Assembly (NCBI RefSeq): GCF_032191835.1
Contig: NC_083228.1
Coordinates: 70,866,001-70,930,000 of the forward strand
DNA: 64,000 nt
Reading direction: 5' to 3'
From: Heteronotia binoei
Taxonomy: Eukaryota
The notes under the pieces were generated by a model that ran no database searches, was not told where the DNA came from, and was given only the letters and a program-made list of their open reading frames with translations. The position numbers and the translations under genes were made by a program. How positions within the stretch are numbered: position 1 is the first letter of the stretch; each line of letters opens with the position of its first letter. Of the stretch, positions 1 to 64,000 are shown piece after piece.

Positions 1-12
1 GGAGCCATATTA

Positions 13-1221
13 ATGCAAAGGGGGGACAACGGGGTTCTGCGCCCCTGCGCCTACATTTCACGAAAGTTCTCGAACGAGCAGAAAAATTGGTCAGTGTGGG
101 ACAAGGAGGCTTTTGCAGTCATGTTTGCCTTGAAAACCTGGCGCTCCTGGCTTGAAGGGGCCAGAGTCCCATTTGAAATCTGGACTGACCACAAAAATCT
201 CGAGGCATTGACCGGGCGCCGCAAAATGACTGCAAAACAAATCCGGTGGGCTGGGTTTTTCGCCAAATTCGACTTTGTACTGAAACACATCCCAGGTACC
301 AAGAATTTCTTGGCGGACGCCCTCTCCCGCCTGCCACAGCATGAGAGCCTCCGCGAGGAGGTGGTGGACTCCCTTATCCCCCCTTCGGCCATCGCGGGGG
401 GGGTCACCACCCGCTCCGGGAAGAGGATCGGTCCCCCGGAGCCAGACCTCTTGTCTCAGTTAGTTGCGGAGACTGCTCGGGAAGCAGACCAACCACCGAA
501 CCTCCGTAAAAGCGAGGACGGCCTCCTGTTGCACAACGAAAAGATCTATGTGCCCTCCTCCCTCCGCAAGCAGATTTTAGAGCATTGTCATTCCAGCCGC
601 CTGGCGGGCCATTTCGGCTATGTCAAAACCCTCAACCTCCTTACCCGACAGTTTTGGTGGCCTAGGCTCAAAAGAGACGTCTCCGAATTCGTCCTCTCAT
701 GTCCCACCTGTCTGATGGCTAAACGAAGAGGGGGTAAACCTCCCGGCCACCTAGTGCCCCTCCCAACAGCCACCCGGCCTTGGTCGGTAGTGTCTATGGA
801 TTTCATTGTGGAGCTCCCGCCGTCGCAGGGCAAAACTGTTATTTTGGTAGTGGTCGATACATTCTCCAAACAAGCCCACTTCATCCCCTGCAAGCAGCTC
901 CCCACGGCTAAAAAACTTGCCCAACTTTTCTTTACACACATTGTACGCCTACACTCGTTCCCAGACAAGGTCATTAGCGACCGCGGGACGCAGTTCGTTG
1001 CCAACTTCTGGCGGGAGTTTTGCAAACTTGCGGGTATTGAGCAGGGCCTCAGCTCAGCCTACCACCCCCAGTCGGACGGACAGACGGAGAGGGTTAATAG
1101 CCTTCAGAACGTAGCTGCGCCGCAATTGTTAAAAAAGTTTCACCTGCTGTACCCGCACAAGCCCAAGCCGCCACCCCCCGGGGGAGGGCGCTTAGGGGGG
1201 GCAGTATGTCAGAACTTGTAA
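13..1221 (+). CDS. pol: Gypsy Pol fragment: RNase H, integrase HHCC and DDE core, fused in frame to the chromodomain tail
   Basis: RNase H motifs CAYISRKF..WDKEAFAV..WTDHKNL; zinc finger H..GHFG..CPTC; DDE in SMDF / ISDRG / QTERVN; ends NVAAPQLLKKFHLLYPHKP, resembling the chromodomain C-terminus. Confidence 0.9.
   Translation: MQRGDNGVLRPCAYISRKFSNEQKNWSVWDKEAFAVMFALKTWRSWLEGARVPFEIWTDHKNLEALTGRRKMTAKQIRWAGFFAKFDFVLKHIPGTKNFLADALSRLPQHESLREEVVDSLIPPSAIAGGVTTRSGKRIGPPEPDLLSQLVAETAREADQPPNLRKSEDGLLLHNEKIYVPSSLRKQILEHCHSSRLAGHFGYVKTLNLLTRQFWWPRLKRDVSEFVLSCPTCLMAKRRGGKPPGHLVPLPTATRPWSVVSMDFIVELPPSQGKTVILVVVDTFSKQAHFIPCKQLPTAKKLAQLFFTHIVRLHSFPDKVISDRGTQFVANFWREFCKLAGIEQGLSSAYHPQSDGQTERVNSLQNVAAPQLLKKFHLLYPHKPKPPPPGGGRLGGAVCQNL
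1180..1206 (+). other. Polypurine tract of the Gypsy element
   Basis: GGGGGAGGGCGCTTAGGGGGGGCAGTA directly before the LTR. Confidence 0.75.
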
Positions 1222-1699
1222 CTTTATTATTGCTAGCTTAATGTAGAACCAGTATAATTGATGGTTGGCAAGTATGCATAGAGTGGACCTGAGCGTTGAA
1301 CCAGACCGACCCCATATTGTAACCTTTCTTAACCTGAAGTGCCTGAGTAGTAGTTAACCCTGCCCCGATGGTATCCAAAGTATTTGGGGGCTGTAGACTG
1401 AATAATGTTGTATCTCTGTACTTTCTCACACTGACACCCTTTGAAGCCGAATCGTGTGGCCTTCAGAGTAAGGAGGCAACGTCTTTGCTGATAGCACTGG
1501 TGGGAAGACAGATGTGCCTGTAACGGTGTGAATTAAAGCTTTGTGGGTTGTTTGTTTTACTATATAAAACTGGGCCAGTGCTGGCTCTCGCCATCACTGT
1601 TATCTTGTACCTTGTATCTAACAGTTCTTAGTTCTCTCTAATAAAATCCTAGCTTGGAAACTAAGTATGGGATCTGCCTGGAGTTCTTAAGTTCTGACA
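1207..1699 (+). repeat. Gypsy 3' LTR (493 bp)
   Basis: 11-bp terminal inverted repeat TGTCAGAACTT / AAGTTCTGACA; TATATAAAA at 1561; AATAAA at 1640. Confidence 0.92.
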
Positions 1700-2402
1700 C
1701 TGGGCCTCCTTACCCAAGTCACCAGGTGGCCTAGATTGCTGCCCCTCTTTCTAACGGGCTATTTTCCCTTAGAGGGGCCCTGACCCTTCTTGGGAGCCAT
1801 CCCTCCCTTATTAACCATCCCTTTTACCTGACCACCCCTTGAGTAACCTAGCTCCCACTGCTTGTCACCCCACCTGCAGGCAACCAATGTTCAATTATTG
1901 TATGTGTGGTGGCGGGGGGCAGTGCACCACTACCCTATTAACCAACAAGAGGGGGGAAATGAGTGTGAGTGCACACTCGTGCCCCCACAGGAGGGGAAGG
2001 GGGGTGAATAGGCTGCTGGCCTGGCACCTGCGCCCTTCAAACCCCTTTCCCGCCTTTTCCAAAAGCACCCCGACTTGCAAATACGGCTGGGACCACCAGC
2101 GCTCGAAGTCGCCACTCGTGCAAAGGATCCAGCAGCACCTCACAAATGTCCTCGCCGATGCCCCTCGCACGCACCGCCGTGCCCAGGCCCAACCATGTGA
2201 TCGCAGAAGCTCCAACGCTGCTCTCCCTCTGAGAGCCGAAGAACAACTGCCGGGGCCGGGGCCTTTATAGCCCCGATGCCACACCCAACGAGCCTTCCCC
2301 GGATGCCAGAGATGACAGGGCCAGCCTTCCCTGCTTCCGGGAGGGCAACAGCGGCCCCCAGCCTCTAGCTGGCGATGCCAGCCCAGCTGGGAAGGGGCCG
2401 AT
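1700..2402 (-). mobile_element. Degenerate Ngaro-family 5' fragment (A repeat, leader, start of gag), cut by the Gypsy LTR
   Basis: Minus strand begins GATCGGCCCCTTCCCAGC..GGCTGGGGGCCG..GCCCTCCCGGAAG..GGGGCTATAAAGGCCCC, like the A repeat of Ngaro-2. ATG at 1800 reads MAPKKGQGPSKGK*P versus MAPKKGQGKSKGKQP in Ngaro-2 Gag. Confidence 0.88.
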
Positions 2403-2483
2403 CTTCTCTCTGCTGAGAAGGAGTGGCCTGGGCCTCTTTGGCCTCCTATTGGCTGCCACTCCTTTCTCTGATGTTGACACACT

Positions 2484-2630
2484 GGGATGTATCCTTTGCA
2501 GGTGCCTCTGGAGAATGGTGGAGGACAGGTGTTGGGTGTCTCTCTCCCTCCAGACATTGCCATGGCACATCTGGCACTCTACCACACAGGAGTCACTAGG
2601 AAACATGTGGAAGTATTTCCACACCATGGA
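2484..2630 (-). pseudogene. BED zinc-finger coding remnant, probably from a hAT-type transposon
   Basis: SMVWKYF..VECQMCH..LSSTILQRHLQRIHP matches the BED pattern W.YF..C-x2-C..L.RHL...H. Confidence 0.75.
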
Positions 2631-3587
2631 CTGGAAACAAAACCCTGTGGTCATGATTGGAGAAGGTAGAAGGCACAGCTGCTTTCTGGTGCTGGGCTGG
2701 GAAGTGCCAGAGGGGGGCCTACCAATGACAGCATCAGGAGCATCAGGGAATTGGGATGTGGAAGGGGCAGATGCTTCACCACCACCCTCTGAATCACTGC
2801 CATTGGAGTCTTTCCTTCCAAATGGTGTTATCAACTTCTGTTGCTGGGGCAGTGCAAAAAACTATTTCTCATCCTGTGGGAGCTCCATAGATGGATCAGA
2901 GGAAGGAGCGTCCAAAGCCCTGCCCTGCTGATGATGTATTGGTTGTACTGTAGTGCAAGTAGAAATGAAGCCCAGCTAACAGAAAGACTGGGTGGCACAC
3001 AGAGCCCTGGCCCGGTAAACACACCCCAGCCCAGAGAGTTGATCAAAACAAGGAAAGAGAGGTAGAAATTGTAGGGCGTCCTCAGAGGAACCCACAGCAG
3101 AAGCCAAGAGCAATCCTCTGCACAGCAAAGCTGATCAATTTCCTTCTATCACTCTCTGTTCTAGTCCTTTCTAACTTGAAGCAAATGATTGCTGGGCTGC
3201 AGCTTGGACTTTATATAGTTTTCAGATCCCATAAACCCAAATGGGAGCTCTGTAATTGGCAGTGGCTGTCAAGCTTTGGAGATTCCCTATTGGTATTTCC
3301 AAGGCTGGAGAAAATTCCATCCCTTGACTTAGAGTTTGTTCATTCAATGCTGGTTTCCTGGGAAGTATATCTATTTCCTGAATCACCCACACCACCCCCA
3401 AAGTTTGTGATGTGTGTGCTTCCACAAACATCACTTCATGATTCCTGAACCAGCCAAAATTTGACACAAACATTGCTTCATGCTCTGGTTTGTGCCTGTT
3501 CTAGAGCAATCTACAATATATATATTCACCAAAGAGGCACTTTAAAAAAAAAAAAAACCTTCAAGAATTGTCACTATCAGAGAGAAA

Positions 3588-3854
3588 GGGCGATTTTCCA
3601 CACAGCTTACCAAGGAGCGAAGTCCCTCCTCACCGCGCAGTGTCTGCTTGGATTTCCCACCAACTGCTCCGCGGATTCAGGAAGTGCTGGACCTTTTGTA
3701 TCTCAAATGGAAATTGCTAAAACCCTAGTTTACATTAGCAACGCAAAAGGTCCGGCACTTCCTGAATCCGCGGAGCAGTTGGTGGGAAATCCGAGCAGAT
3801 GCTGCGCGGTGAGGAGGGGCTTCGCTCCTCAGTAAGCTGTGTGGGAAATCGCCC
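3588..3854. mobile_element. PIF/Harbinger-type MITE (foldback, 267 bp)
   Basis: About 110-bp TIRs starting GGGCGATTT(T/C)CCACACAGCTTAC; 3-bp TSD AAA. Confidence 0.88.
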
Positions 3855-6800
3855 AAAGTCTCATCTGAAGCAGACATTTTTCAATTGTTACTCCAGAAAA
3901 GAAGCAACTTCAAACTGTAGACTTTGCAAGATGCACAAATGTCAGAGAAGAAACTTAAAAGAAGCTTGATAATACAAATTTAACTAATGACTAACAAAGA
4001 ATATTTTCACTTTGAGGGGTGAAATGCGAGACAACCTAATTTAATTCTTCTTTTGACAATTATTAATGAACCCTTACAAATACAGAGACATAAGTATTGA
4101 TGAGATATGCTAATCTCAGTAGAGATAAGAATGAACTTGTGGGTCAGATTCATTTATAAGACTCTCAGCCGTACACATTTGTCATTGATACATATCTAAT
4201 AAAGTATGTAGAGACATCTTGATAACTTGTTTCCAATAAAGGTTTTTTTCCCCCCAATGACAGCATAATGTCTCAACTTATCCTCATTGCTCTTTTCATA
4301 ATTTACGCCTAAGTGGTTCTAAGTTGGAAACTGTTGAACATTTAAACCATCTTGAAGATACACAGGAAAATGCAAATCACATCTATTTTCTTTCATTTTA
4401 ATAATTAAAGGGAAACTATAGACTTTTGTCTTGCATTCTGCAACTCTGCAGATCACTGGATGTCTGATACATTTTGTGACAGTGTATTGGATTTGTTGTA
4501 GATTATATACATTTTCTGTACCTCCATAAGCATGCTTTCCCAAAAGAAATATCTAGGTAGGTAGACAGACAGGCAGGCAGACAGACGCATACATGGCCAT
4601 TAGAACCATGGATTGATTTGCCCCAGTGCAGCTTCAAAGGAAAACCGAGGCTGGTTAGGATGCAGCCATCCAATGGGAAGGCAGGAAAGATGATTAATTA
4701 TTCCTCCCTCACCTTGTGCTTCAGCTTTTGTTGCTAGCAGCTGAGGAGAGAGGAGCATACTATGGCTGGTCTTAGAGAACAATAAATGCAATATTTTCTA
4801 GTTTAAGGGAAAAGAGCACTCATCAGTCAAATGCAACAATATATCTAATGGGACACTTAGCTAGGGAAGAATGAGGCTGTCAGGAAGCACCCTGGGATGA
4901 TAATAAAACTACGCATGGTAAGATTATATAGTATAAAGCAGTAATGGAAAACTGATTATAAAACTTAGTCACCATGGACATAGAAGTAATGTTAAAATTT
5001 AATATTGAACTTATCATATGTTGTGGTGAAAACTGTGCTGTTCCAAGGAGGCTGCAGTCCAAAAATGTTTACTAGAAAGTTAACACTTTCTGCATCCCCC
5101 TACTTCATTGTGTTGTCTTATAGTTTATTTTATTTGTCTTCATTGCTGCAATGTAACTGTTTTTGTGAGACACATCATGCATTGTAGAAGTGGAGTACAC
5201 ATTTCTTGGATTTTTTAATGAATTGATCAGTCATTTTCAAAAGTTATGGTCACTTGCTGGTATCAATGCCACATGGAAGCTTTCCTTTCCAGCTTCCAAA
5301 CGAACACCCTAAAGTATGAAACAGCACTAAGATGGCTCTTCATCTTCTCTCCAAAAAATTCCATTCTAGCATTCTCAGCATAAAGAGTCTTGTAAATCTG
5401 CTGTCACATCTTCCAGATCAGTCATTAATGGAAATATAATAACAAAGTACATAAACACATCCCAAGATCCTATTAGCAATGAAAAAGTACTTAAATAATA
5501 ATAAAAAGGTTCAGCTGCTGATTAATGAATCTACTTATTCTCTTGGCAAACAACATGAAAGAATTTACATCTCATTAGAAAATCAGTTCAGCAAGCAAAT
5601 AGCTTGCTGAGGTATCCTGAAGCAGGCTGAAACCTTAAAGATGAAAAGAAACATAAAAGTAGTTACATTTGTAGTTTGTCCTTCATTTATGCTTCTTTGG
5701 TAATAACCATGCATGAGGGAGACCCTGTCTCCTGAATGCTGTGTTTCTCTCTAAAAAATATCTATATACTTCCAATAAAATATGTGTGTGACACAGATAA
5801 CAAGCAACTTCAAAGAAAATCAAGAACCCAATCCCACCACCTATAAAATCTGACTTTTTTTTCTATGTAGAGTATACACACCCATCACATATACCAAAGT
5901 GCTCTTTCAAAGTTCTGCCCTTTTTGGTAAATGTGTCTGTTGAAAATGTTGAAAGAAAGATGAGCCTGGTCCAAACCTGTCCAAATAATTGTCTAGAAAG
6001 TATTCTTCCTGCTTGAGAAGAAACTCCTCCAGAATTCCTTTGACTGAAAACATGAAGATTCAACAGATATATAGGGAATATATTTATTGTAAACTAGACA
6101 TGTATCTCTATAGGTAATGTGAACACATAGCAAGAGAATTTAACTGCATGGGGAGACAGTAGTGTTTGACTTTTGACATTCTGGCCAGTTTATAATATAG
6201 GAAATAAGTTAATCAACACAGTCTGTAATAACCTTTTGGACTCATTTTACTGTTTAAAACTCTGGGTTCTAAACCCTTTAACAGTCTTCCTTTTTTTTTT
6301 TTTTAAGCTCCCTAACTCTCCAAATGGACTTGACTTACTTCGGAGTAGTTTAATCATTAAATCATCTGGCCAATATTAATATGGATGAGATTTTCCCTTA
6401 TGAAGGCAAAATGCTTCTTTCCCCACCCCCTCTTAAAAATCTTAACCAAATGTTTCATGTTTCACCAAAACTCTGTCTTCCCTTCCTAAACATGTTGTAT
6501 TTGCACTTCCCTGTTTGCAACTGCTCTGACCTCTGTCCACAGCCAGTTTTGTTGGCCCTGGATGAGACACTATAACTGGGTTCCTGTTCCCACTTTGAGT
6601 CCCTGTTGGAAAGAAAGACGTAATACAAATGAAGTAAATGAACACATATCTTGAATACAGAGAGCTAGATTAGAAAAAGCAATAGTGACTCACTCAAGAT
6701 TACACAGATTAAGACTGAGTGATGTTTTTTTTTTTTTTTTTTTAAAACCTAGCCATAAAGGTCCATGTCTAACACTATCATCAAGAGGTTTTCACTAATC

Positions 6801-8706
6801 TTTTTTTCAATTCCAATATAGCACATGCTGTGGGTAAACCAGTGCAACGGCTGATAATCACTAGGCAGTGGCATTTTCCAGATTGCCTTAATGTTCCATT
6901 TTCATTCGCCACGGTTACTGGTTTTTTTCCTCTTGTGTTCAGACAAGTTTCTTAACATCCCAATGCTGTCCTGGTCTTTCCTTTGTTCCCCCCACCCCAT
7001 TCTTTCCTAAACTAGTTTTCCCTGTGCTCCCCCCTCTCTCTACAGAATGAATTCAAAAGATAGCCTCTTGCTCAGAATCTGGACATTTCCCCCCACCTCG
7101 TGGATTGCTCCCCAAAACCAACCCAGAAAAGTCAGGTTTGAGTGATGACATTTTAAAAATATATTTTGCTTGCCAGTGTTGAAAAGTTTCAGTGCTGAAG
7201 GGTGCCTCCATTGAAATAGTCAGTCCCATTAAAAGGTCTGACACCAGCTCCTGTAGCTCTGCTTATACACAAAATTGTCTTAAAGCCAGGCCTCAGATTC
7301 AGCAGGAGCTCATAGGAGCACAGTTCCTGAAGCTTTCTGACAGTTCCCCCTCTTCCTCCCCACCTACCTTCTCCATTGAATAGTAGGTGCAGCTGTCCCT
7401 GGATTAGGAGAGCAGGCAGGCAGCCAGCCACCAGGGGCTTTGCCACACCCCCAGCAGCTCCCATTAACCCTTGGAGAAGCCTGTGCCACTCTTTCTCCAC
7501 TTCTTATGTGATTTGGGGCAGTGGGTGCCTTGCTGGACTTTTCAACTTGGGGGGAGGGCAGCCCAGGAAATCCCCAGGCAAGCAAGGCCTGCTTGGACTG
7601 GCTGGATCTCTAGCCAGCCCAAGCAGGCCTCACTCACCCGGAGCCCTCCTTTCTTGCATCGGGTTGCTTTTGGCAGAGGAGGGCATATACTAATGAGTTA
7701 CGTTAATGAGCTCCGCCACCTATTTTTCTACAGAATGACCCCTGCTTAAAGCCAATCTTGGGGCAGGGAGGGAAGAATTTTGTAACTCCCGTTCCTTTAA
7801 AACTGGCTGTTGAAATGACAATGCAAAGAGATACTTTAAAAAATATTAATCATAAGTCTCAGTGGGGAAGGGAGAGGGGAGGAGGGAGCAATATTTTGGC
7901 TATTTTGAATGCCTGGGATCCATCCTCAGTCCTCACTTTACACCAGAGTAGATGTACTGAAGTCAATGGGGCAACTCTTGTGTAATGAGATCGTGCCCTG
8001 CCCATGTGTTCTGGGGTAGGTTTGGGCAATGCTGACAGCTTCATCTAATGACACTAACTCTGAAGTAAGGCCCAGGGAAGGGAAGTAGAGTGAGGAGGAG
8101 GCTTTCATTCTCCAAAAAAAGGGCACAGGCCCTGGAAACTGGGGCAGGTTCATCCTGGAAGCATGATGATGTGTGTTGGGCAAGGAATGTACTTTACTTG
8201 GGATTGCACAACCCTCTTGAGGCTGTTGAAATGCTGCAAAACCCCCTCTCCAAAAAACAACAACAACAAAACACTGGAAAATCAATATTCAAGTAAATGT
8301 GAATGGATGGAACCATGACAGTGAACAATGGCGGAAAAACCCATATTAAGTTTGAACTGATAGCATGATCATTGTAATGGTCATGACACCCACAAAAATC
8401 TGAAAGGTGGCTGCAGTCCGAAAAACTCCAGTGTTTTGTTACAACACAGAAAATAGACTGCTTGGTGTTTTGTTCCCATTTAGAATGTAAAAATTAGACC
8501 TTATGGGCCATGCTAATTCATTTAAAAGAATTAAACAGAAACAATAGAAAAATGCTCAGTTTATTGAGACTGAAAGTAATGGCTAGATTTTAAATAGATT
8601 TGCAATTTAAAATTATTTGAGAATGTAATCTCAGGTATGGTAATCCTAAGAAGTACAATGTGTCAGAAAATCCCAGTTTTTTTTTAATATGCATCTTGAA
8701 GCTTCA

Positions 8707-9142
8707 TAAGGTTGCCAGGTCCAACTCAAGGAATACCTGGAAACTTTGGGGGTGGAGCCAGGAGCAAGGGTGTGACAAGCATGACTGAACTCTGAAGGGA
8801 GTTCTAGCAACCACATTTAAAGGGATCACATGCCTTTTGGAAATAATGAAGGATAGGGGCACTCTCTTTTGGGGTCCAATCTTTTTAAAACTTGGCGGGG
8901 GGGGGGAGGTGGAGGAGAGGCACTGGATGCTATGTTGAAAAATTGGTGCCTCTGTCTCAAAAATCAGCCTCTCCCAGAGCCCAAATACCCACAGATTGAT
9001 ACTCAGTTATACCCTATGGGAAGCAATCTCTATAGAGAATAATGGCGTGTCCTGCAGACATCCCCACCCCTCCATTTTCTGATAATCCTGAAGCGAGGAG
9101 TAGGCCTCCAAACCAGGGGACTCCCTGCCCCCAACTGGGGAT
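8707..9142 (+). mobile_element. hAT-type MITE of the TAGGGTTGCCA family (right end degraded)
   Basis: Similar along its length to 44824-45208. Confidence 0.65.
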
Positions 9143-9976
9143 TAGATTGAAAGAAAAACCCAAGGGTGACAAAAGACTTGAGTACTTAACAACATTAAAG
9201 TATTTAACATCTGTAATAAAGAGAAATATATAAAATAACAAAGCCCACTGTAACAAGGAAAATTCTACAAACAACAAAGCAATACAATATGCAGTGTGAC
9301 ACAGTGCAGTAACTCAGTACAAATGCAGGTTGCTCTTAACAAATACATATCAAGTCAGTCCGAAAGTGTGGCTCAGCCAACAATATTCTTCTCTGGCCAC
9401 TTCAGACTTGACTGCCTTAAGGAAGCAGAGCTGTACTGGTGATCAATAATATCCAGTTTCGTGCAGCCTTAGTCTTCAGCTCGCATAAATCTCAGAGCAA
9501 TGTCCCCATGTCTGAAATAAATCCAAGAGGGGAAAAAATATTCTAGCTGTCGGGATGGCTATCGCCCTCCTTTGGACTGAAATATGATCCTTCTACTCCT
9601 AGGCTCAGCACCTAGGCTGAGCCACACTTTTGGAGTGACTTGATATCTATTTGTTAAGAGCAACCTGCATTTGTACTAAGTGCACTGTGTAACCCTGCAT
9701 GTTATATTACTTTGTTGTTTGTAGAATTGTCCTTGTTACAGTGGGCTTTGTTACCTTACTTTTTATTTTACTTTTGTTCTTTATTACAGATGTTAAATAA
9801 TTTAGAGTGTTGTAAAGTACTCAAGTCTTTTGTCACCCTGGGGCTTTTCTTTCTTTCTATAGCCATATAATTATCCCAGGTCTCCTGCGCTTATTGATTC
9901 CCAACTGGAAACTGGCAACCCTAGAACTTCACCAGATAGCACTGAGTCATCTTGGTACTGTGTCATCTTGGTACTT

Positions 9977-10190
9977 GGGGAGGGACGGTGGCTCAGTGGT
10001 AGAGCATCTGCTTGGGAAGCAGAAGGTCCCAGGTTCAATCCCCGGCATCTCCAAAAAAGGGTCCAGGCAAATAGGTGTGAAAAACCTCAGCTCGAGACCC
10101 TGGAGAGCCGCTGCCAGTCTGAGAAGACAATACTGACTTTGATGGACCAAGTGTCTGATTCAGTATAAGGCAGCTTCATATGTTCATATG
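9977..10190 (+). mobile_element. tRNA-derived SINE (Squam3-like)
   Basis: A box TGGCTCAGTGG, B box GGTTCAATCC; body shared with 38864-38995 and 62830-63040. Confidence 0.85.
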
Positions 10191-10404
10191 TGTCAGCTTT
10201 TCACTGTCAAAAGTATTGGCAGAGGTACCTGAATTTCTGGTCATTACCAGCATAGACTGAAAATGCTAAACCCAGAGTTGAATGACAGCCCTTTCTGACA
10301 GGTCCAAGGATGGAATGATGTCCCTGGGATAGAAATCAGTGCTCTGCACTTGGAATCACAAACCTTCGAGAGGAATGAAATACCTTACACTGATTTCAAT
10401 CACA

Positions 10405-10682
10405 GAAGAAGAAGAAGACTGTAGATTTATACTCCACCCTTTTCTCTGAATAAGAGTCTCAGAGTGGCATACAATCTCCTTTATCTTCTTCCCCCACAAC
10501 AGACACCGTGTGAGGTGGGTGGGACTGAGAGAGCTCTCACAGAAGCTGCCCTTTCAAGGACAACTCTTGCGAGAGCTATAGCTAACCCAAGGCCATTCCA
10601 GCAGCTGCAAGTGGAGGAGTGGGGAATCAAACCCGGTTCTCCCAGATAAGAGTCTGCACACGTAACCACTACACCAAACTGA
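10405..10682 (-). mobile_element. tRNA-derived SINE, second family (Squam2/Anolis SINE2-like)
   Basis: Minus strand TGGTGTAGTGG A box, GGTTTGATTCC B box, (TTC)n tail; related copies at 19447-19723 and 63064-63329. Confidence 0.8.
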
Positions 10683-10808
10683 CTCGGAAATGACAGGTCC
10701 AAGAGTGAATGATGGCCCTGTGATTGAAATCAATGATCTGCACCTGGAATGGTGGAAACCTTAGAGTGGAATGAAATATCTTACACTGATTTCAATCACA
10801 GGGCCCAT

Positions 10809-11075
10809 CATTCCACTCTGGTGGCTGTCATTCCAGTCCCAGAGCACTTCTGCTATTTCCAGGAGCTGTCATTCCACTATGAGGACCATCATGCCAGTTC
10901 CAGAACATTTCTGCAACTCCTGGGATCCATTATTCCACTCTAGGGGCCGTCACTGCAGCCCTGGAGCACTTCTGCTACTCCAAGGGGTTGTCATTCTACT
11001 GTGGAGGCTGTCATTTCAGTCCCATAACATTTATGCTACTCCCAGAGACCATCATTCCATTCTGTGGGCTATCAT
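10809..11075. repeat. Degenerate 61-bp minisatellite, about 4.5 units
   Basis: CATTCCACT-like anchor at 10809, 10870, 10931, 10992 and 11053. Confidence 0.75.
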
Positions 11076-13030
11076 TCTAGATACAGACCGGTCTATCTGG
11101 GCCCAGACACCTTCATCCAAAATCCATTTCACATTTTCTTTGTGACTTTTTTTGCGCTGAAATGTATTTCAATGGCACTCATGTAAGTCAATTGGCATTC
11201 ATGGTTCTCATTATATCCAATTGGCCTTCAAGCCTCTTCCATTGTTCACAATGGGAAATCCTGTCCATTTTTGTATATCCCACAGCAAAAGCACTAAATC
11301 CTCCCAAGTGCACAAGAACAAATGCTGTGAGCAGACAGCAGACCCTAGAGGGAAAGCTGGAATAAGGAGAGGGAGGGGTAGAGGGGAGCTGGAAAGGAAG
11401 TAACCCCTCCCCATCTTCAGCTGATCCCTCCAGACTTCTTGTTTCACTTGCAAGAAGCCACCAATTTGAGTGGACCTCCAGCAGCTCTCATTGGTTGAGA
11501 AGTGACCACCTGAGCCCATCAGTGATGCCAGGCTTGTGCCCCTGGTCTTCTTCACTGTCAACAGTATCTCTGGGATCCTTGCCCAGAGTCAAACAGAACA
11601 AGTTTTGGTCAGGTCATATTCAGAGCAAATACTGAGATGAAGGCCCAGAATCCATAACACTGTCCACATTTTTCAGATAAACAGAAAGTTTTATCTATCA
11701 GGCCTGAGATGTAGATTTTGGTTCTGTTGGCCCCTAAGTTGGTAGTTCTGTTATACACATCAGGCTTACTGGAATCCATATCAAGTTCAAACTCAAATTC
11801 CATAATATTGTGATCTGATTAATTAACTCAATGGATAGATCAATGAAAATACAGTTTGGGGATCCCTGCAAACAGGCAGGGCTTTTTTGGTAGAAAAAGC
11901 CCAGCAGGAATTCATTTGCATATCAGACCATGCCCTCTGACACCGAGCCAGCGTTCCTGCTCAGAAAAAAAGTCCTGCAAATAGGAAGTGAATCAGCATG
12001 AGGATTCATGTACTTTGTTGTATTCACATTTAGAAGAGAAACAGCTAAGTGAAGCCCTCAGAATAGGAATGGAAAGAACTGTATCAGACTAGACACTAAA
12101 CTGTACTCTAAAGAGAAATGCAAACCAAATTTGATTATTCCTCCTCAGGTGAAGCACATGAAGAAATTCAAAGAGGTCTACTCAAGTCTACAGTGGGATT
12201 TGCATAAGTTGTACAGGAAATAAGTGAGAGCAGAAATCAGAAGGGAGGAATGGAAGAAAGATAGGAAGGTTGCAAAAGGAAATCGGGAAAATCAATAAAA
12301 ACACTGAAAAGAAGTCTGTGAGACTGAGGTCTGAAAAAATTGAGGATACATAGATGAAATTGATCTTGGGAAAGAACCGGGGGGGTGGGGGGAATGGAAG
12401 CAAGTTGTGTAGAAAAGTAATGGAGGAGGCCTAGAAACAACATTGGAGGAAAAAAACAGAGGTTGTCTCTGTAAGTCACCTGTGGAATTCTGTGACTTGG
12501 GTATCACTTTTGGTTTGCTATTTGTAACACTGAATTAGCTGGCAACCCTTTCACTCCTATATGGTGAGTCCTCAAGCCATAAATCATTCACTGTACTAGA
12601 AAGCAATTGGCATACCTTTCTGATAACTATCTAGGTAATATTTTCTAATAAAAATGTCAGAAGTTTCTTTCACATTTAACTAAAATTTCAGTTTGTGCTT
12701 TTATGTGCACATAATTCAATAAGGAACCTGCACAAATTTCATTACTCAAGCTGTAGCTTTCATTCATGAAAAAATAATCTTGTTATATTTGTAGAGCTTC
12801 AATGGTTTTGTAGATTTGAGATTATTTGCAATACCATTTGCTAATTCATTACCAGCACCAGGCCTGAAAGACTAAGGGTGATTCCGCATTCACCTTGGTC
12901 CAGGCCAGGCTTCCATTTCCGTGTGGAGCAAGCTGGCGATTTCGCCCCTGTTGCTCTGTGCCACCATTTTGCATGGGGCAAACCCGCGATTTGCCATGCT
13001 GCAGTTTAAACCTGAAAAAACAGGTTGTTT

Positions 13031-13836
13031 AGAATCATAGAATCATAGAGTTGGAAGAAACCTCCAGGGTCATCTAGTCCAACCCCCTGCACAATGCAGG
13101 AAACTCACAAATAGCCCCCCCCCCTAAATTCACAGGATCTTCATTGGTGTCAGATGACCATCTAGCCTCTGTTTAAAAACCTCCAAGGAAGGAGAGCCCA
13201 CCACCTCCTGAGGAAGCCTGTTTCACTGAGGAATCGCTCTAACTGTCAGGAAGTTCTTCCTAGCGTTGAGCCAGAAACTTTTCTGATTTCAACCCATTGG
13301 TTCTAGTCCTACCTTCTGGGGCCACAGAAAACATTCCACATCATCCTCAATATGACAGTCCTTCAAGTACTTGAAGATGGTGATCATATCACCTCTCAGC
13401 TGCCTCCTTTCTAGGCTAAACATGCCCAGTTCCTTCAACATTTCCTCATAGGACTTGTTCTCCAGACCCCTCACCATCTTCATCACCCTCCTCTGGACCC
13501 GTTCCAGCTTGTCTATATCCTTCTTAAAATGTGGTGCCATAAACTGAACACAACACTCCAGGTGAGGTCTTACCAGAGCAGAGTAAAGCAATACCATCAC
13601 TTCACGTGATCTGGACACTATGCTTCTATTGCTACAGTCCAAAATTGCATTCGCCTTTTTAGCTACCACATCACACTGTTACATCATGTTCAGCGTATGG
13701 TCCACTAAGACCCCTAGATCCTTTTTACACATACTACTGCTAAGACATATAACCATGCATTGGATTTTTCCCGCCTAAATACAGAACTTTATATTTATCC
13801 CTGTTAAAATTCACAGTTTTCCAGCCTGTCAAGATC
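13031..13836 (-). mobile_element. CR1 LINE 3' fragment
   Basis: ORF 13289-13669 [30 protein letters not shown]; (ATTCTATG)n-type tail at 13031. Confidence 0.92.
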
Positions 13837-13880
13837 ACCCACCAACATTATTTTAAAAAAACAGGTTGCAGGATAAGGTG

Positions 13881-13988
13881 GATTGTAACAGATGGTTACT
13901 TCAACAGGAGATGCAAATGATCTTTAAACTGCGTGCCCTAATGCTGCATGGTTTGAACAATGACTGGGATCTGACTTGTTTCTTATGA
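13881..13988 (+). pseudogene. Penelope-like element GIY-YIG C-terminal remnant
   Basis: Translates DCNRWLLQQEMQMIFKLRALMLHGLNNDWDLTCFL*, resembling the PLE ending LL.RE..WIF.L....GLN...DL..FL. Confidence 0.7.
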
Positions 13989-15524
13989 GTTACGATGTGA
14001 ATCTGTTTTTTTGGATCAACTCTATATTCTGTCATGACATTGCTGTAGCTTTTAGAAGAATCTATTGCAAGAACGCTGTAAAAATTTTAAGTGTTTTTAA
14101 AAATAATGTTGGTGGTTCAATTAGCGCACCTTTGGATATATAAGGTTATTGGTAATTTGTAACAGTATCACATTGAAGAGAAAATTTCTGTACTGAAGTG
14201 TAAGGCATTTTTACCTGATGTATAAGATTGTTTATGAGAAGGTATTGTACTATTACTTTGTAATCCACAGGGACCACTGATATTGTTAATTATTGTATTT
14301 TAATACGATTCCCATAATTTATTGTGCAGCTGGAAAAAGCTAAAGCAAAACAAGGGCACGAGTATGACCTTGTAGCTGTATTGAACTGCTGACTGCATTC
14401 CTTGGAGATTTTTGGACAAAGTGGATTTATTTAATGATTTCACTAGGATCATCCCTAATTAAAATCAGCACTGTAGTGCTACAGAAACAGTGGGACTGGT
14501 ATCCGGTGAACACGTCTTTTGCATGATTTAAGAGACTGAGTGACTGTGTTTTTCATTAATTATTATAAAAGATTCCTTTGATAAATTCTTCCAAATTTGT
14601 TATATTTGTTTGATGTTTTGAGGCTGGTAATCACAGTAGCGTGTAGCTTTGTTTCCCCTGCCCACCTGAGGATGGTAGCACTAGCCAGGTCCTTTTTTCA
14701 AGTTCCTGCATTTCCTCCCCATCACATTGGCTTTAAATGCTTGCCCTCCTATATCTTCAACCTTCTGCTCATTCATTCTTGTTATTTCTGCACTGTTCAG
14801 ATTCATCTGCCATTAGCCTCCTTTGTTTCCTTCCATCCCTCTTTTTAAGGCTAACATTCTGCCCTGCAAGTAATCATTCAGTGTTCTATAAGAAGAAAGC
14901 AGAAGGAAAAAGCAACACTAACCATAGTAAGAATATAAATGTCTTGAGCTCACCACAAAGAGTACTAGAGAATAGCCCGAAGAGACTCCCGGTTCAAGTG
15001 CCAGAAGATTCTGTCAAAGAGCTCTTAACCCTAGGTATGTTAAGGAAATGAGACAAGCAACAGTCTACAGGGGAAGAAAATATTTCTCAGAATTATTCAC
15101 CATAAAAACATGCTTGAGAAACATTTGTCAGAAATGAGAAACAAACCAATAACTACTCCATTTGTTATAGACCAGGGGTGGCCAAACTGTGGCTTGGGAG
15201 CCACATGTAACTCTTTCACACATATTGTGCGGTTCCCGAAGGTCAAAGAGGAACTTAATGCAGGTTTACTCTCAATAAAGCATGCTTAGCATCAGGACCT
15301 CAGTCAGCCTCTGTGTGCTGACCCATAAGAAGGCGACTGTTTCTGCCATGTGTAAAGCAGGGAAAGAGGGGAAAGGCTTGAAAGCTCTTCTCCACCACAG
15401 AAGTTGCATGGAGACCTAAAAGTGGGGAAAGAGAGCACAAAACCTGAGGGAGCTTCTAGAAGGAGAGACAGAATTAAAGAGGGTGTGCAGGGTTCCCCCT
15501 TAGTTTCATAGCTTTTGTAGGAGC

Positions 15525-15860
15525 TTTATTTATTATTAGGGTTTGTAGAATCTTTCGGGCTCAAGTGCCGTGTTCTACTGGAGAAAGTTTTTCTTCCAGA
15601 CGTTTCGTTCTCGGCTGCGGAGAACATCCTCAGTGGCGTTGCAGCCGGAGCAGGCGCTCTGACCTTCTTGGCTGCTGTGCATTGAGTGAGGCCAGGGCTG
15701 CTGGAGAGCTGCTATTTCTAGGCTGGAGGGGGTGTGGTGAAAGGGCAATAGGTTTGTGAATGTGCCCATTGTTTGGTGGGGCTTCCTGGAAGGGTAGTGA
15801 TAAGGAAACTGGCTGTTGAATGTGACAATTTATTACTCTTGGTGTCAAGGCAAAGAGAGA
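15525..15860 (-). mobile_element. Penelope-like element 3' terminal repeat fragment
   Basis: Contains a hammerhead motif and ends in an A-rich tail on the minus strand. Confidence 0.7.
15596..15636 (-). ncRNA. Minimal type I hammerhead ribozyme motif
   Basis: CCA-CUGAGGA-U-GUUCUC(cgcagcc)GAGAAC-GAAAC-GUC-UGG: intact core, 6-bp stem II, palindromic ACGU stem III, 3-bp stem I. Confidence 0.75.
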
Positions 15861-15879
15861 TGAATAATGGTGCAAATGG

Positions 15880-16185
15880 TAGTCAGTGGTTTATATGTTA
15901 AAGCTGCAGTACTGCAGTCCTAAGCTCTGCTCATGATTTGAGTTCGCTCCCTGGTAGAAGCTGGGTTTTCAGGTAGCCAGCTCGAGGTTGACTCAGCCTT
16001 CCATCCTTCTGTGGTCGGTAAAATGAGTGCCCAGCTTGCTGCAGGGAAAGTGTAAATGACTGGGGAAGGCGATGGCAAACCACTCCATAAAAAGTCTGCC
16101 GTGAAAACGTTGTGAAAGCAACATCACCTCACAGTCAGAAATGACTGGTGCTTGCACAGGGGACCTTTCCTTCCTTTCCTTATGG
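15880..16185 (+). mobile_element. Sauria SINE
   Basis: Hallmark GTTGACTCAGCCTTCCATCCTTC..GGTCGGTAAAATGAGT and GGAAGGCGATGGCAAACCACTCC. Confidence 0.85.
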
Positions 16186-19100
16186 GGACTGTCATTCCCA
16201 ATTTTTGTTTTTTAAAAAAGTCTCCTTCTAGCATGGTCATGTTGTAAAGTATTTTGTCTTTCTGGGCAAAAAAAAAGTTTTAATAAAGACCTGTGTGTAA
16301 TATTTGTTCTTGTGACTCTCAAACATCTTGTGGCTTGTGGCTCTCAAACATCTGATGTTTATTCTATGTGGCTGTTAGGTTAAGCGAGTTTGGCCACCTT
16401 TGTTATAGAGAATAGACATTTCCTTTGCAACGCAGTATTAGGTGAACAAGGATTTTCAATGTATATTCATATAAATGATATAAATATAATGGCAAGAAGT
16501 ATACATTCACATACACATGTGCCTTCTGCAAGTCCCTCACCATGGAATAAAGAGTGACCTTTCATACAAGTGGCATTTTTTATAATCAGTCACCGGCTCA
16601 GTACAAATAGATGTGCCATAAATACAGAGATCTCATAAACCATGCATACTTCCCACCATGGTGTGTATATTGATTTAAAGTCATATTTCCATGAACAAAC
16701 AGTTTAATTAGTATGTACATCTTTTTTCTTTAGCCAATCAAAATAATACCCATGGGAAAAAATCTGTGTCACCTATAGAGAGTTTCCTATTAGCGCTTAG
16801 TAATAAAATGAATAATTGTATTTTTAACTACCAATTTATTCATTTTCATGGGAGGAAAAGCATCAGGATGACATTCTATGAAGCCAATTCTAAATAGTTA
16901 TGCTCATGGAAAGAAAAATAATAGCAAATGCCCAGTTCTTCAATTTTTCTGTATTTTTTAATTTATATGTTATATACACTAGAGCTGAGTCATTTTTGCT
17001 ATAATTTTGTTCCAAAATGTTACAAGATAAAACCTTCAGTAAAATGTTTAAGCAAATTACACAAGAATTGTACAAATGTGACTTGTCCTGGTCCATGGGT
17101 GTTCCCCATAGTATTACTGCCTCCAGTATTCCATTCTACATACTTCCATTTATTCACTGTGAATTTCTCATGTGTTTTTTATTCTATATTTCATATGTAT
17201 ACAATGCACGGCTTGAATTCAACAGGAGCTCACAGGAGTGCAGCTCCTGAACCTCCAGCCAGGGCATATGCAAATGAGATATGCTACTGAGCTCCTGCAC
17301 CGTTTTTTCTACAAAATTACCTGATTTTTCTCTCTGCTATTTGCTACTGTTGTTTCACCTAACCAATTTATTATGGTCTTTTCACCCCCACGTAGAGAAA
17401 CACGGACTCACTAACACTGAAACTCTTTTCATATTATTAGTAATATTAAGTGGGATTATGTGCATGAGGATGAATGTAAGATTAAACTATGATATCTGTA
17501 AAGGTTATTCAGAAAAAGTCCTGCTGTGGATTTGTTATTTCTGTAATAGAATAATAATTTTTCAAAGCTTTCACTGCCATCTTAATCAGAGTTACACCCT
17601 TCTAAATTCAATGAAGTCAATGAATTAAGAGCAATGCAACTCTAATTAGAAACAGTGTTCCAGAAATTGAGATTTCAAGTTTGTACCAACCAACTGCCAG
17701 TGAATCATTACAAACAACAAGATCATTACAAACTAGAGAATGATTTAAAACAACTGAGGGAGGATGCAGACATAACATAGGGTTGCCATTTGTACATGAG
17801 AGGGCTTCATTCATGGGAGATTTCACTGTCATGTCTAACATAATGTTTATGAACTCAGAGTGTATAAAGCTCATCTAGGGAAATGTCTGTGATCTTTACT
17901 GATCCGGTGGAAGTTTACAAGGTGCAAAGTCATCACAATTTTTAAAATGTTGCATGATTTTTTTTATGTTTGGTCTGAGATTTTTCACGGTTTATTAATT
18001 TTAATGATTTATTTCATTGTATTATACTTTGTGAGCTGCCTCAAGCAGAACTCCGAGAGGTTGCATATAAATGTTCTAAACAAATAAATAACTGAATGTA
18101 GCAAAAAGCTAATATATCCACTACATAGTCAGTCTTTGATTAATCTAGTGGGGGTAGGTTATGGTGCTAATGACCTGCAAAAGTTGATATGATAATTGTG
18201 TGGTGTATAGAGGTGTTTGACAGCTACTTCAGATTTTATGTTTGAAATAGATTTAGAAGAATGTAACTTAGGATGGCAGTATCAATTGCTAAGCCAAACA
18301 TGACTAGCTCTAGAGCAAGGTTGGGTGATGGCCTCGGGGAATAGAGTAGTGAGTGGCAGCCTCTAACGTCTCATGCTACCATCATTGTTGCTCTGACATA
18401 CAGAAATTTGGAAAGCTCCACTGGGCATGTGTGACTTGCTGTGCTCTCTTTTAAAAAGTTTGGGGAATGAGAAGAGAAAAATCATGAGCTTCTAAGATTC
18501 CTGAGCATTTGTGGTGACCATGAGAAGTGGGGGGGGGGGCAGCTGGGTGAGTGGTGACAGTTGATGGGGGGAAAGGATGGCAGCAGAGGATAATGGTTTC
18601 AGGTCCCTTGTTGAGTTGCCACTGAACCCACATGACAATTCCCAATATGTTTGTTTATGTTACTTGTCTGAGATCATCCTCTGAATTAAACTAATCTGAG
18701 GCACTAGAAGATTATCACTTGTTCTAAGTACAGGACTGCATGATGTGTTGGACATAGGACTGACATATATAATGGTATACTTATATGTAGATGTCCATTT
18801 TGTTGAAATAGGCAAAGTCTAGGGTACAAAGTGTCAAGTCTGATGTTTCAATAACGAGACCTTCTTGATAAAAAAAGTTTCTAGTTTATTGTAACATGTT
18901 GCAAGACTGTAAAAGCAGATTGAGAGACTGGCGAGCATGCACAAAGAGCAAACATATAAGGTATACATCAAAGGGATTCCTTAGGGAGGAGGCACTCTAT
19001 GCAGGGTACATTCACACATTGTTATTGTTTTATCGTTCTCAAGCACCGGCTGGCCTTGGGCGCTTTCTTAGCACCGGCTATCTCTGAGAAGGCACCACAA

Positions 19101-19446
19101 TCTTGTTCCCATATTCCCATTTCCAAGCATTGCTACATAACAAAGGAAGGGAGGGGGGGAAGGAGAGTTTGAGCTAGCAGCATCTGAATACAGAGTGGTT
19201 TTACCCAGGATCTTTTTCCTGAACCAAAGTTTGGCACTAAACTACTCAGTCATTATAGCAGACTTGACACAAAGAAGATAAGAAGACCTTGCAGAAGGAA
19301 GCAAGAAGACAATTCATAGGGATACTGATATCAGACCTTCTCTCTTAAATGTCATTTAAATTGTCTGTTTCCAAGCTCCCACTCTCAGAGCAATTTCCTC
19401 CTTCTCAGAAGTGCCACACTCAGTCTTACCCTCTCTCTTAGCCGGA

Positions 19447-19723
19447 GATGATGATGATGATTATGATGATGATATTGGATTTATATCCCACCCTCCACTC
19501 CAAATCTCAGAGTCTCAGCGTGGCTCACAATCTCCTTTATTTTTCTCCCCCTGTGAGGTGGGTGAGGCTGAGAGGCCTCTCACAGCAGCTATCCTTTCAA
19601 GGACAACCTCTGCCAGAGCTATGGCTGACCCAAGGCCATCCCAGCAGGTGCAAGTGGAGGAGTGGGGAATCAAACCCGGTTCTCCCAGGTAAGAGTCCAC
19701 CACTTAACCACTACACCAAATTG
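19447..19723 (-). mobile_element. tRNA-derived SINE, same family as 10405-10682
   Basis: Near-collinear match; (ATC)n tail. Confidence 0.8.
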
Positions 19724-19929
19724 ACTGTAACTAGGAACCTATCTCTGTCTCTTCTCTTTCCTATCAAGTATGTTAACTCCTAAATAAACCTTTATCTACT
19801 CTTTAACCAGGCTATGTACTGTTGCTGCATTAATTACTTTGTCAACAGGGATCACGGTGGCCTAGATTAAGCACAACTCTGATTAAAGGTAGAGAAATCA
19901 CCAGAGGCTCTTGGTTCAAGCAAGACAGA

Positions 19930-20386
19930 ACAGACCAGAACCAACAGGCTGAAATTAAATCAAAGGAGTTTTCTCTAAACATTAGGAAGAACTTCCTGAT
20001 AGAGTGGTTCCTTAATGGAATAGGCTTCCTCATGAGGTGGGGGGCTCTCCTTCTTTAGAGGTTTTTAATGGCCATCTGACAGCAATGCTGATTCTGTGAA
20101 TGAGGCAGGTCATGAGAAGGAGGATAGGAAGGGTTGCATCAATGCTTAGTTCTTGTGGCCATTTCTTACATACCCAGAGAAATGCTGATTGACACTTTGG
20201 GGTCACTTAGCAATTTTTCTGCAGGCCAGTATGGCAAGAAATCCTGGAGGTTTTTGCCATCTTCTAGGCATGGAGCAGGGGTCACTGGGGATGTATGTGT
20301 GTGGGGGAGGTATTTGTTAGTTCCCTGCATTGTGCAGGGGGTTGGACTAGATGCCCTGGATGCCCCTTCCAACTCTATGGTTCTAC
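19930..20386 (+). mobile_element. CR1 LINE 3' end
   Basis: CTAAACATTAGGAAGAACTTCCTGA..CCCTTCCAACTCTATGGTTCTA terminus. Confidence 0.8.
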
Positions 20387-20403
20387 AATGTATGCTGCTT
20401 GAG

Positions 20404-21217
20404 TAGGCTTCCCAACTCCCCTGCCCTGGCGGGGAACCCCCAAAATTGCATCCTCCTCCCCCGCTCTCAAAAAATCTGGGGGCGGGGGGGGGGGAGAGAG
20501 AACATACCTTTAGGCATCATGTTGTAGAGCTTCTGATCCGTTTTAAAATGTATCCCTTTAAGGCTGCACAGGAAACAGGAAACAGAAAGGGCTTCATGGG
20601 AAAGTAACAGTTTCCATGGAGAACGGCCCCTCCCTTTCTTTTCCTGTGGAGCCTTGCTTTCGTTTTCCCAGCAAGCACATTCTGCTGGAAGAAGACCAAG
20701 TACGGTAAGTGTTTGTGTGTGTGTGAGAGAGAGGGAGGGGGCAGGGAGGGGGGATTCCCTGGTATGGAGGCCCTCCCCCCCTTTAGAAAGCGTGGGGGGG
20801 AGGGAAATGTCTGCTAGGCACTCTATTATTCCCTATGGAGAACGATTCCCATAGGGAATAATAGGGAATTGATCCGTGGGTATTGGGGGCTCTCGGGGGA
20901 TTATTTTTTTGAGGTAGAGGCACCAGATTTTTAGTATAGCATCTAGTGCCTCTCCCCAAAATACCCCCCAAGTTTCAAAATGATTGGACCAGAGGGTCTA
21001 ATTCTATGAGCCCCAAAAGATGGTGCCCCTACCCTTAATTATTTCCTATGGAAGAAAGGCATTTAAAAAGGCGTGCTGTCCCTTTATATGTGATGGCCAG
21101 AACTCCCTTGGAGTTCAATTATGCTTGTCACATCCTTGTTCCTGGCTCCACCCCAATGTCTCCTGACTCCGCCCCCAAAGTTCCCAGATTTTTCTTTAAT
21201 TGGACTTGGCAACCCTA
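20404..21217 (-). mobile_element. hAT MITE of the TAGGGTTGCCA family (814 bp)
   Basis: Termini TAGGCTTCCCAAC / TTGGCAACCCTA; perfect 8-bp TSD TGCTTGAG. Confidence 0.9.
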
Positions 21218-21225
21218 TGCTTGAG

Positions 21226-22540
21226 GCAGAACTTCCTGGCAAGTTCTGGGGAGAAGCAATCAACACTGCTACCTTCCAGCAAAATAGATTACTTACTAAA
21301 GGTGCCAGCATCTTTTGAACTGTGGTATGTGCACAAATCCAGCCTGAATCATCTAATGGTATTTGGATCAAAGGCCTGCAGCAGTTATATTCCTAAAGAA
21401 AAGAGGATCTAGATTGATTTTAGAGCAGAAGGAGGCATTTTTACAGGCTACACACTGAAAAGCAAAGGATACAGAATCCTCAACCCAGAAACAGATCTGC
21501 AATATGGTCTGCATTGATGAAAGGGAGAAATAAAAAAAAAAATGGGGAGAGTAGATATCAGTGAATCTACACCAATAGAAAATATGAAGTACAGCAAACA
21601 GGAACAGTGCATTCAGGTGAGTAGCCATGTTGGTCTGAAGAAGCAGAACAAAGTGTGAGTCCAGTGGCAGCTTTAAGACCAACAACATTTTATTCACTGT
21701 ATGAGCTTTAGTCTGAGCACTATGGACCACACACAAGACACACCTACAGAACCAAAAGAACCAGAAGGGTCTGCAGAGCCAAGTGTGAGATGGTCAAACA
21801 AATCAAACAAAGAAATATCACCAAGAAGACTCTTATGTAGCAAAGGCTAGATGTTTAACAAAACTGCTTCCAGGAAGAGAGCAGTAGGATGCAAGTGATC
21901 TTCAAAACCAAATATGATGTACAAAGATATAAAGTCAGATTGGTTGCTAAAGGATATTCTCAGAAGTTTGGAGAAGACTATGATGAAACCTTTGCACCAG
22001 TGGTGAAACAGATTTCAATAAGAATGCTCTTGAGCATAGCAACAGCAAGAAAGGTGTATGTGTAGCATCTGGACATAAAGACTACTTTTCTACATGGAGA
22101 AATAAAGGAAGCAAGAAACTGTAGCTGTGGTTTCAAATGAAGCTGAGTATGTAGCTGCAGAAGCATGCAGACAATTGAAATGGATACCGTAACTCAGGGG
22201 TTTTTTGGTAGAAAGAGCCCAGCAGGAACTCATTTGCATATTAGACCACACCCCCTGATGTCACCATTGTTTCATATAGGACTTTTTGTAGAAAAAGCCC
22301 AGCAGGAATCTATTTGCATATTAGGTCATGCCCTTTGACACTGAGCCAGCCGGAACTGCATTCTGCTCAAAATAAGCCTTGCCATAACTAATACAGGACT
22401 TTGGGATAAAGGAATCCAAGCCAATGTAACTTTTTGAAGATAACCAAGGGTGCATAACATTTGTAGATAAAGAAGGTCAACTGAAGAACTAAACACATGA
22501 ATGTGAAGCATCACCTAGAAAGAAACATTCAAGAAGAAAG
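21226..22540 (+). pseudogene. pol: Ty1/Copia pol remnant (integrase, RT and RNase H pieces)
   Basis: Integrase AELPGKFWGEAINTATFQQNRL; RT RYKVRLVAKGYSQKFGEDYDETFAPVVK..HLDIKTTFLHGEI; RNase H NEAEYVAA and FEDNQGCI..RTKHMNVKHH; IN-RT-RH order is Copia-type. Confidence 0.88.
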
Positions 22541-22577
22541 GCTTGCTAAATGAGCAATAGATGAAAAGTTTGCAGAA

Positions 22578-22760
22578 ATCGGCCCCTTCCCAGCCACACT
22601 GGCAACGCCAGTCATAGGCTGGGGGCCGTGCTTTGCCCTCCCGGAAGGAGGGAGGCTGACACCGGCTTCCCGGCCATCCGGGAGTTGGAGGAGTGGGCGT
22701 GGAGTCAGGGCTATAAAGTCCAGGCTCCCGCCCGTTCAGCACAGTTCTTTCGTGGCTTGA
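22578..22760 (+). mobile_element. Isolated Ngaro-family A repeat (promoter) fragment
   Basis: ATCGGCCCCTTCCCAGCCA..CATAGGCTGGGGGCCG..CCGGAAGGAGGGAGG..CTATAAAG..CAGTT matches the Ngaro-2 A repeat; TATA at 22712, Inr A at 22743. Confidence 0.85.
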
Positions 22761-22847
22761 TGGGTGCTGGAAAAGGCAATGTCTGGTGTACAAAGAAGAA
22801 AAGGCCATGCAGGGTGTGGTAAGAAGACAGGATAGTGAGCTCAGCAC

Positions 22848-24178
22848 TAGGGATGGGCATGAACAGGGAAAATGGAGGTTCATCCCAGTTCATGGTTTGT
22901 GCAGTCTCACAAATCATGAACCTTCCCATTTATCAAACTGGTCCATTTCATGAGGTCTATGATGAAGAAAAATGGCCCTCTGGTGGGCTAGAGATGCCAA
23001 ACTCACAGTGAATCTGCTACTCTTCACTACTAAACCATGTTGGCTGTCTTAGGCATTCTCATTTGATAAAAGAGACATTCCAAAGAACTTGATCCCAAGG
23101 GGCTGTTAGTATAGCAACCACACTGCCATATGTATTTACCTGCAACCCACACCCACCAATCACAGATCAACATACTGATGACACCCTGAAGCAAGCCACA
23201 TGGTGAAGAAGTAGACAGACACACACTGACATGCTTCAGTGACATCATCCTGCCCAAGCAAGTCTCCTCTACCTGCCAATATCAAGAAAAGAAGCAGACA
23301 CAGTAAGGGCAGCTGAAGTCCAGCAGGTGGGTGCTCAGAAACATGGAAGTTGAAACTTCTAGGCTCTAAAGTGCAAAGGGTCAGGAGGCCTGGGGAGTGA
23401 AAACCTGCGACACCAGGCAGAGCAGGAACAGTTTATGATGTTGAGTACAGTGTTGGGGGGTACCCAGAAGCATGGAAGTTGAGGATCCTAGGATTCAAAG
23501 TGAAAAGGAGAGGACCTAACAGGAGGTCTAATGCAGGAGAGGGCTCAGAGTTGGAAAACCAACATGAGGTTCAAGCACAGCAAGGGCAGCTGATGATGCT
23601 AAACTGGGAGGGGGGGTGCCCAGAAGATCCAGGGGTCCAGAGGGCAAAAAGGAAGAAATTGAGGGTTCAAAAATTCCAATGAGGGGAAGTGTGGGTCCTC
23701 AGCTGGGGAACTCAGTGGCTGAGCCTCTGTTCAGTTTGAGCAGAAAGACAGGTGCCTCTAAGCCCCAAACACCCTCAACTCCACTGTTTTCACATTTCCT
23801 CTCTGCCTCTAACTCATTCTCTTCCTGACTGCCCACTGCAAAGTAAAAACAGCTGTGTGTGAGCCAGGGGGTATATATTCATTTTGCTTCCATAGAGCAG
23901 AATGGGAGCTCTCTTGTTGGCAGCTAGCACTGCCTGTTGAGCTTTGGAGGCCACTATTAGTGTTTTCAGGGCTGCAGAAGTCCATCCCCCCATTGCTTTG
24001 ATGATTAATCGATCAGCAACAACATGTCTGCTGCATGAACTAGTGACACACACCACACAAACCTCCATGGAAATCATGGAGGTTTATGGGAGGTTGTAGT
24101 TGTGATTGCATGACCCTTGGCTTCTGAGCTATGAACCACATGATTTTTGTGACAAATTTAGATTTGTGCCCATCCCTA
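22848..24178. mobile_element. Non-autonomous hAT (Ac-like termini) element, 1.33 kb
   Basis: 12-bp TIR TAGGGATGGGCA / TGCCCATCCCTA; flanks CTCAGCAC and TTCAATAC agree at 5 of 8 positions, all differences transitions. Confidence 0.7.
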
Positions 24179-26022
24179 TTCAATACCTTCTCTCCTTTTA
24201 AATGTTATTGCTCATCTATCTCCATATTGCCTGTCTCCATATTGTCCATCTCCATACTCTCAGGGCTATTTCCCCCTTGTTCTCATAAGTGCCACACTCA
24301 ATCTTACACTCTCTCTCAACTAGAGATGTAGTTAAGAACTTATTTCTGTCTCTTCTCTTTCACCTAAACTATATACCAGGGAAGGGGAAATTTTGGTCCC
24401 TTTCACACCGTCACTTTATTTCACAGTGAATTAATTTCTCCCCATCTGTATTTAATTGGGATGGTAATGCTTCTTTTTTAATAGCAAATACATCTGCTTG
24501 AAAAACATACCTGGAACATTTCTTCTCTTTCAGATGGCGTTGTGCCTATGTGTTTGGTGTGAAAGTAATTTTCCTTACAAAGGGGTCACTGGATATTGAT
24601 AGTTGACTGACTGCTGAAAAACAAACAAACCACCTTCTACTCAGAGTTGCAAACATGGTAAAAAGTTCATATGAAAAAGAACTTTATGTTTCTGGAAACT
24701 ACTAAATTTTTTTCAAGGGTTATGACAGCCAGTCATAAAATTGCAGTTCAGTGGGTTGAATTAGTCACAAAATGGTAGCTTGTACAAAGCATTCTAAAGC
24801 AAGTCATCAGTGCTGAGGAGGAGAAACCTTTCCTCTGCCATTTTCCTAAAGTAAACCACCACTAACTCCTCAAATTGTAATTTTTCCTGCAGAGGAAAAA
24901 TATAAATCTATCTCTGGAAGCGGCAAATAGCAATTTTTCAGCTATTCACTAGCATGATTCTTTCCTGTCCAGAGTATGTGTGTCCATGTGTATATGAGAA
25001 GAAGGAGGAGGGGAAGAGGCAGATGGGAAAGGGTGCTAGTATGTGTGCATTCTCATTCACATGAAAGAGAAAGAGGAGAGAAGCTGATGCAATAGTTTTA
25101 AAGCGAAGGATAAGAAAGTGATTGCAGAAGTACTGGAAAAAGGAGAATGTAGTCTCTGCAAGCCCGCTGCGTGCCAGCGTGGCTGAGGGGACGATTTGCC
25201 TCCCTTCGGAGGGAGAGCGGCAACTTCGGCGCCTTTCTAGGCGCGTTTTGAGTGGGCGGGGTTTCAGCGCTGTTGCTGAAGCCCCGCTCTTGGCTGGGAC
25301 AGTCTTCCCGGCGTTTTCGGTGGGCGAGGAGCGTGCTTGCACGCTTCCGAGCCCGTCCGAGGTTGCTTTAGGCTGGGAGACTCGTGGAGCGTCGGAGCTG
25401 TGTTGGTCGCTTCGGGTGTGCTGCGGAGCGTCGGGGATCGTCGTGGGACATTTCTTGACGTTTTTATACAGTTTGTGGTGCCCTGGGCACTTAGTGTTGC
25501 CTGATTTGGGCTTTGCTGGATCCCTCTATTTTGGGTGCAATTGGCCAGTGGTGGGAGGTTGTTGTGTTATAGAGGCTCCGGTGCTTGAGCTTTTTGACCC
25601 CCCTCCCCCCCCTCTACCCTGTTGTGTGGGGTGTGCAGCTTAGTGGCTGTTTTAGCAAAAGTGAGGATGGTAGTGTGAGTGGGGCCGTGTGCCTGCCAGG
25701 GTCAGTCGGTTGTTACTGGCTGCCATTAGTGTTTGCTGGGGTGGTTGTTCTTGGCTTCACTGGGGTGGCTGGGCGGCCATTTTAAACTACCTCCTTCTTC
25801 ATTATCCCTGGCGGCCATCTTTGCAGGGATAAAGCGGCGGCCATTTTAGAGGGTTGTGGAATGGCAGCCATTTTAAGGTCGAGGCTTGGCCTGTTTGCCC
25901 TTCACCCCCCCCCCTTTTTTCTTAGTCTATTCGGGCTGGCTTTTTGTTTTAAGGGCTCGCTGCCTGGAGGATTGCACTTCTCCCTTGGAGTAGTTATCTA
26001 GTTGGGTGCTCTTCATTACAGC

Positions 26023-27401
26023 ATGTCGGGCCGCAAAAGTTCTGGGAAGCCTAAGGGGAAGCAGCCGGCCCCTAGGGCCCCCAGGCCGCCGCCGAAGCGC
26101 CCACCGCCACCCTCATCTTCAGATGAGGAAGGTGATGATGATGTCAATGCAGTCATTTTTCAGCGACTTCAGGCATTAGAGCGGGCATCGGGCCTTCCAC
26201 CTTCCCAGATGCCCAATAAGGGGTGGGTCTCCAAGAGGACATTTCAGGCCGACATCCTAACACGCTTGTCTTTTCTTGAGAGCAGATCAACAGCGGCTGC
26301 CGGTGGTGCTGTGGGGCATAGTGGCCTTGACGTTGGTGCTGGCTCATCCTCCGGTGCAGGTTGTGCTGGGTCTGCTTTGGTGCCCTCGGGGCCTTCTGGT
26401 AAGTTTGGGGATGGGTCTTTGTCTCACATGGGGCCTACATGGCCTTGGGGGGCCTGGGGGTCTGCTGGAACTAGTGGGGCTGGCTCTCCTCTAGGGGCCG
26501 CTTCTGCTGCGGGCTTAGATCAGCCTGGCAACTGGTTGGGGACTCAGGGTCAGTGGGGCATGATGGGCCCCTGGCCTGGTGTTGGACAGCAAGGGGCCGG
26601 AGGGGCTTGGCCTGGCTGCTGGGGTTTCCCTTCTCCGTATGGGGCGGTGCCCTTTAGTGCCATGCCTTCCGGTGAGGTCGCCTTACCGTTAGGCGATCAC
26701 TTGCTGCCTGCCACAAAGGAAAAAATTTTGAAGGGGAATAGGTGGATGTATTCTCCCTTTTATATAGAGAGTTAGAGAAAAAGGACAAGGAAGAGCTAGA
26801 CGACAAAGATAAGGAGAAGCTCAGGAAAAGGAAGGTTGAGCGGACCTGGGCCAATTGGCTCCCTGGGTTTCTTATTTATGCGGGGGTTATCGCACGGGCT
26901 CAGCCCTGGCGGGCTGCTGCCTTGATACAATACTTGGACATTGTGTACAAAGGGTACACGATGTTCAGTGGCCTGGCCTGGTGCCAGTATGACCAGGAGT
27001 TTAGAATGCGGGCCGCCTTGTACCCTTCACTCCCGTGGGATCGGATACACCAGCAGTTGTGGCTGCAGGTGATGTCACCGGCTCGGCCCAATTTGGGGGA
27101 GCGATCCGATAGCGGGCACCTTGTTTTGAAAGGTCCCGCTTCCCTGTCTGGTGCGCCCTCTTCCTCCCGCAGTGTTGCGGGGCAGGCGGTTCAACCCCGC
27201 TTGCTCTGCTGGGAGTTTGGGTCCCAAGGGGCTTGCAGTCGAAAGGACTGCCATTTTAAGCATGAATGCCCCTTGTGTGCTGGCCCGCACTCCTTCAGCA
27301 ACTGCCCCAGAGTCCGACCCCGCAAGGGTCAGAAAAAATCAGGCGGGGGCTCTTTCCAGCCTGGTAAAGGGTCCCAGCCCGATAAGGGTGGGGCCTCTTA
27401 G
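26023..27401 (+). pseudogene. gag: Ngaro-1 gag, disrupted at about 26733-26741
   Basis: Alignment to Ngaro-2 (RGEYVDVF) needs one more G in AAGGGGAATAGGTG and even then reads TAG; C-terminal half retains WANWLPGF..YDQEFRMRAA and the CCCH/CCHC cysteine cluster. Confidence 0.88.
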
Positions 27402-30400
27402 TGTGTGGCTACGTAGATACCCACGCAGGGAGGACAGTTGTTATCTTTTGAATGGTTTCACGTTAGGTTTTAGGATTCCTTTTCAAGGTCCTCGGGTACC
27501 AGCTTGGTCCAAGAACCTTAGTTCAGTTGTTGGTCTTGAACATATAGTTAGGGAAAAAATTGCTAAGGAGCTGGCTGAGGGCAGGATTTTGGGCCCCTAT
27601 ACCAGTCCTCCGGTTAGGAATTTTAGGGTTTCCCCGTTGGGGGTGGTGCCAAAGAAAGCACCTGGTGAATTTCGTTTGATTCACCACCTTTCTTATCCTA
27701 AGGGTTCATCGGTCAATGATGGCATACCTGAGGAGCTTTGCTCCGTTAGGTATACCTCTTTTGATCAGGCCGTGGGCGTCGTGCGACGCTGTGGTCAGGG
27801 GGCTGAGATGGCAAAATGCGATATCAAGTCGGCATTTCGCCTTCTCCCTGTCCACCCGGACGATTTTGAGTTGCTGGGCTTCTCGTTTGCGGGGCAGTAC
27901 TACATGGACAGGGCATTGCCTATGGGGTGCTCTGTTTCTTGCGCTGCTTTTGAGTGCTTCAGCACATTTTTGGAATGGGCTGTGCGTGAAAAAGTGGGCT
28001 TGCAGGAGGTCGTTCATTACCTGGACGACTACCTGTTTGTGGGCCCCGCAGGCTCAGGCCGCTGCGCTCAGCTGCTAGCTGGCTTTGTTGATTTGGCCGC
28101 TGAGTTGGGCGTGCCGTTGGCAGAGGAGAAGACAGAGGGCCCAGCCCAACGCCTTGTTTTTCTCGGGATTGAACTAGATACTCTGGAGCAGTCATCTAGG
28201 ATTCCTGAGCCGAAGCTGCTGGATTTGAAGGAAAGGATTAACTCCTTTCTGTGTAAAAAGAAGGTTACGTTGCTTGAATTGCAGCAGCTAGTGGGGCACC
28301 TTAACTTTGCCTGCAAAGTGGTCGCCCCGGGTAGGCCTTTTCTGCGCAGGTTCTGTGATGCTATGGCGGGCCTTCGCGCGCCTCATCACAAGACCAGGGT
28401 TACTAGCAGCATGAGGGAGGACCTGCGGATGTGGCAGGAGTTTTTGGAATCCTTTAATGGGATTTCATTTTGGAGAGAGGAACTGAAGCTTGAGGTGGAG
28501 CTTCAGGTCATGTCAGATGCTGCTGGGTCACTTGGTTTTGGAGTCTACTTCCGTGGACACTGGTGCATGGAAGAGTGGCCTGAGTCGTGGGTGCAGGCCG
28601 GTTTAAACAGGGACCTCACTTTTTTGGAATTCTTTCCTATTTTAGTTGCAGTTTGGCTGTGGGGGAATGATATGGTGAATTGCACCGTGCATTTTTGGTG
28701 CGATAACATGGCTGTGGTTCATGTTATTAATTCCCTTACATCCAAATCTTCACGGGTTATGAGGTTGGTACGGGCCTTCACTCTGTGTTGCCTGCGGCTT
28801 AACATTCTGTTTTTGGCCAAGCATGTTCCTGGGGTTAATAACGGGGTGGCTGACGCTCTCTCTCGTAAACAGATGGAGAGGTTTCGTCAGCTGGCCCCAG
28901 ACGCCGATCTGGATGCGGTGCCAATGCCCCAGGAGCTGTGGCTGATTGGAGAGCCGAGGCCTACAGAGCCATAGGTCTAGCCATTGCTCCCAGCACCAGG
29001 AGGTCTTATGAGCGTGCCGTGCGGCAGTTTGAGGACTTTAGGGCTGAGGTAGGGTATCGTATTGTTTGGCCCCTCCCAGTGGAGCAGTTGCTCCACTACT
29101 GTGTTTATCTAAGAGGTAAGGGACTGGCCGTGCGATCAATTCGGGGGCGTATGTCTGCGTTGGCCTTCGCCAGTAAGGCTTTGGGGTTCAAGGAAGAGAC
29201 AGCAGATTTTCGTATTCGAAAGATGCTGGAGGGGTGGTCCAGGGAGGCTGGGCCTGTGACTGATACTAGGGCCCCTGTGTCTCCTGAGATTCTTCGGGGA
29301 TTAAAAGGGGTATGGAGCGCAGTTTGTGCGTCTCCTTTTGAAGTAGTTTTGTTCCACGCAGCCTCTCTAGTGGCCTTTTTTGGGGCTTTGAGGGTTAGCG
29401 AGCTGGTGGCAAGCTCCAAGAGTGCTGTTTCCGGTAGGGCGTTGTTGCTTAGGGATGTTAAGTTGCTGGCGGGTAAGGTGGTCCTTACTGTCCGGCGATC
29501 CAAAACTGATCAGGTGGGCACGGGGACAGTGCTGCAGTTGGGTCCGTGTTCAGAGGTGGAGCTTTGCCCAGTGGCCGCATTGGTTGACTATTTGGCTGTG
29601 CGGGGAGGCTGCGCGGGATTGCTGTTTTGTCATGAGGGAGGTAGTCCCCTGACAAAGCATCAATTTTGGACAGTGACATCAAAGGCCTTAGCCCTGTTGG
29701 GGTTGTCCGGAATTAGGTTTGGCACCCATTCCTTTAGAATTGGGGCAGCTTCTACAGCTGCGGCCTTGGGTTATTCCGCTTCGGCCATCCAACGCCTTGG
29801 CCGTTGGCGTTCCCAGGCTTATAAAGGTTATATTCGCCCCATGCTCCGCTAACGGTTTTAGGGAGTAGCTTGGGGGCGTTGAGGTTTGGTTTATACAACT
29901 GTTTGTTTCTTTCTTTTAGATGCTGTGGTTCCTGGCCGGAGGAGCAGAGTTCTCATCTGCGGGCACAGTTATGTGTTCTGGGCGGCACATCAGGCTCGGA
30001 AAACTGCTGTTGGCTCACAGCTGGGGCTCAGCAAATATGTCACGATAGAGTGGAGGGGACGCCATGGGCTTCAGTGGCCCGGCTTGCTCTCCCTTTTGTT
30101 TCACGGGTCCGGGGCCCCTCCTCCGCAGGTATTGATTATTCACCTGGGAGGGAACGATCTCGGGCTGATTAAAGGCAAGGCGTTGATCTTGCAGGCCCGG
30201 GATGATTTCAGGTACATAAGGAACAGATGGCCTGGTACCATTATAGTTTGGTCGGCCATGATTCCACGCTTGGAGTGGTGTTGTGCCTGGAATCCAGCTG
30301 GGTTGGAGAGGGCTCGCTACCGAGCGAATAAGGAAATTCGCAAGGTTTTGGAGGGTGGCTTGGGTCACTATTTGCCCCATCCAGATATTTCTAAGGAATG

Positions 30401-30521
30401 TCCCGACCTCTACAGAGGGGATGGAGTGCATCTCTCGGAAAAGGGTAATATGCTTTTCCTGAGAGATTTACGGCAAGGGCTCTTGTCGGTTTGGGGTTTT
30501 TCTGTGGGTGCTAAGCCCTAA
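26023..30521 (+). CDS. Predicted spliced GagN-SGNH fusion, join(26023..26398,29920..30521), 325 aa
   Basis: Donor CTG|GTAAGT and acceptor TTTTAG|AT are both phase 1; junction reads GPS-D-AVVPGRRSRVLICGHS. Confidence 0.72.
27151..28974 (+). CDS. pol: Ngaro-1 reverse transcriptase / RNase H, +1 frame overlapping the gag end; true start unknown
   Basis: RLIHHLSYP, KCDIKSAFRLLP, LPMGCS, HYLDDYLF; RNase H SDAAG / LEFFP / WCDN / ADALSR. Confidence 0.95.
   Translation: MRPLPPAVLRGRRFNPACSAGSLGPKGLAVERTAILSMNAPCVLARTPSATAPESDPARVRKNQAGALSSLVKGPSPIRVGPLSVWLRRYPRREDSCYLLNGFTLGFRIPFQGPRVPAWSKNLSSVVGLEHIVREKIAKELAEGRILGPYTSPPVRNFRVSPLGVVPKKAPGEFRLIHHLSYPKGSSVNDGIPEELCSVRYTSFDQAVGVVRRCGQGAEMAKCDIKSAFRLLPVHPDDFELLGFSFAGQYYMDRALPMGCSVSCAAFECFSTFLEWAVREKVGLQEVVHYLDDYLFVGPAGSGRCAQLLAGFVDLAAELGVPLAEEKTEGPAQRLVFLGIELDTLEQSSRIPEPKLLDLKERINSFLCKKKVTLLELQQLVGHLNFACKVVAPGRPFLRRFCDAMAGLRAPHHKTRVTSSMREDLRMWQEFLESFNGISFWREELKLEVELQVMSDAAGSLGFGVYFRGHWCMEEWPESWVQAGLNRDLTFLEFFPILVAVWLWGNDMVNCTVHFWCDNMAVVHVINSLTSKSSRVMRLVRAFTLCCLRLNILFLAKHVPGVNNGVADALSRKQMERFRQLAPDADLDAVPMPQELWLIGEPRPTEP
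28938..29852 (+). CDS. Ngaro-1 tyrosine recombinase
   Basis: Catalytic set LRVSEL (R), SKTD (K), HSFRIG (H-x2-R), GRW (W), YKGY (Y). Confidence 0.95.
   Translation: MADWRAEAYRAIGLAIAPSTRRSYERAVRQFEDFRAEVGYRIVWPLPVEQLLHYCVYLRGKGLAVRSIRGRMSALAFASKALGFKEETADFRIRKMLEGWSREAGPVTDTRAPVSPEILRGLKGVWSAVCASPFEVVLFHAASLVAFFGALRVSELVASSKSAVSGRALLLRDVKLLAGKVVLTVRRSKTDQVGTGTVLQLGPCSEVELCPVAALVDYLAVRGGCAGLLFCHEGGSPLTKHQFWTVTSKALALLGLSGIRFGTHSFRIGAASTAAALGYSASAIQRLGRWRSQAYKGYIRPMLR
29920..30521 (+). CDS. Ngaro-1 SGNH/GDSL hydrolase (esterase) exon
   Basis: Block I ICGHS, block III LGGND, block V DGVH; preceded by GTTTGTTTCTTTCTTTTAG. Confidence 0.92.
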
Positions 30522-30540
30522 GTAGAGACTTGGCCTTAGT
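30510..30540 (+). other. Conserved RNA hairpin with AGAG loop at the SGNH stop (Ngaro-1)
   Basis: GCTAAGCCC(T)AAGT-AGAG-ACTTGGCCTTAGT; covaries with 49520-49550. Confidence 0.7.
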
Positions 30541-30899
30541 TGTGGCAGGTTCTACGGGGTTTATGGCACCAGGCGGCCTGGGGAGGACCAGTTAGCCTCC
30601 CCCTTTTGGGGAGTTAGGGGTCTGTCAGGATCTACCTTTGGTGTGGCCCGAGGTATGTGAATGCAGACTGTCCTGGAGACTCGATTGGATGGGTGCCTTT
30701 CGCTGAGACTCGCGTCTGGTGTTTGGGCCCTCCAGTGCGAGCCTTCCTGCTGGGTCTGCCTGGCGGGAGCTGTGGGTCACAGCTCCGGCTGGGGGACCGG
30801 GTCTCTCGCCCGCTGAAAAAGGCAGGGGAGCGGTCCGAGGAGACCCCTGGCCCTGACCTGGCTGCAGTTCGGTTGCCCTTGCCGAGGTTGTTTATTTTT

Positions 30900-30905
30900 A
30901 ATAAA
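30900..30905 (+). terminator. Poly(A) signal in the Ngaro-1 B repeat
   Basis: AATAAA about 60 nt before the element end, same position as in Ngaro-2. Confidence 0.75.
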
Positions 30906-32576
30906 AGTGGCCCATAGTTTCACCAATCCAATTGTGTCCGTCTCTTTATTCCGACTTGGGGGGCAACTACTTTTAACTGCATGGAGAGTATCTTTTGCCA
31001 TTTTTCAGAGTCACCCTTTGTCAAGTATAAAATGTAGTTTCATTCTAAGAAGTATTGTTAACTTCTCAGGGGACAAATTCAGCCATGCTGATTCAGCTAA
31101 CCATGATCACACATCCAAGCATTCAATACTGTATGAATTAATATCCCTGTTGCTAGTAACTGCTGGGCAACTGTAAAACAGTAATTACTGTGACTTCATT
31201 ATATTCTCTTTGATACAGGGAAATTTTGTAGATAATGTTTGTTCTTGATCAAGTATTTGCATTTAATTGTTATAGCAAATGTTCCGTGGAAGATGATTAG
31301 TTGTTGACCTTTCTTCATGGCTTCAAAAGTGTGAGGATGTTGGATCAACTCTCTTACTGTTATAGAAGATAAGGCTTTCAAGGCAATTATTACATGTAAA
31401 AGCTCTAGAAAATATTTCTTTCATATTTTGTCTTCTGTGTTTCTGACTTACAGTAACAGCTTCATATGCATATGCATAGTGCAGCTTGTGACTGCCATGC
31501 AACAGTATTGTGAGGATCAACTGGCAAGGCTGTCTTGGTAATGAAGAATAACCCTCTATTGTGTCATCTGTCCTAATATCACCATATCTGTGCACTGAAA
31601 TGTCACATGCTTTTAAACTTTTTAAGCAGGGGTGTTTTAGTGCCTTGACACTTATCAAATTACCAGGTACGAAAGTGTGGGGGGGAACCAGAAGTGTTTT
31701 TCTGTGTACTTCCCAATCCCACCTTGCTAATATTTATCCCAGAGCAAGAAACTGTGTAGCCACATGCATTGTTTGATTGACATCTGAGAAAAACAGCTAA
31801 TGCTGATTACGCTGATGATGACAGTGGCCAATACAACATTGGGAGAGATTGCACCACTGTGGGAGACAAGAGATGTTTTATGAATACCGTGTAGGCAGCA
31901 GCTAGAGGCATGGGGTAAAAAGACTCTGGAATTAAGTTATTCTGTATTTGCAGTTTGTGGCCAGGAAACTCAGCTCATGAAATTCTGTAGCCTGCCTCTC
32001 TTCTGAGTCTCTGTGGAAATGGACAAAGAGTCCTTTCCAGGGGTTGTTTTGTAGAAAAATAAGCGATGGAGCTCATCCAGGGATTGTTATGCAGCTGCAC
32101 CTATTATTCAATGAACAAGGTGGGAAGAAGGAGGTGGAACTCTCAGAAAGGTTCAGAAGCTGTGCTCCTGTGAGCATTCGCTGAATCCAAGGACTGGTCC
32201 TTTCTAAGTAAGTCAGAAATAATTATAGTAGCTGTCATTTCCCCAGAAAGCACTTTCCTAACATAGGGCACGTTCTTTGGGGGGCCATAACTCAGACCAC
32301 ATAAATCCAATCTTCACCAAATCTGGACAGCAGGCAGAGAGTCAACCAGAGCCCTCCTGTGAGATTGGTATCTCTAACTTGCACAGTATCCATTCTATGT
32401 GCTCCTGAACTTTAGGAACCTACATGTACTGGTTCTCCAGGAGGCATTTATAGCCAAGTCTTAATGAGATAAACTCTCAAATAATTCCTTGGCAGTCATC
32501 CTGAAGCTACTTACTCTTCAACTGACAGCTGATGATGTTTCAGGAGTCTAGCACTTTTTCTCTCTTGCAACTCTAA

Positions 32577-32842
32577 TGGTGTTTTCCCACAGAGCTTACC
32601 TCGGAGCGACGTCCCTCTTCACTGCGCAGCGTCTGCGCGGATTTCCCACCAACTGCTCCGCATAACCAGGAAGTGCCAGACCTTTTGCGTCACAGATGTG
32701 AACCGCTAAAACCCAGTTTACGTTAGTGACGCAAAAGCCGCAGCTCTTCCTGGTTATGCGGAGCAGTTGGTGGGAAATCCACGCAGACGCTGCGTGGTAA
32801 AGAGGGACGTCTCTCCAAGGTAAGCTCTGTGGGAAAACACCC
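32577..32842. mobile_element. PIF/Harbinger MITE, same family as 3588-3854
   Basis: Long TIRs; TSD TAA. Confidence 0.88.
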
Positions 32843-34099
32843 TAAGTGTCTCTGATAGTATCAGTGCTGCAAGAGTATTGGTGATCTAGATGGGCTGGGA
32901 AGCCTTGTTTACTGCTTCAGAGCTTCAGTTTCAGCTGTAGGTTGTGACTCCAGATCAGTTGGTAAGCCAGTCTCTTGTTGTTCTCCTCCTGGCTCAGAAT
33001 CAGCTGTAGCGGGGTGTTCAATTAATGGCTAAGAGCTGGCTGATGAATCCAAGTTGTCATTGAGCACAGACTGACAACACTGTGCCTGTCAAAAAGGTCA
33101 TTTTGACAGGTGCAGGTTCAGGAGTGAACAGAACAGATTCTGTTCAATCTAGAGACATCAAAGTTACAGGGAACCTCCCTAGGATGCTTCTCTAAATGCC
33201 CTCCAAGTTGTTGCTTTGAAGTTTTGCAAACATTTTGATTGAGGACATTTTGTCCAGGAGGACAGTCTATCTGGTTATATATCCACTCACAAACTGGCAC
33301 AAACTTCCATGAAAAGTTTGAAAATTTGTGGAAAGTTCATGCTAGTTGCCACAAACTTGACTTCATGAAGCATGAACCAGCCAAAATTCATCATGAACTT
33401 TAGTTTATGATCCCCCCTTCCCCCAAACAGCACCCTCCCTAAGTATCCCTCCCAAATTTGCAGGGATTTCCCATAAGAAGAATCATAACGTTCTTTCCAT
33501 GATTGGCCCATCCATTATGGTGGGTTTTTTTAATTTCCTGCAGAGTTTCTTTCCCATAATTAAACTTTTCTCCCAGTTATTCAAACCTTCAAACCCATGT
33601 CTATAGATTATATCTTTTCAGTGACTGGACTTAATCCACCTAGATTAAGCTTTCCTTAAATAAGCAAGTTCTGTTCTTTGGTGGTAGGTTTTAATCATTT
33701 GGTTTTGTACACTTATCGTTGTAGGGGGGAAATCCTCTTATCTATGGAGCATGAAATAGCTAGTTGTATAACCAAAACAAAAGAGCTGCTGATTAACTAG
33801 TGCATTAAAGCTGTTTACAGGCCTTGTATCAGTATTTCTCAGCTTTTGTTAGGTACTTCAGACATTCCTGCTTTGTAACATCCAGTATTAAATTGTCCTT
33901 TAGGCAGATACAGGTAGTTAATACCCTGCAGTGTCCTTATGTAAACAGTTTGCACCAATACACACCTTTCAAATTGGTTATTTAGAGAACACATGCAAGT
34001 AGATTTTCCAATGACTTACAAATATACCCTATTCTGTGGCGGCTTGCGGGTGCTAAATAGCTTTTTAATATATGTGAGTTTGAAGCCAATGGTGAAAAT

Positions 34100-35430
34100 A
34101 TAAGAACATAAGAGAAGCCATGTTGGATCAGACCAATGACCCATCCAGTCCAACACCCTGTGTCACACAGTGGCCAAAAAACCAGACACCATCAGGAGGT
34201 TCAGCAGTGGGGCCAGTACACCAGAAGCCCTCTCACTGTTGCCCCCCCCCCAGCACCAAGAATACAGAGTATCACTGCCTCAGATAGAGAGTTCCATCAA
34301 TATGCTGTGGCTAATAGCCACTGATGGACCTCTACTCCATATGTTTATCTAATCCCCCTTTGATAATGGCTATGCTGGCAGCCATCACCACCTCCTCTGG
34401 CAGTGAATTCCATGTGTTAATCACCCTTTGGGTGAAGAAATACTTCCTTTTATCTGTTCTAACCTGACTGCTCAGCAATGTCACTGAATGTCCACACGTT
34501 CTCGTATTGTGAGAAAGGGAGAAAAGTACTTCTTTCTCTACCTTCTTTATCCCATGCATAATCTTGTAAACTTCTATCATGTCACCCCTCAGTCGATGTT
34601 TCTCCAAGCTAAAGAGCCCCAAGTGTTTTAACCTTTCTTCATAGGGAAAGTGTTCCAACCCTTTAATCATTCTAGTTGCCCTTTTCTGCACTTTTTCCAA
34701 TGCTATAATATCTTTTTTGAGGTGCAGTGACCAGAATTGTACACAGTACTCCAAATGAGACCCCACCATCAATTTATACAGGGGCATTATGATACTGACT
34801 GATTTGTTTTCAATTCCCTTCCTAATAATTCCCAGGATGGCATTGGCCTTCTTTATTGCAGTCACACACTGACTTGACATTTTCAGTGAATTATCTACCA
34901 CAACCCCACGATCTCTCTCTTGGTCAGTCTCTGCCAGTTCATACCATCAACTTGTGTTTATAGTTAGGATTTTTGGCCCCAATGTGCATCACTTTGCACT
35001 TGGCCACGTTGAACCTCATTTGCCACATTGATGCCCACTCGCCCAGCCTCAACAGATCCCTTTGGAGTGCCACACGATCCTCTCTGGTTCTCACTACCCT
35101 GAACAATTTAGTGCCATCTACAAACTCAGCCACTTCATTGCTTACTTCCAACTCCAAATCATTAATGAACAAGTTAAAAAGCATGGAACCCAGTACTGAG
35201 CCCTGTGGAACCCCTTGCTTACCACCCTCCACTGCAAAAATTGCCCATTTATACTAATTCTCTCTTTCCTATTAATTAGCCAGTTTTTGATCCACGAGAG
35301 GACTTGTCCTTTTACTCCATGACTCTCAAGCTTACTAAGGAGCCTTTGATGATGACCTTTATCAAAAGCTTTCTGGAAGTCAAGGTAAACAACATCTATT
35401 GGGTCCCCTTTGTCCACATGTTTGTTACTA
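34100..35430 (-). mobile_element. 5'-truncated CR1 LINE with frameshifted RT
   Basis: YLDFQKAFDK, GVPQGSVLG, KKANAILG..HLEYCVQFWS; (TTCTTATG)n tail at 34100. Confidence 0.93.
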
Positions 35431-36518
35431 ACTGTAACAGGTTAGTGAGACAAGGTCTTCCCTCACCGTCATGTTTTTAAGCTATTGGGTTTTATAGATT
35501 TTATACTGTGTTTTGTTGTGACCCACTCTGAGCCCACTTGAGGGCAGAATATAAATCACATAAATAAATAGCTGATAAATTATTTAGTTCCTTCATTTCC
35601 ATTACTGGATTTTCTCTGGGTATTCTGAACTCCAGCATGTACTATAGGAAGACTAAACTAAGGTCTGTGCAAGACTAGGATTGCCAGGTTCCTGCTTTGG
35701 CAGGATGCTTCCTGTTGATTGGTGCCATTGCCCATTGCTCTTCCAAGGAATAACAGGTGGGAGAATGCTGTCATACTCTGTGCTGGTATGTGTGACAGAC
35801 TATCAAGAGTTAATGACTCACAGAGTCTGAGATCCTTTGAGTGACAGGCTGTTCAAATGGAATTCTGTGGAGCACATCAGTTAAGAAAGAACAGATGGAA
35901 ATGGACAGTTGAAGAAGAGACACTTTAGCAGTGACAATGGACTGTGAAAGTGGCAGAAGGGGTGGCTGGATCAACAAGGATCCTCATTGAAGCTGGAAAG
36001 AGAAATTGCTTCCACTCTAGAGAAGTAATCTTTGCCCAGTGAGAAGGGAGGCATCTCTTAAAAGAGGAGAGATCCCTGGTCTGTGTATAGAGAGGGATTT
36101 TGGGGAAGTTGGTTGTGTGAAAAGCAAGCCTCTCTCCTGAACGTTTAAAAGTCCTTGTTGAAAAGCAAAAATATCTACTTGTTGGCAAAAAAAAAATCTT
36201 GAATTCAGTGTGTTTATAAAATTACCTCAGTTATCTGTTCACCTAACTACCGAATTCCATTTGACCTTTCCCCCTCCAAGTTAAATAAAATGTTTCCTTA
36301 ATTTTGAACTTCCAAAAGCCTCTCATATGCTATTTCAGAAGTATAAGTTAATAAGGAGATTTTGTCTCTTCCTTCAGTTCCCTGGGCTGGGCCAACATCA
36401 TTCATAATCTATAGACATAAAACTGGTTTAATGTTGGGAAATCCCTGCTCCCTCATTCGTTGGGTTGGGTGAGACTGCACTGCATCAGCAATTGGATAAT
36501 GAAGCCTCTGTCACCAGA

Positions 36519-36778
36519 TTGGCTTTCCTATTGGCTCTACTCAGTGTCACCTGCCCACTGTAGACTGTGAGATGCTCCCCCAACTGCCAAAATGAACTTG
36601 CCTCAGACAGAGAAACATCTCTTCTTCTCCAGTATCTTCTGCAACCTTTGGCTTTCCTATCGGCTCTACTCAGTGTCACCTGCCCTCTATAAACTGCCAA
36701 ACACTTCCCCAGTCACCAAAATGAACTTGCCACAGACAGAGACACATCTCCACTGCTTCTCCACTATATCCTGTGACA
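36519..36778. repeat. 129-bp direct repeat, 2 copies
   Basis: TTGGCTTTCCTAT..GGCTCTACTCAGTGTCACCTGCCC at 36519 and 36648. Confidence 0.8.
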
Positions 36779-37139
36779 ATCTGTCACAAAAATTTGGCCC
36801 CTTCCACTTCACAGCAAAAAAGGCGCAAAGTCGCTCTGAAGCTCAAGTTTGAGGCCTTCAGCTTCTACAGCCTAACTTTGCCATTGCTGCCAGCAACGAC
36901 CCTTTGCCCCAAGCTTACCCAAGTCCTGGCCCTGCTAAGAGTGTTTCCTGCCCCCTGGGAAGTGCTAGCCAGAGTCTGTTGCTAGGCAACCCAGGCTATT
37001 TTTCTCAGTAAATGGAGAGGCCTTAGGCAAATAGAATGGCATACAGTCCATCCTCCAAAAGCTGTGGTTTTCTCCAGGATGGAGAGAGAAATGTGTTGTC
37101 TGTAGTTCAAGGCACCTCAAGGCATCTTGATGCTACTAG

Positions 37140-38470
37140 CAATTTCCTCCCCAGGAACCACTGTTGCCAATCTCCAGGTGAGGACTGGAGATCACTCAGA
37201 ACTACTCTCCAGATGATAAACCATCAGCTCCTCTGGAGGTGGGGGACAGTGTGAATGCTTTCACTTGGGTGAGTGGGAAGACAGCAAGGCTGGGGGGCAT
37301 TAACCCAGAGGACTTTAGCAGTTCAGAGGCCTTTCCTCCTGGGGAACAACTGTTGCCAATCTCTAGGTGAGGGCTGGAGATCACTCAGAATTATGACTGT
37401 TCTCCAGATGAAAGAGATCAGCTCCCCTTGAGGTGGGGGTGGGGTGAGTGAATGCCTTCATTTGGGTGGGCAGGAAGACAGCAAGGTTGGGAGGCACTAA
37501 CCCAGAGGCCTTTAGTAATACCTTTCCAGGTTGGTGGGAAATTCCTGGAGATTCTGTGGTGGAGTTTGAGGAAGGCATACAATTTAGGGCTTCAGAGTGG
37601 GGTCTGCCAGATACAGGTTCTTGCTGTGGAAGCTGACTGGGTGACTTCAGACCAGTCATGGGCTTCCAGCCTAACCTGCCTCACAAGGTTGTTGTTCAGA
37701 TCAAAGGGGGAGAGGACAATGATGTAAGCTACTTTGGCCCCACACACTCACACTGTGAAGAAAGACTGTTTTTTTTTTCCTATGTAGAGGCCGCAGGGAG
37801 GGGGGAAGGCAATGGAAACCTGAAGTCAGAGGGGCAGGTAAAGGGATGGCTCCACCTGGGGTTGGCTAGCCTATGCCTGGCTGCTTGCTACTGTTCAGGA
37901 GCAGCCTCCCATGACAGCCACTATGGCATGGGAGTTAAGGCTTCAGAGCAGGAACTGCCATACCCAGCTTCTTGCTATGGAGGTTGACTGGGTGATTTTG
38001 GACCAGTCACAGACTCCCAGCCTAACCTGCCTCACAAGTTTGTTGTTCAGATCATATGGGGGGAAAGGGGAACGATGTAAATTGCTTTGGATTCCCCCCC
38101 CCCATTGCGAAGAAAGACTGTCATTTTCCTATGTAGAGGCTGAAGGGAGGAGGAAGGTGATGGAAACCTGAAGTCAGAGAGGGAGATAAAGGGAAGAAGG
38201 TTGCCAACTCCAGGTTAGAAAATTCCTGGAGATTTAAGGGGTGGGGCCTGGAGAGGGTGGGGTTTGAGGGGTGGGGCCTCAGACAAGTATAATGCCATCT
38301 CCTCCTAGGGAACTACTGTTGCCAATCTCCAGGTGAGGGCTGGAGATCACTCAGTATTACAACTGTTCTCCAGATGGCAGAGATTAGCTCCCCTTGAGGT
38401 GGGGAGGAAGTAAATGCTTTCACTTGGGTGGGTGAGAAGACAGCAAGTGTGAGGGACACTCATCCAGAGC
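37140..38470. repeat. Composite local repeat array (A A B B A)
   Basis: ACTGTTGCCAATCTC.AGGTGAG unit at 37160, 37349 and 38315; GACTGGGTGA..CCAGCCTAACCTGCCTCACAAG unit at 37635 and 37986. Confidence 0.75.
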
Positions 38471-38863
38471 CTCTTTCTAGAGCCTGTTGTATTTTTTTCT
38501 CTACAACGGGCCTTATTCCTAGTATATGATAATGTGACTGGGTAGGACAGACATAGATGAACAAAAAAAGAAGAAATAAAGGGGAAATCATGTATATGAG
38601 AGAGGGAAGAGGGTGAGATCACAAATCGCTTTAGTGTGCAACCCAAAAGTGACAGTGGGTAGCTCCAGGAATTGCCAGAAACTCTATGGTTGTACCCAGA
38701 AGAGACTTAGTGACCTTGGTGATGTTGCTGATGTCACACACCTCAGGTCCCTGATAGTTGCTAGGCTCTATGCAAGACAGAGACAAGTTTACCTATACAC
38801 CCTATCTCCCAAGTAGGATTGTCCATTACTTTGTCACCAGACTTTCACCATCATGTTAAAAGG

Positions 38864-38995
38864 GTCCAGGCAAATAGGCATGAAAAAGCTCAGCTTGAGA
38901 CCCTGGAGAGCCGCTGCCAGTCTGAGTAGACAATACTGACTTTGATGGACTGAGGGTGTGATTCAATATAAGGCAGCTTCATATGTTCAAATATG
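38864..38995 (+). mobile_element. 5'-truncated Squam3-like SINE
   Basis: Matches the 3' half of 9977-10190. Confidence 0.8.
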
Positions 38996-41900
38996 TTCAC
39001 TCTACCATGGCACCCAGGTTGCTTCTGGCCAATTTATTCATTAGCATAGCTTTTAAAGTTCAGCAGTAGCCAAAGGGAAACAGATATGAGGTACCAATAC
39101 CTCAGCTGAAGAACCTCCTTTCTTTATGTTTGGTTGCTTTAATATTAAGTGTTATAGGTAGCAGACAGGAATTGCTATGATTTTTAGCCAAGTGCTAGAA
39201 ACTAATTATAAAACATGTTTCAGTTTTAGAGATTTGGGCAACCTAAACTTAATTTAGATAACTCATTGTCAGTTCTTTTGACTCCATTTTTGGAAGACAA
39301 TTGCTTTCCAGACCCTAAGGTATCTTTATTAAGTCAATTAAAGTGTTCATGCTTTGCTCTGGTTCCCTGAGGAAAATTAAAGGATCCAGAATTTAATGAA
39401 TCACATATTAAAAAGCCCCCTGAGATATTTATCTCTTGACCTCTGACATCAAGGGTCTTGAGGATACTGGCTCACACCACTTACTGGGACCTCAGTGGCT
39501 TCAAAGGAGCCAATTAGTTCAGTGGCTATTCTCTGAAATTAAACACATTAAACAGTATATGAGCAAACTCCATAAACTATTAATAACTTGCACAATAATT
39601 AAGACCAGCATCTTTTTAGAAACTGCAATGTCTCAATGTAATCTATCAGCTCAGCAGATGCCCTAGAATAATATTATCAAAATTGATATTACATATAGAT
39701 ACATATCTATTGGGACATTTTATAATAGCCTGGGAGGTGGATGGCTATTTGAAAAAATCCAAAAAGCAAACAATGCCTGTGTAATTAACACAAGCATACA
39801 GTCCAGTATCTATAAAAACTAGCCTAATTTGCAAAACCCAATTATGGAGACTTAGGGTAACTGAGACTAAACCAGCTCAATTAAAGATAGGTACAACCTG
39901 AACCACAAAGCAAAATTCATTACAATTTTGCCCTGTTCATGGTTCATTTCTCTACTGCTCAGGTGTTTGGGGGCATTCCTGTGCAGTCCATTTAAAGTGA
40001 CTGAACAAGAAAGCCCAAAACGGCTGAGCTGTGGGGACCAGGCTTCTCCCTGACATTCAGCTGTTGTTTTTTTTTTTTTTTTGGGGGGGGGCTTTCTGCA
40101 AACCCCATATAAAAAAACTGCTATTCCTTTCAATGAAGTTTGTGGGGTCACAAACCATGAACTGATTTGGTTCACAAATAACCTTGTTCAGCCACAAACC
40201 ATGAACCACCACAAACCATATTTTTTTCTAGTTTGTGTCCATCCCTAAATTTAAAAAAAAAAGAAAAAGAAAGAATTTATATTCAACTCCGTGGTCCATT
40301 TTGTTGGTTATATCAGAAAATGGTCAGACATAGGAAGATTAAATTTGAAAAAAAAACTCATAGGCAGCTCTCTTATAAAATCTGATTTCAGATATTTAGA
40401 ATTTCATTGAAGCAACAGAAAAACCACAGTACTATATAGAATAAGATCTCCATAACTAGGTATGTTATTTTTATGTATATAAATTAAGTCTAATTCCTTT
40501 TATGCAATGACCTTCTTTTCCAATGTTATTTGATGCATTGGCCAAACTGGAATTAGAGAGTCCAGTCTGATTAAATTCTTTGGTAACTAAGATTTTGATT
40601 TTCAAGGAACTGATTTTTGGTCCATGGAAGCCTGACCCTCTTGAAAGGGGAATAAACATAGGAGAGACACAGGAGACAAAGAATTAAATATTTTTTATGA
40701 AGAAAAGGTCTATGACACTTCTCCTTTTAAATTTGGCAAAGATGGCTTACAAAATAAAAAGAATACAAACAAATCATTAAAAGATATTTATTAAAACTGA
40801 GCATTAAAAATACAACCCAGCATAAAAACATGGACCATAAAAATAGACCATTTATAGCTTAAACACTGTTTTAACTTGGAGATTCACAGGTAAAATTTAT
40901 AATTTAAGTAAGATTATCATGGGAATTCCTCCAAGATTACACTTCATGGTAATATTCCATTTTATCCACCTTGAATCTCAGCAAGAAAGGCAGACTATAA
41001 ATAAAGTAGCAAATAAATACATAATTTATAATACATAATAATACAAAATACAAAAAATACAAAATAAATATATAAGTACATACTCCCCCAAATAGTACTT
41101 GGACATACTAAAAACAAAGAAAATGGAATACAGAAAAAAGCACTTTCCTAGAATAATAAATTAGTAAATAGCCCATTTGAAATAGTCCATATGAATATTT
41201 GATAGAGACCATATTTTTTATGCTGGTTTAAACTATTTACAGTAAAAGCTTTGTTATCCAGCGATCAAAGGGAATGGTGGCTATCAGTTAATCAAGCTTA
41301 GTGCTCTTATAGGAATAATCACTATCCAGTATCCAAAATATAAGGACAAATCCAAGTGCTAATTCCTGATCAGGGTATTTTTGAAAGAAAATAAATCCAG
41401 AAAGGTACAGAGAAATCCATTTTAAAAAGCAACTTTTCAGAATAAGGCAAAATAATTCCCTCCATGTACATTGCATTTGTCAGAAGAATCCATCATGTGT
41501 GATAATTTCCCCAATTGAGCTTGTGTGTGTGTGTGTGGGGGGTGCAGCGCAGGGGTCTGTCTTGAGTGTCAGAACCCCTAGTGCCGAACTGGCCATGGAA
41601 GTTCAACATTGTTTTCTCTTTCTCTCTTTCCTCCCTTTTTGCCCCCAAGAGAAGCAGCCCCAGAGAAGCAAGAAGATGGTTGGGGGGGGTGCAGAAAGAG
41701 AGAAAGGCAGAGGCAGGTTTCTCTTTGTATTTCTCCTGCATGTGCCTCCATGTACCTGTGTGTGTGTGTGAGAGAGAGAGGGGGGGGGGGAGGGAGGGAG
41801 GGGGAAGGGGGAGAGAGGCTAGAGGCAGGAAACAGAAAGCAAAGAGGCACTGAGGGAGCTGGGGGGAAAGCAAGGTACGGTGCAGCTGCAGCAGCAGCCT

Positions 41901-42302
41901 TAGAAAGAAAGCAGAAGAATGAGGTTGCTTGGGGGTGAGGTTTGAGCCCTGAGCAGGCACATTTGACTCCCTGAGCTATTACATGCAGCAGACAGACAAG
42001 TAGGCCAGCTGCCTGGGAGCCCTGTGTCAGAGCTGGCTTCTAATTTCTCAAGGCAGACTGAAGGAAAAGAAGACACACAACAATGAAATCAGCTGGCAGC
42101 CAAAATGACATGATGCTTTTTTTAAAAAAACAAGGTGGGTCTGGTTTCCCTAGACATGATGCATTTTCCTGCAGTTACACAGCAGCTGCAGGAAAGATCA
42201 CCTTTAAAAGCTGAAGAAGCCCCATTTAGCTCAGGACAATGCCACTGGGGGGATGGGCTTCTGGCTCCACCTGCACTTTTTTCCTGACCTCAAAAAGTAT
42301 CA

Positions 42303-42566
42303 GATGGATTTCGCACTCAGCTTACCCCACAGTCACGTTCCTCTTCTCTGTAAAGCGTCTGTTGGATTTCCCACTATCTGTGCCAGAGTTACAGGAAATG
42401 TTGCAGCTTTTGCACAGCAAACGAAAACCGCAAAAAACCAGTTTTCGTTTACTGTGTGAAAGCCGCGACACTTCCTGTAACTCCAATGAAGATAGTGGGA
42501 AATCTGACAGACGCTTTGCAGAGAAGAGGAATGTAACCGCGGGGTAAGCTGAGTGCGAAATCAGTC
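42303..42566. mobile_element. PIF/Harbinger MITE, related family
   Basis: TIRs GATGGATTTCGCACTCAGCTTACCCC / GGGGTAAGCTGAGTGCGAAATCAGTC; TSD TCA. Confidence 0.85.
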
Positions 42567-44823
42567 TCAGTTATTTGCAGTTATTTCATGTGGAGTATTC
42601 TGGAACTATTTTGGCTCAGGAAAAAGGTGGGAGTGAGGAAGGAGCCCTTCCACCATTTTGCTCTCATAAACCAAATTGAGCTTCTGCAGGCTTTAAAAGT
42701 GATATTTCCTATAGCTGCTATGTGACTTCAGTTAAAGCAAATCCCCAGAGCCAACTTGTTAAAAAAATGTATCATGCAGTTAGGCCCTGAAGAGAACATA
42801 ATGTTGCCTCACATGTTCTTTTCCTCATTCAGCCAGCATCAAGTAGAAGAGGCATATTCCTTCCAAAGTATTTAAGACAAACTTAAAGAGCTGGATATAG
42901 AGCTGCTTCACAATCTAGAAACAACAAGGGGAACACCCATAGGAACTCAAGAGGGAAGGAAAATCCCACCTTCTGTTTCCCATTTCCTCTCTTCTTGATC
43001 ATCCCTTCCCATTACTGCCATTGCTCCTCTCAACACTCCTATCATTGCTTTAACTTTACCTTCCTGTTGTTTTCAGGGCCAGGCTCTACCCTAAGCCTTC
43101 CCATTTCACGTTCACCTCTCTTCAACACTGCTGCCACTGCTGCTTTCTTTCCCCCCTACTCTTCTCAGCTGCTCCCTACTTATTTTTAAATCCTTTGTTG
43201 CATTGTGTTGCTAAACAATCCCATTATGCTGACCATGATCTCAGACAACCTTGGTTAGCATTTTTAAATGTATGTGCACAAGTACATATTTTGCTTTTCT
43301 GTTTTGGTAGCTTTTTATTTTTGAAATTTGCTCCAGATTTATAGAAACATCTCCTCTTTCTAGACTTGGCCCATTTTGCAGATATGCTGCTTGCTGCTTT
43401 CAATACTCTCTCTAAGCTGTGGAGTCTTGTGAGCAAAAATTCTAGTTTGTGAGCCACTGGCATTAAAGTTGTGAGTTATGGCATAAATTAATTGGCTCTG
43501 GGCCCATTTTTCCTGAGCTAAGACAAAAATGTGTGAGCAGGAGGTTAAAAAAAACCCCTGTGAGCTAGCTCACACTAACTCAACTTAGAGGGAATGCCTG
43601 CTTCACACTCTGAGGCCAAGTTTAGAATTAGATAAATGATTAGCAGGAACATGATTATCTGGAACTTTGGGTGTTCATCTTGTTCTAAATCACTTCTTTC
43701 TTTAAAAGTCACTACTTGCAGTTTGCCTATGAAGAGGACTACAGTCCCTGAATCTAACTTTCAAAACAAGGAAATCAAGGGTTGTTATGCAGAGGCAGGC
43801 AATGACAAACCACCTCTGTAAAGTCTCTTACCTTGAAATCCCATGAGAGGTTGCCATAAATTGGGTATGGTTTTACAGTACTTTCCACCATCACTTGTCC
43901 ACCCACTATAATTGCTGCACAGTCATATTTTTTTTTAAAAAAATGAATGTTTCACAAAACTAAACGTTGTGATGACATGTTAGCTGTGATCCAGACTATG
44001 GTGGTTTAGGAAACAGAATACAGCCCCAGAATACAATAGCTGACAATGGAAGTGAGTGGAGGAATAGTAATAGAAGAAGCAATATTGTTTCACAGACCTG
44101 AGCCTAACCTTCAGCTCACTTGTTAAGCACTAATAATTATTACCAAATCACAAATGGCTATGTTCAGTGCTGATATTGAGAATGGAGTAAGTTGGAGGTT
44201 AGGTAAATTTTGATTTTTCAGTGTTAACACTAGCACTTTTTGACTTTTACTGCTTTGTGACCCAATGACATATTTCATTGATCAGAAACACCTTTTTTCC
44301 CTCTGGTAGTAGGCAATACGATACTGCTTATGCCGCAGTAGCATATCAGACCAGCATATCTCACACTGGTCACTGATGCTCTCTCTTGAAACTTGTGATC
44401 AGTGGCCTTAGTAAATAAAAGAAAAACAAGAATTCTGACTGATCAATAGACTTGTTTCTTAGAAGGATTGCCTTCTTCCCTATATTAAGATTGATGGAAA
44501 GATTAGCATAATTAAATCCCTAGGCCTAGAGCTTTCTTTTGCTAATCAGCAAGTATTAATGGTTTTTTTTTTCTGTCTATGCTTTCCCGGATACATCTAT
44601 TTTGTGCCAAGTAGAAAGGCATATTTTAAACAAAGAACAGGTTGGCTGTCAGTTTCCATATTTTGCATACTTGTCTCACAGCCCCAAATCACACAAGATT
44701 AAAAGTGTGTTCAGCTCTCTGAGCCATTGCAATTCTTGAAGGACAAAATCTAAGCTGTAGTGGTTTTACAGCTTCCTTATACACCTGATCATAATCAACA
44801 GCCAACAGTGACCAAGTGCTATT

Positions 44824-45208
44824 TAGGGTTGCCAGGTCCAAATCAAGAAATATCTGGTGACTTTGGGGGTGGAGCCAGGGGACTTTGGGGGTGGAGCTAG
44901 GAGCAAGGGAAATAATGAAGCATTGGAAATAATGAAGGATAGGAACACCTTCTTTGGGGGCTCATAGAGCTGAACCCTCAGGTCCAATCTTTTTTAAACT
45001 TGGAGGGTGTTTTGAGGAGAGGCACCAGATGCTTTGCTAAAAATTTGGTACCTCTACCTCCCCAGATACCCATTATTCCCTATGGGAATCGGTCTCCATG
45101 GTGTGCCCAACAGACATTTCCCTCCCCCCCTTTCTGATGACCGTGAAGTGGGGGGAGGGCCTCCAAACCAGGAGATCCCCTGCCCCCACCTGGGGGTTGG
45201 CATCCCTA
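44824..45208 (+). mobile_element. hAT MITE (385 bp)
   Basis: TIR TAGGGTTGCCA / TGGCATCCCTA; perfect 8-bp TSD GTGCTATT. Confidence 0.92.
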
Positions 45209-47969
45209 GTGCTATTGTAGCAGCTCAGAGTCAAGATTCCAAATTTTGGCGATGCAAAAGAAGGTCCACTATTTGTCCTTAAAGTGTCTATCTTTGTTCC
45301 TGCATCTGGCCAAGGATTAAAAGGGCTTTTAGGTGATCATTTTGCAACCAGGAAAAATGGGATACCTACTCTCAGTTTTTTGGACTGTAAAACTTGAACT
45401 GTTATGGGGGCCCCTTCTCAACCAACAACAATATAGGGCAACACGCAAAAAAGATTCAAAGGGCCTTGAGGCCCATATGGCAGAGTACAGGGTGATAGGA
45501 TGGAGACCTTGAAAATGAGCTGTAGAACTATTAAGCTGCACACTGAAGATGGAGTTGAAGATCCAGCTGCCAAAATTTAGGCTATGAATTAATTCTGGCA
45601 AGCTCAGTGAGCCCATACAGCTGAGGGTTCAGGTGCTGCAAGTCCCTGGATTTTTTTTTAAATGTGACCAATTACAGGAAGATTTTGAGGCTATATGAAA
45701 TGGGTATTAGAGCATATTCTAAGGTCAATATTAAGTACTTCGACCCAATGGCTTATGATTCTGTCACTAAAATAGCATTTTAATAACAAACACTTTAAAA
45801 TTCTGTTGAAAAATTCACTCATTTTTAAAAAAAAGTTGCTTCAGGAGCCCTCCAGGATTAGGAGCCCTGAAGCTTAAGCTTCATTAGTTTCATAGTAGAT
45901 CCACCCCTCCTCTTCTTCCTAGTTAAAATTTCAGTCACAATCATGAGTGTTGTGTCAGGTGGGTAGCCATGTTAGTCTGAAGCAATAAAACAATGTTTGA
46001 GACCAGTGGCACCTTTAAGACCAACTAAGTTTAATTCTGGGCATAAGCTTTTGTATGCATACACACTTCATCAAAAAGCTTGTATCCAGAATTACCTTTA
46101 TTGGCCCACTGGATTCAAACTTTCTTCTATGAATGTTGTGTGGTGCTATATTGTAGACACATATTAAATAATGCTCAAAGTATCACTACTAATGAGCAGC
46201 ACATTTTCAGTTTGTCCAGGCTCATGTCTTCTCTTCCAAGCTTACTTATATGCATAAATTTCATTGGTCATAAGATTTTAACAAAGAACTTTAGTGGGGT
46301 TTGTATTATGCTACTAGTAGTTTGGATCAAAAGTTAAGAGGGTTGCATAACCAGATTTCAGAGAGAATTTTCACACCATCATCATCCTCGTAAAAATGCT
46401 TACTCCTTTACAGTCTGGGTAGAGGCAACTACATAACATGGTATCATGAGAATAGTGATGGTCAACATTGTGGAGAACAGTGTATTGTGGGGTTCCTTTG
46501 AATGCTGATGACTGCCTGAGATGACAAGAAAAGGCAATAGCCAGGACAGGCAAATTGGTATTTTGTTTCCCTATTAAATATTCCTTTGGGATGCTTCAAT
46601 AATTGTATTTGGCCTGCCTTACAAAACCTACTCAGCACTATCAGTGCATTTCAATCATAATCAACTTTTTCCAACTCTTCTTTGTGGAAATGATATCTTA
46701 CATAGCTAATTACAAACCATTCAGTCTCTGGGCTTATATGAATGAATTCTGAATAGGTCTAACCTGGGGTTAATAGCTCTTTTATGAGATTGTCAATGAC
46801 ACAGGCCAAATGTTAGAGCCTTTCCATTAATTATCCTTGACATGCAATATATTTGACTAAACTCATGATTAAATTTAGGTGTCAAAGATCAGAACTGGAA
46901 GGGATGGTGAGAACAATCCCTATCTAGAGAAAAGGACTTGATAAGATGTAATCAAGTATTAACTGTTTTGACTTGGAGGCTTATGAAGACAGCGGAGGCG
47001 TCTTATAGATCTGGAAAGTGGAGGCAAATGATTTATCCATGCACCATTTACAGAGAAGAGACTGCAGACTGATTGCTAAAATTATAGAAGGGCCTGAGGT
47101 CAATATCACTTTGGTTTCTAACTTAATATTGATGATTTTACCCCTGGGAGGTTCAGGTTGTTGTGACTGAAACTGTAGACAGGTCAAAGCAAACACCGGT
47201 GGAAATAAGAGAGAAAATGGAAGATGTAATGCACAGAGGAGACAGAAAATTCAGAAAAAATGGAAAAATCCAGTATAGATCGAGCTGCCATATAGCAGAA
47301 GAATCTGGGTATCCAGTAATTCTCTAAAATCTACTTTGGATTACAGTGTCTGAAACAAATTATTAAATTTCATTTTCAAAATTATTGCTGAATCTCCTAT
47401 CCACATATATTCTGTGTATCTTAGTCCCAAATGTCATATATTATTGCTTAAAGTTGGTTTCAATCAAGGAACTGTTTGAGAAGTTTGATATATTATTAAT
47501 ACTGACCTTTCTTTGCTTGTTTTCATTTAGAAAAGGTGGCTAGATTCTGAGAAACATCCACAGAGAGAAGATAAATTCCAAAAAGGTTTCTGTTGCAGAA
47601 AACAAAAACTATAAATACTATTGTGATATCTGACAGTGTGTGCTCTGGCCCCAAATACTAGTTTGTTTTTAAAAGTGCAATGACAACCATTGTTATTTTT
47701 ATATTTAAATTTATATAGCATTGTAGTTTTCATCAGAAGCAGAGTTAAGCTTAATCAAAATTGCAGGGCTTTTTGTAGAAAAAGCTCAGTAGGAACACAT
47801 TTACATATCATGCCACATCCCCTGATGTCAAGCCATCTGGAACTGTGTTCCTACTCAAAAAAAGTCCTTCATATCCTTCAGGTCCTTACAAAATTGTACC
47901 TCCGGTTCCACTATTATCTTCTCTCATCCATTCCTTCAGCTCCAAACTTCTTGAATCAATACCAGATGG

Positions 47970-48085
47970 GCAGTTGTGTTGGTCTGTAGCAATGGAATTA
48001 AGGTAGATTCCAGTGGCACCTTTAAGACTAACAAAATTTTATTCAAGGTATGAGCTTTTGTGTGCATGCACACTTCCTCAGATAC
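47970..48085 (-). mobile_element. Penelope-type terminal repeat remnant with a decayed hammerhead; related pieces at about 45960-46075 and 21625-21720
   Basis: GTAT-CTGAGGA-A-GTGTG(catg)CACAC-AAAA-GCTC-ATAC; core GAAA reads AAAA. Confidence 0.65.
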
Positions 48086-48380
48086 ATAGAAATGAAAGGT
48101 AACAATTCAAACGTATAAACAAAGCCTGAACAGCAAATTAGCATGTAACATGATAAAGATGTTTTAAGAGATGGAGAGACAGAATAGGAATAACAAATTA
48201 CATTTCTAAGGTTAAAAGTTGTTTGGTTTTAATTAAGGGGAAACAACAGTGAAGCAATAAATATGTCAAAATAGGAGATAAATGTGTTAAAGTATCCTTT
48301 CTAATTGTTGGAAGTTAACTGCAACTCTGTTGCTATGCTCCATTTGTTTTCTCTGAAGCATGGAGATCACAAACAGCATT

Positions 48381-48776
48381 TGCCCCCCCAGTCGGAAAGA
48401 AGAGGCAGACACAGTTGTTGGGTTTAAAACCGGGCCGCTTTATTAACATTAACAAAAATAACTGGCAGGGGGAAGGAAACAGACCAGACAAGCCCTGGGG
48501 TCAACACCTGGACCCCGCCTTGTCCAAAGGGCGAGCCACCCTGCCCCCAGCACAAACCCGCCGTGATCGGGTTGTAACTGAGCGGCCAGGCCTCCAGCCA
48601 TCACCAACCGGGCTGGAACAATCCCCATGGAAAGATCCACCCAGGTGAGGCTCCCTGTGTTCTGCATCACCGTACTGAGCCGTTTAGCCCATCTACGGTT
48701 CCTGCAGACACCGCACCAAAGGTGCTAGGCCATAGGTGCTCCCCTGGAAAACCCTGTGGCCAAACCTAATCCAGCC
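48381..48776 (-). repeat. Ngaro-2 repeat B2 (396 bp), AATAAA at 48444-48439
   Basis: Matches 49121-49516 with one mismatch seen (48517 G / 49257 A). Confidence 0.95.
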
Positions 48777-48938
48777 TGCGACCAAACTAGAACACAACAG
48801 AAGCTAACCTAATAGGCAATACAAGGTAGGCGAAAAACACCCCAGCAAAGGCCAATTGTGCGGGAGTGAAAAAATTCCTACCTGGCCCCAAAAGGCAACC
48901 GGTATACACCTGTACTGCCAATGGGAAGGGTGGGCGGG

Positions 48939-49120
48939 CAGAGAGCCGAAATCAAACTGCGTGCTAGGGCGGGAGCCGGGGCTTATATAGCCCCGCCTCC
49001 ACGCCCGGCCAAGCACCCGTATATCGGGTGATTCTTCCACCCCTCCCTCCTTCCGGAGGGGCAAAGACGGCCCCCAGCCTATGGCCTGCAAGCAGGCTTG
49101 GCTGGGAAGGGGCCGAACCT
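48939..49120 (-). repeat. Ngaro-2 repeat A2 (182 bp)
   Basis: Matches 54922-55103 with one mismatch seen. Confidence 0.95.
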
Positions 49121-49516
49121 TGCCCCCCCAGTCGGAAAGAAGAGGCAGACACAGTTGTTGGGTTTAAAACCGGGCCGCTTTATTAACATTAACAAAAATA
49201 ACTGGCAGGGGGAAGGAAACAGACCAGACAAGCCCTGGGGTCAACACCTGGACCCCACCTTGTCCAAAGGGCGAGCCACCCTGCCCCCAGCACAAACCCG
49301 CCGTGATCGGGTTGTAACTGAGCGGCCAGGCCTCCAGCCATCACCAACCGGGCTGGAACAATCCCCATGGAAAGATCCACCCAGGTGAGGCTCCCTGTGT
49401 TCTGCATCACCGTACTGAGCCGTTTAGCCCATCTACGGTTCCTGCAGACACCGCACCAAAGGTGCTAGGCCATAGGTGCTCCCCTGGAAAACCCTGTGGC
49501 CAAACCTAATCCAGCC
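49121..49516 (-). repeat. Ngaro-2 repeat B1, abutting A2 (circle-junction sequence GGGCAA/GGTTCGG)
   Basis: Direct copy of B2 at an offset of 740 bp. Confidence 0.95.
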
Positions 49517-49519
49517 ACC

Positions 49520-49550
49520 GCCAATGCCAAGCCTCTGCTTAGGCATTAGC
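49520..49550 (-). other. Conserved RNA hairpin with AGAG loop at the SGNH stop (Ngaro-2)
   Basis: GCTAATGCC(T)AAGC-AGAG-GCTTGGCATTGGC, 13 pairs with one bulged U. Confidence 0.72.
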
Positions 49551-50141
49551 GCCCCACCGGGTGGCCCAGAGCCAACCGCACCCCCTGCCGGATTTCATCC
49601 AAAAAGGCCCGGTTACCCAAATTAGATAAGTGAACGCCATCGGGCCGATACAGGTCAACTTGCTCGACCCGTATGGCCGGATGAGGGAGGTATATTCCTA
49701 ATCCCTCCTCCATGGCCTTCTGAATGGCCCTATTGGCCTTACGTCTGGCCCGCTCGATTCCCCCCGGGGAAATGGCGTACCTCCACACCCTACGCGGCAA
49801 AATTGCGGACCATACCAATACGACCCCAGGCCACCTGCGACGAATTTCGCGGAGGTCAGCCAACGCCTGCTGGGACAGAGCCTTCCCCTGCAGCAGACCC
49901 AAGTCGTTCCCGCCCAGGTGAACGACAAGAATGTGTGGAGGTAATGCCTTCCGCTCCAGGAATAAGAGTGGCATGATGCCGGGCCAGCGCAGCCCCCGAC
50001 GACCCAGCCATTCGACAGTGGCCCATTCACTGAGACCCAGCTGGGTGCCCACAGGAGACCGCCTGGAGAAATGGGCAGCCCAAAAAACCATGCTGTGCCC
50101 GCAGATGAGAACCCGCCGTCTCTCACCCCGAGCCACAGCAC
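49546..50141 (-). CDS. Ngaro-2 SGNH hydrolase exon
   Basis: ICGHS, LGGND, DGVH; preceded by GCTGAC-TGTTGTTTGTTTTTTCAG. Confidence 0.92.
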
Positions 50142-53100
50142 CTGAAAAAACAAACAACAGTCAGCAAAGTGCCCAACAGTTAACCAACCCCCCCCCACCT
50201 ACCTGTTAGGCGACCAGGGGGCGTACATAAGACCTATAAGCCGCCGAGCGCCAACGACCGATACGCTGAATGGCCGAGGGCGTGTAGCCCATAGCAGCAG
50301 CTGTGGAAGCCGCCCCAATCCGGAAGGAATGCGTCCCAAATTTGACGCCAGTGAGACCCAATCGAACCAGGGCCTTACTTGTGACAGACCAAAACTGATA
50401 TTTGGTAAGAGGAGAACCGTCATCATGCCTGAGAAAGGGACCTAGGGCCTCGCCCCTGAGTTGGGCGTAACGGCGAACGGCCCTGACCGGACATAATTCC
50501 TGCAAAGCACACATGCCGATCGTGATGACGGTTCCCCTCTGCCTCTGATCAGTCTTGGACCTGCGAATCGTCAGAACCAGCTGACTATTGGTGATTTTTA
50601 CATCTCCGGATTGGAGCGCCCTACCAGACGTGTCAGCTTTTGACTGCACTACGAGCTCACTTACGCGCAGGGCCCCAAAGAAGGCCAACAACGAGGCAGC
50701 GTGGAATAGCGCCGACTCAAATGGGGAGGAACAGACCCTGGACCAACCCCCAAACAATCCGCGGAGGACTGACGGGGATATGGGCTGTCTGTCATCTACC
50801 TGACGCACCCGCTCACGAGACCACCCTTCAAGCATCTTCCTAACCCTAAAATCTCCGGTGGGCTCCGTGAGGCCCCGAGCCTTTCTTACAAAGGCCAACG
50901 CTGCCAATTGTCCCTTTATGGTTTTTAGCCCCAGGCCTCTTTCCCTTTGATGCACGCAAAATTGCATGATGTGCTCAACTGGGATTGGCCAGGAATCCGG
51001 GAGTGCTACAGCCCCCCTAAACTCACCAAATTGGGCAGTCGCTCTGGCATATGCCCTCCTCGTACTAGGTGCTAGCGCCAACTGAATGGCCCTACCGGCT
51101 TCTTGTTCCCAAGCCTCCAGAGTTCCGCGGGCATTTCCGCCGGACATGAATCTGCCTCTGGGGCCAACAGCCGGAAACGCTCCATCTGTTGGCGAGACAG
51201 AGCATCCGCCACACCATTGCAAACCCCCGGTACGTGCCTAGCCAGGAATAATACATTCAACCGGAGGCAACGCAGGGTAAAAAACCTAACCAGATTCATG
51301 ACCGCAGCCGATTTTGAAGTCAAGGAGTTGATAACATGTACTACAGCCATGTTATCACACCAAAACAGAACTGAATGGTTGGCAAGCTGCTCTCCCCACA
51401 GGCAAACGGCCACCAAGATGGGGAAAAATTCCAGAAACGTGAGGTCTCTACAGAGCCCGCTTTCCAACCAGTCAGCAGGCCATTGCTCGGCACACCAATG
51501 GCCCCTGAAGTATACCCCAAAACCACTAGCCCCGGAAGCATCCGAAGAAATTTGAAGCTCAGCCTCAATCTTAAGTTCCTCCCTCCAAAAGGAAACCCCA
51601 TTGAAGGAGTCAAGGAACTCCTCCCAAACCTCCAAATCCGCTCTCATTCCGGCATTAACACGGACCCTATGGTGAGGGAGGCGCAGCCGGCCCATGGCGT
51701 CACAAAAGCGTCGCAAAAAGGCCCTGCCTGGGGCCACCACTTTGCAAGCAAAGTTAAGGTGGCCCACCAACTGCTGTAATTCTAAAAGGGAAACCTTCCG
51801 CTGCCCCTTCAAGGCGGCCAACCGATTTCTAAGGTCGGAGACCTTATTCTCCGGTAAACGTGATGTCTGCTGGAGAGTGTCCAGCTCAATACCTAGAAAA
51901 GTAAGAACCGTGCTGGGGCCCTCGGTTTTTTCGTGAGCCAGCGGCACACCAAGCTCGAGGGCCAACCCCTGAAAGGAGCGTAACAACCTGTCGCATTGAC
52001 CCGATCCTGCGGGACCTACAAAAAGGTAATCGTCAAGGTAATGCGCCGTGTCGTTAACCCCCGTCCTAACCCTGAGCGCCCATTCCAAAAAGGAACTGAA
52101 TCGCTCGAACGCTGCACAGGAGATGGAACATCCCATCGGCAAAGCCCGGTCCATGTAGAATTTCCCTTCAAAGGAAAAACCCAATAACTCAAAATCATCG
52201 GGGTGTACCGGCAAGAGGCGAAATGCAGACTTAATGTCGCATTTTGCCAACTCCGCCCCCATCCCGCATCCGCGAACTACTTTGACCGCCTGGTCAAAGG
52301 AAGTATAACGGACTGAACAAAGTTCCTCAGGGATAGCATCGTTCACCGAAGCTCCCCTGGGATAAGACAAATGGTGTATAATCCTATACTCACCGGGTGC
52401 CTTTTTGGGAACCACCCCCAAAGGGGATACCCTCAATGTGGGCACAGGCGGTACATCAAAGGGGCCAAGGACCCTGCCTTCCTGGCATTCTTTAGCAATT
52501 TTTTCCCGAACCACATGTTCGAGTCCAACCACCGATTTAAGGTTGGGAGCTACAAAGGGGGCCCTACGCCCCCTGTACGGGATCCGAAACCCCAGCGTAA
52601 AACCGTCCAGTAAATACCTGGCATCGGCCCTACAGGGATATGCGACCAATAACCTACTGAGAGCCGGAAGGCGGATGGGGCTGGGCCCCTTTTCCAGGTG
52701 GCGGTGCACCGCCACCGCCGCCTCCGGGACGCTTACCGCCCGGTCCGGGCTTGGATCTACTGCAGGCTGACAATGAGTGGGGCCCACTGCACAGGGGACA
52801 TTCGTGACGGAATTTACAGGGCTTCCTGGGACAAGCCCCCTTGGAAGCGAATTCCCAGCACAACAACCGGGTTTGAACCGGCTGGCCCGCGGAAACGCGG
52901 GCAGCTGGGGAGGCCTGCTGTTGCTGTGATCTCTGCACCAGGTGGCCGCTGTCGGACCTATCCCCAGCATTTGGTTTTGCTGGAGCCATCAGCTGCAACC
53001 ACAGCTGCTGGTTTATTTGGTCCCACGGCATTGCCGGATTGACGGCAGCCCGCATCCGGAAGGCTTCGTCATACTGCAGCCAAGCTGCCCCGGCGAAGTC

Positions 53101-54183
53101 CGTATAAGCCCTATAGATTATGTCCACGTATTGAAAGAGGGCGGCCGCCCTAGCCGGCTGCGCTCTTGCAATGACCCCGGCGTAAATCAAAAAACCGGGC
53201 AACCAGTTTGCCCAAGACCTATCGATCTTCCTACGCTTTAGTTTTTCCTTGTCCCTGTCGTCCAGCTCGTCCTTACTTTTTCTCTCGAGCTCTCTGAACA
53301 GGAGACCAAAAACATCCACGTACTCCCCGCGGAAAATTTTCTCCCGCGTGGCCGGCGTCAGATGATCCCCCAACGGCAACGAAGTGTCGCCGTAGGGAAA
53401 GGCGTGAAAGGGGATGCTAGCATAGGGATCTGGGGGGTAAAACCACCCGCCCACTTGAGCTGCGGGCCATGGCCCCCGCAACTGCGCCCCCTGCAGGCCA
53501 CCCCAAGGCAAAAAGCCAGGTGTGGGCAGTGAGGTGGGGGCTGCATGCGGTACCCCAGCGCCCACCTGTTGGCCCATAGGGGCAGGAACTGCGTTTGACG
53601 ACAAACTGGAGGTATGTGGCCCCCAAGCCCATGGCTGAGCGGAACCCACCTGCTCACTGGCGCCTAGCCACCCAGGTCCCCATCCCAACCCACTCGGCCC
53701 CGGCAAATGAGGGGTCGGCTGGGCGAAGCCCCAAGGCCACCCGGGAACTGGCAGAGAAATAGGCTTACCACCATCACCAGGAAAGGCGCCCGGACCTCCA
53801 GAAGGCTGCGGTCCACCACTTCCCGATGCCCCTGCACCCGATGGCGCACCTGATGGGCCTTCGCCAGGGTCCTCATCTTGATCAGGTTCCAACGGCGCAT
53901 CGGGCTCCGACTGCCCCTCCTGTAAAGCAGACAGCCTTGCCAGTAATTCAGTTTCAAAAGTTAGCCGGGCCGACCTTCCAGTGGCACGGCGACGGCCCTC
54001 CCAGATGGGTGCACCTCTGGCCACACGCTCCTGTTCCAGAGCTTCCAATTGACTGATAATGGCGAGACGAACTCGCTCATTCTGATCCTGCTCCTCAACA
54101 GGGGCACCTTGCTGGCCCCTCCCCCGAGGTGGGCGGGCGGGCTGCTTGCCCTTAGACTTGCCCTGTCCCTTTTTAGGAGCCAT
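49546..54183 (-). CDS. Predicted spliced GagN-SGNH fusion, complement(join(49546..50141,53769..54183)), 336 aa
   Basis: Donor GTG|GTAAGC and acceptor TTTCAG|GT are both phase 1; junction reads GDG-G-AVARGERRRVLICGHS. Confidence 0.72.
50206..51222 (-). CDS. Ngaro-2 tyrosine recombinase
   Basis: LRVSEL, SKTD, HSFRIG, GRW, YRSY. Confidence 0.95.
   Translation of the reverse strand: MQWCGGCSVSPTDGAFPAVGPRGRFMSGGNARGTLEAWEQEAGRAIQLALAPSTRRAYARATAQFGEFRGAVALPDSWPIPVEHIMQFCVHQRERGLGLKTIKGQLAALAFVRKARGLTEPTGDFRVRKMLEGWSRERVRQVDDRQPISPSVLRGLFGGWSRVCSSPFESALFHAASLLAFFGALRVSELVVQSKADTSGRALQSGDVKITNSQLVLTIRRSKTDQRQRGTVITIGMCALQELCPVRAVRRYAQLRGEALGPFLRHDDGSPLTKYQFWSVTSKALVRLGLTGVKFGTHSFRIGAASTAAAMGYTPSAIQRIGRWRSAAYRSYVRPLVA
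51072..52970 (-). CDS. pol: Ngaro-2 reverse transcriptase / RNase H; true start unknown
   Basis: HYLDDYLF, KCDIKSAFRLLP; RNase H SDASG / LEFFP / WCDN / ADALSR. Confidence 0.95.
   Translation of the reverse strand: MLGIGPTAATWCRDHSNSRPPQLPAFPRASRFKPGCCAGNSLPRGLVPGSPVNSVTNVPCAVGPTHCQPAVDPSPDRAVSVPEAAVAVHRHLEKGPSPIRLPALSRLLVAYPCRADARYLLDGFTLGFRIPYRGRRAPFVAPNLKSVVGLEHVVREKIAKECQEGRVLGPFDVPPVPTLRVSPLGVVPKKAPGEYRIIHHLSYPRGASVNDAIPEELCSVRYTSFDQAVKVVRGCGMGAELAKCDIKSAFRLLPVHPDDFELLGFSFEGKFYMDRALPMGCSISCAAFERFSSFLEWALRVRTGVNDTAHYLDDYLFVGPAGSGQCDRLLRSFQGLALELGVPLAHEKTEGPSTVLTFLGIELDTLQQTSRLPENKVSDLRNRLAALKGQRKVSLLELQQLVGHLNFACKVVAPGRAFLRRFCDAMGRLRLPHHRVRVNAGMRADLEVWEEFLDSFNGVSFWREELKIEAELQISSDASGASGFGVYFRGHWCAEQWPADWLESGLCRDLTFLEFFPILVAVCLWGEQLANHSVLFWCDNMAVVHVINSLTSKSAAVMNLVRFFTLRCLRLNVLFLARHVPGVCNGVADALSRQQMERFRLLAPEADSCPAEMPAELWRLGNKKPVGPFSWR
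52654..54183 (-). CDS. gag: Ngaro-2 Gag-like ORF1 (509 aa from the ATG)
   Basis: Basic N-terminus, two amphipathic helices, W/P/G-rich linker, WANWLPGF..YDEAFRMRAA, C-x7-C-x4-C-x3-H followed by C-x2-C-x3-H-x4-C. Confidence 0.92.
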   Translation of the reverse strand: MAPKKGQGKSKGKQPARPPRGRGQQGAPVEEQDQNERVRLAIISQLEALEQERVARGAPIWEGRRRATGRSARLTFETELLARLSALQEGQSEPDAPLEPDQDEDPGEGPSGAPSGAGASGSGGPQPSGGPGAFPGDGGKPISLPVPGWPWGFAQPTPHLPGPSGLGWGPGWLGASEQVGSAQPWAWGPHTSSLSSNAVPAPMGQQVGAGVPHAAPTSLPTPGFLPWGGLQGAQLRGPWPAAQVGGWFYPPDPYASIPFHAFPYGDTSLPLGDHLTPATREKIFRGEYVDVFGLLFRELERKSKDELDDRDKEKLKRRKIDRSWANWLPGFLIYAGVIARAQPARAAALFQYVDIIYRAYTDFAGAAWLQYDEAFRMRAAVNPAMPWDQINQQLWLQLMAPAKPNAGDRSDSGHLVQRSQQQQASPAARVSAGQPVQTRLLCWEFASKGACPRKPCKFRHECPLCSGPHSLSACSRSKPGPGGKRPGGGGGGAPPPGKGAQPHPPSGSQ

Positions 54184-54921
54184 CACTAACAGGTGACAAG
54201 CAATGAAGCAAAGTTGGGGCTAACTGGCCAGTCAGGGGGCCCTTTCCACACCACCCCCCTCCCAGTAGGAGGAGATGAATGCCCCCACCAAAGAGGTGGT
54301 GCAACTACCCCTCCCCAGCCCCACACAACACCAAACTTATCAAAAGGCCGTGCAGGAAAGGAAAAATCTGGTGTCTTCTGCAGGCAAAACGGAGACAGTT
54401 ACACTGCCCCTAGAACCTTCCAACCCACACCGGACGGGAAGGAATGAGGAGATAGGAAGCTACCCAAGGCACAAGCTCCTGCCTTCCAGGCCAGTTAAAA
54501 GGAAACAGAGGGAGGGGGGGGGTGTATTTCAGCGACTGGAAACCCGGCCCACCCCCTTAGGAAGGAAACCCCGGGAGAAGGCCACCACCAATATGCAGCC
54601 AGCAGACCCGGCTCCTTTTACTGGGGCCGTTCCACGCCGCCCTCTAGCCTCCCCCCAGACCCTCCGATAATCGTGCTGTTCGCCGCGCTACTCAGCCGCC
54701 GCAAGCGCGTCCCCGTGGCAACGCCTCCCAGCCGCCCAACAGCTGATTCCTGAAGTGCCGCCTGTAAATCGCCGCCGCAAGCGCGCCTCGCCGCGCCAAG
54801 AGCCCGCCGACCAGCTGGTCCTCAGAAGCTCGCCGCGCCTCTACCGTCGACCGCTGCACGCGCTCGTCACCCAAGCTGCCCAGGCCTAGCCCTGCAGCAG
54901 CCGACCAATGTGGCTCTCGCA

Positions 54922-55103
54922 CAGAGAGCCGAAATCAAACTGCGTGCTAGGGCGGGAGCCGGGGCTTATATAGCCCCGCCTCCACGCCCGGCCAAGCACC
55001 CGTATATCGGGTGATTCTTCCGCCCCTCCCTCCTTCCGGAGGGGCAAAGACGGCCCCCAGCCTATGGCCTGCAAGCAGGCTTGGCTGGGAAGGGGCCGAA
55101 CCT
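54922..55103 (-). promoter_or_regulatory. Ngaro-2 repeat A1 with Pol II core promoter
   Basis: TATATAA at 54972-54966 inside GGGGCT..AGCCCC; Inr-like GCAGTTT with the A at 54941, 31 nt downstream. Confidence 0.8.
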
Positions 55104-56123
55104 TTTTTCTTTGTTGGGGTGGGATGCAGTGTTATTTATGTCAGAAAGAGACATTTTAATTTTTATTGCATTGCATTACAATCACTATTCCAATATACCA
55201 GGGTTTCCCAAACTTTTTTCCCATGGCCTGGTTACATTTACACTTCTCCTTCATGGCCCATGAAAATTCAGGGGTGGAGCCAGGAGACTTTGGGGGTGGA
55301 GCTGGGAGATAGGAAATGATGTCATTTCCTGTGATGTTACTTCCAGGTCAAGGGCCAAGAGATGTCACTTCTAGGGCACACTGAATCAAAACTCCACCTC
55401 TTCCTGTGATGTCATTTCCAGGGCACTCCCCCAAACCTGCCTCTTCTTCTGAAGTAACTTCATTTTCAGAAAAATTTATATGAAATCCATGCTGAGCCAA
55501 GTGGGCGGTCTGCAACTTGTTAATACATTCCCAGGGTCCTCTCTTTCCACTCCAACACCTGCATGCACCTATCTGTTTGTGTATTCTTCTCCAGCTTGCC
55601 AGCACTCCTAATGCCCATGTTCAATTGCCTGCACCACCTACACACCCCTTCCTCAACAGCACTGGCCATTGTATGAAGTTGGGACTGCTGTTGCCATTGC
55701 CATCAGGAATGCCAGCACTGTGTACCACCCATAGTGGGCCCTGACAGCTGCTCTACCTCAAAATATGCTGATGCATTTAGTAGGCTGCTAAATCCTACCT
55801 TCAGCTGCTACTACTGGAACCCTGCCTCAAGCTACAACCAAGCTCACTTGGTTTCAAACAAATCTTTTGACAGTTATTTTTCAAACTTTTCCTTGGCTGA
55901 AGCACTAGGAAATTGCTGTGAAAGGTAGCAGAGAATTGTACTGCAATTAATGAATTAATTTCAAGTTATATGAAGTCCATACAAGCTTATCTGCTGCTAT
56001 CCCAAAAAGGATATTTATGAGAGACTTGCAGCTTTTTACTGGCTGTGTTTCCCATGCCTTTAAAAGCAACCTTTAATTAAGCAGTTATTAATCAACACTT
56101 TGTCAAAGATGGAGAAGCTCCTT

Positions 56124-56989
56124 AAAGTCAGCAAAAACAAGACTTGGAGCTGTCTGCGGCTCGGATCATGAGCTACTCATTGCAAAATTCAGGCTTAAAC
56201 TGAAGAAAACTGGGGAAACCATTAGGCCATTCAGATTTGACCTTGATCACATCCCTTATGAATATACAGTGGAGGTGAATAGGTTTAAGGAACTAGAGTT
56301 GATAGACAGAGTGCCTGAAGAACTATGGATGGAGGTTCGTGACGTTGTACAGAAGGCAGCAATCAGCACCATCCCAAAGAAAAATAAATGCAAGAAAGCA
56401 AAGTGGCTGTCTGATGAGGCTTTACAAATAGCTAAGAAAAGCTAAAGTAAAGGTGAAAAGGAAAGATTCACCCAACTGAACGCAGATTTCCAGAGAACAG
56501 CAAGGAGAGATAAGGAGGCCTTCCTGAAGGAACAATGCAAAGCAATAGAGGAAAATAATAGAATGGGAAGGACAAAAGATCACTTCAAGAAAATTGGAGA
56601 AATCAAGGGAATGTTTAGTGCAAAGATGGCCATGATAAAGGACAAAAATGGTAGGGACCTAACAAAAGCAGAAGAGATTAGGAAGAGTATATAGGCAAGA
56701 ATATACAGAAGTATTATACAAGAAGGATCTCAATGTCCTTAACAACCAATATGGTGAAATCGCTGACCTAAAGTCAGACATTCTGGAGTGTGAAGTCAAG
56801 CATTACTAACAACAAAGTGAGCGGAGATGACAGTATCCCAGTTGAGCTATTCAAAGTCCTAAAAGATGATGCTGTTAAAGTGATGCACTTATTATGTTAG
56901 CAGATTTGGAAATGCAACAGTGGCCACAGGATTGGAAGAGATCAGTTTATATTCCAATCTCAAAGAAGGCTAATGCCAAGGAATGTTCA
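56124..56989 (+). mobile_element. RTE-BovB LINE, segment 1 (end of endonuclease and linker)
   Basis: CGSDHELLIAKFRLKLKK..DRVPEELWMEV..IPVELFKVLKDDAVK..AKECS. Confidence 0.92.
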
Positions 56990-57422
56990 TGAATGAATGA
57001 ATAAACTTTATTACGGTCATAGACCAATATCAAAGCTATAACACATCATGTGAAAACCCTCCTAAAATACATAAACACAATAAAATACATAATTTTTTCC
57101 CCCAGCTATACAGATCCAGGATAACTAAAATACATTTTACTGATTATAAAATCCAAAGTTGGTTCAAATTTATATAAAATCCTTTAAATCATAATATGTA
57201 AAATCATATATAACCTCAAATTCAACAGTTCATACAAGACTGCAATTTTCTTGTTTCTTAGTATGGAACTTCACAAGGTAATGGCAGAATTTAGCTATCT
57301 GTCTAGAGATATATGGACTTGCATCCACCAAGAGTTTCTCCAAACACACCCCGTCCGCGTCTGCCATTGGATTAACTACAAATGGGGAGACAAACCTATC
57401 CCTATGTAATTGGTGGAATGGG
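56990..57422 (-). mobile_element. 3' end of a LINE of unresolved clade, inserted in BovB
   Basis: C-terminus ..EKLLVDASPYISRQIAKFC..*; tail GACCGTAATAAAGTTTATTCATTCATTCA; flanked by CAAGGAATGTTCA at 56977-56989 and 57423-57435. Confidence 0.7.
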
Positions 57423-57483
57423 CAAGGAATGTTCATGTTCAAACTATTGCACCATTGCACTCATTTCACATGCCTACAAGATT
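57423..57483 (+). mobile_element. RTE-BovB segment 2
   Basis: Reads CSNYCTIALISHA, the continuation of AKECS. Confidence 0.8.
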
Positions 57484-60400
57484 AAAGATCTTTCATTCCT
57501 GTAATTTGATCGATGTTTGGCGAACTTTAAACCCTAAAAGCAGAGACTATACCTTTTATTCAAATGTTCATATCTCTTATTCTAGAATTGATTTTTTCTT
57601 AGTTTCTCCTTCGCAGATCAATATGTTTGAAAATGTGAGTATTGAAGTACGAAGTATTTCAGATCACTCTCTGGTGCAGTATGACCTGCCAGCTCAGGAT
57701 TCAGACGGAAAAAGCCCTAACTGGTCCCTCAACAAATTACTTTTATCCAAATTATCCAATCTTACTTTTCTTAAATGCTCAGTGTGGTGTACCCCAAGCC
57801 TATGTATGGGATGCCTTTAAAGCCGTGATGAGAGGTAATTTCATTTCCATTGCCTTGGCGTGTAATAAAGCCAAACGGAAATCAATTGAATACGTAAATA
57901 CCCGTATTGCTTCATTACAAGCCAAACATTCTAAATATGGTGGTAAAAAACCCCTGGAAAAACTAAATCAGGCCAGAAAACAATTAAAATTATTAGAATC
58001 TTCCTCAACCCAGAATTTTTTTTTAGTTCTTAAACAAAGATACGTAACTAAAACCTCAAAATCAATTAGACTTTTGAAGCATTGTATTGCTCAGAAAAGG
58101 TCTCAGAATATGATCCATGCTATTAGAACCCCACAGTTCTACACTCATCTTCTAAAAAGATCTCTGAAACCTTTTTATACAAAGTTATATGAGTCAACTA
58201 ACCCAATCCACACCAAATTGAGAACTATTTACGCACTATTGATTTTAAATCTTTCCTCTCAGATGAGCACTCATCTTTTTTATACAGACCTTTTAATTTG
58301 ACTGAGTTAAGCTCAGTTATCTCCAAGATAAAAAATAATAAGGCTACGGGGAGAGACAGCTTCCATATAGAATTCTATAAACATTTTAAATCTTATTTGT
58401 TAATGCCATTGCTGGATATCTGCAACTCAGTAATGGAATAAGGTTGCCTTCCCTCAAGCTGGTTAAAATCATGGATGATTGTAATTCCCAAACAAGGAAA
58501 AGACAAACTTAATCCCGCCTCCTGTCATCCTATTTCGGTTTTGAACCATGATTTTTTTAAAAAATTCTTCTTTACTTGCAGAGCGTTTGAAAAAGATTAT
58601 CACCCATTATATCCACCCTGGCCAGGCAGGTTTTATGCCGGGTCGTACCATTACCGACAACATTCGTAAATCACTCAATCTGATCCACATAGCAAAGTCT
58701 TCTCAGGTTCCTCCATTAATCCTCTCCCTAGACACCGAAAAAGCATTTGATAAAGTCGAAGTAAATTACTTAAAAACCTTACTAAAATATATGCATTTTG
58801 GTCCACGTTTTTTGAAATCTACTTTTGCTATTTACAGTTCTCCCTCAACACAAATCTCTACTAGCATCTTTAGATCAGATGAGTTACATCTTCATAGAGG
58901 TACCCAGCAGGGTTGCCCCCTCTCCCCACTTTTATTTGCCCTTACTGTTGAACCCTTTGCTTATGTAATCCAGAATTCTTCAGAAATTGCAGGTATTTCA
59001 GTTAATAACGTTGTCTATAAATCAAGTCTTTTTGCTGATGACATGGTTTTTTATCTAAGTAATCCCTTTAACTATCCTCAAAGAAAAACTAGATGAATTT
59101 AGTAAATTCTCAGGACTTTCGATCAATTTTAATGTCTGGAATATACCCGATTAATGTCGCTCAGAAGCTACAGGGTTACGAAAATATGGAGACATCTGGG
59201 TATCTTATTTCCGTTGAACCTATCGGACTTATATAAGGTTAATTATGGACCTGTAAGTAAGTCTATGACTTTGACTCAAGGGGAATGGTAAAAACTAAAT
59301 CTCTCTATTCTAGAAAAAATAGATCTTAAATCTTTTCTTCTTCCTCGTCTTCTCTTTTTGTTCCAAAATCTCCCGATACCAGTCTTAAGAAAAGACTTAA
59401 CAAGCTGGCAATCACAGTGGACCTCCTTTTTATGGAATAATCAGAAACCGAGAATTGCTTTATCACTTTTAGCGAAACCTCGTAAAATGGGTGGTTTAGC
59501 AGTTCCACTAATTGATATTTTGTGGCAGTCCAAATGAGACATACTGTACTGTACGCATCTCCTTACTTGACTCCCATATGGGTTCAAATTGAAAAAGCTG
59601 ATCTACCTAATGTGTTATTGCATGGATTCATTTGGCATACCAAAACTGACAAAAGGAGTATGCTTTGTCTAATCCATTTCTTAAATTCACATTGCAAATA
59701 TGGGACCAATGGAGAAACACTCTGTCTCCAGCCCCCTCACCTATAATGGCCTTTTTGGGTCAGTCCTGGTTTCCCCCAGGAAAGGACAATAATCAATTCA
59801 AAGTGTGGAGGAATAATAATATATTCAAACTTATGGATATAACAACTAATGGTAAATTGAGTACCCTCCCCCAACTGGAGCACAAATTTAAAATTTCTAT
59901 CCCTTATCAATATATTCAAATACACCATGCTCTACACCAAATAATCCCAATAATTATGGCTAATAGATCGCTTAACCCTCTGGAAAAATTAATTAACAAA
60001 AGCTGTACTTCAATAAGGGGGGTTATTTCAATTATATATCTTTTAAATCTACCAGTTTGGTCAAATATGTCCAGTCAGCAAGTAGCCTGGCAGAAAGACT
60101 GTCATAGTACAATTAATGATGACCAATGTGAACAAATTTGGTTATCAGCTTTATTTAAATCCAAATCTTATTATTTTTGGTTACAGAACTACAAGATCTT
60201 TGCAAGGTGGTATGCCACTTCTTGCAGGCTTTATAAGGGCAAAGTGAAAAAAATCCAACTTGTTGGAAAGGTTGTGGGCAGATGGGAACTTTCATTCACT
60301 GCTGGTGGGAGTGTACTGAGATCAAAGCATTCTGGGCAGAAGTACTGGGAAAAATTACAGAAATAACAGGGATTATAATACCATTCACACCAGAATCTCC

Positions 60401-60916
60401 TTTATTAAACTTTTGGCCTAATTCTAATTTGTCTATGTTGCAAAAAGAATTGGTTGCACTTTTACTATTAGTTGGGAAAACTGTTATAGCCAGCTGCTGG
60501 AAACTAGCTATAGCACCTAAGTTAAATTGTTGGTTTAACAAAGTTTGGGTCATCTTGATTCAAGATAAACTAGCAACCAGCATCACTTTTCAAGAAAATG
60601 TCAAAGCAAGTGATTGGTTTCTTGAAAAATGGTTCACCTTCCTTGAATATGTAAACAATAAGGAAACCAATTTTGGTAAAATTCCTCCAAAGTATTTGAA
60701 TATTATGATTTACTAACTCTATTTTGGATTCCTGTGTAATATTTGGCCATAGGGTTGGGGAAGTACTGGGTTATTGTACAATAATAGATGTTTCTTTCTG
60801 TTTGTCTTGACAAAACTACAGTATGTATCTTGCCGAACTTTTTTCTTTTTGAGTTTGTTGTTTGTGTGTTGTTTATATATGAAAAAGTTTCAATAAAATT
60901 TAAATTGTAAAAAAAA
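57484..60916 (+). mobile_element. 5'-truncated, frameshifted L1-clade LINE ORF2 with 3' UTR and poly(A)
   Basis: Endonuclease LIDVWR..YSRIDFFL..SDHS; RT DTEKAFDKV, GTQQGCPLSPLLF, LFADDM; C-terminal GTFIHCWWEC; AATAAA at 60892, A-tail at 60909. Confidence 0.92.
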
Positions 60917-61388
60917 GAGAGAAAGTAAGGAGGATCTAAAGAACCTCTTGTTGAGGGTGAAAGAGGAGAGCACAAAAGTAGGTTTGAAACTCAACATCAA
61001 AAAAACTAAGATCATGGCATCTGGCCCCATCACACCTTGGCAAATAGAAGGGGAAGACATGGAAGTACTGACAGACTTCACATTCTGGGATCCAAGATCA
61101 CTGTAGATGGTGACTGTAGCCATGAAATTAAAAGATGTTTGCTCCTTGGGAGGACTGCTATGGTGAACCTAGGCAGTATAATAAAAAGTAGACACATCAC
61201 CCTGCCAACAAAAGTCCGTATGGTCAAAGCAATGGTATTCCCAATAGTAACGTATGGCTGTGAGAATTGGACCTTAAGGAAGGCCAAGCGCAGAAGAATA
61301 GATGCTTTTGAGTTGTGGTGCTGGAAAAGGATCTTGAGAGTTCCTGGGACTGCAAGAAGATCAAATCAGTCAGTCCTAAGGGAAATGT
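60917..61388 (+). mobile_element. RTE-BovB segment 3 (just after the YADD motif)
   Basis: ESKEDLKNLLLRVKEES..LNIKKTKIMA..YGCENWT..IDAFELWCW. Confidence 0.92.
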
Positions 61389-62829
61389 TCAATGCACTTT
61401 CCAACTGGATTTTACTGTGTGAACTGGCAAAATCCAGTAGGAAAGTGGATTGAAAGTGCATTATTTAGTGTGTGTGAATGCAGCCACAATGTATGTATTC
61501 ATAATGATCAGACACAGTCAAAAGGAACATGTACACTCCATTTTTTAAACTTAGGCTTGTGTCTCAGTTGGTGTTGTACGGAAGCATCAGAGCTGCTCTT
61601 TGAACTCCCTCAGTGATCAAACTTCTGGAATTGGGCATGACAGTATTTTTAGAGAGGAAAATTTGCTAGTACACATGATATTTTCCTCCATTGTCTCTTT
61701 TTACCACAGTAATTCCTGTTACTACTGCTGGATCTTGAAAGATTTTCAGAGAGTCTGAGGAAGCATATTCTGAGTGGCAGACTTTGGAAAAACATTATCA
61801 ATTCTTAGAAATTAACATTTGCATTAATTAACAGAGGAAGGACTTGATGAAATGAAAATTGGCCTTGTGAACTCACACACACCATGTAGCCCTGCCCCAC
61901 TTCCATCTGTATACACTCCTTACTCCCAGTCTGAATGTATGTACTGCCTGTGTAATATCATGAAAAAGTCCTAGCTCCTGTGACACAAACACAAAGCATG
62001 AGGAACAACCATCACATTTTGTGTCTTAAGGTGGATCTTGAAGTAAACAGCTTATCAAGGAGAATTCTTTTGGTGGACAGACTGAGAAGGGCAAGTTGTA
62101 GAAACAGGATGAAGACACTCAAGCCCCACCAGGCCAGAAAATAAAGATACTTCTCTTCATATTTTTTTTTTACACGGTACGCAGTTATTGTCCACCAACA
62201 CAATCCAGATGTTAAGTGCCCTGTGGCACCATGGAAACTCCAATTCAAAAATCCCATTTTCCCAGAATTCCTGCTGAATATATGACTCAGTCTCATCATG
62301 TCACCAGTTATGCAATTTGGAATTATAAATCAATTTTAAAAAAAAATTCCCTTCTTGCTGGTAATTCAGTCACTTTTATAGTAATCTCTCAATAAATTGG
62401 CCATTTCTCAAATTGTTCCTTTACCATCTGCTGCAATCTTTTATTTTCTGAAAAGTACCCATGTTATCCTGTGGGTCACAAACAGTATAACTATCTTGGA
62501 GTGATAGCCAGAAATCTAAACTTGATGCTGCCTACAGCTTGGACTGCGACTCAAGCTTCCAACACATTAGATCCCCCTCTTTTTACATCTGATTTCTATG
62601 CAGAGTAGGAAAAGTATATCTTTGTTCCCCATCTTGATCGAGCTTGCTTTATTTTCCAACTCAGTACTATACAGATAGCCACCATTTTGCTTCAGTCTGC
62701 TAGTTAGGGCCTCACATGGGAAGACTAGGTGAGCACCTCTCTTTCAACTGACTCACTTCTCCTCTCTCCTATTCCCCATTTTTCTCATTTTCACCTTTTA
62801 CTTAAAGTAACACTTGCTCCAAATTGGAA

Positions 62830-63040
62830 AAGAGTCTGTGGCTCAGAGGTAGAGCATCAGCTTGTCATACAGAAAGTCCCAGGTGTTCAATCTCTGGCAT
62901 TTGCAGTTAAAAGGATCTGGCAGTAGGAGATATGAAAGACCTCTGCCTGAGACCCAGGAAAGCTGTTACCAGTGTGAGTAGATAGCACTGATGATTTTGA
63001 CAGACAAATGGTCTGATTCAATATAATGCAGTATCCATAT
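62830..63040 (+). mobile_element. Older Squam3-like SINE
   Basis: Degenerate A and B boxes; body similar to 9977-10190. Confidence 0.7.
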
Positions 63041-63063
63041 GTGATTAATATTTTGGGTGATGT

Positions 63064-63329
63064 AGAAGAAGAAGACCTGAGTTTATACCCCACCCTTCAC
63101 TATCCCAAGGAGTCTCAGAGTGGTTTATAATCTTCTTTCCCTTCCCCTTCCACAACAGACACTTTGAGGTAGGTGGGGCTGACAGAGCTCTCCCAGAACT
63201 GCCCTTGAGTAGAACAGCCTGTGGCTTACCCAAGGTCACATCAGCAGGTGCATGTGAAGGAGTGGGGAATCAAATCCAGTTCTCCCAGATAAGAGTCTGC
63301 ACACTTGACCACTACACCAGACTGGCTCT
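63064..63329 (-). mobile_element. tRNA-derived SINE, family of 10405-10682
   Basis: Same head and (TTC)n tail. Confidence 0.78.
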
Positions 63330-64000
63330 CAGTTTGGTGATATTCGTCTCTGTTTTCTGGAAATGTGATATTCTGTTTGTCTGTGCTTTGGTTTAGTGGG
63401 ATAAGCCCCCTGCACTATTGTACGAAATCTCTCAATAAACTCCATATTCCTTTTTAAACTTTTGGATCAGGTCTGTCATCCTTTTCCTGCTGAAACGTGC
63501 TACTAACAATCACCTCTTTAGGTAAAAGATGTTGGTTTTCTGCTCCCTGCATAAACACACAAGATTATTTCCCATGTCAGTCTAAATGCATGTTTGCATG
63601 TTTGTGGGGGTATAATAACACATAAACCAGATGGGTGCAGCCATTTGGGGAAAGACACTTTCAATAACTCATTTGTAGTAGGGGATTCACACAAGGATGG
63701 CAGAACATTTTCCAGCCATTCCCACTTTTGGGAATCATGCCCAGCAGTCCCACTTGTCCATGACTCTATGTTCAGGCCACACTGCAAGGAGGTTTGAAGA
63801 GGTTATAAAATGGTTCCATGAACGAAAGGCCACATTGAAACTATACCCTTTCTAATTATAGTTTCACCACAGGGGAAATAAAAGATGCAACCAATTAGCA
63901 TGAAAAAGGGGCATCTCTTCTGCCATTGGGCTCATTGCTGTTTAATTTGCACAATTACAAAGATTTAATTAGACATTTCAGCAAGCCACTAATACTGCAG

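What the first reader, a model, noticed from the sequence alone, without database searches (positions are those of the whole stretch)
26023..30521. Hidden spliced gene in Ngaro-1: Gag N-terminus joined to an SGNH esterase across a 3.5-kb intron
Seen: the SGNH ORF has no AUG before its catalytic Ser; the first in-frame ATG lies after both GHS and GGND. It is preceded by a pure pyrimidine tract ending TAG (AG at 29918-29919) with a 34-nt AG-free zone. A perfect donor CTG|GTAAGT lies at 26398/26399 in the gag linker. Both sites are phase 1, so removing 26399-29919 (3521 nt) gives an open 325-aa frame of 125 Gag residues plus 200 hydrolase residues. Known: SGNH ORFs occur in some Ngaro elements, and some LINE ORF1 proteins (CR1/L2 clades, e.g. 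zebrafish ZfL2-1) combine a coiled coil with an SGNH esterase. Inference: the element builds an ORF1p-like helical-domain/esterase protein by alternative splicing, sharing its N-terminus with Gag so it could co-assemble into particles. I know of no description of this splicing, but I could not search. The gag frameshift at about 26735 lies inside the intron, so this product is still intact.
Basis: partly seen in the sequence, partly recalled or inferred. Interest (0 to 1): 0.92.

Follow-up and report, generated by a model that had tools for sequence, protein, structure and literature searches.

The report
Ngaro retrotransposon splices Gag onto enzymes
A lizard-type Ngaro jumping gene most likely uses retrovirus-style RNA splicing to join the first 125 residues of its Gag protein to its esterase, and also to its recombinase, which would explain how two genes that lack start codons get made.

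Summary
Donor CTG|GTAAGT lies at 26398|26399. The T-rich acceptor ends in AG at 29918-29919. Both are phase 1, and the joined frame is open for 325 aa. The SGNH frame has no ATG before its catalytic Ser.

The splicing reading is well supported, but indirectly:
- The same donor and acceptor, in the same phase, occur in window copy 2, in four other lizards and in a frog, inside otherwise unalignable sequence.
- RefSeq carries many 320-366 aa GagN::SGNH models over full Ngaro elements.
- One 1,677-nt intronless contig, from a probable RNA library, encodes such a fusion.

New here: the same donor also fits a conserved acceptor at 28872|28873, in front of the start-less recombinase frame. That join gives a 451-aa GagN::YR product, and 449-504 aa models of this kind are annotated in four lizards. 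No slippery heptamer supports the frameshift proposed in the literature for YR.

RNA reads of this species gave no test, because exon 1 had zero coverage.

Other copies in this genome were already flagged by this scan, with the same esterase conclusion. The recombinase acceptor was not in the notes I retrieved. I found no paper describing either splice.

Verdict: a real, probably undescribed expression strategy. Direct junction reads are still missing.

The parts
25152..30966 (+). Ngaro copy 1 (A1 repeat, internal region, B1 repeat). The 3' A2-B2 repeats are missing.
   Evidence: DNA homology to the Heteronotia element runs from 25142 to 30966. An RNA-library contig joins 30966 back to 25152, which is the B1-A2 junction of other copies. 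No direct repeat was found in 24500-32500.
26023..26398 (+). Shared 5' coding exon: gag codons 1-125 plus 1 nt. It encodes a basic tract, an acidic SSSDEE tract, two short helices and a Gly/Ser linker.
   Evidence: Homologous N-termini are seen on the fusion models. Helices 36-54 and 72-92 appear in the AF2 model of the relative P0001.
26396..26404 (+). 5' splice donor CTG|GTAAGT, phase 1.
   Evidence: Top-scoring of 253 GT sites. G|GT.(A/G)G is invariant in 6 elements within an unalignable linker.
26735..26775 (+). Interruption of gag (frame change and stop). It lies inside the intron.
   Evidence: ORFs 26002-26775 and 26742-27401 are in different frames. Copy 2 has a continuous 509-aa Gag.
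27151..28974 (+). RT/RNase H ORF, intronic in both spliced forms.
   Evidence: Pfam RVT_1. 81% aa identity to the Heteronotia element.
28853..28872 (+). Acceptor 1, in front of YR: ...GCTCTCTCTCGTAAACAG|ATGGAG. It lies inside the RNase H ADALSRxQ codons.
   Evidence: The homologous site is used by the Hemicordylus 449-aa and Pogona 493-aa models. CAG|AT is conserved in 8 elements. The L009 mini-exon starts exactly here. It ranks 10th of 280 AG sites.
28873..29852 (+). YR exon. With exon 1 it gives an open 451-aa GagN::YR frame.
   Evidence: The YR frame opens only at 28869, and its first ATG is at 29151. Pfam Phage_integrase.
29900..29919 (+). Acceptor 2, in front of SGNH: a T-rich tract ending TAG.
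   Evidence: Ranks 2nd of 280 AG sites. A T-rich tract plus YAG is conserved in 8 elements within a non-coding spacer.
29920..30521 (+). SGNH esterase exon. With exon 1 it gives an open 325-aa GagN::SGNH frame.
   Evidence: Pfam Lipase_GDSL_2 scores 35.5 bits against a cut-off of 32.9. The motifs GHS, GGND and DGVH are present.
48380..55104 (-). Ngaro copy 2, about 67% nt identical to copy 1. All four ORFs are open, and it has split direct repeats.
   Evidence: Repeats 54922-55104 = 48939-49121 (99%) and 49120-49419 = 48380-48679 (100%).
53769..54183 (-). Copy 2 shared exon 1 (gag ATG at 54183). Donor GTG|GTAAGC follows 53769, phase 1.
50206..51185 (-). Copy 2 YR exon behind acceptor ...CGCCAACAG|ATGGAG. 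The fusion is 464 aa.
49546..50141 (-). Copy 2 SGNH exon behind acceptor ...GTTTTTTCAG|GTGCTG. The fusion is 336 aa.

Best explanation
The locus is a Ngaro-type tyrosine-recombinase retrotransposon. The family uses one 5' splice donor inside gag, after codon 125 (26398|26399). It uses two alternative 3' acceptors. One is at 28872|28873, in the RNase H tail just upstream of the recombinase. The other is at 29919|29920, just upstream of the SGNH esterase. Unspliced RNA would serve as genome and as gag(-pol) message. Spliced subgenomic RNAs would encode GagN::YR (451 aa here) and GagN::SGNH (325 aa here). Both carry the same N-terminal module of a basic tract, an acidic tract and two helices. This explains why neither downstream frame has a usable AUG. 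Shown here: the sites, their phase, the open fusions, their conservation, and the matching database models. Inferred: that the spliceosome uses the sites in vivo, and that the shared module targets the enzymes to Gag particles or to the nucleus. Copy 1 keeps every signal but shows no sign of expression. Copy 2 obeys the same rules.
For: (1) Sites, phase and open frames are confirmed.
(2) Window copy 2 was not chosen through any gene model. It has a phase-1 G|GTAAG donor at the homologous Gly codon and both acceptors, giving 464-aa and 336-aa fusions.
(3) Anchored comparison of 6-8 elements (two window copies, Heteronotia, Eublepharis, Hemicordylus, Paroedura, a Logan contig, the frog Eleutherodactylus) shows three things. 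G|GT.RG is invariant in an unalignable linker. CAG| is invariant at the YR site. T-rich tract plus YAG| is conserved in the YR-SGNH spacer.
(4) RefSeq models cover full elements with gagC, RT and YR in the intron. Introns are 3522, 3615 and 3528 nt, against 3521 here.
(5) Hemicordylus and Pogona loci each carry both isoforms from one start. Eublepharis P0045 (YR) and P0020 (SGNH) share a near-identical exon 1, differing at one of about 145 residues, and both switch domain after ...VEPE.
(6) GagN::YR models exist in Eublepharis, Anolis, Pogona and Hemicordylus.
(7) L009 is a 1,677-nt contig with a continuous 394-aa GagN::SGNH ORF. Its middle segment begins exactly at the conserved post-acceptor sequence ATGGAGCG.TTC.GGCTG. 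Neighbouring run accessions are rRNA-depleted RNA libraries.
(8) In 6 of 8 elements there is no ATG before the catalytic Ser.
(9) No X_XXY_YYZ slippery heptamer occurs in any of six RT/YR overlaps. One to three in-frame stops separate YR from SGNH.
Against: There are no junction reads from this species. In three raw RNA runs, of which about 6% was read, depth over 25494-26675 was zero. Nearly all laid reads were only 90-95% alike, so they came from paralogues. I could not inspect the RNA-seq support behind the gene models. They may also propagate between species through protein evidence. That SRR6291285 is an RNA library is inferred from neighbouring accession numbers, not checked. The YR acceptor lies in conserved RNase H codons, so protein constraint could explain part of its conservation. 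It is also a mediocre site on a crude score (rank 10 of 280). Two of the eight elements do have ATGs upstream of the esterase domain. The scoring matrices were written from memory.
Confidence: 0.77

Rival explanations
1. Only the esterase is made by splicing. The recombinase is translated by a programmed -1 ribosomal frameshift in the RT/YR overlap, as proposed in the field's review.
For: Poulter and Butler 2015, as quoted in PMC13003380, propose this. YR is in the -1 frame relative to RT/RH, with a 106-208 nt overlap. The YR acceptor is a weak site and sits in conserved codons.
Against: No canonical slippery heptamer occurs in six overlaps. The YR frame opens within 4 nt of the AG in copy 1. 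The same AG starts the mini-exon of the SGNH message in Pogona, in the frog and in L009. GagN::YR models are annotated in four lizard genera.
Confidence: 0.12
2. The splice-like motifs are not used. The SGNH ORF would be translated some other way: read-through of the YR stop, non-AUG or internal initiation, or an internal promoter. On this view the database fusions are artefacts of gene predictors, which must attach a start-less ORF to the nearest ATG exon.
For: YR and SGNH share one genomic frame in all six elements checked. In three of them only a single stop separates the two. Predictors favour canonical GT-AG pairs that keep frames open. No junction reads were obtained here.
Against: Three in-frame stops separate the ORFs in copy 1, and two in copy 2 and in the frog. 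GT and AG are conserved in sequence that is otherwise saturated, independently of any predictor. The intronless contig L009 is not a prediction. Mini-exons of 45 and 102 nt are unlikely to come from ab initio prediction.
Confidence: 0.07
3. The fusions are domesticated host genes derived from Ngaro, not products of active elements.
For: They are annotated as ordinary 'uncharacterized protein LOC...' genes in RefSeq.
Against: They occur at dozens of loci per genome with near-identical products. Each spans a full element with RT and YR in the intron. Copy 2 is flanked by 99-100% identical split direct repeats, which marks a recent insertion.
Confidence: 0.03

Closest known systems
Retroviral and errantiviral env subgenomic mRNA (for example avian leukosis/Rous sarcoma virus, where the donor lies within gag and Env starts with a few Gag codons; gypsy/ZAM env). 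From my own knowledge.
   Same: One 5' donor in or near gag and downstream acceptors in front of 3' genes that lack their own start. Unspliced RNA doubles as genome and as gag-pol message. Alternative acceptors give several products, as in complex retroviruses.
   Different: The element is a tyrosine-recombinase (DIRS-order) retrotransposon without env. The spliced products are enzymes. A 125-residue structured part of Gag is kept as a shared N-terminal module, not a handful of codons.
ZfL2-1 ORF1p, the esterase class of LINE ORF1 proteins (PMC3905857; PDB 4c1a and 4c1b).
   Same: An N-terminal helical or self-association region, then a linker, then an SGNH esterase. 4c1b is the best solved match by sequence (profile E=1e-6, next SGNH hit 0.011). 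It also has the highest identity among the fold matches listed.
   Different: ORF1p is one continuous ORF of a non-LTR element. Here the architecture is assembled by splicing, and the N-terminus is shared with a zinc-knuckle Gag. Dimerisation, lipid binding and activity are shown for ZfL2-1 and untested here.
[quoted passage not shown]
   Same: The order gag, RT/RH, YR, SGNH hydrolase. Split direct repeats. No methyltransferase. Hydrolase 'with no proven function'.
   Different: Published descriptions treat the genes as four overlapping ORFs and suggest frameshifting for YR. No paper among those I could search mentions splicing.
PAF acetylhydrolase Ib catalytic subunits, bacterial GDSL acylhydrolases and sialate O-acetylesterases.
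   Same: SGNH fold with the Ser, Gly, Asn and His blocks (Foldseek TM by target 0.6-0.75).
   Different: Only 14-22% identity. They are cellular enzymes with no Gag-derived N-terminus.

Membership tests
Ngaro (DIRS-order YR retrotransposon) | DIRS-type RT/RNase H followed by a tyrosine recombinase | tested here: met
   Pfam RVT_1 at E=2e-10. Phage_integrase at E=1e-5 (25.8 bits, just under the 27.1 cut-off) plus the SAM-like N-domain. YR homologues reach E=1e-120.
Ngaro (DIRS-order YR retrotransposon) | Split direct repeats A1 ... B1 A2 B2 | tested here: inconclusive
   Copy 2 has them: a 183-nt A pair at 99% and a 300-nt B pair at 100%, although 259 nt lie between A2 and B2. Copy 1 has no repeat and ends at B1. 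A contig from another copy joins 30966 to 25152.
Ngaro (DIRS-order YR retrotransposon) | No methyltransferase domain; SGNH ORF after YR in tetrapod members | tested here: met
   Pfam finds only Lipase_GDSL_2 downstream of YR.
SGNH/GDSL hydrolase | Conserved blocks: GxS, Gly, GxND and DxxH | tested here: met
   GHS, RGRHG, GGND and DGVH are all in the ORF. They are invariant or nearly invariant in the 18-sequence alignment. Pfam is above its cut-off. The fold has pLDDT above 90.
SGNH/GDSL hydrolase | Hydrolytic activity | not testable with these tools
   This needs an enzyme assay.
Spliceosomal intron / subgenomic mRNA | GT-AG ends, a pyrimidine tract, and frame continuity | tested here: met
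Spliceosomal intron / subgenomic mRNA | Splice sites conserved above their surroundings across family members | tested here: met
   (8 elements, lizards plus a frog).
Spliceosomal intron / subgenomic mRNA | Junction-spanning RNA reads at this locus | tested here: inconclusive
   Exon 1 had zero depth, and the laid reads came from paralogues.
Spliceosomal intron / subgenomic mRNA | An intron-less transcript in any member | tested here: met
   L009 carries a continuous 394-aa fusion on a 1,677-nt contig. That the run is an RNA library is inferred from neighbouring accessions.
LINE ORF1p, esterase class | A single ORF1 of a non-LTR retrotransposon, upstream of an APE/RT ORF2 | tested here: not met
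   The element encodes a DIRS-type RT plus YR, and the fusion needs splicing. It resembles ORF1p in architecture only.

The most novel reading that the evidence does not exclude
Ngaro elements may be 'complex' retroelements. A single donor embedded in gag and a set of alternative acceptors, with lineage-specific mini-exons, would put the same Gag N-terminal module (basic tract plus helices) on every accessory enzyme. Recombinase and esterase would then travel with Gag particles or enter the nucleus together. This would replace the frameshift model for YR. It would also recreate by splicing the coiled-coil/esterase design that CR1/L2 LINEs encode as ORF1p.
Probability: 0.5. Interest if true: 0.8.

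Novelty: new variant of a known kind. Interest (0 to 1): 0.68.

Why it matters
How DIRS-order elements express their recombinase and accessory genes has been an open question. The standing suggestion is ribosomal frameshifting, and the hydrolase is described as having no proven function.

A conserved splicing programme would give that question a concrete, testable answer. It would extend retrovirus-like subgenomic splicing to a retroelement order where I found no description of it. It would explain dozens of 'uncharacterized protein' and 'xerD homolog' models in reptile and amphibian RefSeq annotations. It would also point to convergence with LINE ORF1p esterases, which strengthens the idea that lipid or membrane chemistry matters for retrotransposition.

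Tried and rejected
- Junction reads in this species. Exon 1 had no depth, and the reads were mostly 90-95% alike, so the test was uninformative. The only long skip seen was 26985 to 30116, with AG..GC ends and 24 foreign letters. It is not a splice.
- A third acceptor for RT. The best-scoring AG in copy 1 (first exon base 27173) is in phase with the donor and with the RT frame. No in-phase site exists at the RT-frame opening in copy 2, Eublepharis, Hemicordylus or the frog, so it is probably chance.
- A second donor after the YR acceptor in copy 1, which would give a mini-exon as in Pogona, the frog and L009. Only poor GT sites are present, so the gecko-type elements probably splice directly.
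- The -1 frameshift for YR. No slippery heptamer was found in six overlaps.
- Stop read-through from YR into SGNH. One to three stops intervene.
- Logan contig L005 turned out to be an unspliced, degenerate copy.
- L010 is the unspliced gag of a family related to L009. It is too diverged in the linker to fix L009's donor.
- Goodwin and Poulter 2004 and Poulter and Butler 2015 are not held in the library.
- A paper search for SRR6291285 found nothing.
- Two protein look-ups, for P0028 and P0050, were not on record.


Full report
**Observation**

The window holds a gag, RT/RNase H, tyrosine-recombinase (YR), SGNH-hydrolase element on the + strand (ORFs, Pfam).
- The donor CTG|GTAAGT has its last exon base at 26398.
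- The acceptor has a 12-nt pyrimidine run followed by AG at 29918-29919. The previous AG is at 29882.
- The gag ATG is at 26023, so the donor is phase 1.
- Joining 26023-26398 to 29920-30521 gives an open 325-aa frame.
- The SGNH frame is closed by TGA at 29880. Its first ATG comes after both GHS and GGND.
- On rough matrices written from memory, the donor ranks first of 253 GT sites. The acceptor ranks second of 280 AG sites.

**Relatives**

A search with the esterase part returned RefSeq 'uncharacterized protein' models of 320-347 aa from Eublepharis, Heteronotia, Elgaria and Hemicordylus.
- Their N-termini (M..KKG..KGKQPAKR..SSSDEE..helix) match this element's Gag N-terminus.
- I fetched three loci and mapped the exons. 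Each gene spans a full element, with gagC, RT and YR in the intron.
- The junctions are GAG|GTAGGT...TTTTTAG|AT in Heteronotia, ATG|GTAAGT...TTCTTAG|GT in Eublepharis, and TTG|GTGAGT...CTTACAG|AC in Hemicordylus.
- All three are phase 1. The introns are 3522, 3615 and 3528 nt, against 3521 nt here.
- Cluster listings show dozens of such XP_ models. They extend to Anolis, Pogona, Rhineura and several amphibians.

**A second acceptor**

The Hemicordylus locus also carries a 449-aa isoform. I reconstructed it as the same exon 1 joined to an acceptor inside the RNase H 'ADALSRxQ' codons, just upstream of YR.

The window has the homologous site, GCTCTCTCTCGTAAACAG|ATGGAG, with AG at 28871-28872.
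- The YR frame opens only at 28869.
- It has no ATG until 29151.
- It is phase-compatible with the gag donor, giving an open 451-aa GagN::YR frame.

A search with the YR part found 449-504 aa GagN::YR models in Eublepharis, Anolis sagrei, Pogona and Hemicordylus. Eublepharis P0045 (YR) and P0020 (SGNH) share a near-identical exon 1, differing at one of about 145 residues, and switch domain at the same point, after ...VEPE. The Pogona locus carries both isoforms from one start. Its SGNH isoform fits a three-exon structure with a 102-nt mini-exon that begins at the YR acceptor. The frog model uses a 45-nt mini-exon from the same acceptor.

**An unbiased replicate**

A second copy on the minus strand is about 67% identical in nucleotides and was not selected through any gene model.
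- It has an open 509-aa Gag, with its ATG at 54183.
- It has a phase-1 donor GTG|GTAAGC after 53769, at the homologous Gly codon.
- It has both acceptors, with first exon bases at 51185 and 50141.
- The fusions are open for 464 and 336 aa.
- It is flanked by split direct repeats that are 99-100% identical.

Anchored comparison of 6-8 elements shows the following:
- G|GT.RG is the only invariant stretch in an unalignable linker.
- CAG| is invariant at the YR site.
- A T-rich tract plus YAG| is conserved in the non-coding YR-SGNH spacer.
- Six of the eight elements have no ATG before the catalytic Ser.

**Transcript evidence**

Reads of the same species label gave no test.
- Depth was zero over 25494-26675, which includes exon 1.
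- Depth was 0-2x over pol.
- Depth was higher only at the 3' end.
- Nearly all reads were 90-95% alike, so they came from paralogues.

Elsewhere, Logan contig L009 (SRR6291285, 1,677 nt) carries a continuous 394-aa ORF. It runs Gag N-terminus, then about 63 nt that begin exactly with the conserved post-acceptor sequence ATGGAGCG.TTC.GGCTG, then the esterase. In an unused frame, that middle segment still spells the RT tail MERFRLLA. This marks its origin in the RT/YR overlap.

Runs SRR6291293, SRR6291295 and SRR6291301 are rRNA-depleted metatranscriptomes of amphibians from PRJNA418053. L009 is therefore probably a spliced mRNA. I could not verify the library type of that exact run.

**Rivals**

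The review quoted in PMC13003380 proposes a -1 frameshift for YR. None of six RT/YR overlaps holds an X_XXY_YYZ heptamer.

YR and SGNH share a genomic frame in all six elements. Even so, one to three stops intervene, three of them in copy 1. Read-through is therefore unlikely here.

A strong in-phase acceptor near the RT start (27173) is not conserved, so I rejected it.

**Protein**

An AlphaFold model of the Eublepharis fusion shows helices at 36-54 and 72-92, a disordered 94-144 linker, and an SGNH fold with pLDDT above 90.
- The fusion profile hits the ZfL2-1 ORF1p esterase 4c1b at E=1e-6. The next SGNH structure is at 0.011 (identity of 4c1b confirmed).
- Foldseek gives generic SGNH neighbours.
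- The resemblance to LINE ORF1p is real at the level of architecture and closest solved sequence match. The element itself is not a LINE.

**Literature and earlier notes**

Searches for Ngaro with SGNH, splicing or hydrolase, and for DIRS with splice and gag, found no description of this splicing. The primary Ngaro papers are not held in the library.

This scan has flagged the same esterase splice on other copies of this genome, and follow-up agents reached the same view. Those notes are not independent evidence. The YR acceptor was absent from the notes I retrieved.

**Verdict**

The splicing reading is supported by conservation, by independent annotation and by one intronless contig. It broadens to a one-donor, two-acceptor programme.

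Still missing are junction reads from a defined RNA sample and any biochemical test. Copy 1 itself has a broken gag, lacks its 3' repeats, and shows no detectable expression.

Noticed in passing
window 48380-55104 (minus strand): The second Ngaro copy has all four ORFs open and split direct repeats that are 99-100% identical, so it looks like a recent insertion. About 259 nt lie between A2 and B2, which is not the textbook layout.
   Followed up: partly
window 30966 joined to 25152 (RNA-library contig of run X2): A contig joins the 3' end of copy 1 back to its 5' start, with TGAG between. This is the B1-A2 junction expected in complete copies, or in tandem or circular forms. It fixes the limits of copy 1, which lacks A2-B2.
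   Followed up: partly
window 28869-30521, and loci L002, L006, L007, L008: The YR and SGNH frames are in the same genomic reading frame in all six elements checked. They are separated by one to three stop codons. The esterase may once have been a C-terminal extension of YR.
   Followed up: no
L011 4490-4591; L007 5247-5291; L009 about 963-1025: In Pogona, in a frog and in the L009 contig, the esterase message appears doubly spliced. A 102-, 45- or roughly 63-nt mini-exon starts at the YR acceptor. Each length is a multiple of three. Gecko-type elements lack a good second donor.
   Followed up: partly
window 30419-31000: RNA read depth is 10-30x over the element's 3' end, against 0-2x over pol. 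Depth also steps up near 28843. This could reflect subgenomic RNAs, 3' bias, or simply better mapping of conserved parts of paralogues.
   Followed up: no
window 27150-27175: The best-scoring acceptor-like site in copy 1 sits at the start of the RT frame, in phase with the gag donor. It is not conserved in four other elements.
   Followed up: yes
window 32570-32859, 3573-3868, 42309-42571: An unrelated repeat of about 280 nt, with a palindromic self-match, occurs just 3' of copy 1 and at two other places in the window.
   Followed up: no
window 29890-29905, and the same place in copy 2, L002 and L005: A conserved ..(C/T)NAC TGTT.. motif lies about 20 nt upstream of the SGNH acceptor AG in the gecko-type elements. 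It is placed like a branch point.
   Followed up: no

Follow-up and report, generated by a model that had tools for sequence, protein, structure and literature searches.

A phase-1 splice donor inside gag and its predicted pairing with the esterase and recombinase genes of Ngaro retrotransposons

The Ngaro-2 element of Heteronotia binoei carries a 5' splice site within its gag gene that pairs in frame with a 3' splice site shortly upstream of its SGNH esterase domain, and the same arrangement is retained in other squamates and in an anuran. Taken together with a second candidate acceptor in front of the tyrosine recombinase (YR) gene, it suggests expression by alternative splicing, from one gag donor to two acceptors, with predicted Gag-N::esterase and Gag-N::YR products; for this account as a whole we estimate a probability of roughly 0.7. 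The full-length RNA would contain one phase-1 5' splice site, located in gag after codon 138, together with two alternative 3' sites. Left unspliced, it would direct the synthesis of Gag and RT/RNase H (RT/RH) and also act as template when the element is reverse transcribed. With 50141 as the acceptor, the core of gag would be lost along with RT/RH and YR, and the resulting protein of 336 residues would carry the gag N-terminal module followed by a linker and the esterase; with 51185 as the acceptor, a Gag-N::YR protein of 464 residues would result. Both enzymes would receive their start codon from the shared N-terminal exon, which may also provide a basic, helical module letting them travel or assemble with Gag. 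The new feature here is the predicted pairing of a single gag donor with both the esterase acceptor and a phase-1 YR acceptor.

The window analysed is a stretch of 64,000 nucleotides (NC_083228.1, positions 70,866,001 to 70,930,000), and all coordinates are counted from its first letter. Ngaro-2 belongs to the tyrosine-recombinase retrotransposons; it is intact and was inserted recently, and its four ORFs, for gag, RT/RH, YR and an SGNH esterase, are all open (Table 1). Its split direct repeats have the order A1...B1-A2-B2 expected of Ngaro elements, and a Pfam scan of the element detected RT/RH, YR and SGNH only, with DDE integrase and methyltransferase domains absent, as is also expected of this group. 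The strong homologues of the YR protein are named integrase/recombinase XerD homolog (E down to 1e-143). The window also holds a counterpart, Ngaro-1, in which gag is frameshifted farther downstream.

Table 1. Coordinates of the Ngaro-2 features and of the Ngaro-1 counterpart in the window (a slash marks the exon-intron boundary)
Feature	Positions	Strand	Basis
Whole Ngaro-2 element	48380–55104	minus	repeat search, ORFs and Pfam
Repeats A1 and A2, 183 nt, 99% identity	54922–55104 and 48939–49121		repeat search
Repeats B1 and B2, 300 nt, 100% identity	49120–49419 and 48380–48679		repeat search
gag ORF, 509 aa from ATG 54183, Cys/His-rich stretch at C-terminus	52654–54183	minus	ORF list
RT/RNase H ORF, 632 aa	51072–52970	minus	Pfam RVT_1, E 3.1e-11
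YR ORF	50206–51222	minus	Pfam Phage_integrase, 25.1 bits (slightly below the 27.1-bit cut-off); homologues
Coding exon 1: gag codons 1–138 and first base of Gly codon	53769–54183	minus	sequence reading
5' splice site GTG/GTAAGC, phase 1; last exon base 53769, first intron base 53768	53763–53771	minus	sequence reading; homologous site used in Heteronotia RefSeq model P0053/L010
Predicted intron, 3627 nt, enclosing gag core, RT/RH and YR	50142–53768	minus	ORFs and Pfam
3' splice site of esterase exon: branch point CTGAC (50164–50160, A at 50161), pyrimidine tract TGTTGTTTGTTTTTT (15 nt, 50159–50145), CAG (50144–50142)	50142–50164	minus	sequence reading
Exon 2, SGNH/GDSL esterase, 198 aa counting split Gly, stop 49546–49548	49546–50141	minus	Pfam PF13472
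Candidate alternative 3' splice site ...GCTCTGTCTCGCCAACAG/, AG 51187–51186, exon start 51185	51185–51210	minus	homologous site annotated in Hemicordylus isoform P0088
Ngaro-1 counterpart: exon 1 26023 (ATG)–26398, esterase exon from 29920, YR exon start 28873	26023–30521	plus	sequence reading

From the ATG of Ngaro-2 to the donor there are 415 nt, that is, 138 codons and one base, and this last G joins GT (50141–50140) to form a glycine codon, GGT, after which the SGNH frame continues. The positions of donor, acceptor, branch point and tract, the phase, the intron length and the 138 + 198 residue composition of the product given in the preliminary description of this DNA were all reproduced from the minus strand. 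Its further observations hold as well: the donor encodes Gly-Lys in the gag frame and lies just upstream of WPWG (by 11 residues), the two copies cannot be aligned in the linker (the exon-1 proteins are 37% identical), and the SGNH ORF has no in-frame Met until the residue right after the GHS serine. The acceptor occupies, as had been claimed, the position homologous to that of Ngaro-1, where the donor is CTG/GTAAGT, also in phase 1, and the acceptor is TTTCTTTTAG; exon 2 begins 13 residues before GHS in both copies. On a position-weight score, a rough table that is good for ranking only, the Ngaro-2 acceptor was first of 308 AGs and the donor seventh of 314 GTs, a GT scoring above it 119 nt downstream being out of phase; both Ngaro-1 sites ranked first.

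The RefSeq two-exon models of Eublepharis, Anolis, Rhineura, Hemicordylus and Heteronotia, when mapped to DNA, have the same layout as Ngaro-2. In these five squamate models the donor is G/GT in phase 1, 370–421 nt past the ATG, the acceptor lies 13–15 codons ahead of GHS and the introns (3451–3574 nt) each enclose RT, YR and the core of gag. For the toad Spea bombifrons, the corresponding intron is the final one of a three-exon model; it is in phase 1, measures 3695 nt, has RT and YR remnants inside and ends about 8 codons before the GHS nucleophile. Across the squamate and toad models the introns are 3.45–3.7 kb long. Altogether, consensus 5' and 3' splice sites joining the downstream ORF in frame are conserved in eight copies, seven squamate elements and one anuran copy, each with a phase-1 G/GT donor, an intron holding RT and YR and a pyrimidine-tract acceptor shortly before SGNH block I; the genus totals (six squamate, seven with the toad) count the window copies apart from the Heteronotia model. 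RefSeq contains models of Gag-N::esterase structure in about 14 genera, and these are to be read bearing in mind that the RNA evidence behind them is not visible here and that gene predictors always return frame-compatible sites. The esterase acceptor sequence of Ngaro-2 is identical in a related Heteronotia copy (L010), the gag region of which is only 83% identical to that of the window. Used as a search query, the gag N-terminal region gave a single match, because it is too divergent for word-based retrieval. A Cyprinodon model (P0045/L006) also has a terminal SGNH exon behind a pyrimidine-tract acceptor, but its intron lacks RT and YR, and it therefore provides no test of the Ngaro intron.

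Exon 2 of Ngaro-2 encodes a predicted SGNH/GDSL hydrolase, which matches the Pfam family with E 2.6e-11 (44.8 bits against a cut-off of 32.9) and contains the GHS, GRRG, GGND and DGVH motifs, invariant in 16 homologues. The esterase domain of a homologue was modelled at pLDDT about 80–96, and its Foldseek matches are SGNH hydrolases. Judging by the dN/dS of 0.13–0.15, the SGNH exon is under purifying selection. The preliminary description had argued from the retention of donor, acceptor and phase that the spliced product is under selection, and had proposed to look for these features in other squamates and amphibians; all three are kept in the five squamate RefSeq models and in Spea bombifrons, which together with the constraint on the SGNH exon supports the argument beyond the window copies. 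As the donor is common to the second acceptor before YR, selection for the esterase product cannot be taken as the sole reason why it is kept. The module contributed by exon 1 is basic at its N-terminus and includes two helices of the RLxALE type, and the AF2 model of a homologue (P0004) has two N-terminal helices with pLDDT 65–78. A complex prediction for two copies of gag residues 28–100 scored 0.02 and gave no answer as to a dimer.

The best surviving alternative, which we nevertheless consider unlikely, is that translation of the esterase needs no splicing and relies instead on a non-AUG start, on reinitiation downstream of YR or on readthrough, the GT and AG being incidental and the RefSeq models resulting from a predictor that joins open frames. 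It agrees with the RNA data, in that neither of the split joints 53769^50141 and 53769^51185 was found in four small metatranscriptome contig sets mapped to Ngaro-2. In these sets exon 1 is nearly uncovered (depth 0.5–3) and the esterase region and the 3' end are covered, a pattern that would not be expected if this exact copy produced an abundant spliced mRNA; the sets are, however, small and filtered at 90% likeness, a level above the 83% gag identity between L010 and the window. Two Logan/ENA contigs (L008 and L009) have no gag-N::SGNH junction, and L009 retains the pyrimidine-tract acceptor before the esterase and therefore looks unspliced. Possible starts for such translation are CTG and TTG codons at 50160–50155, shortly upstream of the esterase acceptor, and two in-frame ATGs that precede the acceptor of L007 by 8 and 14 codons; L007 is the exception among seven elements, the other six having no ATG in the SGNH frame before the nucleophile. 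SGNH and YR share a frame in Ngaro-1, Ngaro-2 and L005. The offset between the SGNH frame and the upstream YR ORF, however, varies among elements (0, 2, 1, 0, 2), and elements in which the two frames coincide have from one to three stops in between; the variable offset rules out readthrough from YR as a general mechanism and leaves the splice as the only conserved frame link. In Ngaro-2 the SGNH frame is open for just 6 codons 5' of the acceptor, being closed by the TGA within CTGAC, and in three elements no more than 6–12 open codons precede the acceptor. All eight copies, toad included, have a strong pyrimidine tract and AG in the same position, and the homologous donor is also used in an unrelated chimeric model, that of Heteronotia TRIM42 in RefSeq, which starts with a Ngaro-2-family gag and exits at ...GGTG/GTAAGCC.

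The gag donor is probably also joined in frame to the recombinase gene. The second acceptor is conserved and phase-compatible, in Ngaro-2 with the YR frame at 51185, and sits where the YR frame opens, in Ngaro-1 and L007 one codon after the frame opens. Gag-N::YR models of 449–494 residues are present in RefSeq for six squamate genera. The Ngaro-2 YR acceptor overlaps the conserved RT/RH motif ADALSRxQ, so that its CAG could be conserved for coding alone, and YR has an in-frame ATG of its own at 51146. That one donor serves this conserved acceptor too, and that Gag-N::YR models are at least as widespread, would also suit a situation in which the sites are real and the donor owes its retention chiefly to YR expression or to a need to limit the full-length RNA, Gag-N::esterase mRNA being a tolerated by-product and the fused module having no role; the fast evolution of exon 1 (dN/dS 0.34–0.48, 30–48% identity) points the same way. 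No other start, however, is evident for the esterase, its exon is under strong constraint and the spacing from acceptor to GHS is fixed within two codons among squamates, and we hold this possibility to be slightly less probable even than unspliced translation. Very improbable is the domestication of the 336-residue product from Ngaro as a host gene with no function in the element itself: RefSeq does list such products as ordinary LOC genes, and teleosts do have a conserved protein of ~2000 residues with a related C-terminal SGNH domain, but the window copy resides in an element with four open ORFs and split repeats 99–100% identical, each genome holds many Ngaro copies, and the model introns enclose gag core, RT and YR.

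If alternative splicing operates as proposed, the conserved sites would explain how the esterase gene of Ngaro, which lacks a start codon, and probably also the recombinase gene are expressed. The hydrolase has for twenty years been an extra ORF with its function and expression route unstated; the conserved splice offers such a route and predicts a defined protein of 336 residues that can be made and assayed. Since the same splice logic appears to cover the recombinase, expression of the element may rest on alternative splicing, as in complex retroviruses. The splice sites also represent ready-made first and last exons that can be joined to host genes, of which the TRIM42, ZNF318-like and SRRM2-like RefSeq models look like examples, and many "uncharacterized LOC" models should be recognised by annotators as element products.

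The founding paper for Ngaro-like elements with an SGNH-hydrolase ORF is said to be that of Goodwin and Poulter 2004, which may mention splicing; in the open full-text literature searched we found no description of a Ngaro intron, of Ngaro splicing or a spliced Ngaro mRNA, or of alternative splicing in elements of the DIRS order. The open papers describe Ngaro-like YR retrotransposons with this fourth ORF, for example Xenopus DIRS-53_XT, and regard the hydrolase as an additional ORF "with no proven function" (PMC9210276, PMC7192593). Ngaro-2 is like the known Ngaro elements in the order gag, RT/RH, YR, SGNH, in the arrangement of its repeats and in having no methyltransferase domain.

Spliced subgenomic mRNAs serve for env in retroviruses and gypsy-type errantiviruses and for pol in foamy viruses, and the plant Ogre elements have an intron. 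Retroviruses and other retroelements with spliced mRNA use one 5' site near or within gag and 3' sites before the downstream genes, the unspliced RNA being the genome. Ngaro-2, as read from its DNA, likewise has one gag donor and 3' sites before downstream genes, whereas its donor comes only after 415 nt of gag coding sequence, which would produce in-frame Gag-N fusions, and the downstream genes of this DIRS-order element are an intracellular-type esterase and a recombinase, with no envelope.

The esterase itself has one genuine sequence match in the PDB, the ORF1p esterase of ZfL2-1 (4c1b; E 1.2e-4 with a single sequence and 1.6e-6 with a profile). The best Foldseek matches of the domain model, 2hsj, 3dt6 and 1wab (E about 1e-7), are PAF acetylhydrolase Ib alpha and bacterial PAF-AH-like SGNH hydrolases, which are only 16–20% identical in sequence and absent from the sequence search at E<0.01; some Ngaro esterase homologues are called 1-alkyl-2-acetylglycerophosphocholine esterase in UniRef. 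ORF1p of zebrafish ZfL2-1, a LINE of the CR1/L2 clade, has a coiled coil at its N-terminus, joined by a basic linker to an SGNH esterase that is active and binds acidic phospholipids; the paper makes no mention of Ngaro or DIRS elements (PMC3905857). The predicted spliced Ngaro product, with two N-terminal helices, a linker and an esterase, is of similar size, but ORF1p is encoded by an uninterrupted ORF in a non-LTR element, while the Ngaro protein needs to be put together by splicing, and sequence similarity is established for the esterase alone; Ngaro-2, a YR retrotransposon, thus resembles the esterase-type LINE ORF1p class in layout without being a member. This link ties together two unexplained retrotransposon esterases. 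Tentatively, and at somewhat less than even odds, vertebrate Ngaro may be regarded as "complex" retrotransposons in which a gag-internal donor and two acceptors tag YR and the esterase with the N-terminal module of gag, Gag-N::esterase corresponding in function to ORF1p of CR1/L2 LINEs, with its coiled coil and esterase, and perhaps being related to it. If so, two unrelated retrotransposon orders would share a lipid- or membrane-dependent step, conserved from anurans to squamates.

The minus strand of the window carries a complete Ngaro-type element, Ngaro-2, with four open ORFs: gag, reverse transcriptase/RNase H (RT/RH), tyrosine recombinase (YR) and SGNH/GDSL esterase. The copies of its split direct repeats are so alike that the insertion is considered young. 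In the diverged Ngaro-1 copy gag is broken by a frameshift; exon 1 (the gag N-terminal codons up to the donor), YR and the esterase are still open, and both acceptors described below are kept. Both sequences were used as found, without repair or consensus.

Retroelement features in the window
Feature	Position	Strand	Evidence or remark
Ngaro-2	48380-55104	-	complete element
Split direct repeat A (A1 = A2)	55104-54922; 49121-48939	-	183 nt, 99% (repeat search)
Split direct repeat B (B1 = B2)	49419-49120; 48679-48380	-	300 nt, 100% (repeat search)
gag ORF	54183-52654	-	open reading frame
RT/RH ORF	52970-51072	-	Pfam RVT_1
YR ORF	51222-50206	-	Phage_integrase 25.1 bits, slightly below 27.1 cut-off; very strong homologues
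SGNH/GDSL ORF	50157-49546	-	PF13472, E 2.6e-11
Ngaro-2 candidate YR acceptor	51185-51210	-	AG 51187-51186, exon start 51185
Ngaro-1	~26000-30500	+	protein identity to Ngaro-2 59-67%
Ngaro-1 gag ORFs	26002-26775; 26742-27401	+	frameshifted
Ngaro-1 candidate YR acceptor	28850-28873	+	exon start 28873
Gypsy-type RNase H/integrase ORF	13-1221	+	window start
RT fragment	58548-59096	+	near 58.5 kb

The preliminary description held that the gag N-terminus of Ngaro-2 is spliced to the esterase, and its account of sites and sizes was borne out by reading the DNA. The donor GTG/GTAAGC ends exon 1 at 53769, 415 nt from the ATG at 54183 and hence in phase 1; the branch point CTGAC has its A at 50161, and a pyrimidine tract (50159-50145) leads to a CAG ending at 50142, with exon 2 starting at 50141, an intron of 3627 nt and a product of 336 aa. 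The intron splits a GGT (Gly) codon, the TGA within CTGAC shuts the SGNH frame six codons upstream of the acceptor, and the first methionine of this frame indeed stands right after the serine of GHS. The same plan, as had been proposed, is found in Ngaro-1 (donor CTG/GTAAGT, exon end 26398, phase 1; esterase acceptor TTTCTTTTAG, next exon from 29920). By a rough weight matrix, serving for ranking alone, the esterase acceptor is the top-scoring of the approximately 310-330 AGs in both elements, and the donor ranks 7th of 314 in Ngaro-2 and first of 313 in Ngaro-1. One GT outscoring the Ngaro-2 donor, CAG/GTGGGT at 53650 (minus strand), lies 534 nt past the gag ATG in phase 0 and is frame-compatible with neither the YR nor the esterase acceptor.

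A query with the esterase part alone retrieved a large number of proteins, 320-345 aa long, that RefSeq names 'uncharacterized LOC', in Eublepharis, Rhineura, Anolis, Elgaria, Hemicordylus and Heteronotia. They begin with the N-terminus of gag, which has a basic KKG..KGK stretch, an acidic patch (SSDDE) and two helices of the RLxALE type. Donor, acceptor and phase are kept in all seven elements compared, from six genera: five RefSeq models placed on their DNA and the two copies of the window. The donor is G/GT in phase 1, 370-421 nt past the ATG; the intron of 3451-3627 nt holds the gag core, RT and YR; and the acceptor, a pyrimidine tract with (C/T)AG, lies 13-15 codons ahead of GHS. An exhaustive profile search gave 3096 representative clusters, and the ten looked up added fused models in squamates (Anolis sagrei, Pogona, Podarcis, Paroedura) and anurans (Xenopus, Leptodactylus, Engystomops, Spea). 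The final intron of the copy from Spea bombifrons (GGTG/GTGAGT ... TTTTTTTCTTTTTACAG, again phase 1, 3695 nt) encloses RT and YR remnants. Block I of this copy (L011:8100-8707) reads GNS instead of GHS.

Such fused models might be an artefact of gene prediction. Three observations, however, argue that the gag-to-SGNH splice is more than that. Relative to the preceding YR ORF the SGNH frame varies (offsets 0, 0, 2, 1, 0, 2; where the frames coincide, one to three stops separate them); its link to gag is always in phase 1. The homologous donor is also used by a Heteronotia binoei 'TRIM42' model, the only database match of the Ngaro-2 gag N-terminus, residues 1-95 of which are Ngaro-2-family gag; it exits the element at ...GGTG/GTAAGCC and continues in an exon of TRIM42 that lies 21.7 kb downstream. 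Finally, the dN/dS of the esterase exon, 0.13-0.15 for pairs with unsaturated dS versus 0.34-0.48 for exon 1, indicates that this exon is under purifying selection, and its catalytic motifs do not vary in the aligned homologues. As a rule, the pipeline of NCBI annotates chimeric first exons and alternative isoforms on the basis of RNA alignments. Most of RT and YR is gone from the Ngaro-2-family copy at the TRIM42 locus (L010:1375-4850; 83-90% identical to Ngaro-2), which retains gag, the acceptor and a decayed esterase with GRS where GHS is expected; the gag donor of this copy provides the RefSeq TRIM42 model with its first coding exon. The earlier proposal of selection on the spliced Gag-N::esterase product is supported, at the level of sequence, by the cross-species layout, the constant phase and the esterase-exon dN/dS.

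The case appears to widen to one shared donor with two acceptors, and to a link with LINE ORF1p esterases. A second annotated isoform at the Hemicordylus locus (P0088, 449 aa) has the same exon 1 spliced to ...CTCTCTCGGATGCAG within the RT/RH 3' end and continues into YR. The homologous CAG, which doubles as coding for a conserved RT/RH motif, is found in both window copies and in two further squamate elements (L001, L007), in all of them phase-1 compatible with the YR frame. This CAG, fitting the phase of the gag donor, stands exactly where the YR frame opens. Use of this acceptor in Ngaro-2 would give a Gag-N::YR protein of 464 aa; in Ngaro-1 the YR frame opens just one codon ahead of the exon start, past a TAA at 28866-28868, and has no ATG upstream of the conserved core. 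RefSeq lists Gag-N::YR models, 449-494 aa long, for Eublepharis, Anolis sagrei, Pogona, Elgaria, Hemicordylus and Tiliqua, with junction residues that agree with this acceptor. Anuran YR models resemble those of the anuran esterase in the kind of long extension that they bear at the N-terminus.

RNA with parts of Ngaro-2 was found in only four small metatranscriptome contig sets, matched at 90% likeness, in which no joints at the predicted splice sites were seen; exon 1 was nearly uncovered, and the esterase region and 3' end were present. Because contig depth cannot rank regions, and the gag region of the related L010 copy is less like Ngaro-2 (83%) than its 3' part (90%), this result decides neither for nor against splicing, and the lack of a splice joint in RNA is the main gap in the splicing case. 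One contig of the X4 set (depth 15) joins 52646 to 50164 (minus strand), skipping 2481 nt with ends other than GT..AG, and may represent transcription of a deletion derivative resembling the L010 copy, not a splicing event.

Long RefSeq host-gene models ending in the Ngaro esterase domain (P0183, Elgaria, ZNF318-like; P0185, Eublepharis, SRRM2-like) look as if the acceptor-led esterase exon acted as a terminal-exon trap. A related C-terminal SGNH domain is also present in a teleost protein of ~1700-2040 aa from at least seven orders (P0237, P0238, P0257, P0274, P0280, P0290, P0246; Cyprinodon contig L006:10066-10698), named si:dkeyp-121d4.3 in zebrafish style and in some cases annotated as a cold-shock-domain protein; it may be an old domestication of this exon.

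The Ngaro hydrolase ORF is given in the open literature as of unknown or unproven function, and Ngaro splicing finds no mention in the openly accessible literature searched, a scope outside which the founding Ngaro paper falls. Spliced subgenomic mRNAs are a known strategy of retroelements, of which the predicted Ngaro splicing would be a variant; for the retrotransposon order of Ngaro they are without description in the literature searched. In the AlphaFold model of a homologue (P0004, 16-sequence alignment) a disordered basic N-terminus is followed by helices 38-56 and 80-95, a disordered linker (96-148) and a confident SGNH domain (pLDDT ~80-96), which Foldseek puts among PAF-acetylhydrolase-type SGNH enzymes. 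The only true PDB relative of the Ngaro esterase by sequence is 4c1b (E 1.2e-4 with a single sequence, 1.6e-6 with a profile), the esterase part of ORF1p from ZfL2-1, a zebrafish LINE. That ORF1p, described in a paper from which Ngaro is absent, is enzymatically active, binds acidic phospholipids and consists of a coiled coil, a basic linker and the esterase (PMC3905857). The predicted spliced Ngaro product would therefore recreate this layout, with two predicted N-terminal helices, a linker and the SGNH domain.
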